DNA from: Eledone cirrhosa
Lineage: Eukaryota
DNA length: 64,000 nt
Reading direction: 5' to 3'
Assembly (NCBI GenBank): GCA_964016885.1
Contig: OZ024740.1
Span: forward strand, 221,526,001-221,590,000
The notes beneath the pieces were generated by a model. That model was given only the letters and a program-made list of their open reading frames with translations, was not told the origin of the DNA and ran no database searches. Within the stretch, counting starts at the first letter, position 1, and each line of letters opens with the position of its first letter. A program made the position numbers and the translations under genes. Of this stretch, positions 1 to 64,000 are shown one piece after another.

Positions 1-215
<215 letters not shown>

Positions 216-865
216 ATGAAAATTCACGTCGATTTAACCATGGTATGGATTTTTTAACTCTTTGATACTCTCATCAGTTATATTTCCTATTTTTGTTTAT
301 TTAAAATCACTCTTAATGTAATCTTCTTTTAGGAGAATGGTTATCTGTAAGCAGCTGCATGTTTTCTGTTTTAGTATAAATAGAATATAGACCATACCAC
401 ACACCCTCCGCACAAATGTAACAGCTTTGTATTTCTCTTCCCAGCAACTCCACACACACACATCCTCCATACAAATGTAACAACTTTGTACTTCTGTTAA
501 CATTCAAACATATTCATTTTTGCCGACAAGCTGTTGTTTTATATGTGTTAATTGTTTGATATTTTAATATTGATAACATATTCCAAATTTATTTCAACAT
601 CACTTCAGCAGAAATACCTTTCGGGATTTTGTTAGACTTCTTTTATTTTTCATTATAAATATGATCACTTAAGAATTTAACATTGTTTTCAATTATCGTA
701 GTAGTTGCCTCTAAGGATTGTTTAATACAAATGTTGTTCTTGTTAAAGAGTAAATGTTTACGAGAGATCTTTTCATACATAACATTTTATTATTTTTGTT
801 TATACGTTTTAACCTTTTACCTCTCTTGCAGATAGGAAGACAGGAACAGGAATAATTTTCTTATT

Positions 866-1190
866 CGATGGAAGTAAATCCTTAATCGGGGACGCGATGT
901 GTTGCGACTTGTTCTCCGCCTCCAACCTTGTTGCTTCGGCTGCAAATCCGGGCACCGCCGCTCTCAACGCAGAGGAGAGGAAGATAAGTAAATACAGGGA
1001 CTTGACCGACCTCTTTTTTTTCGTACCGGTCACCGTCGAGTCATCAGATGTCGTCGGTCCTCGCAATGCTGATTTCCTTCGTAAAATCGGAAAGACAGTA
1101 GCGCACCTGTGGAAGGAACTCCGCAAGGTGGGATGGCTGTTGCAGCGGGTGTCGCAACAATAAATTTGCTATTTTGTCAAGGTCAAACTG
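866..1190 (+). mobile_element. 3' fragment of a CRE-like non-LTR retrotransposon (restriction-like endonuclease region)
   Basis: Translation GSKSLIGDAMCCDLFSASNLVASAANPGTAALNAEERKISKY...FVPVTVES...FLRKIG...LLQRVS fits the CRE-clade pattern GK.L.WD.TC.D...AA..AE..K..KY...F.P..VET.G...FL..IG...L.QR.S. Confidence 0.75.
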
Positions 1191-2504
1191 AAACACCGTT
1201 CAGACTGGAGTGTGGAGTATGTCGCTTCCCCGCTTTCTTTCATCCCTTAATTCCCTTTTTCTTACTATTTTTCTTCTTTTCCTTTCTTTTTGTTTCTTTC
1301 TTTATTGCCATGTATATTGTACAGTTTTTATGAAATATTCTGTATTCTTTGTATTCTTAGAATAAAACTAATTTGGATCAGGATTGAGGGGGTAATTGGG
1401 TGTGGGTATGACAACCAATATAGAAGTATGCTAGTAAATAAATGCATTAAGACATAAAAAAATGAACCAATTGTATTTAAATGACAGATAGGTAGTGTAA
1501 TAAATATCTATACACCATATGGTAAGTGTGATTAAGGTTCATTTCGAATGTTTATATGGGGTAAGAATGGGGCGAGGAAAATGATTTAGTTCTTTGAAAG
1601 TTATTTTGCACAGAGATTATTAGTCAAGGCTTCATGTAATGATTAGACTAAGATAGATAGTAGTGAGGTGTGGTATAAAGTATATAGGTCCTATTGATTA
1701 GATACTCCTGCAGGAATAGGGGAACATTGGTGTAGAGATAGAAGTATACAAATAAAATAACCAATAGGCATGTGATTCGAGAGTGTTGGTTAATGTAAGC
1801 TTAATCATTTGTGAAACATTTGAATACAGAATTGAGTGTAATGTGTGTCTGTAAATTATAGGAAATTTTCTGGCGAATGATTAAATAATAGCAACATTAT
1901 AATCACTACAGAATCAGTACTTTTCAAAACGAATTCGCTGGTTGAGTCGAATAATTTTGTAAAGTCACAATGATAACGAGAAAAATAAAATGGCTGATTC
2001 AACACTAGACAAGATGGCAGTGTCATCACGCCGTCAACTTTTATAATCTATTAGTCTTTTAACTGACAAACATGGCCTATAATTTAGTTGCCACTAGCTA
2101 TTGGATAAAATATCTCACGATTTTCCGCTTGTTTTCTTTCGTCTTTTATGTTTCTACCTCTATGAGTTTATTTTTCTTCTTGACTGTGTCTTAAGTGCCA
2201 GAGAGTAAAGGAATCATAAATAAAGCAAAGAGACAAATGACAGAAAGGAAATATTTATTAAGAGAATGTGCGATAATTACAAAGTGTATTTTGTGTATAA
2301 CATGACACTTCAATTTCAATTTCATAATTTAAATATAGCAGACAAAACAGATACAATTGAAAAACAGTAGTTTTAACGATAATTTGAGGTTTTAAAGTTT
2401 ACATGTAGATTAATTGCTAACCTATGAGGTTTGCTTTATCTACTTTGTTCTGAATTCACAAGTAGTTGTGATGTTTATTACTTCCGTTAATAATATTGAT
2501 GTCT

Positions 2505-2640
2505 AATTTAGGCACAAGGCCAACAAATCTTGGCAAACTGGATTAATTCAACTTCAGTATCAATACTGGAATTATGAAAGGCAAAGTTTACCATAGAGGG
2601 ATTTGAACTCAGAATGTAAAGAACCTGAACAAATACAATG
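2505..2640 (-). mobile_element. Degenerate tRNA-derived SINE (family A) fragment
   Basis: Contains TTTAGGCACAAGGCC and ATGAAAGGCAAAGTT...GGGATTTGAACTCAG, shared with the other copies. Confidence 0.7.
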
Positions 2641-4124
2641 AAAAGATGGAGAAACAATTAAACAACATAGAAAAATCTATTTTATTTTTGTTGCGTCATG
2701 GTCCCGTTGGTCGGAACAGCAAAGGCCTTATAGCTGGAGGATGGAGAAGGAAATGTGTGAAAGAGTCAGTCAAACTCATGGGGTTCGTTCTAGTGGATGG
2801 CTATCTCCATTATCTCTTGCAGCTAATAAGGAGGTGGTTTTGGGACCTAGGATCCTAAATGTTTCAAACGCTTTGGATTCGACAAGAAATCTATTTAAGA
2901 ATGGCCTGTACTCAGTCAACTTGCGAGCTTTAATCTGTCGGACGACTGAGTCTAGTTCTGACTCTGATTTCACCAAATTAACGCTGTAGATTATACCGCA
3001 GCAGATAAGAGGCTTACAACATCGAAAGACATTTACTTAAGCGAATAAGTTAAACACGTATCTAAAATAAGTTCAAATGTACTTCATAAGAGAAACAGAA
3101 AAATAACATCATGTTATTTAAATATTCTTAAATGTAGGTTAAAGATAATTAGAATATATTGAATCTAGTGTAGTAGTTTAGACGACTGCGAGAACATCAA
3201 TCTTTTAAAAGGTGGGAGGAGGGGAAGAAAAATGTATTTAAGATGATGAATCTTCCATTAGTTTCGTTGAAAAAGATTTAGTTGTTCAAACAACTAAACT
3301 CTCCACTGTTGAATTAACGTGTAAGTGGTTCAGTATTTCGTAGTCACGTGTACATTTAATGTAATTCTCACGCAGATTCAACGTGAGATAATATGTGACA
3401 AAGCCGGACGAAGCTAAACGAGGTAGTGGTAATATGTTTGCTGGTATATAATTGAGAGAACTCATAATGATAAAAATGATAACGTAGGTACCTAGGGAGG
3501 AGAAACATATAAATTTAACTCCTGATGTTAAGCGAATCTGGAAAACATACAAGGTCGTGATTGTTAGTGGTAGTAAGCTGCACAGGCAGCACCTCGAAGG
3601 GTGTCTATATATGTATGTCCCACCCCCTCACACATACGCACACACACACATACACACACACATATACCAAACTGGCGAAATGAACACACACGTGATATTC
3701 ATCACCCAAATTTTTCCATTTCTTCCTCATCTCACTCTCCTCTATCTTTTTATTTATTTATTTTGTTTACTTCTCATTTTACCTTCTGATGAAAGACTAA
3801 TGCCCGAATCGTTAAATTCGTTATCAAGTGTTAAATTAATATATATCTTCATTGTATTGTATCGTTTGCTCTTCGTCTACGTTTAGCACATCACATACAC
3901 ACACACCTATATATATATATATATATATGTATATCAGATAGGGTGCGGTAAAAAACCAGTTAGACCATAACCCACCAGAGTACTCGATACTTGGGGTAGT
4001 AGAGTGGGTAATATGAAAAGATTCAGGAATCCGACGGCTGAGCTCCGGCAGTTTCGACAGCTAGATCCGAACGGATCTGAATCTTTTCATATATATATAT
4101 CTTTTCATATATATATATATATAT

Positions 4125-4730
4125 AAAATTAGAATTGGTGCTCTGAAATAGCGATATATATATATATGAATGTATATATAGTGTATTTTACAATACACTG
4201 TATGCTTAATTAAAAGCATTTCGAAGACCTGACGCTATTGTTTTAGAGCAGTGACAGGGGAGATAAAGCTGACAGAGCTCTGTTTCGTACTTTTTGGTAA
4301 TTATCAAAGCTAAGTACTCCGCCTGTTTGCTGAAAATCATGAATGTTTGATTCTTATAGAATTCTAGTAATAATCAGGAACTGATTATACAGAGCGGTTG
4401 CCGGTCAAGCAGAAATTGAAAATTAGAATTGGTGCTCTGAAATAGCGATATATATATGAATGTATATATAATGTATTTTGCAATATACTGTATGCTTAAT
4501 TAAAAGCATTTCGAAGACCTTACGCTATTGTTTTAGAGTAGTGACAGTCTCACTTACTTTAAATTTTCAGCAAACAAGGGGAGATAAAGCTGTCTGGATG
4601 TTTGATAGTTATCACAATTCAGTTTGTACATGTTCTTAATTCATTCTTTTAATTGAGTCTGGCCAATCGTATTGTTTATAGTTAGTATACTATTCACCCT
4701 AGCGAATCTGGTCCCTTATAATTTGAACAC
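4125..4730 (-). mobile_element. Probable Penelope-type terminal-repeat relic with internal ~130 bp direct repeat and a degenerate hammerhead
   Basis: 4125-4255 is repeated at about 4420-4547. The minus strand at 4267-4311 reads AGCU-UUGAUAA-UUAC-CAAAAA-GUAC-GAAA-CAGAGCUCUG-UC-AGCU. (TA)n lies at the left edge. Confidence 0.5.
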
Positions 4731-4905
4731 ATATATGTATATATCTATGTTTATCTCTCTTTATTATATTAAATTATATTATACGGCTCGGAAAATGTTT
4801 TCCTTGAGCTATTTTAATTGTAAGGGACTATTCTGAGTTTCTAACTCAATATATACTTTTGACATACATACATACATACATACATACATACATACATACA
4901 TACAT

Positions 4906-5303
4906 GGTGGCTGCCAACTCGTTTTCGAGTACGGCCACTACTTTATATCCATGTAGGAGAACTCCTACCGATGCGCTGAACGAGTGTGACTTTTTAGTCC
5001 AGCCAGTTGAAAACTCTGGTACAAACACTACACTTGTGACAATTATTGATACATAGTGCTGGGCCCATGGTACCATGTGACGACATGTGCAGAGAGATCT
5101 CCAGATATAAAGCAATGCCTGTGCCGTGAAGCTTTTATAGTGAGCAAAGGCACTGCACAAAGCCAGTCCCTCTCTCTTAACCAAGATGATATTTACCAAA
5201 AAGAAGAACATGACAACATTATTGGATACCATCAGAGTTGCAGGTGTTATATCAGAGTTTTCCTTCTCCTAGAATTCTGCCTTGACAAAGGCTAAGGGGT
5301 CAT
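4906..5303 (-). mobile_element. Non-autonomous RTE-derived element (5'-truncated copy 1)
   Basis: Near-identical to 18015-18412, 18515-18912 and 56770-57180; (CATA)n on both sides. Confidence 0.9.
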
Positions 5304-5338
5304 ACATACATACATACATACATACATACATACATACA

Positions 5339-5372
<34 letters not shown>

Positions 5373-5409
5373 ATATATAAGATCAAAAGATGGTTAAAAG
5401 AGTTCCATG

Positions 5410-5480
5410 TATTTTATTATGCGCATTTCAAAAACAAATATCATCATGCGATGACATTTGCATTTTCGTCAGATAAAATA
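5410..5480 (-). ncRNA. Type I hammerhead ribozyme motif (intact core)
   Basis: UAUUUUAU-CUGACGA-AAAUGCAAAUGUCAUC-GCAU-GAUGAUAUUUGUUUUU-GAAA-UGCGCA-UA/AUAAAAUA. Stem I is 8 bp, stem II about 16 bp, and stem III is the palindrome AUGCGCAU. Confidence 0.85.
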
Positions 5481-5551
5481 GGGAGATTTTATATGTTGAT
5501 TTAAAACTGCACTATTCACAAGTGTTTTTTAACCTTCATATCATGTCTCTC

Positions 5552-5622
5552 TATTTTATCTGACGAAAATGCAAATGTCATCGCATGATGATATTTGTTT
5601 TTGATATGCGCATAATAAAATA
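5552..5622 (+). ncRNA. Hammerhead motif copy with GAAA>GAUA core mutation
   Basis: Same sequence as 5410-5480 but with TTTTTGATATGCGCAT. Confidence 0.65.
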
Positions 5623-5727
5623 CATGGAACTCTTTTAACCATCTTTTGATCTTATATATTATTTATATTCCAGTCCTACAAACTGTAGAGTGGATTGCTT
5701 TATTGTACTACAATAAAACTCACCTCC

Positions 5728-5832
<105 letters not shown>

Positions 5833-6159
5833 ATTTTACTTGGATTGAGAGAAAATTGCATAATCATAATGTCCTATTAATATAATTAAATCTCTGAAAA
5901 TGGATGAGATATAAATCAGCATCTCAATATAAGGCTCAGCATAAGGCTTATTATGTACGTTTAGAAAATCTATTAAGTTGTTATAAGTGTATTTCTGGAG
6001 ACTTCTTATGAAAGACGTACACACACACACACAAGGCAAAGTAAGAATGTTGTAGATATTGATTTTATAAAATCCTTTTCTGAGAGTTGTAATTATTTTT
6101 AGGTAAATATGTTTAATAATAGAATCGTATGACGTTATCGATAGATTTCAATCCGGCTG

Positions 6160-6284
6160 TTAATGTGATTGTCGTTGTTGCTGTTGTTGTTGTTGTTGTT
6201 GTTGTGGTAGTTGTGGTTGTGATTGTCGTTGTTGTCGTTGTTAATGTGATTGTCGCTGTTGTTGCCAATGCTGCTGCTGTTGTT

Positions 6285-6343
<59 letters not shown>

Positions 6344-6348
6344 CGTTT
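6160..6348. repeat. (GTT)n degenerate trinucleotide repeat
   Basis: Direct reading. Confidence 0.95.
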
Positions 6349-6743
6349 TGCTTCAGGTTAGCTCTGATGGACATTTTTTTCCAGTATTTTATATCTCTGC
6401 CAACACTGTACTACATATCTTGTTCTGCGATGACTGTAATTTGAGGGAAATTTGGTTACAACTTCAAGCTGGGTGTGCGACCACATAGTGGTTCCATTGG
6501 TTTGTTAAATATTTTAAATAGTAGTTAATTGATTCTGAATGAGCAGACTATGATAGAAGTCTGTTTCTGACAGTATAGCTAGGACTGTGTTATTCAGTCG
6601 GTTCCATGTTTTAAAGGCAGTACGTTAATATTTGATGGAGAATAGGTAGTTATTTCGAGCAAGTTGGGTAACCAGGTAGAAGCCGACCCACCTCATTAGC
6701 CTCTTGCTTCCCTTTTTTTTCATAGTAACAAATCAAGAAACAA

Positions 6744-7195
6744 AGAGATCTAGAGAGAGAGAGAGATCTAGAGAGAGATCTAGAGAGAGAGAGAGAGATC
6801 TAGAGAGATCTAGAGAGAGAGAGAGATCTAGAGAGAGAGATCTAGAGAGATCTAGAGAGATCTAGAGAGAGAGATCTAGAGAGAGATCTAGAGAGATCTA
6901 GAGAGAGAGAGAGGGAGAGAGAGAGAGCGAGAGAGAGAACGGGATTAAGAGCGCTTGAGAGATCTAGAGAGCAAGAGGGAACTAGAGATCTAGGGAGAAA
7001 GAAAGAAATCTAGAGAGGGGGGGGGGGCAGAGAGTTAGGGATAACTAGAGCTCTAGAGAGATTTAGAGATCTAGAGAGAGGGAGAGAGAGATCTAGAGAT
7101 CTAGAGAGAGAGATCTAGAGATCTAGAGAGAGAGAGAGATCTAGAGATCTAGAAAGAGAGAGAGAGAGAGAAAGAGAGAAAAGAGAGAGAGAGCG
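6744..7195. repeat. (GA)n tract punctuated by AGATCTAG units
   Basis: Direct reading. Confidence 0.9.
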
Positions 7196-7739
7196 TGACA
7201 ATAGCAGTTTTTTGGTATTCTTGTATTTTAGATTGTTGTTGTTTAGCCCAACTCACCAGTAATCGATTTGGTTTTTGATTAAAGGCAATATAGGAATAAA
7301 TTACATAGTGTGACCTTTTCTATGTTAAAACAGTATAGTTTTATTTAAGGGAGATTTGGCTACTATTTCTAAGAGGTCGTATGATCACGTAGTGTTTTCT
7401 ATGCTGGCTCGTGTTTGATGTCGTTAACATTTTATTAGAATTGCTAGAAATTTAATGGTTTTTTTAACATTTTAGTCAGGGAGGTAAGGACAGTGCTAAT
7501 AGCCTTTTTCTGGGTCTTTGAGGCTGGTGAAAAAAAAAGAGGAAAACATTAGGAGACCTGGCCTAAATGCTGCAACAGCGTAAACGTCGATAAAAGACCC
7601 AAGGATCAGGTAGTGCTGCTAAAACAGGCGATAGATTAATATGGAACTCAGGTAGGCCACAGCAGAATATAAACCGAAAATGCCAAGAACAGGAACACAT
7701 ACTGCTAGATATTGCGGTCGACAATCTAGCAATTCCATC

Positions 7740-7885
7740 AATCCACCGCTTTGAAATGGTACCTCATTTCATCGACTCTCGTAAGATGAAAGGCAAAGTT
7801 GACTTCGGTGGGATATGAAAATGGAGCGCAGAGAAACTGGACAAATACTACAAGGCATATTTTTGTTTCACACCCTATCAATTCG
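7740..7885 (-). mobile_element. Degenerate SINE family A fragment
   Basis: TCATCGACTCTCGTAAGATGAAAGGCAAAGTTGACTTCGG core. Confidence 0.65.
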
Positions 7886-7955
7886 TGAATAGAAGAGGTG
7901 AGTTGGAAAAAAAAAAGACTCAAATTCAAAAGGAAAAATGATCTGCACGTAAATT

Positions 7956-8272
7956 CAGTGCAACCTCGTTCCTGGAGGTCTTCGTCAACCGAAATATTCG
8001 TAAACCCATTTTACCCATACGAAATATTGAGAGAGAAATACAGTGAGAGAGAGAGAGAGACTGTGTGTGAAAGATAGATACATATCACCATAGTAACTAA
8101 CTACACATCAAGTGCCGCTTTCCTACCGATTCTCCAAGCTTGTCGGCAACCGTTGTTGTTGTCTCGCGTATTCGAGGCACTCTTAGTCTCCCGAGACGTT
8201 TTATGTTCAGAAAAAGTGTTCGTGAACCGATTTGTTCGTGGCGAGAGGCGTTCGTGAACCGAGGTTCCACTG
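7956..8272. mobile_element. Tigger/pogo-like MITE
   Basis: The right end reads TA-CAGTGGAACCTCGGTTCACGAAC on the minus strand; degenerate left TIR CAGTGCAACCTCGTTC; subterminal TTCGTGAACCGA repeats. Confidence 0.55.
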
Positions 8273-8707
8273 TATTTTGCTTGAGGACAGGGTGAGAATA
8301 AATCAAACTAAATCTACTTATCAGTGAACACGTAACTTCCGTTTCAATACCGATAGTTATAATTGAATAATTTCCAGCAATGATCTTACAAGGCGCGTGA
8401 CATATGGTTAGAGAAGGTAGTTTGAGCTCTGGATCACAAAGTCGTGGGTTTGGTTCTGAGAGCAAGTGGCATATTGTGTCATTTTCGTTCACCTTTCTCC
8501 AGTACATTAAACTAGAAACAAGGGTACCATAAGTGAGGTGTTTTGTACTCTCACTTGCTTAATGCTACATTAAATAGACATAAGTTTCATCTTATTGATC
8601 TTGTAGGCTTAACATTCAACAGATTATTGATATCTGTGTATCTACAAGGTAACATCATTGGTGATATATGAGGTAAGTTGAGCTGTTTGATATTATACGC
8701 CAGCAAA

Positions 8708-8931
8708 GGGCAGTGGATTGGCAGTATCGGTAGAGCGTCGGACACCATGCATTGAAGCATAGAGTTACGGCCCTTTATGATCTGAGTTCAAATCCCGCCG
8801 AGGTTAACTTTGCCTTTCATCCTTACGGGGTCGATAAAATAAAGTACCAGTCACGCACTGGAGTCGATTTAATCGACTTTCCCCTTCCCCAAAATTGCTG
8901 GCCTCGTGCCTATATGAGAAACCAATATTAT
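8708..8931 (+). mobile_element. tRNA-derived SINE family A, full-length long-tail form
   Basis: A-box-like TGGCAGTATCGG and B-box GTTCAAATCC. Central GCCTTTCATCCTTACGGGGTCGATAAAATAAAGTACCAG resembles the Meta/MESC SINE domain (from memory). About 10 copies in the window. Confidence 0.88.
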
Positions 8932-9139
8932 ACACCAGTAAAGAAATGCACCCAGTGAACTCTGTAAATTAATTGGTTTTAGGTAGGTTATCTAACCGTC
9001 GACACCATGTCAAACAGAGAATGGATGATTGATACAGAATGTGTATCTGAGCCGTCTGATAAGAGAGGAACACCAAATAGGGGCTGACCTTTGACCTTAA
9101 CGAACCGTTCAAATCACACTTGTACAGATAAACGGATGT

Positions 9140-9520
9140 CAAATAATGGTGATGGTGATGGTGATGGCAATGATGATGAAGGTGATAATGATGGGGATGA
9201 AGATGATGATGGTGATGATACAGCTGATGATGATGGTGATGATGATAAGGCTGATGATGATGATAATGATTATGATGATGATGTTGTTGGTGAAGGGCAA
9301 GATGAGGATAATGGTGGTGATGATGATGATGATGATGATGATAGTGATGATGGTGATGATGATGGTGGGGAGCATGGTGATGATGGTGATGGTGCTGATG
9401 ATGGTGATGATGGTGGGGAGCATGGTGATGATGGTGATGGTGCTGATGATGGTGATGATGGTGGGGAGGATGGTGATGATGATGATGATGATGGTGATGG
9501 TGATGATGGTGGGGAGGAGG
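9140..9520. repeat. (GAT/GGT)n trinucleotide repeat
   Basis: Direct reading. Confidence 0.95.
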
Positions 9521-9604
9521 ATATCAGTAACTTCTATCAATCCATCTTATTTCTTATGTCTCTCTCTATTTTTTTCTCTCTACATACACTCTCTCTTTCT
9601 CTAT

Positions 9605-10185
9605 CTTCACACACATATATACACACACACACACACACACATATATACACACCCACACATATATACACACACATATATATACACACACACACATATATAC
9701 ACACCCACACATATATACACACCCACACATATATACACACACATATATATACACACACACACATATATACACACACATTTATACACACACACACATATAT
9801 ACACACACACATATATATACACGCACACACATACATACACACACACATATATACACACACACACATATATACACACACACATATATACACACACATATAT
9901 ACACACACACATATATACACGCACATATATACACACACACATATATACACACACACACATATATACACACACACATATATATACACGAATACACACAGAC
10001 ACGCACACATAAACACACACACACATGCACACATTCCCCGATTCACTTTCTACATCCACAGACACGCATACTCGCACGCATGCACACACATACACACGCA
10101 CGCACATACACACACACACATACGCATTCTCTTGTTTACTTTCTACATCCACACACATACACATACATACGCACACACATCCTTA
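9605..10185. repeat. (CA)n/(TA)n compound low-complexity tract
   Basis: Direct reading. Confidence 0.93.
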
Positions 10186-10187
10186 GA

Positions 10188-11200
10188 CGTACACACACAT
10201 CCCTGCACCAACTCCCTCTACACACCCGTACACACACATCCCTGCACCAACTCCCTCTACACACACGTACACACACATCCCTGCACCAACTCCCTCTACA
10301 CACCCGTACACACACATCCCTGCACCAACTCCCTCTACACACACGTACACACACATCCCTGCACCAACTCCCTCTACACACCCGTACACACACATCCCTG
10401 CACCAACTCCCTCTACACACACGTACACACACATCCCTGCACCGATTCCCTCTACTCACCCGTATACACACTCATTCACACACACATCCCTGCACCAACT
10501 CCCTCTACACACACATCCCTGTACCAACTCCCTCTACACACACGTACACGCACATCCCTACACCAACTCCCTCTACACACACATCCCTGCACCAACTCCC
10601 TCTACACACACGTACACACACATCCCTCCACCAACTCCCTCTACACACACGTACACACACACATTCACACACACATCCCTGCACCAACTCCCTCTACACA
10701 CACGTACACACACATCCCTGCACCAACTCCCTCTACACACACGTACACACACATGCCTGCACCAACTCCCTCTACACACACGTACACACACATCCCTGCA
10801 CCAACTCCCTCTACACACACGTACACACACATCCCTACACCAACTCCCTCTACACACACATACACACACATCCCTCCACCAATTCCCTCAACACACACGT
10901 ACACACACATCCCTGCACCAACTCCCTCTACACACACATCCCTGCACCAACTCTCTAAACACACACGTACACACATCCATGCACCAACTCCCTCTACACA
11001 CACATCCCTGCACCAACTCCCTCTACACACACCTAGACACGTACACACCTAGACACGTACACACACGTACACACTCACATCCAAGCACCGACTCCCCCAA
11101 CACACACGTACACACACATTCACACACATACTCCTTTTCACACTCTACATCAACACACACATACACACACATCCATGCACCAACTCCCTCTACACACAAA
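10188..11200. repeat. 39-bp minisatellite CGTACACACACATCCCTGCACCAACTCCCTCTACACACA
   Basis: Tandem units, visible as 13-aa repeats VHTHPCTNSLYT(P/H) in the spurious ORF. Confidence 0.93.
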
Positions 11201-11409
11201 CCCTCTCTATCTCCGCCTAGAAGATTTTCTCTGGGAAGCCATTTAAAATTACAACGGTTGTTCAAACTACGTGAGCTGTGTTGATTTATGCCTATGTACT
11301 CATTGTTTATGTATGAACATCCAGTCTGGGTTCCTGGATATAAAGACTTCAGCTACAGATAATGTATTTAAGTACTAGTACAGTATGTGTGTGTGTGTAT
11401 GTGTGTATG

Positions 11410-11443
<34 letters not shown>

Positions 11444-11469
11444 TGTATGTATGTATGTATGTATGTATG

Positions 11470-14400
11470 TCTTTCTCTTAATTTCGAGTATATTTTTTTG
11501 ACCGGCCACCTTCCTGGTGGCAAGATTGTAAAAGAAAAGAAATTGTCATCCCTTGAATCGCAGAATGTTTTGCAAATTTTGAAGGTGCCAGCTATCGCAG
11601 CCATTTGTAGACTATGAATTAGGGAGCTGCGCTTTTTGTCCGCAAATCCAAGTTCAGTCATACTTTGGTCTAAGCGGGTTGGTATATAACCCGTAGCTCC
11701 AATAATGATGGGTATGAAGCTAAAGGTGTATCTTGGATACTGGATTTGTAAACTCCTCATCAATGGTCCGCAGATGTCCTCCTTCTCCTGTATTTTTCTG
11801 ACAACGTTTACATCAAGTGGGCAGCTGATCTCCACAACAGAACACGTTTTCAATGTGTGGTCCCAAACAACAATATCAGGTCGGTTGTGCTTTAATTTGG
11901 TGGCAGTTTTTATTTTCAGGTTCCACCAGTATTCCTTAGTGCCATCTGTCTCAATATATTCCTCCTCATTTGTTGTTAATTTTGTTTTCCGAAGTGCGTT
12001 CCAGATGGTTCTAGCTATCCCAACGTGTCTCATGGGGAGGTAGTAGCGAGATGACATTCTTTCGCAGCTGGCAACAATGTGGCTTACATCCTCGATCTTT
12101 GTTTTACATAGCCTACATTTATTTTCAGCTGCTGTCCCTCCTCTTTTGTGCAGCAGATATTTGGTAGGGAGTTCTTGTTCCTGTATTGCATAGAGATATC
12201 CCTCAAGGTGTGATGTCGTAAACTTGTCGGAACTCCATGCCAGGCTTTTTGAGTGGTTTATCCCCTCTATGGTCTGTGTTTTATGCCTCAAGTATCCATG
12301 CACAACTTTTTCTGTAAATTGGTCAATTTTTTAATCTTGTTTGAACATTGAATAGGATCTTCCGATTTCTCTGGGTGAGAGATTTATATCAGGCTTTATT
12401 CCATATCTCTCCTCCAGATCAGTCGCTATTCTAATGATATTTTTTTTTTCATGCTCATAAACCTGGGCAAGATGGTTGCCAACCTTTTTCCTCTGTTGAA
12501 GGTGTTGCTTCAGTGTTACTATCCGGGTCTCATATGTTGTTAATATTGATTTTAGACCCCGGCCACCTTCTTTGCGTGAGAAGTATAGCCTATCCACATC
12601 ACCATTGATGTTAAAGTTCCCAGTAACACTGAGAAGTTTTCGAGTTCTAACATCCATCTCACTTAGTTCTCGCAATGACCAGTTCAGCAGGCCAAATGTT
12701 GGCGTTAGAATTGGCACAGCATAAGTATTGTGTGCAATGTATTTGTTGTATGCTGAAGTTCTGATGACCATATTTTCTTTACTCTTCTGAGGTATTCAGT
12801 TCTGGTTCTCTCCTTATTTATGGGTCCATCATATCTGACATTCTCATCCTGTCCAAGACATCTGTAGTTGTCACCTGACTGCAGAGGTTGTATTGTCAGG
12901 CCGTTCATCTCTAGATTTCTAGAGGAGGGCACAGCTCTTCCACGTTTTACTGCCAAATATGCACACTTGGACTCACCAAATTTCATTTTGATGTCGGTTG
13001 AAAATTGTGTAATGAGGTCCAATTGTTTCTTGATGTCATTGATATTTGGCCCATACAACTTCAGGTCATCAATAAAGAAAAGATGGGAGATACTTCTGGG
13101 CCCACTTCTTTGTCCACCTTGTTTCCTGAGTAGGTAAGATAGTGGATTCAGTGAGAGAACAAAGAGTATCAGTGACAAGCTATCACCCTGAAAGATGCCC
13201 TTCTGGTAATGTATCTTATCAGTCTTAACTTGCTCCTTGTCACCTCTAAGGATCAAATTGGTGTACCAGTTCTTGGTCAGGCGTTCAACAGCAGCTACCA
13301 ATGGTTGTGGGACTTTAGCTAACTGTAAAGCCTTAATAATCCACCCATGAGGTACACTATCAAATGATTTTTGATAGTCCAGCCACACCACAGTCATGTT
13401 TCTGCGATTCTTTGTTGTTTTTTCCTGAATCATTTTGTTGGTTAGTAGGTGATCTATGCAACCCCACACCCCCCTCTTTCCACCAGCTTGCTCAGGTGTT
13501 ATGATGTTGGTAGCACAGTGATCCTGTAAGAACAGGTTAAGGCACCCAGTATATAATTTATACATGATGTTTTGGCAGGCTATTGGGCGGTAATTTTTAG
13601 CAAGGGTGGTTTGGCTATTTTTGGGAATGAGGAGCGTAGTGGCAGTTGATAACCATCTGGGCAGTTCTTGTGTGCCTTTAATGGTTTCTGTAAACAGCCG
13701 TATGAGATATTGCCGATAGAAAGTGAAATTCTTCAACCAGTATCCTGTAATGAGGTCTGGGCCTGGCGATTTCCTATTCGACATTTTCTGTAGAGCTGTT
13801 TCCAGTATTGACCCATCTATGTCATATTGTTTTATCTGGACATGTTGGCAGTAGTCCTGTTCCAGTTATTTTAGCCAATTAGTTTGTCTGTTGAATCCGT
13901 CATCCGTTTCCCATACAGATCTCCAGTAGCTCTCAACCTGTTCTTTTGAAGGGGTGTCGTTTACAGGGATTGAGCTTTTGCCACCGAAGCTGCGATAAAC
14001 TGATTTAGGATCATTGGCAAACAATCTATTTAGCACTTGTCGTTCATGTGCTGTTGACTTATATTTTAGTCTTTCTGTTGTAGCTGTGAGTTGTTGTTTC
14101 AACTGGTGTAATTTGGAGTTCAAAGTTTTAAATTTTGTATCTCCAAATCGTCTCTCTAACTTTTTCTTTAGGTCTTCCTGGTGTCATGTGAAGTTGCTCT
14201 CTATGTTGCATTTCATAACGACTGCGATGTGTGAGATACTTCGTCTCAGGGACAAAATTTTGGTTTTTAAATTTCGCATCCACGCTGGTTCAGGCTTTCT
14301 GTTTGTATCTTGATTGCGTGGTTTTAGATGTGTGTTATATGATAGCAATGTGACAGCTGAAACATATAACAAAACATTAAGCGTTTCAAATGTCGTTTCT

Positions 14401-15470
14401 ACACCTTTAGATCGTATAGCCTTCAGATAATTGCCAGCTATTTCCTTCACCGCTTCCAATTCCACTTTAGTGGGTTCTTTCCTGATTCTGGTGTTGTATG
14501 GTCTGTCACTCACATTAAGGCTGTGTATCTCTTGAAACATATCGTCCCATATCACTTGTAGGGTGTCCACAAGTTTTTGGTGCTCTGTTTGTTCAGTAGA
14601 GTCATGAATTTCAGCCTCGTTGTTGATATGGTGACAATTACTACTAGAGTTAGCTGACCTTTCTCGCTGTTCTTCAGTGGAAGTGGGATGGATTTCAGCA
14701 AAATTGTTGGTGAGCTGTTCACTGTTAGATTTAGCTGGCCATTCTCTTTGTCTGTCAGTGGAGGTGGGGTGGTTGTCTACAAGGGATGTATTTGTAGTAT
14801 CACTCAATTCCGTTAGATGTATCAATTTACATCTAATGATACGTTTTGCCTGTTCATTTAAATGTTTTGGAGAAAAGTCTAATTCTGGGTGTTTGGAGTT
14901 CCATAAAGTTTTTAGCCTTTGCATAAAACCGAACTTTTGGGGTTCAGATTGTTTGTATGCTTCATATAATACTTTGTTAAGCTAGTAGCTCCACTGTATA
15001 CAACGGTTGTAGTTGCGATTTGGTCGAAGGAGACTTGTACTTTTTGCCATGATAAGTTCGTCTATTCACTAATATTTCGTATTTAGTTTTCAAAATAGTC
15101 GATGATCTTCTTTAAAAGTTTCGACAAAGTTATGCCAGAATCAAATTTAAAGTTATTCACAGCTTGGGTAATATTTCTTTTCAGTTAGTTTTTAATTCTA
15201 CAACTGTGTCTTAAACGTTGTTCTTGAAACGTGTGAATCGAGAACAAAAAGAACCGTTACTTAGTATATTCCTTTATGAATGTAATATAATATAACAACG
15301 CTGTATTTATATGTTAAAGTTTATGTATCATTCACATAAATAGGTGTTCTACAACATATTCACAGTTCAAACACTTATGTTTTTGTTTCTGAATCGAAAA
15401 CGTTACTTGTATATTTCTTTATAAATGTAATATAACAACGTTGCATTTATATGTTAAAGTATATGTATCA
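11470..15470 (-). mobile_element. Near full-length, degenerate R4/Dong-clade non-LTR retrotransposon (RT + CCHC + RLE)
   Basis: Single ORF from about 15050 (MAKST...GFMQRLKTLW), broken by stops and frameshifts. RT motifs KSPGPD, NYRPIAC, WLDYQKSFDSVPH, GIFQGDSLS and HLFFIDDLKLY; zinc knuckle CRLC...HIVASC; RLE RH...RPDIVVWD...VVEISCP...KED. (TATG)n on both flanks. Confidence 0.92.
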
Positions 15471-15545
15471 TGTATGTATGTATGTATGTATGTATGTATG
15501 TATGTATGTATGTATGTATGTATGTATGTATGTATGTATGTATGT

Positions 15546-16231
15546 TTGGAAAGCTCTATGTGTGACAGTATAGAAGCTCTTGTGCTTAAGCAGCGACTCC
15601 GTTGGAGTGGTCACCTTGCCAGGATGAAGGATTCTAGAATACCAAAACAACTCTTCTATGGAGAGTTGGTTAAAGGAAAACGACCGCCACATAAACCAAA
15701 AAAGAGGTATAAGGATTCCTTGAAGGCCTCTCTGAAAGACGCTAACATCTCTGCTGATACATGGGAAAATATTGCTGCTGATCGTAATAAATGGAGAAAG
15801 ACTGTATATGAGGGAAAAGTTGCCTTTGAGGCATCTCGAATCGCACACGAGAAAGTAAAGCGGGACGTGAGGAAGGGTATTGCTGTTGCACTTCCAGACG
15901 GCGAGGGTCCTCCTATGTTTCTGACATGCAGCGTCTGTGCGAGACTCTGCCTAAGCAAAGCTGGACTCGAAAGTCATCTTCGCAGTCATAAAGTAAGACC
16001 AGTGGTTGACTACCAGGCTGCTGTTGGAGATGCTACTCATCATGCTTGCCAAACATGTGGTAGAGAATGTAAATCAGCAGGAGGACTCAAGCGACATGCA
16101 AAAGTACACGAACTCCAACCACAGCCGACTATTCCCAGTAAATGTTTTGGTTGCCGACTCTGTGCAAGACATTTTAGATCATTGGCTGGGCTAAAAAGCC
16201 ACATTCGATCGCAGCACTGTTAGTTGCTATC

Positions 16232-16269
<38 letters not shown>

Positions 16270-16348
16270 GCTTATGTGCGTGCGTGTGTGTGTATATATA
16301 TATGAATATGTATATTATTGTTGTTGTTGTCGTTATTAATATTATTGC

Positions 16349-16397
<49 letters not shown>

Positions 16398-16517
16398 GTT
16401 ATTAATGTATGTGTGTATATATGTGTGAGTGTATGTGTATGTATGTGTGTGTGTATATATGTATGTATGTGTATGTATGTGTGTGTATATATATGTGTAT
16501 GTATATATATATGTATA

Positions 16518-16550
<33 letters not shown>

Positions 16551-16584
16551 CTTTTCCCTTTTTTTTTTTTTTTTTTTTTTTTTC

Positions 16585-16644
<60 letters not shown>

Positions 16645-16730
16645 TTTTTTTTTTTTTATTTTTTTTTTTATTTTATTTATTTTTTTTTTATTGTGCAATG
16701 GCCATACTCGATAACGAGGGGGCAGCCATC
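15546..16730 (+). mobile_element. 5'-truncated RTE-clade LINE (family 1) with three C-terminal C2H2 fingers
   Basis: LRWSGHLARM...RIPKQLFYGEL..GKR RTE C-terminus, then CSVC..HLRSH, CQTC..HAKVH and CRLC..HIRSQH. The 3' UTR is interrupted by microsatellites. Terminal GGCCATACTCGATAACGAGGGGGCAGCCATC(ATGT)n. Confidence 0.88.
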
Positions 16731-16751
16731 ATGTATGTATGTATGTATGTT

Positions 16752-17715
16752 ATCTCTTTCTCTTAATTTCGAGTATATTTTTGACCGGCCACCTTCCTGG
16801 TGGCAAGGTTGTAAAAGAAAAGAAATTGTTTATGTATGAACGTCCAGTATGTGTGCCTGGATATAAAGACTTCGGCTACATATAATGTATTTAAGTATTG
16901 TACAGTATGTGTGTATGTATGTATGTATGTATGTATGTATGTATGTATGTATGTATGTATGTATGTATGTATGTATGTATGTATGTATGTATGTATGTTA
17001 TCTCTTTCTCTTAATTTCGAGTATATTTTTTTGACCGGCCACCCTCCTGGTGGCAAGATTGTAAGTATGTATGTATGTATGTTATCTCTTTCTCTTAATT
17101 TCGAGTATATTTTTGACCGGCCACCTTCCTGGTGGCAAGGTAGTAAAAGAAAAGAAATTGTCATCCTTTGAATCGCAAGAATGTTTTGCAAATTTTGAAG
17201 GTGCCAGATACCGCAGCCATTTGTAGACTATGAATTAGGGAGCTGCGCTCTTTGTCCGCAAATCCAAGTTAAGTTGTACATTGGTCTAAGCGGGTTGGTA
17301 TATAACCCGTAGCTCCAATAATGATGGGTATGAAGCGCTAAAGGTGTATCTTGGATACTGGATTTGTAAACTCCTCATCAATGGTCCGTAGATGTCCTTC
17401 TTCTCCTGTATTTTTCTGACAACGTTTACACCAAGTGGGCAGCTGATCTCCACAACATAACGCGTTTTCAATGTATGGTCCCAAACAACAATATCAGGCC
17501 GGTTGTGCTTTAATTTGGTGGCAGTTTTTATTTTCAGGTTCCAACAGTATTCCTTAGTGCCATCTGTCTCAATATATTCCTCCTCATTTGTTGTTAATTT
17601 TGTTTTCCGAAGTGCGTTCCAGAGGGTTCTAGCTATCCCATCGTGTCTCATGGGGAGGTAGTAGCGAAATGACATTCTTTCGATCTTTGTTTTACATAGC
17701 CTGCATTTATTGTCA
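16752..17715 (-). mobile_element. Stacked 3' fragments of the R4-clade element (RLE region plus three 3' UTR ends)
   Basis: 17081-17700 is a close copy of 11470-12115 with a deletion. Extra 3' ends at 16752-16828 and 16998-17062, each abutting (TATG)n. Confidence 0.88.
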
Positions 17716-17800
17716 GCTGTATGTATGTATGTATGTATGTATGTATGTATGTATGTATGTATGTATGTATGTATGTATGTATGTATGTATGTATGTATGT

Positions 17801-18412
17801 CTTTATGTCAGGTCACCAGTTGGTGCTACTGGTAACATGTATCCCAGTACAACCTGTCTCATGGTCGGATCGTTGGCGACTAAACTGGCAACCCCACCAA
17901 GGTTTCTTGGTGAGGAGGGTGACTTTGGACATCCTGCAGGACAAAAAAAAAAACCTGTCAAAGGCCAAAGGAGCTCTTAAGAGTCAATGGCCATCCAAAA
18001 TCACCAGGAGAGATGACCCCTTAGCTTTTGTCAAGGCAGAATTCTAGGAGAAGGAAAACTCTGATATAACACCTGCAACTCTGATAGTATCCAATGATGT
18101 TGACTTGTTCTTCTTTTTGGTAAATATCATCTTGGTTAAGAGAGTTGGACTGGCTTTTTCAGTACCTTTGCTCACTATAAAAGCTTCACGGCACAGGCAT
18201 TGCTTTATATCTGGAGATCTCTCTGCACTTGTCGTCACATGGTACCATGGGCCCAGCACTATGTGTCAATAATTGTCACAAGTGTAGTGTTTGTACCAGA
18301 GTTTTCAAGTCGCTGGCTGGACTAAAAGTCACACTCGTTCAACGCATCGGTAGGGGTTCTCCTACATGGATATAAAGTAGTGGCCGTACTCGAAAACGAG
18401 TTGGCAGCCACC
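17801..18412 (+). mobile_element. Non-autonomous RTE-derived element, longest copy (copy 2)
   Basis: The 5' part contains CTAGGAGAAGGAAAACTCTGA. The 3' ~170 bp match the RTE at 61500-61669. (ATGT)n on both sides. Confidence 0.88.
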
Positions 18413-18454
18413 ATGTATGTATGTATGTATGTATGTATGTATGTATGTATGTAT

Positions 18455-18912
18455 GTCAAAGGGCAAGGGAGCTCTTAAGACTCAATAGCCATCCAAAATC
18501 ACCGGGAGAGATGACCCCTTAGCCTTTGTCAAGGCAGAATTCTAGGAGAAGGAAAACTCTGATATAACACCTGCAACCCTGATGGTATCCAATGATGTTG
18601 ACTTGTTCTTCTTTTTGGTAAATATCATCTTGGTTAAGAGAGTGGGACTGGCTTTGTGCAGTGCCTTTGCTCACTATAAAAGCTTCACAGCACAGGCATT
18701 GCTTTGTATCTGGAGATCTCTCTGCACTTGTCATCACATGGTACCATGGGCCCTGCACTATGTGTCAATAATGGTCACAAGTGTAGTGTTTGTACCAGAG
18801 TTTTCAAGTCGCTGGCTGGACTAAAAAGTCACATTCGTTCAGCGCATCGGTAGGGGTTCTCCTACATGGATATAAAGTAATGGCCGTACTCGAAAACGAG
18901 TTGGCAGCCACC
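18455..18912 (+). mobile_element. Non-autonomous RTE-derived element (copy 3)
   Basis: Tandem, 5'-truncated copy inside (ATGT)n. Confidence 0.9.
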
Positions 18913-19052
18913 ATGTATGTATGTATGTATGTATGTATGTATGTATGTATGCATATATATATATATGTGAATGGATGTGTGGATGGATATTAATATGTAT
19001 GTATAAATGTAAATATGTATGTGTGCGTGTATGTATATATGTATGTATGTAT

Positions 19053-20364
19053 GTTTACCTTGTATTTCGCAATGGTGTTCTTCATGGCCTTCAAGGATGG
19101 TCAACACGGTATCTATCTCAGATATCGCACTTCCGGCAAGCTCTTTAACCTCAGGCGTCTCACTGCCAACACTAAGGTATTGAGTACCTTGATCAGAGAA
19201 TTTCTATATGCAGATGATTGTGATCTGTTTGCACACTCCCAGAGTGACATGCATCATCTTAAGAATTCTTTTTCCAATGCGTGCAGTGCTTTGGGACTGA
19301 CAATCAGTCTGAAGAAGACTGTCGTCATGTACCAACCTGCTCCGGATAAAGTTTTCAATGAACCCTCCTTACACGTATACGGTCAAAAGCTGAAGGTTGC
19401 TGACACATTTGTGTACTTGGGGAGTACTCTGAGTGTGGCCTGCTCTCTGGATGCAGAAGTTGGTCTACGTGTTAGTAAGGCAAGTGAGTCATTTGGAAGG
19501 CTCCAGTGACCGTCTTTGGTGCAGGCGAGGAATCACAATGAGGACCAAGGTGAGAGTTTATGCTGCATGTGTACTGTCAGCTTTGCTGTATGCATGTGAG
19601 ACATGGGTTGCCTACAAACGGCATGTCCACAGACTGGACCGGTTTCACCAGCAGTGTCTCAGAAAGATGCTTGGTATCAAGTGGCAGATGCATGTGAGTG
19701 ATGTTGAGGTCCTTGAGAGAAGTGAGTATCGGAGCATTGAGTGTATCATCCACCAATGGCGTTTGCAATGGACCGGACACATCTGCAGAATAGAGGATGA
19801 TCGAATCCCAAAACAACTCTTGTATGGTGAGCTTTGTGAGGGTAAGAGACAACCTCACAAACCAAAGCTCCGATTCAATGATTGTGTAAAGGACTCATTG
19901 AAAAAACTGGTTTGATGATGGCTGACTGGGAGATAGCAGCTCTTGAAAGAGAGACTTGGCGTGGAATGGTGAATGATGGGATCCATAAGTTTGAGGACAG
20001 ACGCATAGAGGACGAGAAGATCAAACGGGATGTGTGTAAGCAATGCCCTGGTGTATCTCTCGAAACGATCGGTGTCTCCATTGAATTGAAGTGCCCTGAG
20101 TGTGGAAAAATTTGGTTGAGCAAATCTGGTCTCAGGAGCCACAGTCGCAGCCATGCTCAAAGAGAACCAGTGAACTATGATCTCCACGGTGTTGTGAGAG
20201 TTCACAGGCAACCTGATGCAAGACCTCAGGCCAGGGAGATCCATGGTTGTCGTCAGTGTGTGAAGGAGTGCAAGTCTCTAGCAGGCTTGAAAAGCCATAT
20301 GCGAGCGTCACACATCTGAACCTGACAAGCGATTGCAATACTCTTAGCAGAGTTTACAGCCATC
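19053..20364 (+). mobile_element. 5'-truncated RTE-clade (BovB-like) LINE (family 2) with two C2H2 fingers
   Basis: GIYLRYRTSGKLFNLRRL, FLYADDC, FVYLGS, LLYACETW, RIPKQLLYGEL; CPEC..HSRSH and CRQC..HMRASH. Frameshifted. Confidence 0.92.
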
Positions 20365-20399
20365 ATGTATACATGCATGAACGTATGTATGTAAGTATG

Positions 20400-20491
<92 letters not shown>

Positions 20492-20789
20492 AATATGTGT
20501 GTATGTATGCATCTACGTATGTATATATGTATGTATGTATAATTAATTTAAATATATGTGTGCATGTATGTGTGCATCTCTACTGGTGTATCGCTATGAA
20601 AATTCTTACATTTCACACACATACATATACATCTTCATTTATACATATATACACGAAGTTGCATAAATACACACATACATATTTATCTATCCATGTGTAC
20701 ACTCAGACTTTTCCTCTAGGGGTGAGTAAAAAAACATTCAACCAAAGCATCAAGGCACACACATATTTACAAGTGTGGGGTGTAAATGG

Positions 20790-21339
20790 CATAGGCTGAC
20801 TATGAAAAAGTAATGCTAGTTTTGTGGGATACTAAAGGCATTGTGTTTATTGATTATCTTCAAAAGGGCCACACCATAAAACGAGAGTACTATGTCGATT
20901 TTTTGAGGCATTTGTGAAAGGCTATCAAGACCAAATGCACAGGATAACTGACAAAAGGGGTCTTGTTTTATCAGGATAATGTTCCTATACACAATTCGTT
21001 GTTTCGAAGGCTGCTGTGCGTGACTGTGGCTTTGAACTGGTTGATTACTCTCCTTATTCTCCTGATTTGGCTCCATCTAACTATCATCTGCACCCTAACA
21101 CGAAAAACCCTTGACTGAGAACCAGTACAGCAGTGATGATGACGTCATATCTGCTGTTGGCTTTTTTTTTTTTTAACCAACAGGATGAAACCTCCTTCCT
21201 CAATAGGAACCAAGCACTGCAACATCGATAGAAGAAATGTCTGGGCCGCAAGGAGGACTATGTTGAAAATATACCTCATTTGGTCATATTCCCTGAGAGT
21301 ATCTTGCTCAGTCTATGAACTTTTCAGCCGACCCTCGTA
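20790..21339 (+). mobile_element. mariner transposase 3' relic with right TIR
   Basis: Translation VLWDTKGIVFIDYLQKGHTI...FYQDN...YSPDLAPSNY. Ends CTATGAACTTTTCAGCCGACCCTCG-TA. Confidence 0.88.
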
Positions 21340-21479
21340 CATACATACACAAATAAAAATGCACATATGCATTCATATACACTCACAGGTGCAAAAAGTC
21401 TTTCCTACACATAGGCTCACACACACACACACACATTGGGGTTATGGAACATCACATAGACACACATACACACACTACA

Positions 21480-22430
21480 CACCCTCTCTTTGTCTTTCTC
21501 TTTCTCACACATATACTCTCACACTCTTTTTAACTTTCTCTCTCACACACACACACTCTCTCTTACAGACTCTCTCTTCCACACTCTCTCTTACAGACTC
21601 TCTCTTACAGACTCTCTTCCACACACTCTCTCTCTTACACACACCCTCTCTCTCTCGCACATACCCTCTCTCTCTCACACATACCCCCTCTCTCTCTCAC
21701 ACATTCTATCGCTCTCTTCCACATACTCTCTCTCTCTCTTCCACACTCTCTCTTACACACACGCTATCACTCTCTCTCTCTCTTTCTCTCTTACACACAC
21801 ACACTCTCTCTCTCTCTTTCTCTCTTACACACACACACTTTCTCTCTCTCTCTCTTCCACACTCTCTATTACACACACACACTCTCTCTCTCTCTCTCTC
21901 ACTCTTCCACACTCTCTCTTCCACACACACACTCTCTCTCTCTCTTACACACACACTATCACTTTCTCTCTCTCTCTTCCACACACACACACACACTCTC
22001 TCTCTCTTCCACACACTCTCTCTCTTCCACACACACTCTCTCTCTCACACACTATTTCTCTGTCCCTTTCTTACACACAACCTTATCTCTTCGTTTCTCT
22101 TCCTCTCTTCCTCCTACATAATATATATATCACACTCACACATACACACCACCCACACACACATACACACCCACCCACACATACACTCACATGTGATATA
22201 TATACTCACATACACACATTTATACACTCACACATACACACACATTTATACACTCACACATACACACACATTCATACACTCACATACACAAACAACCACA
22301 CACACATACACTCACATGTGATATATATATACGCACAGCCACACACACACATATACACACATTTATACACTCACACATACACAACACATACCTACCTACA
22401 CACATACCTACACACACATACACACACATT
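21480..22430. repeat. (CT)n/(CA)n low-complexity tract
   Basis: Direct reading. Confidence 0.9.
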
Positions 22431-23720
22431 CATGCACTCACACATACACACACAACCACACACACATACACTGACAGTCACACATGCATACACACATTTA
22501 TACACTCACACATACACACACAACCACACACACATACACTGACAGTCACACATGCATACACACACATTTATACACTCACACATACACACACATTCATGCA
22601 CTCACACATACACACACAACCACACACACATACACTGACAGTCACACATGCATACACACATTTATACACTCACACATACACACACAACCACACACACATA
22701 CACTGACAGTCACACATGCATACACACATTTATACACTCACACACACACATACACTGACAGTCACACATGCATACACACACATTTATACACTCACACATA
22801 CACACACATTCATGCACTCACACATACACACACAACCACACACACATACACTGACAGTCACACATGCATACACACATTTATACACTCACACATACACACA
22901 CAACCACACACACATACACTGACAGTCACACATGCATACACACATTTATACACTCACACATACACACACATACACACACAACCACATACACATACACTCA
23001 CAGTCACACATGCATACACACATTTATACACTCACACATACACACACATACACTGACAGTCACAATGCATACACACATTTATACACTCACACATACACAC
23101 ATACACACACACATACACTGACAGTCACACATGCATACACACATTTATACACTCACACATACACACACAACCACACACACATACACTGACAGTCACACAT
23201 GCATACACACATTTATACACCCACACATACACACACATTCATGCACTCACACATACACACACAACCACACGCACATACACTCACAGTCACACATGCATAC
23301 ACACACATTTATACACTCACACATACACACACATTCAAGCACTCACACATACACACACAACCACACACACATACACTGACAGTCACACATGCATACACAC
23401 ATTTATACACTCACACATACACACACAACCACACACACATACACTGACAGTCACACATGCATACACACATTTATACACTTACACATACACACACAACCAC
23501 ACACACATACACTGACAGTCACACATGCATACACACATTTATACACTCACACATACACACACAACCACACACACACACATACACTGACAGTCACACATGC
23601 ATACACACATTTATACACTCACACATACACACACAACCACACACACACACATACACTGACAGTCACACATGCATACACACATTTATACACTCACACATAC
23701 ACACACAACCACACACACTC
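22430..23720. repeat. ~68-bp CA-rich minisatellite with CTGACAGTCA landmark
   Basis: CTGACAGTCA recurs at 22471, 22539 and onward, with length variants. Confidence 0.9.
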
Positions 23721-24023
23721 ACATATATACTCACACACACAATCTCATCACATCTCCAATTCTCTTTCTGCCTTCCTCTAACTTCCCCCCCCCCTCCACC
23801 CACATACAAACAGAATCAAATATTGGACATGAAGTGGATCAACACGCAATATAGTTACAGACACCTCCATACACTCTTGAGCTGGACATTAAAATATCTT
23901 ACATGTGATCTTCGACAGTGTGCTGAACACGCTAGCTGTAGTTGAGCTTGTATAGAGAAATGTTTGGTACAAGCAGAAAGACTGTAAATAATTAATGACA
24001 TTCCTTGCTTCTTAAAAAGAAAA

Positions 24024-24967
24024 GAAACTACATCCTTCCTTCTGGATCTCCGTTGTCTTCGAAGAGGAGTGTTCCACTTGTTGAAACTACATCACTCTTT
24101 CTGGACCTCCGTTGTCTTCGAAGAGGAGTGTTCCACTTGTTGAAACTACATCACTCTTTCTGGACCTCCGTTGTCTTCGAAGAGGAGTGTTCCACTTGTT
24201 GAAACTACATCACTCTTTCTGGACCTCCGTTGTCTTCGAAGAGGAGTGTTCCACTTGTTGAAACTACATCACTCTTTCTGGACCTCCGTTGTCTTCGAAG
24301 AGGAGTGTTCCACTTGTTGAAACTACATCACTCTTTCTGGACCTCCGTTGTCTTCGAAGAGGAGTGTTCCACTTGTTGAAACTACATCACTCTTTCTGGG
24401 CCTCTGTTGTCTTCGAAGAGGAGTGTTCCACTTGTTGAAACTACATCACTCTTTCTGGACCTCCGTTGTCTTCGAAGAGGAGTGTTCCACTTGTTGAAAC
24501 TACATCACTCTTTCTGGGCCTCCATTGTCTTCGAAGAGGAGTGTTCCACTTGTTGAAACTACATCACTCTTTCTGGACCTCCGTTGTCTTCGACGAGGAG
24601 TGTTCCAGTTGTTGAAACTACATCACTCTTTCTGGGCCTCCATTGTCTTCGACGAGGAGTATTCCAGTTGTTGAAATTACATCCTTCCTTCTGGACCTCC
24701 GTTGTCTTCGACGAGGAGTGTTCCAGTTGTTGAAACTACATCACTCTTTCTGGGCCTCCATTGTCTTCGAAGAGGAGTTTTCCAGTTGTTGAAACTACAT
24801 CACTCTTTTTGGGCCTCCATTGTCTTCGACGAGGAGTATTCCAGTTGTTGAAACTACATCCCTCTTTCTGGGCCTCCGTTGTCTTCGACGAGGAGTGTTC
24901 CAGTTGTTGAAATTACATCCTTCTTTCTGGACCTCCGTTGTCTTCGAAGAGGAGTGTTCCAGTTGTT
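24024..24967. repeat. 59-bp tandem repeat, ~16 copies
   Basis: Unit GAAACTACATCACTCTTTCTGGACCTCCGTTGTCTTCGAAGAGGAGTGTTCCACTTGTT; no spacers. Confidence 0.97.
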
Positions 24968-25100
24968 TGATCAACGGAACAGCCTGCTCATGAAATTAAC
25001 GTACTAAGTGGATGAACATTCTAGCGGCAGGTAATGTAACTCTCAGGGAGATTCAGCGTCACACTGTGTGACATGGCTGGCCGTTTGAATTACTGGTACA
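24930..25100 (+). mobile_element. Dispersed SINE-like repeat (family C) segment
   Basis: GATCAACGGAACAGCCTGCTC...GAAATTAAC...GTGTGACATGGCTGGC is homologous to 39050-39220 on the minus strand. Confidence 0.7.
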
Positions 25101-25119
25101 GTTCATGTAACCAATTTCA

Positions 25120-25395
25120 GTCTAATGTCTGAAGGCCCATCAGGCTTGTGATTTTCCCGATTTCCGTGGCGTTAAGCGACGGAAAATACAAGACTTCCTC
25201 TGGACAGGACACTAGTCCCATTGTAGAGTAAACCTCTAACTATTACTGGTACTAATTTTCAGCTAAATATACTGGAGCAACCGGAAACGAAGTGTTTTGC
25301 TCAGGAACACAACACACAACCCAGTCCAGGATTCGAATTCACGACATTATGATCGTTAGTCCAACACACTTACCACTAGGCCACACGCCTCCACA
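25120..25395 (-). mobile_element. tRNA-derived SINE family B (V-SINE-like core)
   Basis: The minus strand has A-box TGGCCTAGTGG, B-box-like ATTCGAATCC, and core TGTGTTCCTGAGCAAAACACTT. Confidence 0.7.
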
Positions 25396-25417
25396 ATTCC
25401 AATCAATCTGTGTAAAC

Positions 25418-25597
25418 AATTGTTTCTATTTTTGGCACCAAGCCAGCAAATATCCCAGTGGTACTTTATTTTATCGACCCCGTAAGGATGAAAGGTAAAG
25501 TTAACCTCGGCGAGATTTGAACTCAGAACATAAAAGACCGTAACTCTATGCTGCAAAGCATGACGTCCGACCCTCTACCGATACTACCAATCCACCG
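25418..25597 (-). mobile_element. SINE family A (short-tail form)
   Basis: Reverse complement of the 8708 copy with an internal tail deletion. Confidence 0.88.
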
Positions 25598-26420
25598 AAA
25601 TCACCTACAAAGCATGTGTCAACATGAAGCTGTAGTAAATGGAACTTGTTTTAAGGATCCTGAAGCGAACTTCTTAATCACTCGGCCATGTTGTGTCCAC
25701 TAGATCCTTCCATAACATTTGTGTAAATCAGTAAATTGTCAGAGTTTTTTGTCTGAGACATAATGCCTTGCAGTTTTTGTTGCCGTTTTCTGTGCAATGA
25801 ATTTCAAATTCCGCGGTGGTCAACTTTTCCTTTACTCATTTTAGCGTCAATAAAATAAAGTATCTGGACAAGGTAGTGGGTGGCCGAATTGTTACATCCA
25901 TCCATAACATTTATTTAAATTAGAGAGTTGGAAGGGTTTCTTTCTTAATGCCTTGCAATACTTTTACAGTATTGGGCGCTCTGTGTTTCAAATTTCGACT
26001 AGATTAGCAATAACTTTCACCATAACAGCGTTAGGCCAGACGGTTGTTTGGCGGAATTGGTAGTTCGTCAGACGAAATGAGATACCTTGTGGTATTTGTT
26101 CCGGTTTCTTTTATGTTGAATTTAGATCCAACAGTGGCACGAATTAACACTACCATCATCTGACCGTTGGGTGACTTTAGCGGAGTTCACTCTGTTGCAA
26201 ACATTTGCTCCAGGTCTCCATTTTGAAAATACTATCTCACCCTCTTTCTCCAGAAAAGCGCCACATTCTCTTTCTTCCCTGATTAAATAATACAAATAAA
26301 TACTACCAGCTTTAACACCACCAATTAATTATTAACTGCCTTTAGCGAAATCCAATCTGTTGCATGTATTCGTCAAGATCTCTAGTTTGAGAAGGTAAAT
26401 CCCCTCCCATCCACCCAATA

Positions 26421-26596
<176 letters not shown>

Positions 26597-27868
26597 CTAG
26601 CATTAAAGCCCGGCGTTGCTCGGGGTCAGTAAGTTACCAAAGTTAGGTTGCACCACCCATTTTATGGCAGCACTTTTTTGTCTGCCAGGCACTGGGTGAA
26701 TGAATTGCAGACCTGGACTGCCGAAGCAGGAGCTGCGCCAGCAGGGACAATTGTAGTTTCGCCTATGGATATTATCTCTGTGCAAAGAAGTGTTGAAATT
26801 TATTGTTTCACAGTACTTGCGCAACACGCGCATAGACGATGCCAGCCGAACAACAGAGCTGCGATGGAGTTGTTCTGCATGGTTGTCTAATGTGTTTTCT
26901 AAATTTAAGACAGTAGGGATGGCTGTGATATGGGGGAGAGTTAGCTGTTGTTTCTAGCAGGTTTAGTGACCTCATAGAGGATATGTTTTCTAAGTTTAAG
27001 ACAGTAGAGAGTGGTGTGATATGGGGGAGAGTTAGCTGCTGTTTCTAGCAGGTTTAGTGACCTCATAGAGGATATTATTGTGTATAGTAAATGAACTGAT
27101 ACTTCTTTCTTCCACGTTCGTTGATAGATGTTTTAAAAAAGATTTATCGCTATTTTTTTGTTGTTGAATAAATGTATCTGTTGCTTTTGAATAATTGTTG
27201 TTTCGTATGAAATGTAATAAGTTCTCTTTTTCATTGAAATAAATAAATGTTTGACCGTTCCACACTCAAAAACAAACGTTCTCTTTCTCTCCCTCTCACT
27301 CGCTCTCTCTCTCTTAAAGTTTGTAAGTTTAATCATCATCATCATCATTATCTATAAAAGGCAGATTGTTGTTGTTGTGTGTGTGTGTTTGTGCATGTTC
27401 CATGTTTATACATTTGCACAATTTCAAACCGATGCGACTCAAAGTCTGAAAGAATGTTGTAAATGGTCTAACTTATGTCAACGACTATTTATTTCATTCA
27501 AACTCACCCAAAATTACGGAAATAATCGATAAAACTAAATACATGACACTTTACAATACAATCAGATAACCTCTCTCTACTCCCCTTAAAATTCGATAAA
27601 ACTACAGACATGCTGCAACTTTCTCTGATGAAGGGGAGTAGAGAGAGGAAAATCTGATTGTATTAGAGGAGTAAAGCGTCATGTATTTAGTTTTATAGAT
27701 TATTTCCGTAATTGTGGGGTAGTTTGAATGAAATAAATAGTTGTTGACCTAAGTTAAAGCATTTACAACATTCGTACAGACGTTGAGTCGAATCGGTTTG
27801 TAATTGTGCAAATGTATAAACATGGAACATGCACACACACACAACAACAACAATCTGCCTTTTATAGA
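26597..27868 (-). mobile_element. Putative non-autonomous Helitron
   Basis: The minus strand begins A|TCTATAAAAGGCAG at 27868. It ends with hairpin CCCGAGCAACGCCGGG, a short spacer, then CTAG|T at 26597. That both ends belong to one element is inferred. Confidence 0.6.
27351..27868. repeat. Large imperfect inverted repeat (~235 bp arms) of the Helitron-like 5' end
   Basis: 27351-27587 is the reverse complement of about 27631-27868. Confidence 0.9.
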
Positions 27869-27869
27869 T

Positions 27870-28035
27870 AATTGTTTCTACTTTAGGCACAAGTCCACCA
27901 ATTACCCAGTGCATTACTGGTACTTTACTTTATCGACCCCGTAAGGATGAAAGGCAAAGACAACCTCGGCGGGATTTGAACTCAGATCGTAAAGGGACAT
28001 AACTATGCTAGAAAGCATGGCGTTCGACCCTCTAT
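27870..28035 (-). mobile_element. SINE family A (short-tail form)
   Basis: Homology to the other copies. Confidence 0.88.
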
Positions 28036-28176
28036 ATATTATCTATAAAAGGCAGTGGATTGGCAGTATATATATATATTTAGTTTCTGAATTTGTTTAG
28101 CAAGATTCTTTATCTGAAATCGTGTGTTGAAACCGATATTGTTATACTTATTGGCAGCATGACCCTCCCAAAGTAT

Positions 28177-28263
<87 letters not shown>

Positions 28264-28271
28264 TATATGTA

Positions 28272-28362
<91 letters not shown>

Positions 28363-28517
28363 CTATCTGGTTGTGGAACCAACCAACCAACCAGAAATTT
28401 ATAAATTTATAAATTTATTATAAATATATTATAATAAATTGAAGTGAAAGCAACTGGTGCGTGTGTTTCTTATTGGCAACATGACCCTCCCAAAGTATAA
28501 CGATATATATATATATA

Positions 28518-28992
28518 GACGGAAAAAATGAAACGAAATTTCATTTCTCACTCTTAGTACGGCTGTTACTTAAATATAAGTATGTATACGTACATACATA
28601 TATGTATAGAGACGTACTGTAGTATGTATATATATATATATACATACATGCACACGTATATATATATGTGTACGTATGGATTCACCGAACATTTATTATA
28701 ATGCTCGGTGTGTTTGTAAACAAAATACCGAATTAAGCCGTACAGTGTCTAGCAACCATCGTTGCTCATTTGTTCAAGTGGCAGGAAGGTATACGTTGCT
28801 GACGATAGCTAGTAAGTTTGAAACTAGTACAGCGTTCCTTTGTCCCTAATTCGGGATGTTTGTTTACAAACACACCGAGCATTATAATAAATATTCGGTG
28901 AATCCATACGTACATATATATATATGTGTGCATGTATGTGTATATACATACGACTGTACGTCTGTATACATATATGTATGTATACGTACATA

Positions 28993-28995
<3 letters not shown>
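28518..28995. mobile_element. Hammerhead-containing inverted-repeat element (copy 1)
   Basis: Arms at about 28573-28776 and 28850-28993 are inverted; same family as 31558-32130. Confidence 0.8.
28793..28835 (+). ncRNA. Minimal type I hammerhead ribozyme motif
   Basis: ACGUUG-CUGACGA-UAGCU-AGUA-AGUUU-GAAA-CUAG-UA/CAGCGU; palindromic stem III ACUAGU; GUA triplet. Confidence 0.85.
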
Positions 28996-29037
<42 letters not shown>

Positions 29038-29041
<4 letters not shown>

Positions 29042-30770
29042 ATAATAAAATTTGAACCCTAAAATCCAAAGAGGGCTCGATAAGGATAAATATATATCAA
29101 ATATGTAAGAACCGTAGAGCAAATATTTATTAAAATAACAGATTAAAGTTTAAGCAAAGAATCGCTGCTTTCACCCTTAACGGGATCTTCTGAAATTAAC
29201 AAAGTCAATCTGTGAACGCAGAAGTGAATATTTCAAAAAACGTTGCAACCGGAGTAAGACAGGAAGACAATACTTTGGTTCGTGGAAACGTTCCCTGGCA
29301 AAGAACGAAAAAAAAAACGAAGATAATACGTCATTATTTGGACCGGTGAAAACAATTACGCGGAAAGACAAAACCACGTTTATAGTATAAATGAAGTCGT
29401 AAACTAATATTCTATTAGGTGGTTCATGGAGACGTTCTCTGGCAATGAACGGAAAAAACGAAGATAATACGTCATTATGTGGAGCGGAGAGAACAATTAC
29501 ACGCAAAGACAAAACCACGTAAATGGTATAACTGAAGTCGTAGACTAAAATTCCATCTAGGAAACCGAATGATACTCGGCTTCAGAGTTAAGACTAAAGT
29601 AAATAAAATACAGAGGTAATCGAAATTAAATATATACATACACGCATCCATGTACGTACATACACAAGCATACGCGAAAACACTCGCCATGGGTATACCA
29701 ATACAAGCACGTACACAAAAAACCCACACGCCTATACAGAACCCACACAACGCCTGTACCCGCACACATACGAACGAATACACCAAATACACATAAAATA
29801 TATATAAAATAAATATATATATATATGTGTGTGTGTGCGCGTGTATACATATAATTAAATAAACGTATATAAATAAATAAATACGTATATAACGCGCGCA
29901 CACACACATACCTACATGTAAAAATACGTATGTTCGCAGACTTATGTCAACCAAAACACAAAGTACACACATACACACACCCTACATACATACGAACCCG
30001 CATACTCACACAGACGCAAACTCACGTATACACATAACCAAATGCACATGTACCAGAATATATAATATATTATATACGCCATAACATATACAAGCAAATA
30101 TACTTACAAGAAAGTATACGTACCTTCACAAAACATACAGGTAATATATACTTACCTATACAAATAAGTAATGGTATAAACATAACATATACTTAGCTAC
30201 CACATCAAGACGTAAAATATCCGCGTATAGTTCGTACTATCCGTTAGGGTATAATGTAGGGCTGTAATACAGGAAGGTTTTGTTCAATTTATGTTTACAA
30301 GCCGAAATTGCCTCAGATTTTTTGTTTAAGATGTCGTCTTTGGCGCTGAGTATTTCCAAGGCCTCAGCGGCGCAGAGGTCACATGGTCTTTTATTTCCAT
30401 TATACGATCTAGCCCTAGCTAGGATCTCCCAGTGTAACTTATATTGGGTGTGGTTGTCTTTTACACTCCAGATATAAGCGGAAAGTGACGTCATATTTCT
30501 TCATAAAGGATTAAGAAAAGAATGGGTATGCATGTAAATACGCTGCTTGAATCTATTGGCGGTTAACCCTATGTAGGCCCTACGGGACGTGGGTGTTTCA
30601 ACCTTACATTTGTAGATAATGTTACTAGAGAGGCATTTCCCGGATAGGGGGCAGTCAACCCGATTTCTACAATTACAGTTATATATATGACGTTGTTGAA
30701 AAGAGCAGTGCCTTTGACGTTGCAATAAAAACTGGAGACAAAATTCTTTCTGTACCAAAACCAAGACACA
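29038..30770 (-). mobile_element. 3' part of a Penelope-like element (GIY-YIG endonuclease + 3' UTR/pLTR)
   Basis: CNCRNRVDCPLSGKCLSSNIIYKCKV...AYIGLTANRFKQR...H...TSLSAYIW...WEIL...CDLCAAE...ILNKKSE (frameshifted). Hammerhead-like motif and AATAAA near the 3' end. Confidence 0.88.
29147..29197 (-). ncRNA. Hammerhead-like motif with variant core CAGAAGA
   Basis: AAUUU-CAGAAGA-UCCC-GUUAA-GGGU-GAAA-GCA-GCGAUUCUU-UGC-UU/AAACU. Confidence 0.6.
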
Positions 30771-30775
30771 AGTTT

Positions 30776-30852
<77 letters not shown>

Positions 30853-31557
30853 CGCGTTTATGTGTGTGCGTGTGTGTGTATCTATCTATGTATATATATA
30901 TAAGGGATACAGATAATGCTTTCTCACTGTCACCAAGCTTCTCAATTCATTCGTTGCTACTAAGTATTCTATTTTGCTACGAGCTATTTTATTTTGCAAG
31001 GTACTATTTTCCCCCTGAGTTTGTGATTTCAGAGAAAGGTAAGAAATTCTTCATATTTTGCATATTTTGTATTTTGACTTCACAGTTTAAATTGTAGAAT
31101 TGTCTATCCACTCAAAATATTACAACAGCTAATAGTGAAATATAGAATAAAAAAAAAAAGCTTTTTCAACTGAGATCAAATCTTTGAGAACATTCACGTC
31201 TACTTTTCAAAAACATATAATTTGAAATAGTTTGCTTTTTTGTATTTAATTCGTACGAGTATTTTTTTTAAAGATTCTAACACGACTTGATTTGGCCCAG
31301 TGATCTACTGATATCAAAATCAGTAGTATATTGAAAAATGGAAAAATAGGGTTTGGCCGAAATGGATTCAGAACCTTTGATCTAAATATACCCTGAAATA
31401 TAAGGTAAAAGTGTAAAACATTGTTTTGTTTTTCTCACTTTACTCTTATCTTGTATTTCTAATTGGCGTTGTACTGTCTTTCCTCAAACAACCATAACCA
31501 CATATCTCATAATGATCCATATACACGATACAGCTTTATAAATAAATGTATTACAAC

Positions 31558-32130
31558 AAATATAAGTATGTATACGTACATACATATATGTATACAGACG
31601 TACAGTAGTATGTATATATATATACATACATGCACACATATATATATATATGTACGTATGGATTCACCGAACATTTATTATAATGCTCGGTGTGTTTGTA
31701 AACAAACATCCCGTATTAAGCCGTAGTGTCCAGCAACCATCGTTGCTCGTTTGTTCAGCACTGACAAAGGAACGCTGTACCAGTTTCAAGCCTATTAGCT
31801 ATCGTCAGCAACGTATACCTTCCTGCCAGATGATTGAACGTCCGAAAGTATATACTTTCCCTATGCATATTAACGGCTGAACAAACGAGCAACGATGGTT
31901 GCTGGACACTACGGCTTAATACGGGATGTTTGTTTACAAACACACCGAGCATTATAATAAATGTTCGGTGAATCCATACGTACATATATATATGTGTGCA
32001 TGTATGTATATATATATATACATACTACTGTACGTCTGTATACATATATGTATGTACGTATACATACTTATATTTAAGTAACAGCCGTACTAAGAGTGGG
32101 ACATGAAATTTCGCTTCATTTTTTCCGTTT
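31558..32130. mobile_element. Hammerhead-containing inverted-repeat element (copy 2)
   Basis: About 200 bp near-perfect inverted arms at 31558-31759 and 31876-32073. Confidence 0.85.
31772..31814 (-). ncRNA. Minimal type I hammerhead ribozyme motif
   Basis: ACGUUG-CUGACGA-UAGCU-AAUA-GGCUU-GAAA-CUGG-UA/CAGCGU. Confidence 0.82.
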
Positions 32131-32538
32131 ATTACAACAGTTTTGCTAAATATACATATCCTTCCTGCTTAGCACTACTCATATAATATATTCAGATAAA
32201 ATTCAACATTTCGATTTTCAACGATCAATTTTCAGTCAACTTTTCAGCTATAAATTCTAATAGTCAATATAGAAAAGATTGATTCGATCTGGCATTTCCC
32301 CCATTTCTGTCAAGATGATATGATTTAATCTTCAATAAACATACTTTAGTACACTTTAGTACACTTTAGTACACTTTAGTAGCGTCTCAATGTTTATATA
32401 GAACAGCAATTCACAAACCTATAACCGTGCTCGTTATATACACATGTAATGCAAACACACAGACATATAACTATGTACGTACATATACAGACACACGCAC
32501 AAATCATATATGCGCAGATGCAAACATTCACATACACA

Positions 32539-32573
<35 letters not shown>

Positions 32574-32603
32574 ACACTCACACACTCACACAGACATATA
32601 TAC

Positions 32604-32653
<50 letters not shown>

Positions 32654-33774
32654 GCATATGTATATTATATATATATGTAACACTAAATTCAGCATCTATA
32701 ATTAAATCAAATGAAACGTGTATGTGGGTATATTTATATATATATATATATATGGGTATACTCACGCGTGTCTGTGAGCACGAAACTGACAAAGAAACAG
32801 ATAGTAAGATTCACCAATCTCTTTAAGATTAATCGATGTAAACAATATTTGTTTGAGAATCTAGAATGGGGAGGGCCTGGAGTGGCTGACTGGAAGACTG
32901 ATTTATTGGCATATCTAGAATAAAATACACGTTTCTATTATTGGAAACGAAAGACCAGTATGGTGAATGAAGTTTTTCTTTCCATGCAATTTTCTGAAAG
33001 GGTGTTGAGTTGAGTTTTGTGGTGTAAGTATGTTATTCTCTACCTAGACATCTGTTACGAATACTTGAAACGGTGTTGTAAATGAAGAAACGGATTAAGT
33101 CTACTCTAATGAAGGCCATAACGGGATTTTAAATTCAAAACACAAAGTACCGGAAAATACATCCAGGGATCTGGTCTCACATTCTAACAATTTCGATACG
33201 CCACGGTCATAGACTGGGAGTTGATTTTATCGATCGTGATCAAATAAAGTTGGATTTGGTAGGGTTTGACAGAACGCAGAGAAAAAATGCTGCAATCAGT
33301 TTGTTCTTCGTCCCTATTGACTCTGTGAATTCAGCACGTTCACGATATATATATTTTCCATGCTGCTAGTATGATGGTGTGCAGTGAACCTTTGAGAGTT
33401 TTATTATTAGAAATTAATAAAATGAGGCGGCAAATGGGCAGGGTCGTCAGAACGTCGGATAGAATGAGTTGCGTTATTCGTTCCAGCTTTCAGTGCTCTG
33501 AGTTTAAGCTGTGAACCGAGTTGAAGTCCCGCCGAGGTCAAACTGCCTTTTATGCTTTCCTGATTAATAAAAAATGTACCAGTCCAATTGAGGCGTCGAT
33601 TTTTCCTCCATTTTTTCTCACATTCTCGCTCTCTCACACACATATATTGTCTCTCTTGTGTGGGATTAAAAATGTTCAAGACACGCCGTATGTCCTTACA
33701 GTGTCGCTAAGACTCCATCAAGCGTTGCTGGTCCATATATAAAAACAAGATAAATAAAATAAGATAAATAATGA

Positions 33775-33958
33775 ATAATTGTTTCTACTTTTGGCACAAG
33801 GCCAGCAATTGTCCCAGTGTATTACTGGTACTTTATTTTATCGACCCCGTAAGGATGAAAGGCAAAGTTAACCTCGGCGGGATTTGAACTCAGACCATAA
33901 AGGGCCGTAACTCTATGCTGGAAAACATGGCGTCTGACTCTCTACCGATACTGCCAAT
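33775..33958 (-). mobile_element. SINE family A (short-tail form)
   Basis: Homology to the other copies. Confidence 0.88.
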
Positions 33959-33989
33959 GTCGGTCGCTCTTTTTTAGGTTTGTTGTCGA

Positions 33990-34185
33990 ATTTGTGACGG
34001 TAAAAACACCCAGTGGTTTTTGCCACCCCCCCACCCTCCAGACCACATTTATGCTCACTCACTACTATCAGAGCTGAGTTGGCTACACGCAACAGTAAAT
34101 CATTCGAATTGGAATGGCGATTCCAACGCATCTCTCTCAAAATCTTCCGGAACAATGTATTTTCCATTCTATTCGCTGGGATCGC
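33990..34185 (-). repeat. Unclassified dispersed repeat (second copy at about 38480-38620, +)
   Basis: Shared AGAATGGA.AATA....CCGGA.GA..TTGAG.GAGATGCG.TGGAA..GCCA.TTCC segment. Confidence 0.55.
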
Positions 34186-34492
34186 CAAGTGATATACACA
34201 TGGGCACCCACACTCCAAAGAATGTTTCCATCTGGGCCCGCATCACTGACATAATCACTACACATTAGTCAATATATCGATTTACCATGATCAACCAGCC
34301 CTATGAAACTATCTTAAAACAAGGAACTAATTAACAACCTATCATCGACTTTGGTATATTTTCATTGTTCAATACACAAACACACACACACGCACACGCA
34401 CACACAAACACACACATATATATGTGTGTATACATATATATATGTATATATGTATATATATGCATGCATATATATATATATTACACACACAC

Positions 34493-34560
<68 letters not shown>

Positions 34561-34607
34561 GATATACACACACACAAATGTATGTATATATATATATATA
34601 TATATCT

Positions 34608-34691
<84 letters not shown>

Positions 34692-34704
34692 TTAATATAG
34701 ATGA

Positions 34705-34753
34705 GATTCTACATGACTAGAACTGTTTCATTCTTTAGAAATCATCAGGAATC
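34705..34753 (-). ncRNA. Type I hammerhead motif (one stem III mismatch)
   Basis: GAUUC-CUGAUGA-UUUCUAAAGAAU-GAAA-CAGUUCUAGUCAUG-UA/GAAUC. Confidence 0.72.
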
Positions 34754-34759
34754 ATCAGA

Positions 34760-34808
34760 GATTCCTGATGATTTCTAAAGAATGAAACAGTTCTAGTCCT
34801 GTAGAATC
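34760..34808 (+). ncRNA. Type I hammerhead ribozyme motif
   Basis: GAUUC-CUGAUGA-UUUC-UAAA-GAAU-GAAA-CAG-UUCUAGUC-CUG-UA/GAAUC. Part of the palindrome 34689-34824 between (TA)n tracts. Confidence 0.82.
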
Positions 34809-34894
34809 TCATCTATATTAAAACGTTTATACTCTGCAATGTATTGAGTACCTTACTTACTGTGGTTACCTCCGATTCAACCCGGAATAACGTA

Positions 34895-34973
<79 letters not shown>

Positions 34974-35169
34974 ATATATATGTATAAAGATGTTTGAAGC
35001 CATATTAGACAGCTGTGGAGATAGCAAAGATTGATACATTGTCGTAATTTATAAAACAGACTTTACTGCTTCTAAACATTTTTTTTCCTTCAGTTTTCTT
35101 CTTTAGCCTTGGAGCAGTGAGTGAGAATTTAGTGATGCATTATAGTTTCTTATGTAACAAATGGATCGT

Positions 35170-35352
35170 CAACAACAACAACAACAACAACAACAACGAA
35201 AGCAGCAAGATCAACAATGCTAAAATGACATTATTATCATCATCATCAACGACTACAGCAACTAGAACAAAAACATCATTAAGTAGAACACCAGTGACAC
35301 CATGAACACCAGCAACAGCAGCAACAGCAACAACAACAACAACAACAACAGC

Positions 35353-35385
<33 letters not shown>

Positions 35386-36088
35386 AGTAGCAGAAACAAC
35401 GGCTATAACAAGAACAGCAAAAAACAAAGGCTGCAAAAGCAACAATATTACAATAACATCATCATCCTCATCAACGACAGCAACAACAACAATACCAACA
35501 ATAACAAGAACAACAACAATAACAGCAATAACAACAATAACATCCACAACAACAATAAGAACAATAAGAACAATAAGAACAATAAGAACAATAACAACAA
35601 CAACAACAACAACAACAACAATAACAGCAACAACAACAATAACAACAATAACAACAATAACAACAATAACAACAATAACAACAACAACAGCAATAACAAC
35701 AATAACAACAATAACAACAATAACAGCAATAACAACAATAAGAACAAAAACAACAATAACAACAACAACAACAATAAAAGCAACAACAACAATAACAACA
35801 ATAACAACAATAACAGTAATAACAACAATAACAACAATAACAACAATAACAACAACAACAACAACAACAATAACAGCAACAACAACAATAACAAAAACAA
35901 CAATAACAAAAATAACAGCAATAACAACAATAACAACAATAACAACAACAACAATAACAACAACAACAATAACAACAATAACAACAACAATAACAACAAT
36001 AACAACAACATCAACAACACAACAACTGCAATAACAAAAACAACAACTGTAACAAACTCAAGCAAATCAATTTCTAAAATGCCGAGAG

Positions 36089-36125
<37 letters not shown>
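35170..36125. repeat. (AAC/AAT)n trinucleotide tract
   Basis: Direct reading. Confidence 0.95.
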
Positions 36126-36259
36126 GGGAGCTTTAAAGATGTGATTTTACTTTTTATGTTATTTTTTTCACTATGACGTCATATTTAGTTTAATTTCCTA
36201 ATGAGTTTAATTAGGAAGTCGAAATTGAAAATTAAAGGAAAACTTAAAAATAAAATTAC

Positions 36260-36440
36260 GTGTGCCCGTACGAGTGCGTGCGTGCATTTATATATGTTAG
36301 TACGCGCGTGTGTGTATATGTGTATATATGTGCACACGTGTGCGTCTATGTGTAGGTGTATATATGTATATGTGTATGTGTACATATGTATATGTGTACG
36401 GGTATGTGTATATATATGTGTATATATGTGTATGTATATG

Positions 36441-36502
<62 letters not shown>

Positions 36503-36567
36503 TGCGTGTGCGTGTATACAGGTGAATGCGTATGTGTATATATGCGTATATGCGTATATATATGTGC

Positions 36568-36652
<85 letters not shown>

Positions 36653-36972
36653 TATATATATATATATAAGTATATATATATATATATATATATACTTATA
36701 TATATATATGCACATATATATACGCATATACGCATATATACACATACGCATTCACATGTATATATATATATATATATATACGTATATATGCATATGTGTG
36801 TGTCTGTGTGCATGTATGTGTATATGTGTATATGTGAGTGTGTGTGTGTGTCTGTGTGCATTTATATTTATATGTACATGTGTATGTGTGTATATGTGTA
36901 TCTGCATATGTGTATGTGTGTATGTGTGTATAAGTGTATCTGCATATGTGTATGTGTGTGTATGTGTGTGTA
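36260..36972. repeat. (TA)/(TG) compound microsatellite
   Basis: Direct reading. Confidence 0.93.
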
Positions 36973-37372
36973 GTAGAAGAGGAAGTATGCGTGTTCAAAT
37001 ACAGGAGTGAGTTTTATAACTCGTTCATCCACTTCATTTCCTTCGTCATACTAACGTCCATGTTTTTTTTCTCTCTCAGTTGGTTTTAGTTTTAACATAG
37101 TTTAAGGATATATAATGCTTGGACTGATTAAACATGGCCGAGAGGATTTAAATACAATACGCACACACACACACACATATATTTATATATATATATATAT
37201 GTATATATTTATATACATTATAAAACTCTTTTCTTTTTAAAGAATTGTTCCTCTCAGTTTTTTCAATAATGTCATTTTGACGAATCAAAGTGGAAAAAAA
37301 GAAAAACAGATCGTTAAATATATTTTCCGTGCTATTTCCAATTCCACCTTCTCTCTCTCTCTCTCCCACACT

Positions 37373-37458
<86 letters not shown>

Positions 37459-37534
37459 ATGTGTGTGTAGTTATATGTAGATATATATACACATACATAA
37501 TACATATGACTCTGTACAGTACATACAGTGTTTT

Positions 37535-37608
<74 letters not shown>

Positions 37609-37623
37609 CACACACACACACAA

Positions 37624-37685
<62 letters not shown>

Positions 37686-38107
37686 GTATACAAAGTAATT
37701 TGACGTAGATATACTAATAGTTTTATGACCTATCAGTATGTTTTGTCTATATAAAACACGGAAGGAAAGTGTGTGAGTTAAGTGAACGGGAGAAAGATTT
37801 GTCATTTTGATTTCACACATTCATTACAAACAATGTTACCACTCGCTCAGTCTTCACAGGAGGGATGGCTTTTTATTTGTTTATTCATTTATTTATCTAT
37901 GTATTTATTCGTTATCATTTAGCAAATTGATTCTGTCAGATAGAATAGTTTTAGCTCAATTAACTACCTAACTACGACATTACAAGTAAGAAATAGACTG
38001 CTTGAGCAGCAGATATCATTATCATTTTTTATTGTTGTTGTTTTTTGTGCTGTTGTTGTTGTTGTTGTTGTTGTTGTTATTATTATTATGATTATTATTG
38101 TTGTTGC

Positions 38108-38173
<66 letters not shown>

Positions 38174-39049
38174 GCAACTAAAAGATGATAACTTTCAAAA
38201 TAATGCAACGTATGCCGAGGCATGGTATTTGAGAATAAGTGGAAAACTGGAGGAGATTATTACTATCAGTTTCAAAATAGCCTTCAGCATGTTAATCAAC
38301 GTTCAGAGCGGAATGCGATATAATGAATATATGCATTCTGATTGTGTTGTATCGGAGGTGGCGAATTGACAGTCATAAGAATGTAAGAACAAGAAGATGT
38401 ATGTAGTTGAGTAAGTGTATATATGTGGACGTCCGAACGTGTATCCTCCGCCTTCAATTAATCTTCCCTCCGCCTCTTGGTCCTGGCCGACAGAATGGAG
38501 AATAAAACGCCCCGGAGGACGTTGAGGGAGATGCGCTGGAACAGCCACTTCCCCTCTCCTCTCTGGACAGAGCCCCCCCCCCCCAGTAATAGTGAGCAGA
38601 GATGTAGTTCTGGAGCAAACGCTTTCTGGTATTCATTTCGGTTCTCCGCGCAGTCTGAGTTCAAATTCCGCAGATGTCAACTGCGCCAGTCACCCTCTCG
38701 AGGTACCAGTCCAGAACTGGAGTCGATACTTCTTCTATATCTCTTTCTCCTTCCCTCTTTCTCACTCTTTCTCTTAAGGAAATCGGTTGCGTTAAGATCT
38801 GGAGAAGGAATGTACTCCATCATGTTTAAAGTGTATATCACGACGACACAACTGTAGCTCTTCTGTGACCCCATCAGGAGTTACTGGTGGAAAGGAAAAA
38901 AAAAATTGTTTCGACCAAATGCACGTTTCGTATTCATAAAGCCAAATTCAAACCGACTGCATGTTTTCTTGGGTCGACTCAAGCTATGTGAATTTAATTA
39001 GATAGACGGAGACTGATTAGAAACCTGTTGTATGGGCTATACCTGATAT

Positions 39050-39220
39050 TTAAAGAGCCAGTCATGTCACATGCGGTCTTGCTGAAACACCCTGTGAATT
39101 ACGTTAAAAGTACACGCATCTGTGGGGTGCTCAACCACTGGAAAGTTAATTTACTGAGCAGGCTGTTTTGTTGACTGACCAACTGGAACACTCATCTTCG
39201 AAACCAACGGAGATACATTT
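39050..39220 (-). mobile_element. Dispersed SINE-like repeat (family C) segment
   Basis: Minus strand CTCCGTTGGTTTCGAAGATGAGTGTTCCAGTTG...ACAGCCTGCTC matches 24934-25080. Confidence 0.7.
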
Positions 39221-39965
39221 ACCTTATATTTACCAGACTTTACTTTGCGTAATAGAGCATATAGTGTACAATCAAATATTGACAAAACAATGTTGCTCAG
39301 GTAGTTGATAGAAAGTGATATAATAATCAATAGATCAACATTTACAAACGTCTAACCAATTAGAGAATCTCCATCGGGTTATTTTACATACTAGAAATGA
39401 CAGCCAAATCTTCTCTTACTCAGACCCAACCACTGTCAAAAAATGAAAGCATGAATCTGAAATATATATTTTAAAAATACCAGCTGTCAAAAAAACAGTC
39501 GTCATGATTGTAAAAACAGCGATCATAAGTCTGCTCAATCAGAGTTAATTAAACAAAACAACTTTGCAAAATTCACTAATCCTTCATGCCCCAAGAATCT
39601 ACAGGACCTCTGTTTCTTGAGCGCTAGGCAATTGAAACATAACTCTTATCCATTATAGGACGATGGACAAATAAAAATAATTTTTTTATTTTAATGCTCC
39701 AACGAATGCATATAGAATAGAACATAAATAGTCATGACAAGCAAATTGACAATGATGTTCTATCTTTGGTGAAAAGACATATGAATAGGCGTAACAAAAC
39801 TCCGATATTAACTGTAGAACAGCTTTTCAACAGATTATCCAGATCTTAAATTTCAGAAAAAACAACGGGAAAATGATTGATGAGTTGGTGAAAAAGAAAT
39901 AAAAATCAGCCATTGCGGAGGCAAGACGGAAAATCAAGAAAACAACCTTCATGGCATGCATATAT

Positions 39966-40071
<106 letters not shown>

Positions 40072-40108
40072 TATATATATATATTTACATACATGTGTAT
40101 ATACATAT

Positions 40109-40149
<41 letters not shown>

Positions 40150-40154
<5 letters not shown>

Positions 40155-40250
40155 ATAATAATAAATTTGAAGACTAAAATCCAAAGAGGGCTCGATAAGG
40201 ATAAATTTATATCAGATATATAAGAACCGTAGAGAAAATATTTATTGTTA
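40150..40250 (-). mobile_element. Short 3'-terminal fragment of the Penelope-like family at 29038
   Basis: Matches 29038-29131; flanked by (TA)n. Confidence 0.7.
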
Positions 40251-40326
40251 TTTTAATAAATATATATATATATATATATATAGGTTTAGGAATAACCAAA
40301 GAGTGCTTAGAAATACATTGTTTTAT

Positions 40327-40376
40327 TAGCTAACAGTGTTTCATCCGTACCCTAAGGCAGGAATCATCAGAGCCTA
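40327..40376 (-). ncRNA. Type I hammerhead ribozyme motif
   Basis: UAGGCU-CUGAUGA-UUCCUGCC-UUAG-GGUACGGAU-GAAA-CACUG-UU/AGCUA, followed by AAUAAA and (TA)n. Confidence 0.72.
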
Positions 40377-41692
40377 TAAACAAGAGCATATCAATAGTTG
40401 CATGCTCCATCAAGCTGCGTCACCAGAACAAGGTGAAAGGACCAGCAGGGGTGTCCCGAGGCCAGCGCTATATAGAAAAAGACACAATACATGACGCATA
40501 TAATGTCATAAAATGTCATAAAAAATGTCATAAAAAATTACATCAAAGATCACATAAAAAATGTATCACTTACATGGTGCAATAGATGATAAGGAGGTTT
40601 GGAGGGGGTAGCAAGGAATGAGTGAAGGTGTTACTCAGCATGATAAAAAACAATAAAAAAAAACAATAAAAACATAGAAACAAAAAACAAAAAAACAAAA
40701 AAACAAACAAACAAACAAACAAAGCAAAGCATAGATACATCAAAGCACAATCAGTGTAAATACAGGATGTACAGGCAGATTAAGAGAGCTTGCAAACATG
40801 AGTCTGTGAGAAGGATAGTTGGTTAGCGGTGGTGCAGCTTTACATGTAGGATTGTCTATAGGAAGGTTATATCGCCTTATAACAGGTCGATCCTCCGTAT
40901 CTTATCAGCACCCTACGGACAACATCCATTGGTTCCAGTTCCGAGCGTTAGGCGAAGTAACACTATGTTTCCAAAACATATACTCCGGGGATTTATCCGG
41001 ATAGGCAGTCAGCGATAAACCCCTAAAATCTAAAATAAAATAAAGTACGATGAATTGAAGAAAAGTAGTACAGCCGGCACTCCAGTAAGGAAATTGAAAA
41101 TACGACAGGTCCGCAATAACTCCAATCTCCCAAAGTCCTCACGTTCGGTCAGTCAACCCAACGTCCCAAGTGAAATTCACTGGATGGCCGAATCGGCATC
41201 GAAATAAATTGTCATACCGTATACAATTATACCGCTGTAAATGTAAATCGTGATGGCTATTCCGTCACATAAACAGAAGGTGTATACAGAGAACCCCGTT
41301 TCCAGTATTACCTATGGCAGAGTGAGGGGAAAACATGTGGTTACAATAATAAGCGGGTTTATTAGGTTGGGTGCAAGTTTCTGTAGAAAATATAGAAAAC
41401 TGACGCCTAAAACTGTCAATGACAGCTAAGTTATTTACATGTCCGCCACGTGGTTTTCGTGTAGATTACTGAATCCGGAGGTTGTAATCTATTCACAGTC
41501 GGGTGTGACCCCTCCTGGGTCGGCCGGAAGTCAATATCTACGGCTCTGTAGTATACCAGTTATCCTACATTGAGCTAAAAACCATACTGTCATACCAAGG
41601 GCAATATATCTGCGTGTCTGGGCACATTGATATATTTGTCAACGAAACTATATACAGTACTATAAATATATATATATATATAGGTATATACA

Positions 41693-41747
<55 letters not shown>

Positions 41748-41757
41748 TATATATATA

Positions 41758-41862
<105 letters not shown>

Positions 41863-42092
41863 GTATATATGTATATATATATATATATGTATGTAGTGAA
41901 AGAGTGAAGAATAACATGGTCAACAGTACAAAAAGGGTTTTATTTACAGCATTAACAATTGTTTCATTGATTAGGGTGTCTAAACCCCACTATTAGGCTA
42001 AATCATTTCTTTAATTTCTTTAGTCAAAATACGGCGATAGCTTACATTTCTAATAATTTCAAACCCACCAGCCGTTTCGAACATATTCTTAC

Positions 42093-42123
<31 letters not shown>

Positions 42124-42465
42124 AGCATTGTGGAATAATAAGGTAAATTTCTTTAAGTCGTTTGGAAGCCTCGACAATGCAAATGGGTAAATCTCGGGGC
42201 AACAAGATCCGGTGGTGGAGAGAGAGATGTAAGTGGGTGTACGTTGAGATGCGTGGCGTGTATAAGACGTGTAGAGGAAAGAAGGAAAGAGCGTAAAGGA
42301 TAAAAATAAAAATAACAACACGAGAGAGAGTTACCTCGGGAGAGATTTAATTGTCCCTATATATTTCTGATTCACATCCATCAACTGGGGTTTTTTTCCG
42401 GGGTGGGGGAAAGGTTGTCTGTCGGAAAGGTGCGAAACGTGTCCTCCGCTGTTCGTTGTTTTGAA

Positions 42466-42609
<144 letters not shown>

Positions 42610-42642
42610 CATATGTATGTATATATATATATATATATATAT

Positions 42643-43418
42643 AAATGTTCCTTCTCTCTTCATAATGTATTTTTAACTCTGATACTGGTTCAGTCTAATT
42701 CAAGCGGATTGGTCTGTCCCAGTCATTCATTGAGCAACATCGGTAAGGTTGGCACCATTAACTCACGGTTGGGTGTGGATGCATTCATGTATATGTGTGT
42801 GTCCGCATGTATCTGTGTGTTTCTAAATATATTGTTCATAACTCTCTCTGGTCGAGTAATCTTTGAAGTGTGGTGACTGCTGGAAAGCTGCCATTACTCA
42901 TACTTCTCTCCCCCTTCACCACCTCTTCTACGGCTTCGATATAAATACCCCCTCCGCCTCCGTGGTATTTTCTTCGGGGTTATAGGAGGCTTAGCTCTGT
43001 TTCTCGACCGTTATATCGCGTGACTATCTCCCCCTCCGCTTTTGGGATTCTTTCTCACGTCATGTAGACGCGTTCTTGAGGCTAGTAAAACGAGGTATCC
43101 TCTTGATAAGTCGGCAGATCTCGCAGGGACTCTATATCTTTATGATGTATTGTTTTTGTTTATGCCACGAAACTACGTAGTCGAGGAATTTAGAAGCAGT
43201 TTAGGTATGATACATTTTATTACTAATTATATCTAAATGTTCCTTCTCTCTTCATAATGTATTTTTAACTCTGATACTGGTTCAGTCTAATTCAACCGGA
43301 TTGGTCTGTCCCAGTCATTCATTGAGCAACATCGGTAAGGTTGGCACCATTAACTCACGGTTGGGTGTGGATGCATTCATGTATATGTGTGTGTCCGCAT
43401 GTATCTGTGTGTTTCTAA

Positions 43419-43425
<7 letters not shown>
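42643..43425. repeat. ~190 bp near-identical direct repeats around a ~400 bp core, between (TA)n tracts
   Basis: 42643-42833 matches 43235-43425; one substitution seen. Confidence 0.88.
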
Positions 43426-43458
<33 letters not shown>

Positions 43459-45921
43459 CTAAGCACAATATAGTACATAAAGATGAAGTTTCAGACGAAG
43501 ATTCAGTGAAGATGTAGCTGCCAGACGCGTTGAAGCAGGCATATGAACAGAACAAAAGACGTGCTTTTTCTGAACCTAAGACTAAATTGTCTAATGTGTT
43601 CTTCCATCTTTTCAGACTGTAAGATAGGTAGTAGACGTAATCTGTAGCCTGATTAACACCACCATTTGACCATTGAGTGTCTTTAGCAGAGTGTATTCTG
43701 CTGCAAGTATTCAGGGCATGTGTGGGGATTCCTTCGTCTTTTTCCCTTCCCCCTTACCTGACTTGATATCCTGAAAGTGGTCAAAAACACTGTCTTTTCC
43801 TACACGACTAAACAATAAATAACCTCCGTTAATAGGGGAATTGTCCACTTTATAAAATAATCTACTTGTCGGTTAGCGGTTAAATCCTAGAAAAAAACCC
43901 AACTGATTTGAAAGTGTAATCTAGTGCACGAGTACATATTAGTGAACCCAGATCTATACGAAAAAAGCACTTTGTGAATGTAGAAAATTCTATTGCATGT
44001 TGATGGAACGAGGTGTAGTCAGTTCCGAGTTTTTTTTTTTTTTTTTTTTGCGGAACGGCATTGTGGTCTACTTCATTGGGTTTTTTTGTGATAGAGGGCG
44101 AAATTTAGGACTGCTTTTGGTAGCACCAAGTTTAGTTACGCCGCAAGCGTTAAGTTCAGTGTAGAGATGTTTTTAAAGATAGCACGCTACAACTAGAAAC
44201 ATTGAAACATTGAAAAGGTAAATTGCAATATATAAGGAGTACATCTGGCAAGCAAACGCAGAAGTGAAAGAAATGATAAAACGATAAAGAACTAGCAAAA
44301 TATACTAGAAAGCTTTTTTTTTGGTCGCTCGTTCTGCTAGAAACACCAGTTATCCCACACTACTGTCATACAAAAAGAAAAAAAATATCTTGGCTAATAT
44401 AATCCGAGATATACAAAAAGACGAGTTATGTCAGCGGGTAATTATATCGCAGTAAATACATGTTCTTTAATTTCATCAGCTGGTAACTACCTTGACAGGA
44501 AATTACATCGAGAACCATATATTGTAAGTAAATTCTTTTTTATGCTTTTTATCTGCAGAGTAAATATATCGCTAAACATTATTTAAAGGATTTATTAGCA
44601 GAGTAAATAAATATCTCGCATTCCATTAACGATAAAAAAGAAAAAAAATTCATAAAACAAAACGATAAAAAAATATATTAAGAATAATAAAATATACGTG
44701 AAAAATAAGTCAGAGTTACTTTTCAAGTAGAAAATCTTGCCCACCCAAAGCCCTCCAAATACAGTAAAAAGTTATTTGAAATCTTAAGAAATATGAAACG
44801 ACAAATTATGAGCAATTCCCTTTAAATAATCCAGTATTTCACGATTTTGATATTTATTGATGATGTACTTAGTTTTTTGGATTTTTTAAAGATTAAAAAA
44901 AACCTTTTAAATCGTAGTATGATGGGATGTGTCGATGAGAATTGTTTGTCTTAGAGACATACGCTCCTCGAGACTGCATTAAACAATACGAAAAAGCATT
45001 ATCAAGGTGAGGACGTCGACTTAGTAGATGACGGTTTGGGCATCCAATCTTACATAACCTCTACTTATTTTCGCCATATAAACTGAGAAAAATATAAAAA
45101 ATGATCTAAAAGCATAAATGTCAGTTTTTTCAAAATGTGTCATAATTATGTTTGGTGATAAGATAGTCTCTAAGGATATCAGTTCTAAGAAAAGCCTGCT
45201 GTAAGTCTTTTCAGTTGTTCAGGCAACAGGCCAAGTGTCACCATTCATGACGTCTTGTATCATGTGAAGCTGATTGAATAAAAGTGGAACCGTCTTGAAA
45301 ATCTTATCTGCTTACCAATATTTTGCATTGGATAAACAACTGAAAATGTTTTTTGTTTTTTTTTAGACGAGAATGAAATATTATCCTTGTCCATCATTAT
45401 TGTCGAATATCAGAAAAGATTGATCGGATTGTGTATTCATCCAGAAAAGATAGAATGGATTCTAAGCTGGAGTAAATTGTCTGGATTGGGAAGAGAAAAT
45501 GCTGCCAAATTTAGAGCATTTCGGTTGTTCCTTTCCGGGAGGTGGATTGTGGGCAGTCGATCAACTCAACAGAATTATTCATAAACTTGGATTACAATGA
45601 AATAAGATGATTCCTAAGTTGTAAGTGTTACATTTTCAGTTGTTAAATTGAGTTTAGCGGCTTCAGTATTTACGATATTGTCTATATGATTGCATTCTCC
45701 AAGCTGTTTCATAGCAGAATACTTGTATGTTTAATATTGGTTAAATTTGCAAATATGTTCAACAAGAGAGTAACATTTTTTCTTTGATTCATCCTATTAT
45801 TATTTCATCTAATGAGGAAACCACAATAACAATCTCAAAGTAAATAAAATATCGCTGCTCTCTGTCTCTCTATCCCTCTCTCATTCTCCCTCCCCTCTCT
45901 ATCTCTCTCTCTCCACACAAA

Positions 45922-45960
<39 letters not shown>

Positions 45961-46354
45961 CCCCCCCCACACAAACACACACACAAACACACACACAAAT
46001 ATATATTCTGATATGGAGTGTCTACAAAATTTCAATTGTTACATTACGTCTTGAAGGGCGATGTTTTGGCAGGACCGTTAGAGCATCAAATACCCTGTTC
46101 GTGGTTAACGAAAAATGGCGCTTTAAAACTTGTAATGTATAGCGAGGAATTTAAACCGTGGATTAAAAATGATAATTTATTGGTTTGTGAGTGAAGTGTA
46201 TATCTGAATTGGAATAGATACAGCCCATGCTGTATAAGGATGTCATAAGGATGTGTCGGTGCCAGGAAAGGTGTTCGGCAGTAAAACATTGCTTCAAAAA
46301 AAGACTCCACGCCACTCCACGAGAAATATGAATCCTGTCACGCGGTTCACAAAG

Positions 46355-46757
46355 CTAACCACCACCACCCTTCCACTACCACCACCACCATCACCACTAC
46401 CACAAAATCACCATCACCCCTTCCACCACCACAACCACTATCACCACTACCACCAAATCACAATCACCCCCTTCCACCACCACCACCACTACCACCTCCT
46501 TCTACCACCACTACTACTACCCCCTTCCACCACCACCGCACCACCCCTAACACCCACTTACACAACCACCACCACCACTACTACCACATCACCATCACCA
46601 CTACCACCACTACCACCACTACCACCACCACCACCACCACCACCAACACAAATGCCACCAACACCACCACCACCACCACCAACAACAACACCAATACCAC
46701 CATCACCACCACTACCACTACCACCACCACCACCACCACATCACCACAACCACCACC

Positions 46758-46788
<31 letters not shown>

Positions 46789-47330
46789 CAAACGCCACCA
46801 CCACCACCAACACCAAACGCCACCAACACCACCACCACCACCACCACCGCCGCCAACACCAATACCACCTTCACCACCACTACCACTACTACCACCACCA
46901 CCAACAACAACAACAACACAAACGCCACCACCAACACCAAACGCCACCAACACCACCAACACCAACAGCACCACCACCATCACCACCACCACCACCACCA
47001 CCACCACCACCACCACCACCACCACCAACACCAACACCACCACCAACACCACCACCAACACCACCACATCCACATCCACCACCACATCCACCACCACCAC
47101 CACCACCGCCATCACCACCATCACCACCAACGCCACCAACACCACCACCACCACCACCGCCGCCACCACCACCGCCACCACCACCACCAACACCACCACC
47201 AACACCACCACATCCACATCCACCACTACCACCACCACCACCAACACCACCACCGCCTCCACCACCAACACCAACACCACCACCAACACCACCACATCCA
47301 CCACCACCACCACCGCCGCCACCACCACTT
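46355..47330. repeat. (CCA)n degenerate trinucleotide tract
   Basis: Direct reading. Confidence 0.95.
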
Positions 47331-47836
47331 ATCCAATATTACCACCAACACTTGTCCAATATTAATGTTTGTTCTTTCTGCCCCTTCTAACATTACTTCG
47401 AGTAGTTAGTAGCCCTTATACCGCACTACATCAGTTTTTGCTCTGTCTGCCGCTACTAAAGTGATTTCTCCTCCTCTGAATTGTACCATAAACGAAGAAA
47501 CACGTGACATTTCTAATACATAGTTGAATAATCACTGAATTATAAAGACTCTAGTGTAGCACTAGTAATAAATCTGCTATAATATGTTGGTTCATTGATT
47601 CATTCATCCATTCATTCCGTTCCGCTGGGCTCTTATTGGTTACTTTTGTTATCCAATACAATATCTGGTTACAGTTGCTTCCGTCTATGTATCAAATGAA
47701 TGGTTTTAATCAAACTCTAATCCAAATCTTTCACACTCGCGCTTGTACATATGTACACACACACACACACACACGCACGCGCATACACACACGCACACAC
47801 ACACACACACACACGCACACACACACACACACACAT

Positions 47837-47879
<43 letters not shown>

Positions 47880-47979
47880 TACATAAATACGTACATACAT
47901 ACATATATTTATATGTCTCTCCTTCTTTACATATATATGTATACATATATATATATATATGTATATATATCATCTCTCA

Positions 47980-48055
<76 letters not shown>

Positions 48056-48070
48056 GTGTGTGTGTGTGTA

Positions 48071-48180
<110 letters not shown>

Positions 48181-49579
48181 AAGAATGCGAGTAACAGAAG
48201 GTGTGAACATTCTCATAATCCGTGAGTGTACATACGAAGTTGCCGCCATTATCCCAGATGTATTATGCAGAATATCATTTTCAACTGTTAAGGATAAATG
48301 AGGTTCCCAAATCCTAGCTTGAAATGATTGGGATCGTTCAATCCAGCTATATATGAATATCCGTAGAGCCATTCAACTTTTTAAAATATACATTAATCAT
48401 CAATATATTGACTGTTATTTGCTTCAATGCTTTGTAAAGAAATCGATGAATGAATAGATTTTTTTTTCTTTTTGCTGATATTCAATGCAATGCATTACAT
48501 TTGATCATTTAAAGCAAAGTCCATATTTTTGCACAGTAAGCTCTCTAGATCAATTTATATATTTGAATTTGGAGTAGTAACTAAAAGCTGATTGGTTCTT
48601 TTTAATGTTTAGCCAGGGATGGAATATCAATCAGTGTCCATGATGTTTTTCAGACAACTTGAAACAAGTTGGAAAGAGGGAGGGATGGAGAGAGGAAGCT
48701 GTCTTCAAACCGGATACGAGGTCTGAATGCTTACAACAAGATGGACTCCGCAAAAGGAACCTAAGGTGCCAGGTAGTCGTGTTAAACCAGGCGTCTGATT
48801 AAGTTTCCCGACCGTGGTGATGTGTTTAATCCGCCAATTAAATGAACGATGGTATAATATTTTGTGATTGCTGTGTATATCTAGTTTAGAATAGATATAC
48901 ACACCTTATGCTTGTGTGTCGTAAGAACTAAGAACAGAAAAAGCAGCAACTGAACAATAACTAGAACAATTAATACATAATGGCAATGAATTCTTGTTAA
49001 AAATATGGTCACAAACGTGTTTAAGCTTTTAACCATATCACTTTCACAATCAATCATTCCCCACACATACCTTACTTTATCCATCAACTATATGTACCAT
49101 ATTACATAAAGACAATGTATATTTGATTCGTCGCATTTGTGTGTGTGGGTGGGGGTGGGGGGTGTCTTTGAAACTAGATACGTAAAGATGGCGAGTAAGC
49201 AATAAAAGTGCAGCAGTGTGTAGTTGCAGAGAAGGTATATGAAGTATGCTTTCTCGACATCTAAAATCTGCAATATCATTTACAAGCAAATACTTGAGGT
49301 ATGCTGCTTGAATTGTTACTATAATGATAAATGCAACCAAATTCTATCTATTATATGCATGCATACATGGTTCCGTAATTGCTGGAGGGGAGGGGGGTAT
49401 AGAGGCACCGTATTGACATACGGTGTTTCTAGGGTATTTTTTAAACCTAGCGCATCACATCCTTCTCCAGGTTTGAACACAGCAGATTTCTTCCAGAGAC
49501 TTATATATATAGGGAGAGAGAGAGTGAGAGAGTGAGAGAGAGAGAGAGAAAGAAAGTGAGAAAGAGATATAGAGGAAGA

Positions 49580-49731
49580 ATCGACCCCAGTACTTGACTA
49601 GTAGTATTTTTATCGACCTTAAAAGTATGAAAAGCAAAGTTGACCCCAGCGGGATTTGAACTCAGAAAGAAGAAATGAATGTTGCGAAGCATTCTCTCCG
49701 ATGTTCTAACGACTCTGCCAATTCGCTGCCT
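49580..49731 (-). mobile_element. SINE family A, diverged copy
   Basis: TTATCGACC...ATGAAAAGCAAAGTTGAC...GGGATTTGAACTCAG. Confidence 0.75.
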
Positions 49732-49986
49732 ATATTATATGACTTTCTTCTTATTCTCAACAATATACTCATTATTAATGCAATACATTGAACCAATTCT
49801 TATATATAATACATATTCATAAACACACACACATACACACAGAGACAAGCGCGCGCGGGCGCACACGCACACAAAGAAAAAAAGCAATTTACGAAAATAT
49901 GAAGAATGCAAGTTGATGTTTTTGGTAAAGATAATACACACACACACACACATACACACACACACACATACAGACACACACACACA

Positions 49987-50105
<119 letters not shown>

Positions 50106-50388
50106 TGATAGAAATCGAACTCGCATCTAATAACAACATTGCGACACAACTATTTCACCTCAGCTAGTCCAGTTTTCTTTAATATCATACCAAAATACAT
50201 TAAAACAGAAACAGATCCCATAAGATTTAAAATGTCCCTGAACAAATACCCCCAAGAAATTCATAATAAACACGTGGATATATCTCCGAAAACAATAACT
50301 CCTTACTAGAGTGGGTCGTGGTATCCAAAACATGACAGATGAGAATCATGATCGGAAAGATTTCGCCAGGTGGTGTTATTAAGTTATA

Positions 50389-50580
50389 CGGGCGGTGGAT
50401 TGGCAGTATCGGTAAAGGGTCGGACGCCATACTTTGCAGCAAAGAGTTACGGCCCTTTATGGTCTGAGTTTAAATCCCGCAGAGGTTAACTTTGCCTTTC
50501 ATCCTTACGGGGTCGATGAAATAAAGTACCAGTAGTGCATTGGGATAATTGCTGGCCTTGTGCCAAAAGTAGAAATAGTT
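50389..50580 (+). mobile_element. SINE family A (short-tail form)
   Basis: GGGCGGTGGATTGGCAGTATCGG head through GTAGAAA tail. Confidence 0.88.
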
Positions 50581-50731
50581 ATTAAGTTATACAAGGCCTG
50601 GAACAACACTGGCCGAAACATATCAAAGTGTTTGTGTCAATATATATATATATTTATACACCAGTGAGGCAGCGACAGTCGACAACACAACTGCTAATAT
50701 TTTGGCTGCTGCTACTACCACCACATCACCA

Positions 50732-50830
<99 letters not shown>

Positions 50831-51050
50831 AAAATGTGAATTTATATATATGTAAACAATATTTTCTAATATTCTCTTCTAATTAATATACACCTTAACT
50901 TTATTATTTGTTCTTTATATTTTTCCTAGTATGAAGAAGTCGAAATTTTTATCGACTGAAACCGGTACTAAAATTGTTTTTTAAAAAATGTTTTTCTGTT
51001 TTTTTTTATGATAAAATTCTATTAACATTTTCTACTGCTTTCTTATTTTC

Positions 51051-51087
<37 letters not shown>

Positions 51088-51468
51088 TTACAATTGCGGT
51101 GATCGGCCGTGTCTTTCTCCTCTCGACCACTCAGTCCTGAACTTAAGTTCTCTTATCGAGTGGTCTTGGATTTCCTATCGTACATTGCTCGGATGGTGTT
51201 TTTTTTTGCTGTTTTGTTACTGTTTCCTCTTTTCTTCTCCTTTGCTTTCCTTCCCTCCTTCTTCCGTTTTCCCAATAATTTATCCAGGTATTGACGCCCT
51301 GGGGCGCGGTATATTGTCTTTAAAGCGTAGAAATATCCGAGACCCCAGTAGACAACTGATGAAACTTCCCTCCCCCGTTCTTGCTTTCTTCGTATTCCCA
51401 CTGCATTTTAAGTTACCTTAAATAGCAACTACACAGCCATTTCTATTTTCCATACACACACACACACG

Positions 51469-51563
<95 letters not shown>

Positions 51564-51590
51564 ACACACACACACATATATATATATATG

Positions 51591-51657
<67 letters not shown>

Positions 51658-51658
<1 letters not shown>

Positions 51659-54060
51659 CCAAGAAGCTGTACAATATGGACGCGAGCAAGTATAAACAAT
51701 TCATTTATAAAAAACTACAGAAAGACTATAAAAAGACACCCATTAGTACCCTAAATGACATAAATAGAGTAGGGATGGATATAGTTACCAGCTTAGAAAT
51801 AGAAAAGTACACAAACCCGTATGTCCCCCTGACGCCTAGATTCTCCCTTAAGGATCACAAATGTAACTTTAATGAAAGCAACTCTATTAGACTAATATGT
51901 CCCTCTTCATCTGATATAGGTAAGATTAGTAAAATGATCCTAGATAGAGTACTACTGGAGCTTAATAGAAAGACTAAGGTCTGCCTCTGGGGCAACACCG
52001 ACCAGGTCATAAATTGGTTCACCGAGTTGCCGGATAAAGCGATCCTGAAGTTCATCCAGTTTGACATAGATATTTACTACGCCTCTATCTCCCCCATACT
52101 CTTAAATAAGGCACTCATATTAGCTAAATCTAACACTAGCCTCACTAAGAAAGAAATAGACATAGTTCTAGCGGCGCGTAGAACCATTATCCAGTTCTAA
52201 GGCTCCCACTGGACCAGAACCAACCGTCCTGATAACTTGGATATCACGATGGAGTCCAGTGACTCAGCGCAAGCAACTGACCTGGTCAGAATATACCTCC
52301 TCCATAAGCTTAGGGACGAGATACCGGTCATACAAGGAGGTGTATATAGGGACGACGCCCTGTTTACCGTTAGGAACCAGAGCCCTCGTAGGATAGAGAA
52401 CATTAACAAGCATATACACAGGTTCTTCAAGTCATACGGCCTATCCGTAACTATAGACCTCAACCACCAGGTTGTTAACTTCCTGGACGTGTCCATGGAG
52501 CTGAGTACGGGCCTATACAAGCCATACCATAAGCCTGGAGAGAACCTTTCTTATATTAATTATGCCTCTAACCACCCTAAGCAGTCTCTCAACTCCATAG
52601 TCTATAGCATCTCACATAGGATCTCGAGGCTCTCCGCCAATGAGGATATCTTCAACCAAGCGGCAGACTACTACAATAGGGCCTTGATAAGCACCGGCTT
52701 TAACCGAGGAATTTCCTACATCCCTAACGCTAGCTCCAGAAACCACCCCCTTCATAAGACGAGCGTTATAGTAAGCCATATCTATAACCGATCACGCGGC
52801 GACTTCGAAGGATGTCGGATGTAATAGTATAGATAATCGCACTAAGAAACACGGCCACAACGTTAATTACACTGGCGATAGTGTAGGTAACTTACCACAC
52901 AATAAAGATCACGACCCCGGTAACAGTGACCACTGTAGCCTACTCGAATTATTCCCCTACTATAAAATCAACAAAGGTGACGGCCTACTATCAACGCCTT
53001 CCAACCAACATCTTCCTGTACATAAACATAGCAGAAGGAAGAAGAGTGCACCCGAGCATAAAGTGAAAGGGGCACGTAACGGGCTACAGCGCATTAACAT
53101 GCATAAGAACGGTCAACCTTATGGCACTACCTGTAGCAAACGTACAAGGACACGTAATCGTCACCGTAACGTCCTATGGTTCCATCCCTCCTACTCCCGG
53201 AGTGTGGCCGCCAACATACCCCGGATATTCTTCGAAGCCTTAGAGAAGAACTTCCCACCCAACCATAGGTATAGAAAAATCCTTAATAGGAACAATATAA
53301 AAATATCCTTCTCTACTACTCCTAACCTAGCAGACATCATAGGAAAAACTAATCACAGTAAGATCACCAAGACACAGCACCTTCGCAAAGACGCACCTAC
53401 ACCTGACAATAACTATATCAGCCTTAACGACTTCCTAGCAGCATCCAATAGTGCTGGCAACAGCCTCTACAGACACAACCAGCATGACCGCGACATGACT
53501 GGGGAATATGCAGGACATGATGTGCGGAATAATAATGGTACCACCCCGCGCACAGTGGGTTATAATGGTGCTAACGACAGGTGTGGGAGAGTAGGTAACA
53601 ACGTAGATAGTAATAATGATAGCCTTACCGTGGGAATTAGAAGGGACCGCGACCGAAATTGCAACTGCCGCGACAGGGGACGCTGCTCCCTTAGAGGATA
53701 CTGCTTGACTGATAGGTGCACTGTAACTAACCACAATAGCGTTAAACATTATATAGGGGCTACCTCTGGCCCGTTCAAAATTAGATTTCGAACACATCTC
53801 CACTCTTTCACAAATAAGAAATTAAGACACTCCACTTCGCTCGCGGACTACATCACATCATTAAAAGACTTAAACGCCAGCTTCTCCACGCACTAGGAAA
53901 TTGTCGGCAGGGCTGCACCGTACAACTTCAAGAGAAAGTGCGATCTTTGCCTCATGGAGCTCTACCACATCATAACAGCACCCCACGAGCTCATCAACAG
54001 CAGAGCTGAAACGACGATAAGCTTTACACATCGCTTAAAATATCCTTCTTCAGATGGGAT
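51658..54060 (+). mobile_element. Penelope-like element, 5'-truncated and degenerate (RT + long linker + C-terminal GIY-YIG)
   Basis: RT motifs LKDHK...RLICP, FIQFDIDIYYASI, DITM, GVYRDD and VNFLDV; WFHPSYS...KNFP...KILNRNNIKISFS; CNCRD..C...C, HYIGAT..FK.R...H, TSLADYI, WEIV (W>stop), CDLCLME. Preceded by (TA)n. Confidence 0.92.
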
Positions 54061-55339
54061 AAGGACGAGGAGTGAAACCGTACACCGGGTTTCCCTGCGA
54101 CAAGCTTTAACACCCCGGCGAGCAGGCGCTGCAAAAATCATCTGGAAAGTAACCATGCATCCCAGACCCGGCTTCAAATGACCCAGGCGGATAGGTGCAG
54201 GAAACAAACGTCTCAAAACAAACGTTGCATACCTGACCCTGTGCGTATCGACAATGGTAAAGTTGTAACCACATCTTGTAACGGATAGAAAGTTTTTCCG
54301 GGAAAGACTGCCCTAACACCGGCCAGAGTTACCTCCCTTGACCTACTGCAAAATCAAAACGCTTTTTTGCGAAGAATGCTGGCATAAATAGGAATAGGCT
54401 CACTGAGACAATTAAGGTATTATATAGAAAAAAGATTGTATTTAAAATTAAATATATAAATTCGAAAAATAATTAGCATTATATAAAAGGATTCACTTAT
54501 AACATAATATATTGTATATTAACACATAGAATTTAACTAATTGAAGTTGTAAACAACTATACATTTTTCTCTTATACACAAATTAATCTCCAATACACGC
54601 CCCTTTCAAATTAGCTCCCCTTAGTATAGATCATTAATCACTTCCTGAAATTAAACCGTTAAACAGATCACACCAGAACAACTCGAACCCTTGATAAGAT
54701 TGTAATAGGACCAATATACAATCCATAGTTGTAGCTACTGATAAACATTTACTAAAATATAACCAATGTAATGGAAAGGAATACCTTGATATTAATACTC
54801 ACAGCACATGCACATTTGAACATTACCGGAACAATTATCACATTGCATCCACCATAAACTTCATAGAAACTGCTTTTCATACCCACGCATCTCTGTCTGC
54901 TTAATATGCTTTTATACCTGTATTGTATTCTGTGATACCTTTGCCATACTGTGATATATATGCTTAGTAACATTGCTTGTTTCTTACCTGGTTATTCTGT
55001 ACATGCCTAATACCTCTGCACTCTTTCTATACGTTTGCATATGTACTGCTAATGTCCTCGTTTTGCGAGTAACTCTTTTCTTTAATTCCTCTATAATTGT
55101 TGTATTATTCTTTTATAATCTTTGTCGCATCCCCTCATACTGACCACATCATCTTTACTCTTTAAATATGACACTGTTAATGACAACACTAACATCTACG
55201 TATCTTTACAATTGTTCTGTGGAATAGGAGGTTAATTATATGTCTAAACTTTGCTAGTGCTCCGATGATTACAAACATTCGTTTGGAAAGAACGATTGTC
55301 AGCAATAAAATGTTTTGAACATATTTTGATTATTCTGTA

Positions 55340-55371
<32 letters not shown>

Positions 55372-55376
<5 letters not shown>

Positions 55377-55970
55377 TTATTAAAATAACAGATTAAAGTT
55401 TAAGCAAAGAATCGCTGCTTTCACCCTTAACGGGATCTTCTGAAACTAACAAAGTCAATCTGTAAACGCAGAACTGGATATTTCAAAAAACGTTGCAACC
55501 GGAGGAAGACAGGAAGACGATACTTTGGTTCGTGGAAACGTTCGCTGGCTAAGAACGGGAAAAAACGAATAATACGTCATTAATAGAAGCAGTGAAAAAC
55601 AATTACGCGCAAAGACAGAACCACGTTTATGGTATAATAGAGGTCGTAGACTAATGTTCTCTTAGGTGGTGCATAGAGACGTTCTCTGGCGATGAACGAA
55701 AAAAACGAAGATAATACGTCATATGTGGAGCGTGGAGAACAATAGCACGCAAAGACAAAACCACGTAAAAGGTAAAGCAGAAGTTGTAGACTAAAATTCT
55801 AACTAGGAGACCAAATGAATCTCCGCTACAGAGTTAAGAACAAAGTAAATAAATACAATACAGAAGTAATAGAAACAAATAAATACATACACGCAAACAG
55901 ATACGTACATACACAAGCATTCGCAAAACCTTACCATAGGTATACAAAACCACGCACATATAAATACACA

Positions 55971-55980
<10 letters not shown>
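55372..55980 (-). mobile_element. Second 3' UTR/pLTR copy of the Penelope-like family at 29120-29700
   Basis: Clear homology to 29122-29700; abuts (TA)n. Confidence 0.85.
55397..55447 (-). ncRNA. Hammerhead-like motif with variant core CAGAAGA
   Basis: AGUUU-CAGAAGA-UCCC-GUUAA-GGGU-GAAA-GCA-GCGAUUCUU-UGC-UU/AAACU; perfect stem I. Confidence 0.65.
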
Positions 55981-56007
<27 letters not shown>

Positions 56008-56008
56008 T

Positions 56009-56101
<93 letters not shown>

Positions 56102-56769
56102 TTGTGTGTGTGTGTGTATGTGTGTGCGTGTGTGTGTGAGAGAAAGAGAGAGAGAGAGGGGGGGGGTAGAGAGAATGTTTTTTTATATATTTATATTCCG
56201 GCTCTGTAAAACATCTGATGTATTTACATTGAGCTATTTTTCTTACAGGTAATAAGGTGGTAATGAATTACTGACCTTTCCTGTTTATAATTATATATAG
56301 AGTATATATAAATATAAATAATAATATTATTATTATTATATATATATATATATATATATATTATATTGAGGCTAGATAGTGAGTCTATATATAGGAAATA
56401 CAATAATATCAAACTAGAATTTTAACTTTGTTAGTGTATTTGTGTTTGTAGATTAAACTAACAAAAACAAAGAAAACACAAAGAATATTACTACACATTT
56501 CTTGGGTAGGGGCAGCAGATACAAATATTAATTTCATGCGTTAAAACACAAATTTATGCAGTGAGAATTTTTGGATTAGGGACGGGGGAATTGAAATGAA
56601 TTAATAACTTGTTCAATTTATTTAATAATTCATAATAACTTGGCTTATCACAACTACCACACAGTTTGAAATTCAAATTAATACACCTGTCACAAGTACA
56701 TTCATATGTATGTATGTATGTTTGTATGTATGTATGTATGTATGTAAGTATGTATGTATGTATGTATGT

Positions 56770-57180
56770 CCGGGAGAGATGACCCCTTAGCCTTTGTCAA
56801 GGCAGAATTCTAGGCGAAGGAAAACTCTGATATAACACCTGCAACTCTGATGGTATCCAATGATGTTGACTTGTTCTTCTTTTTGGTAAATATCATCTTG
56901 GTTAAGAGAGTGGGAATGGCTTTGTGCAGTGCCTTTGCTCACTATAAAAGCTTCACGGCACAGGCATTGCTTTATATCTGGAGATCTCTCTGCACTTGTC
57001 ATCACATGGTACCACGGGCCCAGCACTATGTGTCAGTAATTGTCACAAGTGTAGTGTTTGTACCAGAGTTTTCAAGTCGCTGGCTGGACTAAAAAGTCAC
57101 ACTCGTTCAGCGCATCAGTAGGGGTTCTCCTACATGGATATAAAGTAGTGGCCGTACTCGAAAACGAGTTGGCAGCCACC
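56770..57180 (+). mobile_element. Non-autonomous RTE-derived element (copy 4)
   Basis: Near-identical to copies 1-3; (ATGT)n on both sides. Confidence 0.9.
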
Positions 57181-57207
57181 ATGTATGTATGTGTGTGTGT
57201 GTGTGTG

Positions 57208-57241
<34 letters not shown>

Positions 57242-57269
57242 TGTATGTATGTATGTATGTATGTATGTA

Positions 57270-60200
57270 CATTTCCATTTTGCGTGTTTCATGATGACAT
57301 GAAGGTATGGGTAAATGTTGGTGGAAAGCTCTCTGAGCCGGTGACGGTCGAGAATGGAATCAGACAGGGTGACATTCCAGCTCCAACGCTCTTTGCTTTG
57401 TACTTTTCCATTGTCTTCGAAGAGGCCTTCGGGAACTGCAATCATGGTATATATGTTCGCTATCGATCAACTGGAAAGCTGTTTAATATCAGGAGGTTCA
57501 ATGCTAAGTCAAAGGTTCACTTGTCACTAATCAGGGATTTGCTTTATGCAGATGACTTGCGCAAGTTATCGGAGAAATGGAGGCCTACAAAATTAACATC
57601 CTGGGCCTCAGCGAGGTCCGCTGGACTGACTCTGGGAAGTTTGTCCATGAAAACAAGACCATCCTGTTCTCAGGCCGTCAGAACGGGACCCACCGAGATG
57701 GAGTTGCAATCATCATGGAGAGGGCTGCCAGTGGTGCCCTTGAGGAGTGGACTCCTATCAACGAACGCCTAATGACAGCAAGATTCACCACATCACATGC
57801 AAAGGTCACCATAGCTCAGTGCTATGCTCCAACCAACGAACATAACGATGATGACAAGGACGCTTTCTACCAGCAACTACAAGATGTTGTAAACAAAACC
57901 CCACGTCATGACATCCTAATCATCATGGGAGACATGAACGCACAGATCGGGAGAAGCAGGGTTGGCTTTGAACATGTCCTTGGCCCCCATGCTTATGGAA
58001 ACCGCACGGACAACGGGGACTGGTTTGTCCAGTTCTGTTGTGCCATGAACAATATGAAAATCGGCTCGTCACTATTTGACCACAAGAACATCCACAAGGT
58101 CACATGGGCTTCGAACGACCACAGGACCAAGACGCAAATAGACCACATTGCGATTGGCCCAAGTTGGAGAGCTCCTTGCCTGCAGGACGTCCGAGTCTAC
58201 CGGGGCGCAGATGTCTGCAGTGACCACTATCTGTCTGTTACCAAACTTAAAATCAGACTGAGGAAGCAGAAGAAGAGAGCACTCACTACAAGGCGTTTTG
58301 ACACTACCAAGCTGAAGAACGGTGACACAGAAGCACAGTTCGAGGATGCTTTGAGGAACAGATTTGCTGTCCTTGAGGAGTCTGCACCAGGCTCGGTCAA
58401 TTGGTGGGAGGAAATGAAGAAGACCATGGAAGCTGCAGGGGAAGAAATCCTGGGCTACAGGAAGTCCCTCAGAGAAGCTTGAGTCAGCGACAACACCTGG
58501 CAGCTGATTAATGAAAGGAAAGCCCTACACCAGCAGAGGCATGCCACTACCGCAGAGGCCATCAAGGTATATCAGCGGTATGTTGACAAGGACAAGGAGG
58601 TGAAACGCAGCGGCCAAAAGGACAAACGAATGTGGCTTGAGGGTAAGGCAGAGGAGGCGGAAGCAGCTGCGGCACGCAATGACATGCGCTCTGTATACCA
58701 AATTGCCAAGAAAATCACCGGCAGCTCTAGAGCTAACTCGGGCCCGGTGAAAGCGAAAGATGGTACGCTGCTTTCCAAGGGTGAAGTAAAGTTAGTCAGA
58801 TGGGCTGAACATTTCAAGGAAGTCCTCAACCGACCGGAGCCACGTGTGCCAGCAGACACTAAGGAACCTATTAGTTTGTTGCCTATTAATTCTGATGACT
58901 TCACCGAGAAGGAAGTCCGCATGGCCATCAAAACCCTTAAGAATAACAAGTCACCAGGTATAGATGGCATTTCTGATGAAATGCTGAAGTCAGGAGGCGA
59001 AAGCATGGTCAAGTGGATGGGCCACTTATGTAATCTTGTGTGGAACACGGGTGAAGTCCCAGAAGATTGGAGAAACAGAGCGGTTGTCTGTATCCCCAAG
59101 AAGGGCAACCTTGCCGATTGTGACAACTGGAGGGGAGTGACAGTTCTCTCCATACCAGGGAAGATCTATTGTCTGATGATCCTGAACCGCATACGTGGCA
59201 TGGTAGACCGGGAACTGCGAGAACAACAGGCAGGGTTCCGACCAAAACGTTCCTGTGCAAAGCAGATCTTTACGTTACGCCGCATCATTGAGAGGTACAA
59301 CGAATTCCAGAGGCCCCTCGCCGCCAGCTTCATCGATTTCTCCAAAGCATTCGATAGCATTCATCGGCCGTCACTCTGGAGCATCATGCATGAGTATGGT
59401 CTGCCCCAGAAAGTCATTTCGGCAATCAAACAGATTTACGCAAACTCCAAGTGCTGCATACGGACAGAGGATGGTTACAGTGATTGGTTTGAGGTGGTTA
59501 CTGGTGTGCGTCAGGGTTGCTCGCACTCTCCAATTCTCTTTGCCATAGCCATTGACTGGGTACTAAGAAGAGCGTCTAAAGACCAGGGTATATATTGGGT
59601 GGGAGAGCAAAAGTTGTCTGACCTGGACTTTGCGGACGATATTGTTGCACTTGCAGAGAGCACAGCTGACCTGCAAATCATTATGAACAATATCAATGTC
59701 GAAGCAGGAAGCTTAGGTCTCAATATCAGTGCTAAGAAGACCAAAAGCATGTTATCTGGGACACACCCATCACCAACTAGTGTTTTCATTGAACAGGGGG
59801 AGGTGGAGATAGTGGACAACTTCACCTACCTAGGAAGCTCCATTGACAATGGGGGCACCATGGACAGTGAATTGCAATGTAGAATGGGAAAAGCTTCAGT
59901 AGCATTTAACCAACTTGTCAAGATCTGGAAGAGCAGGAAGTTCACCCTCAAAACAAAGATGAGATTCTACAACAGCAACGTGCTGTCCACACTCTTGTAC
60001 GGAAGTGAAACATGGCACCTTAAGACCAGCCAAGAGAAGAAGTTGGACGCATTCGATTCCAGGTGTCTGCGAAAGATCCTGGGGATTAAATGGAGTGACC
60101 ATGTAACAAACCAGGAAGTCAGGAACCGCACCAACCAGCAGCTAGTCTCTTCTGCCATCTGCAAGCGACGCCTGAGCTGGTTTGGGCACGCTTTGAGACT

Positions 60201-61669
60201 TCCCCGGAGAGACTGGCGAACCAAGTACTTAAATGGAACCCACAGAGAAGCAGATGGAGAGGGCGACCCAAAATGAACTAGCGCCAGACAGTTGAGAGGG
60301 ACCTGCGAGCGACAAACAGACAATGGCGGGACGCTGTGAAACTGGCTGCTGACCGAACGCGGTGGAACACTATGATTGCCTCATGCGTCGCAAGACGCGG
60401 GAGCTTCTGAGTCTGAGTCTGAGATGACTGTGACCTGGTAGCGCACACGGAGATTGATATGCAGCATCTCATGGATGCATTTTCTAATTGGGACTTACCA
60501 TAAGCCTGAAAAAGACAGTCGCCATGTACCAACCAGTCCCTGGGATGCCATGTTGTGAGTCCAACATCTTGGTTTATAGTGAAAGGCTTATGGTCGTTTA
60601 TGGTGGTTTATGGTGAAAGGTTTATGGCCATTGGCAGTTTTGTATATCTTGGAAGCACTCTGAGTATGTCCTGCGATCTTGATGGGGAAATATCAAACAG
60701 GATACAGAAATCTAGTGATGCTTTTGGAAAACTGAACAAGCGTCTCTGGTCTCAACACGGAATTTCGGTAAAGACAAAGCTCAAAGTGTATCATGCGTGT
60801 GTGCTCGCGACACTTCTTTATGCTTGTGAGACATGGGTGGTCTACCGTAGACAGATGAAGCGACTTGAGAGGTTCCACCAGTACTGCTTACGTCGGATCC
60901 TCGGCATAACTTGGCAAATGTTTGTCAGTGACGTCGAGGTTCTGGACAGAAGTGGCTGTGATAGTGTCGAGTCCTTGATTTTGAAACATCAGGTGCGCTG
61001 GACAGGCCATCTTGTAAGGATGGATGACAAGCGAATGTCGAAACAGCTGCTTTATGGTGAGCTACAAATGGGAAAAAGAACGCGAGCAAACCCAAGATGC
61101 GTTTTAAGGACTGCATCAAGGGGGCGCTCAAGAAAAGTAACATCCCTTGTGAGCACAGGGAAGCATGCGCTAGCGACCGATCGCATTGGAGGAAAGCAGT
61201 GTCTAGTGTCAAGAGTCTATTTCAGAAAACAAGAAGAAGGCATGCGGCACTAAAAAGAGATGTCCGGAAAGGAATCCATGTTGGCCTTCACGAAGGCACT
61301 GACAGACGACCTGACTTGACATGTGAGACCTGTAATAGGGTTTGTCTGAGCATGGTAGGTCTAAAGAGTCACCTGAGAGTGCACAAGAACAGGGAAGCAG
61401 GCACCTGTGGAGCTATAAGTGTTCATCAGACGACGACATGTAATGTTTGTGGAAGGGTATGCAGGTCGAGTAGTGATCTCACACGACACCTTGGGTCACA
61501 TGATACCATGGGCCCAGCACGAGGTGTCAATAATTGTCACAAGTGTAGTGTTTGTACCAGAGTTTTCAAGTCGGTGACTAAAAAGCCACACTCGTTCAGC
61601 GCATCGGTAAGGGTTCTCCTACATGGATATAAAGTAGTGGCCGTACTCGAAAACGAGTTGGCAGCCACT
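57270..61669 (+). mobile_element. 5'-truncated RTE (BovB-like) LINE family 3 with three C2H2 fingers, split by a nested RTE
   Basis: GIRQGDIPAPTLF...DLLYADD (to 57557) resumes at 60422 with DDCDLVAH...FVYLGS...LLYACETW...KQLLYGEL. Fingers CETC..HLRVH, CNVC..HLGSH and CSVC.. (small deletion). Tail GGCCGTACTCGAAAACGAGTTGGCAGCCAC. Confidence 0.9.
57558..60421 (+). mobile_element. Nested RTE-clade LINE (APE endonuclease + RT), nearly complete ORF with a stop and frameshifts
   Basis: APE motifs ILGLSEVRW, QCYAPT, MGDMNA, QIDHI and SDH; RT motifs KSPGIDG, FIDFSKAFDS, GVRQG, DFADD and FTYLGS. (CTGAGT)n tail. 8-bp TSD AGATGACT at 57550-57557 and 60422-60429. Confidence 0.95.
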
Positions 61670-62253
61670 ATATATGTACGTACGTATATATTTATGTATT
61701 TATGTATGTATGGATGTATGTATTTATCTATGTATGGACGCATGTATGCATTTGTGTATGTTTGTATGTATGTTTGTATGTATGCATATGTATGTATCTA
61801 TGTATATGTATGCATATGTATGTATCTATGTATATGTATGCATATGTATGTATCTATGTATATGTATCTATGTATTTATATATGTATGTATGTATCTATG
61901 TGTGTGTGTGTGGGGGGGGGGTATATAACAACTACCACACAGTTTGAAATTCAAATTAATACATCTGTCACAAGTAAACATGCCCATCTTGTTACTTATA
62001 GGCAGATCTCGCTTAATACAGCCTCGTCAGAAGAATAATGCTTGACTATAGCAGACAGTAGATAGACCCAGGACACCGTCGTGAAATACCAATATATGGA
62101 ACATTACATACATGTAGCCATCTTTCTTTACTTTACTTTATATTCCTTATTCCATCGTACCTTTATCAATATTTTCTTTATCTTTTTTGAAGTTATAAAG
62201 AGCAGCTCCATAATGTTTATCTAAGTTAATTATCTTCATCTGAACCAGATCAA

Positions 62254-62443
62254 TAATTGTTTCTACTTTAGGCACAAGGCCAGAAAATTACCCAGTGCAT
62301 TACTGGTACTTTATTTTATCGACCCCGTAAGGATGAAAGGCAAAGTCAACATCGGCGGGATTTGAACTCAGATCGTAAAGGGACGTAACTATGCTGGAAA
62401 GCATGGCGTCCGACTCTCTACCGATACTGCCAATCTACCGCCC
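62254..62443 (-). mobile_element. SINE family A (short-tail form)
   Basis: Full head-to-tail match; an additional + strand tail fragment lies at 62528-62580. Confidence 0.9.
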
Positions 62444-62611
62444 TAGATCAATAATGATCTATAATCATTTGATCCAGAAACATTATATGGAGGAGCGAAA
62501 CAATTGTAAACGGACATTATTATTATTTACCAGTAATGCACTGGGTAATTGCTGGCCTTGTGCCTAAAGTAGAAACAATTATTATTATTATTATTATCAT
62601 TGTTATTGTTA

Positions 62612-63122
62612 TTCCTTGAATCTCAGTCATTGATGTTGGTTAACTGGAAAGTCCGTTGGATTGAATATCAAGCCACTACCTGCAGCCTCAGATATTCAGG
62701 ACGTATCGGAGGGTTCTTGCCGTTCCAAGCAAGCATGCCTTTTGAAGCGTTCCAAAAAGCGTGAAGGGGCCGATTTTCTTTAACCATCCCTGGAAACTTT
62801 TGGAGATAGTCCCCAGTGCGCCTATGACAATCAGGATCACTTTGACTTCATGGCAGTTCCAAATCCTTTTCACCTCCCACTTTAGGTCCTGGTATCGGTT
62901 AATTTTCTCCCTCTCCTTCTCTTGCACTCTCGTGTCGAACGGGCAGGCCACATCCACAATCAGGCACGATCTTTTTTCTTTGTCCACAACCACCAGGTCA
63001 GGTCTATTGTGTTCCAGTTTTTTGTCCGTCTGTATCCTAAAATCCCACAGCACCTTCACCTGATTGTTCTCCATCACCGCCTCTGGCCTATGCTCATACC
63101 ATTTCTCAGAATGTGGTAGATT
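62612..63122 (-). mobile_element. 5'-truncated Dong/R4-clade RLE fragment in (TAA)n
   Basis: KWYEH.PEAV.EN...VLWDF.IQTD...RPDLVVVDK...IVDVACP...EKINRYQDL...IVIGALG...LQKACLLGTARTLR; (TAA)n on both sides. Confidence 0.9.
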
Positions 63123-63123
63123 G

Positions 63124-63173
<50 letters not shown>

Positions 63174-63574
63174 GAATGCCATGGTTGACGGAGGCTCGGC
63201 TCTGTAAGGTATTGTAATTTTTGACCGCTATAACAATTATAAATTGTTTAAAACTTTAACCAAACTGTAGACAAAAACACCCTCCTCCTCGTGAGAGAGG
63301 TCTTTCTGCCCATTATTTGGCCCTTCGGGGTTAAATAACCGCTTATTGGGGTTTTGTGCCCAATATTTATTTTAAACCCCCCAAAAACATGGCTACGAAA
63401 AAGAATTTTCACAAGTCACTCCCACTCATTCCGTCTTCTTCTTCCTCAATCGTCACTACAGTAGAGAGAAGATTGTCTCTCTCCCCCCCTTCTCTAAATG
63501 TGTCTCTCTCCCTCCCTTCTCTTTCGCAAGCCACGCCAGTAAAGAAAAATAGTTTACAAAATCACGTGCAAATC

Positions 63575-64000
63575 ATGGAACATTTCTCCACGACGACGAC
63601 AACGACGAAAAAGGTGTGCGGTAAATACGAAAACCCATTTCATTCGTCTGACATCATGAATAATAGCAGTAGCAGCCGTAATAACAGCAGCAGCAGCAAC
63701 AGTTACAAGGAAAACAAGAGTAGCAGCCGCAACAGCATCAGCAGCAGCATAAACAACAACAGCATTAGCAGCAGCAGCAGCAGCAACAACAACAAAAACC
63801 ACAGCAACAGCGGCGGCGGCAGTAGTCGTAGTACCTGCAGCAACAACAAAAGTAACAGCAGCTCTGACGACAACAACAACAACAACAGAAGCCAAGAAAA
63901 ACCAATCTCGTTTGCAGGTATCGCAAAGAACCTGGAAACCATCCTCATAACAAATGAGGAATTACAGGAAGCGAAGAAGATGGTGACGAAAACCGGACAC
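63575..64000 (+). CDS. Open frame running off the window (Ser/Asn-rich N-terminus); possibly retroelement ORF1 or a host exon
   Basis: ATG at 63575, then 142 codons without a stop. Ends KPISFAGIAKNLETILITNEELQEAKKMVTKTGH. Much of it is (AGC/AAC)n. Confidence 0.3.
   Translation, partial: MEHFSTTTTTTKKVCGKYENPFHSSDIMNNSSSSRNNSSSSNSYKENKSSSRNSISSSINNNSISSSSSSNNNKNHSNSGGGSSRSTCSNNKSNSSSDDNNNNNRSQEKPISFAGIAKNLETILITNEELQEAKKMVTKTGH

Follow-up and report, generated by a model that had tools for sequence, protein, structure and literature searches.

Do RTE-type LINEs, whose insertion is otherwise dispersed and only weakly biased in sequence, home in on one microsatellite, and in one direction? The question arises from the 64,000-nucleotide stretch of the Eledone cirrhosa genome analyzed here (the window), in which a preliminary description had reported seven zinc-finger-RTE-type insertions bordered at both ends by sense-strand (ATGT)n, and had read them as elements that home to this repeat, write it as a tail and reuse it as a landing site. 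That observation is partly confirmed: all seven elements are in place, with sense-strand (ATGT)n at every 5' junction. They belong, as described, to three families (A, C, and D) and one non-autonomous derivative, family B, in which the 5' 432 nt of family D are joined to its last 180 nt.

The family A copy (15546..16730, + strand) is 5' truncated and retains the end of its open reading frame (ORF), with three C2H2 fingers (15927-15989, 16047-16109, and 16152-16217, +), and a microsatellite-rich 3' UTR; it lies between (ATGT)19 (15470..15545, +) and (ATGT)5 (16731..16750, +). On the same strand, (ATGT)20 (17721..17800) precedes B1 (17807..18412), a full-length non-autonomous derivative composed of D 1-432 and D 3882-4061, which is separated by (ATGT)11 (18413..18456) from B2 (18455..18912), a 5'-truncated copy arranged head to tail after it. 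An interval of (ATGT)9 followed by mixed alternating repeat (18913..19054, +) leads to family C (19053..20364, +), also 5' truncated, with two C2H2 fingers (20092-20154 and 20248-20313). Two further 5'-truncated family B copies are found at 4906..5303 on the minus strand, with sense-strand (ATGT)16 on the 5' side (5304-5367) and (ATGT)11 on the 3' side (4862-4905), and at 56770..57180 (+), with (ATGT)n at 56706-56769 and 57181-57268. The family D copy (57270..61670, +) is 5' truncated and split by an element of family E; it has fingers at 61322-61384 and 61439-61501 (+) and a degenerate third one, three fingers being present in 13 of 28 scored family D copies. Clean (ATGT)n does not follow C (from 20365) and D (from 61671), where the 3' flanks are degenerate mixed repeats, and the reported truncation at ever-different points does not extend to the copy placed at 17801, which is full length from about 17807. 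The seven insertions share four arrays (4862-5367, 15470-16750, 17721-20400, and 56706-61900) and are thus not independent of one another.

The nested element of family E (57559..60423, +) is a finger-less APE-RT LINE, distant from family A (about 30% identity). As reported, it lacks (ATGT)n: its tail is (TCTGAG)n, its duplication measures 6 to 8 nt and lies in non-repeat DNA, and it serves here as a non-targeted control.

The preliminary description had proposed 5'-flank enrichment across the genome as its check, and this enrichment is strong. We mapped junctions against natural full-length copies in the best-scoring 30 to 39 of 254 to 3,413 candidates per family (A to D), which are not random draws, after leaving out the window's own copies (5 loci and the window's A match) and those not covered to their 5' or 3' end. 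Among these best-scoring copies, an alternating purine-pyrimidine microsatellite stands at 107/126 5' and 116/120 3' junctions, compared with a background of 13.6% in this highly repeat-rich genome. The background covers 200 kb and varies widely (0 to 4.8% ATGTATGT per TAT). Family E shows one at 2/28 5' and 3/29 3' junctions, and chance is rejected against both the background (binomial p of 2e-72 for the 5' count) and this control (Fisher p of 3e-15). Pure (ATGT)n of at least three units accounts for 51/126 5' and 47/120 3' flanks (0.36% of random positions) and pure (AT)n for 14/126 and 28/120. The repeat is present with its G strand rather than its C strand in ratios of 85:6 and 79:2, and its phase at the junction is ATGT in 42/42 cases. 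Additional full-length family A 5' ends, counted after removal of 4 duplicates, carry the repeat in 22/26 cases. Of the 126 5' flanks, 19 are free of any repeat over the first 12 nt, and in 10 of these the repeat is missing over 150 nt or as far as the examined DNA extends. A position-ordered sample (L383-L412) has the repeat at 28/30 3' flanks and yields no usable 5' junctions; 14 of these 30 loci represent another non-autonomous family, which has an internal alternating stretch in common, so that the apparent 5' flanks were not counted. In reads of three other samples, family B ends show loose ATGT ends on both sides, and RAD reads reveal a second 5' class at the B start, a 21-nt non-microsatellite sequence with about 1,000 to 1,700 reads per listed row. 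No empty allele has been observed.

At the scale of the whole genome, 1,610 of 5,173 A-type 3' ends (31%) run into ATGTATGT, 1,011 (20%) into ATATATAT, and 2 into ATACATAC, which corresponds to 24-fold, 0.6-fold, and 0.06-fold of a TAT-site null, with 65% of the ends reading ATRTRTRT. These counts make (ATGT)n a preferred, polar, and phase-locked site, with (TA)n used as well. The absence of insertions from (TA)n therefore holds within the window and not beyond it, and directional insertion into (ATGT)n stands, genome-wide and in distant relatives, as a preference and not as exclusivity. Both junctions lie in the same repeat with fixed orientation and position, as in target-specific elements, and a near-exclusive single target is not seen among A-type ends genome-wide. 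Local tandem duplication of one insertion can be dismissed, as copies occur on many contigs with differing truncation points and the repeat is at the junction in 51/62 internally truncated, non-inverted copies. The reported head-to-tail stacking is recovered, with a sense 3' end at most 250 nt upstream in 10/122 copies and an antisense 3' end downstream in 1/120.

Is the repeat the target, or is it written by the element? Target-site duplications measure 10 to 133 nt, and their first base directly follows the short (CAT/CAC)1-2 end of the element. They begin at +1 and stop 0 to 4 nt before the 5' junction in L001 (10 nt), L107 (13 nt), L057 (35 nt), L056 (54 nt), L061 (66 nt), and L005 (133 nt), and are longer and imperfect in L116 and L180. 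Repeat types also agree between the 5' and 3' flanks copy by copy (rho of 0.64, n = 98; within-family permutation p of 0.0002). Because flanks match in this way and the identifiable duplications begin at +1 without extra ATGT, the repeats are target and not a written tail; the real tail is shown by additional CAT/CAC units at 6 junctions. About a fifth of the copies continue into pure (AT)n, and an element-written (ATGT)n tail is rejected as a general rule, leaving the original reading of homing, tail writing, and reuse partly supported.

Full-length family A spans about 5.6 kb and encodes a single intact APE-RT-3xC2H2 ORF of 1181 aa (Exo_endo_phos at 55-276, RVT_1 at 595-862), with no second ORF of at least 250 aa in the sense direction of this copy. 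A single long ORF encoding an N-terminal APE and an RT, the lack of an ORF1, and a 3' end of one or two (CAT)/(CAC) units rather than poly(A) are the traits of the RTE clade. R1 and Tx1 elements carry an ORF1, and their two-ORF layout is not found in family A. The departure from dispersed RTE insertion is the novelty here and has no bearing on descent. In an RT tree, A, C, and D form one clade with all 83 two- or three-finger homologs (FastTree 100), which is recovered on a 47-row subset (100/99); the tree with the latter support is built on residues 481-1050, fingers excluded. The sister group, in a tree without a named RTE reference, has a single C-terminal finger, as is typical of RTE, and contains a Branchiostoma protein.

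On metagenome contigs, (ATGT)n of at least two units follows 8/9 clade members versus 0/38 other relatives. It occurs at both ends of three clade members; L274, L275, and L277 begin with it, and L292, also in the clade, seems to be 5' truncated where the adjoining DNA is not repeat. Relatives at about 50% identity have kept the ATGT flank. Ancestry is a confounder for both the number of fingers and the flank, a single clade providing a single evolutionary contrast.

We consider it likely, with a probability of roughly 70%, that these RTE-type LINEs insert preferentially into (ATGT)n, in one orientation and phase, through target-primed reverse transcription partly guided by their two or three C-terminal fingers. 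The APE endonuclease would nick the (ACAT)n strand at the TpA step, and the freed 3'-AT would pair with the AU that terminates the short (CAU)n tail of the RNA. A second nick about 10 to 300 nt downstream would duplicate part of the repeat, so that a target would be left on both sides and stacks could grow. Nicking at TpA together with AU pairing would alone explain the (TA)n insertions and most of the polarity; the additional 24-fold preference for ATGT would require another reader, most likely the finger array, given that the endonuclease hairpin loop is nearly identical in untargeted relatives. Targeting extends to family C, which has two fingers. The finger linkers are long (medians of 19 and 16 aa), helix positions are occupied by small residues, and matches to the zf-met and JAZ dsRNA-binding models are weak, so the fingers may bind RNA instead. 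PDB matches comprise only L1, R2, and generic fingers. Separately, ESM Atlas matches fall in eukaryotic clusters with few taxon records and serve as a lead only, and a cluster look-up yields no informative taxa.

Alternatively, the endonuclease alone would read TATGT/ACATA or an unusual structure of alternating purine-pyrimidine DNA, with the fingers binding only RNA. Excerpts of PMC6007223 and PMC13295347 describe APE specificity as determining where R1 and Tx1 insert, with a weak effect in L1 and BovB, and three of only four clade-diagnostic endonuclease columns are basic (K252, R290, and R302). However, the hairpin loop, W-x-H-P-R-S-K-H-x-H, is conserved in the targeted clade and in untargeted relatives alike, and we regard this explanation as unlikely, though the strongest competitor. 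Slightly less probable still is homing by RNA with no reading by protein, in which read-through into the donor's (ATGT)n would give an (AUGU)n end that pairs with nicked (ACAT)n in a self-reinforcing cycle. In this version the earlier idea of writing and reuse can be defended. Such homing would account for polarity and phase, ATGTATAT (14 of 120 first 8-mers after the end) is in excess over ATATGTAT (4) and ATATATGT (5), and pairing between RNA 3' repeat and target is proposed for RTE in the excerpted text of PMC6007223. Yet added ATGT is absent from the exactly readable duplications (L005, L061, and L107), ordinary DNA surrounds the one-finger relatives whose tails are (CAT)n, (CAA)n, or (CATA)n, and many (AT)n donors should cause drift to the far commoner (AT)n, contrary to the retention of ATGT among distant relatives. 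That insertion was random, with slippage later expanding short duplications into the repeats or with copies surviving only where the DNA is repeat-rich, is highly improbable and already largely refuted, despite the repeat-rich background and the seeding of Lepidoptera microsatellites by RTE 3' ends (excerpt of PMC2887409). Long and varied flanks already surround family A copies that are 100% identical over 680 nt and are missing from family E, whose age in this genome is similar or greater, and retention could yield neither the 1,610:2 polarity nor the fixed phase.

Among related systems, RTE-clade LINEs such as BovB and RTE-1 have a Tn-TA insertion signature (excerpts of PMC6007223 and PMC13295347) and share with them a single APE and RT ORF, a short tandem-repeat 3' end, and a T|A junction with a 1- to 2-nt overlap, as well as bipartite non-autonomous derivatives that combine a 5' UTR with a 3' end (PMC5786205); in contrast, 85 to 97% of the junctions here fall within microsatellite and keep a fixed polarity, and two or three fingers close the ORF, compared with one in the sister group. 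In octopuses, RTE-2_OV and the RTE of O. bimaculoides are likewise active single-ORF elements that carry a C2H2 finger and whose 3' UTR is rich in microsatellite; a Dong element is known from O. bimaculoides, in the same genus, and the excerpted text of PMC9115989 contains no target analysis. None of four primer-derived peptide motifs of RTE-2_OV occurs in family A, and no homolog has two or more. Kibi and Koshi are microsatellite-specific elements of the Tx1 clade. Together with Mino, an R1-clade APE element specific to AC repeats (PMC3124438), they resemble our families in their endonuclease and one-orientation microsatellite insertion and differ in clade and in repeat; full-length A has a single long ORF.

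The window also contains an element at 11471..15469 on the minus strand, which adjoins the same (ATGT)19 array as family A and which we take to be R4/Dong-like; it matches RVT_1 and zf-RVT, and its ORF has an RPDIV...EISCP motif, presumably that of a restriction-like endonuclease (RLE). Additional 3' fragments lie at 16756-16827, 17004-17064, and 17088-17718. On its own sense strand it is flanked by (ACAT)n, at 20/23 5' and 24/29 3' flanks across copies, which is the repeat of the RTE families on the opposite strand. R4/Dong, HERO, and Togen are microsatellite-targeting RLE elements (PMC4640811) that also land in a multicopy microsatellite. They differ from the RTE families in having their restriction-like endonuclease at the C terminus, in using the strand of opposite polarity, and in being more strictly specific. 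Tentatively, and at somewhat less than even odds, an old and widespread RTE sub-lineage may have become site-specific by tripling its C-terminal C2H2 finger into an (ATGT)n DNA-reading module, as a third independent rise of targeting among APE-type LINEs and the first via finger expansion, may have converged with the R4/Dong-like RLE element on opposite strands, and may enlarge the repeat by long target duplications.

Papers from 2015, 2018, and 2026 confine target specificity among APE-type LINEs wholly or mainly to Tx1 and R1 (Repbase aside), in line with the preliminary description, and gene writing employs RTE-1 as a random integrator (PMC13708176). This picture changes with an RTE lineage that has one ORF and a strong, polar microsatellite preference, and active (ATGT)n targeting, which is likely, would make this lineage the third site-preferring group among APE LINEs. 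The multi-finger targeted and one-finger untargeted sisters form a natural pair for the role of the C-terminal finger of APE LINEs, and intact, identical copies of family A make a direct test of targeting possible. Such insertion may also explain why LINEs and microsatellites are coupled in the repeat-rich genomes of marine animals.

Microsatellites are very abundant in the 3.0-Gb host genome, and the window holds three coding RTE-type LINE families with C-terminal C2H2 zinc fingers: A (15546-16730), C (19053-20364), and D (57270-61670). Four window copies represent B, a non-autonomous family composed of the first 432 nt and last 180 nt of D, and E, a distant finger-less LINE, is inserted within D. 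Family A is very young, since all 40 scored matches to a 680-nt query (the best 40 of 1,526 candidates) are 100% identical; at full length it measures about 5.6 kb and carries a single intact 1181-aa APE-RT-three-finger ORF. Both its UTRs hold microsatellites of their own [(CA)n, (TTA)n, poly-A, and poly-T] that differ in length among otherwise identical copies, and family A thus spreads several repeat types. In addition, 8 of 39 family A copies display 5′ inversions resembling L1 twin priming (L001, L018, L023, L024, L025, L027, L057, and L058), and in L023/L047 the inversion junction contains telomere-type (TTAGGG)n as filler. A second non-autonomous family, made of the family A 5′ UTR and 3′ end, accounts for 14 of the 30 loci L383-L412; its copies have an internal alternating purine-pyrimidine stretch in common, and L394 and L395 appear to be a 9-kb local duplication.

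Elsewhere in the window, broken ORFs at 51412-53896 (+), which we take to resemble a Penelope-like RT and GIY-YIG element, gave no meaningful Pfam hit, and about 20750-21330 (+) lies what is presumably a degenerate fragment of a mariner-like transposase. At 62688-63227 (+), another LINE has left a C-terminal RLE-like ORF fragment, without a Pfam hit, that adjoins a (TTA)n tract, and a minisatellite (59-bp unit, 16 copies, 95% matches) occupies 24024-24967.

Junctions were mapped onto natural full-length copies for the top-scoring members of each family (A, 39; B, C, D, E, and R, 29 each; the window's own excluded), a sample skewed for A to D toward copies most similar to the window's elements. 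Positive junctions were those with a perfect run of at least 12 alternating purines and pyrimidines ending no more than 12 nt away; by this measure, 13.6% of positions score positive in twenty 10-kb stretches picked arbitrarily. The directional (ATGT)n preference proposed in the preliminary description is borne out: among A to D copies, 107/126 5′ and 116/120 3′ junctions were positive (finger-less E, 2/28 and 3/29), with G-rich sense flanks outnumbering C-rich ones 85:6 (5′) and 79:2 (3′). Pure (ATGT)≥3 was found at 51/126 5′ and 47/120 3′ junctions (background, 0.36%) and pure (AT)n at 14/126 and 28/120 (background, 4.8%), and all 42 pure ATGT 3′ flanks begin in the phase ATGT. Internally truncated, non-inverted copies (51/62) and additional full-length family A 5′ ends (22/26) were likewise positive. 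Nineteen 5′ flanks scored negative: in 9 a repeat lies 16-113 nt off, with long duplications accounting for at least 4 of these 9, and the remaining 10 lack one within 150 nt or as far as the examined DNA extends. RAD reads of three further samples carry ATGT loose ends at the family B 3′ end; at its 5′ end such ends form the largest listed class (1,546-2,179 reads, agreement 0.82-0.86), beside an abundant second class with a 21-nt non-repeat sequence (on L092:1300) that could come from a subfamily with a longer head or from a single amplified locus.

Genome-wide, the exact A-type 3′-terminal sequence followed by AT occurs 5,173 times, a count that takes in the A-derived non-autonomous family. 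It continues as ATGTATGT in 1,610 cases, ATATATAT in 1,011, and ATACATAC in 2, with 3,359 matching ATRTRTRT. Representation of the first three continuations is 40x, 1.0x, and 0.05x relative to all AT sites and 24x, 0.6x, and 0.06x relative to TAT sites, these ratios being approximate because the 200-kb background is small and uneven among stretches. (ATGT)n is therefore strongly preferred and its reverse strand avoided, and use of (TA)n is close to what a plain TA rule would give in this genome. The earlier statement that no copy lies in (TA)n, true of the window, does not stand genome-wide.

The flanking repeat could be a target or a tail written by the element, as had been suggested. Within individual copies, G content is correlated between the 5′ and 3′ flanks (rho 0.64, n=98; p 0.0002 by within-family permutation), and 17 of 117 copies have a 3′ flank whose beginning matches their own 5′ flank over a longer stretch than that of any other copy. 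In six of these 17 the match spans 10-133 nt and ends 0-4 nt before the 5′ junction; longer imperfect duplications occur at L116 and L180 (two). The duplications start at the first base past the element, without added repeat, and some extend into unique DNA; the real tail is an extra CAT or CAC unit, seen at six junctions. Flank concordance, duplications without added repeat, and the CAT/CAC tail together mark the repeat as mostly pre-existing target, and the idea of element-written (ATGT)n tails is rejected as a general rule. Target-site duplications at L005, L056, L061, L116, and L180 are very long (54 to ~300 nt; usually ≤20 nt). The head-to-tail stacks described earlier do recur, 10/122 copies having another 3′ end in sense orientation no more than 250 nt upstream; an R-type end lies downstream in 8/120.

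R, an RLE-type LINE on the minus strand at 11471-15469 (other loci, L183-L212) that is presumably R4/Dong-like, served as positive control for the junction method and has at least 548 candidates genome-wide. It is (ACAT)n specific on its own sense strand (5′, 20/23; 3′, 24/29) and thus uses the same repeat as A to D in opposite polarity, a case of convergence. A second R4/Dong-like family seemingly adjoins many ATGT arrays. The R 3′ end with ~170 nt of flank is locally duplicated (11302-11531 versus 16825-17064), possibly by 3′ transduction or tandem duplication.

A search with family A residues 700-1181 returned 483 homologs, of which the best 120 include 67 three-finger and 16 two-finger proteins by a simple pattern. 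In a FastTree phylogeny of residues 481-1050, fingers excluded, A, C, and D share one clade (support 100) with all 83 proteins that have two or three fingers and with 13 in which one or no finger was found; 24 one-finger proteins lie outside. IQ-TREE on 47 rows picked from that result gave 100/99, which tests clade support only, because membership came from the FastTree tree. A metagenome scan retained 80 of 276 related loci, 47 of which cover the C-terminus and flanking sequence. Among these 47 are nine clade members, 47-53% identical to family A: eight are followed by (ATGT)2-29, and the ninth ends ATGTCTGTAT at the contig end; (ATGT)n follows 0/38 non-clade loci, a set with many near-duplicates and not placed in the tree throughout. 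The 5′ end was resolved in four of the nine, three of which (L274, L275, and L277) also start at (ATGT)n, and the DNA upstream of L292 is non-repeat. L283, a relative with one finger, lies in ordinary DNA and ends in a short (CATA)n tail, a repeat of the same class without targeting.

Flanks, polarity, phase, duplications, clade, and finger array are observed directly for this lineage. Insertion would begin with a bottom-strand nick at ACAT^A, the freed AT would pair with the terminal AU of the element RNA, and a second nick would fall at a variable position. For RTE and BovB, two papers describe a TA signature with a 1-2 nt overlap (PMC6007223, PMC13295347). The extra ATGT preference beyond nick and AU pairing needs another reader. 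ATGT might be read by the endonuclease only, or the preference might come from RNA pairing, and these two combined stand at about even odds with reading by the zinc fingers. We favor the fingers as this reader, because the endonuclease hairpin loop is common to the clade and the one-finger group, only four endonuclease columns are clade diagnostic (66 versus 17 proteins), and the three fingers are highly conserved. Since their linkers are long, the fingers may bind RNA instead.

No report of a microsatellite-targeting RTE was found in full-text literature searches, and a prior note may exist in Repbase or Dfam. The ATGT preference is real, and it belongs to an RTE-type lineage that is strongly ATGT preferring, polar, and wider than the Eledone cirrhosa genome, adding a new variant to the target-specific strategy of LINEs.
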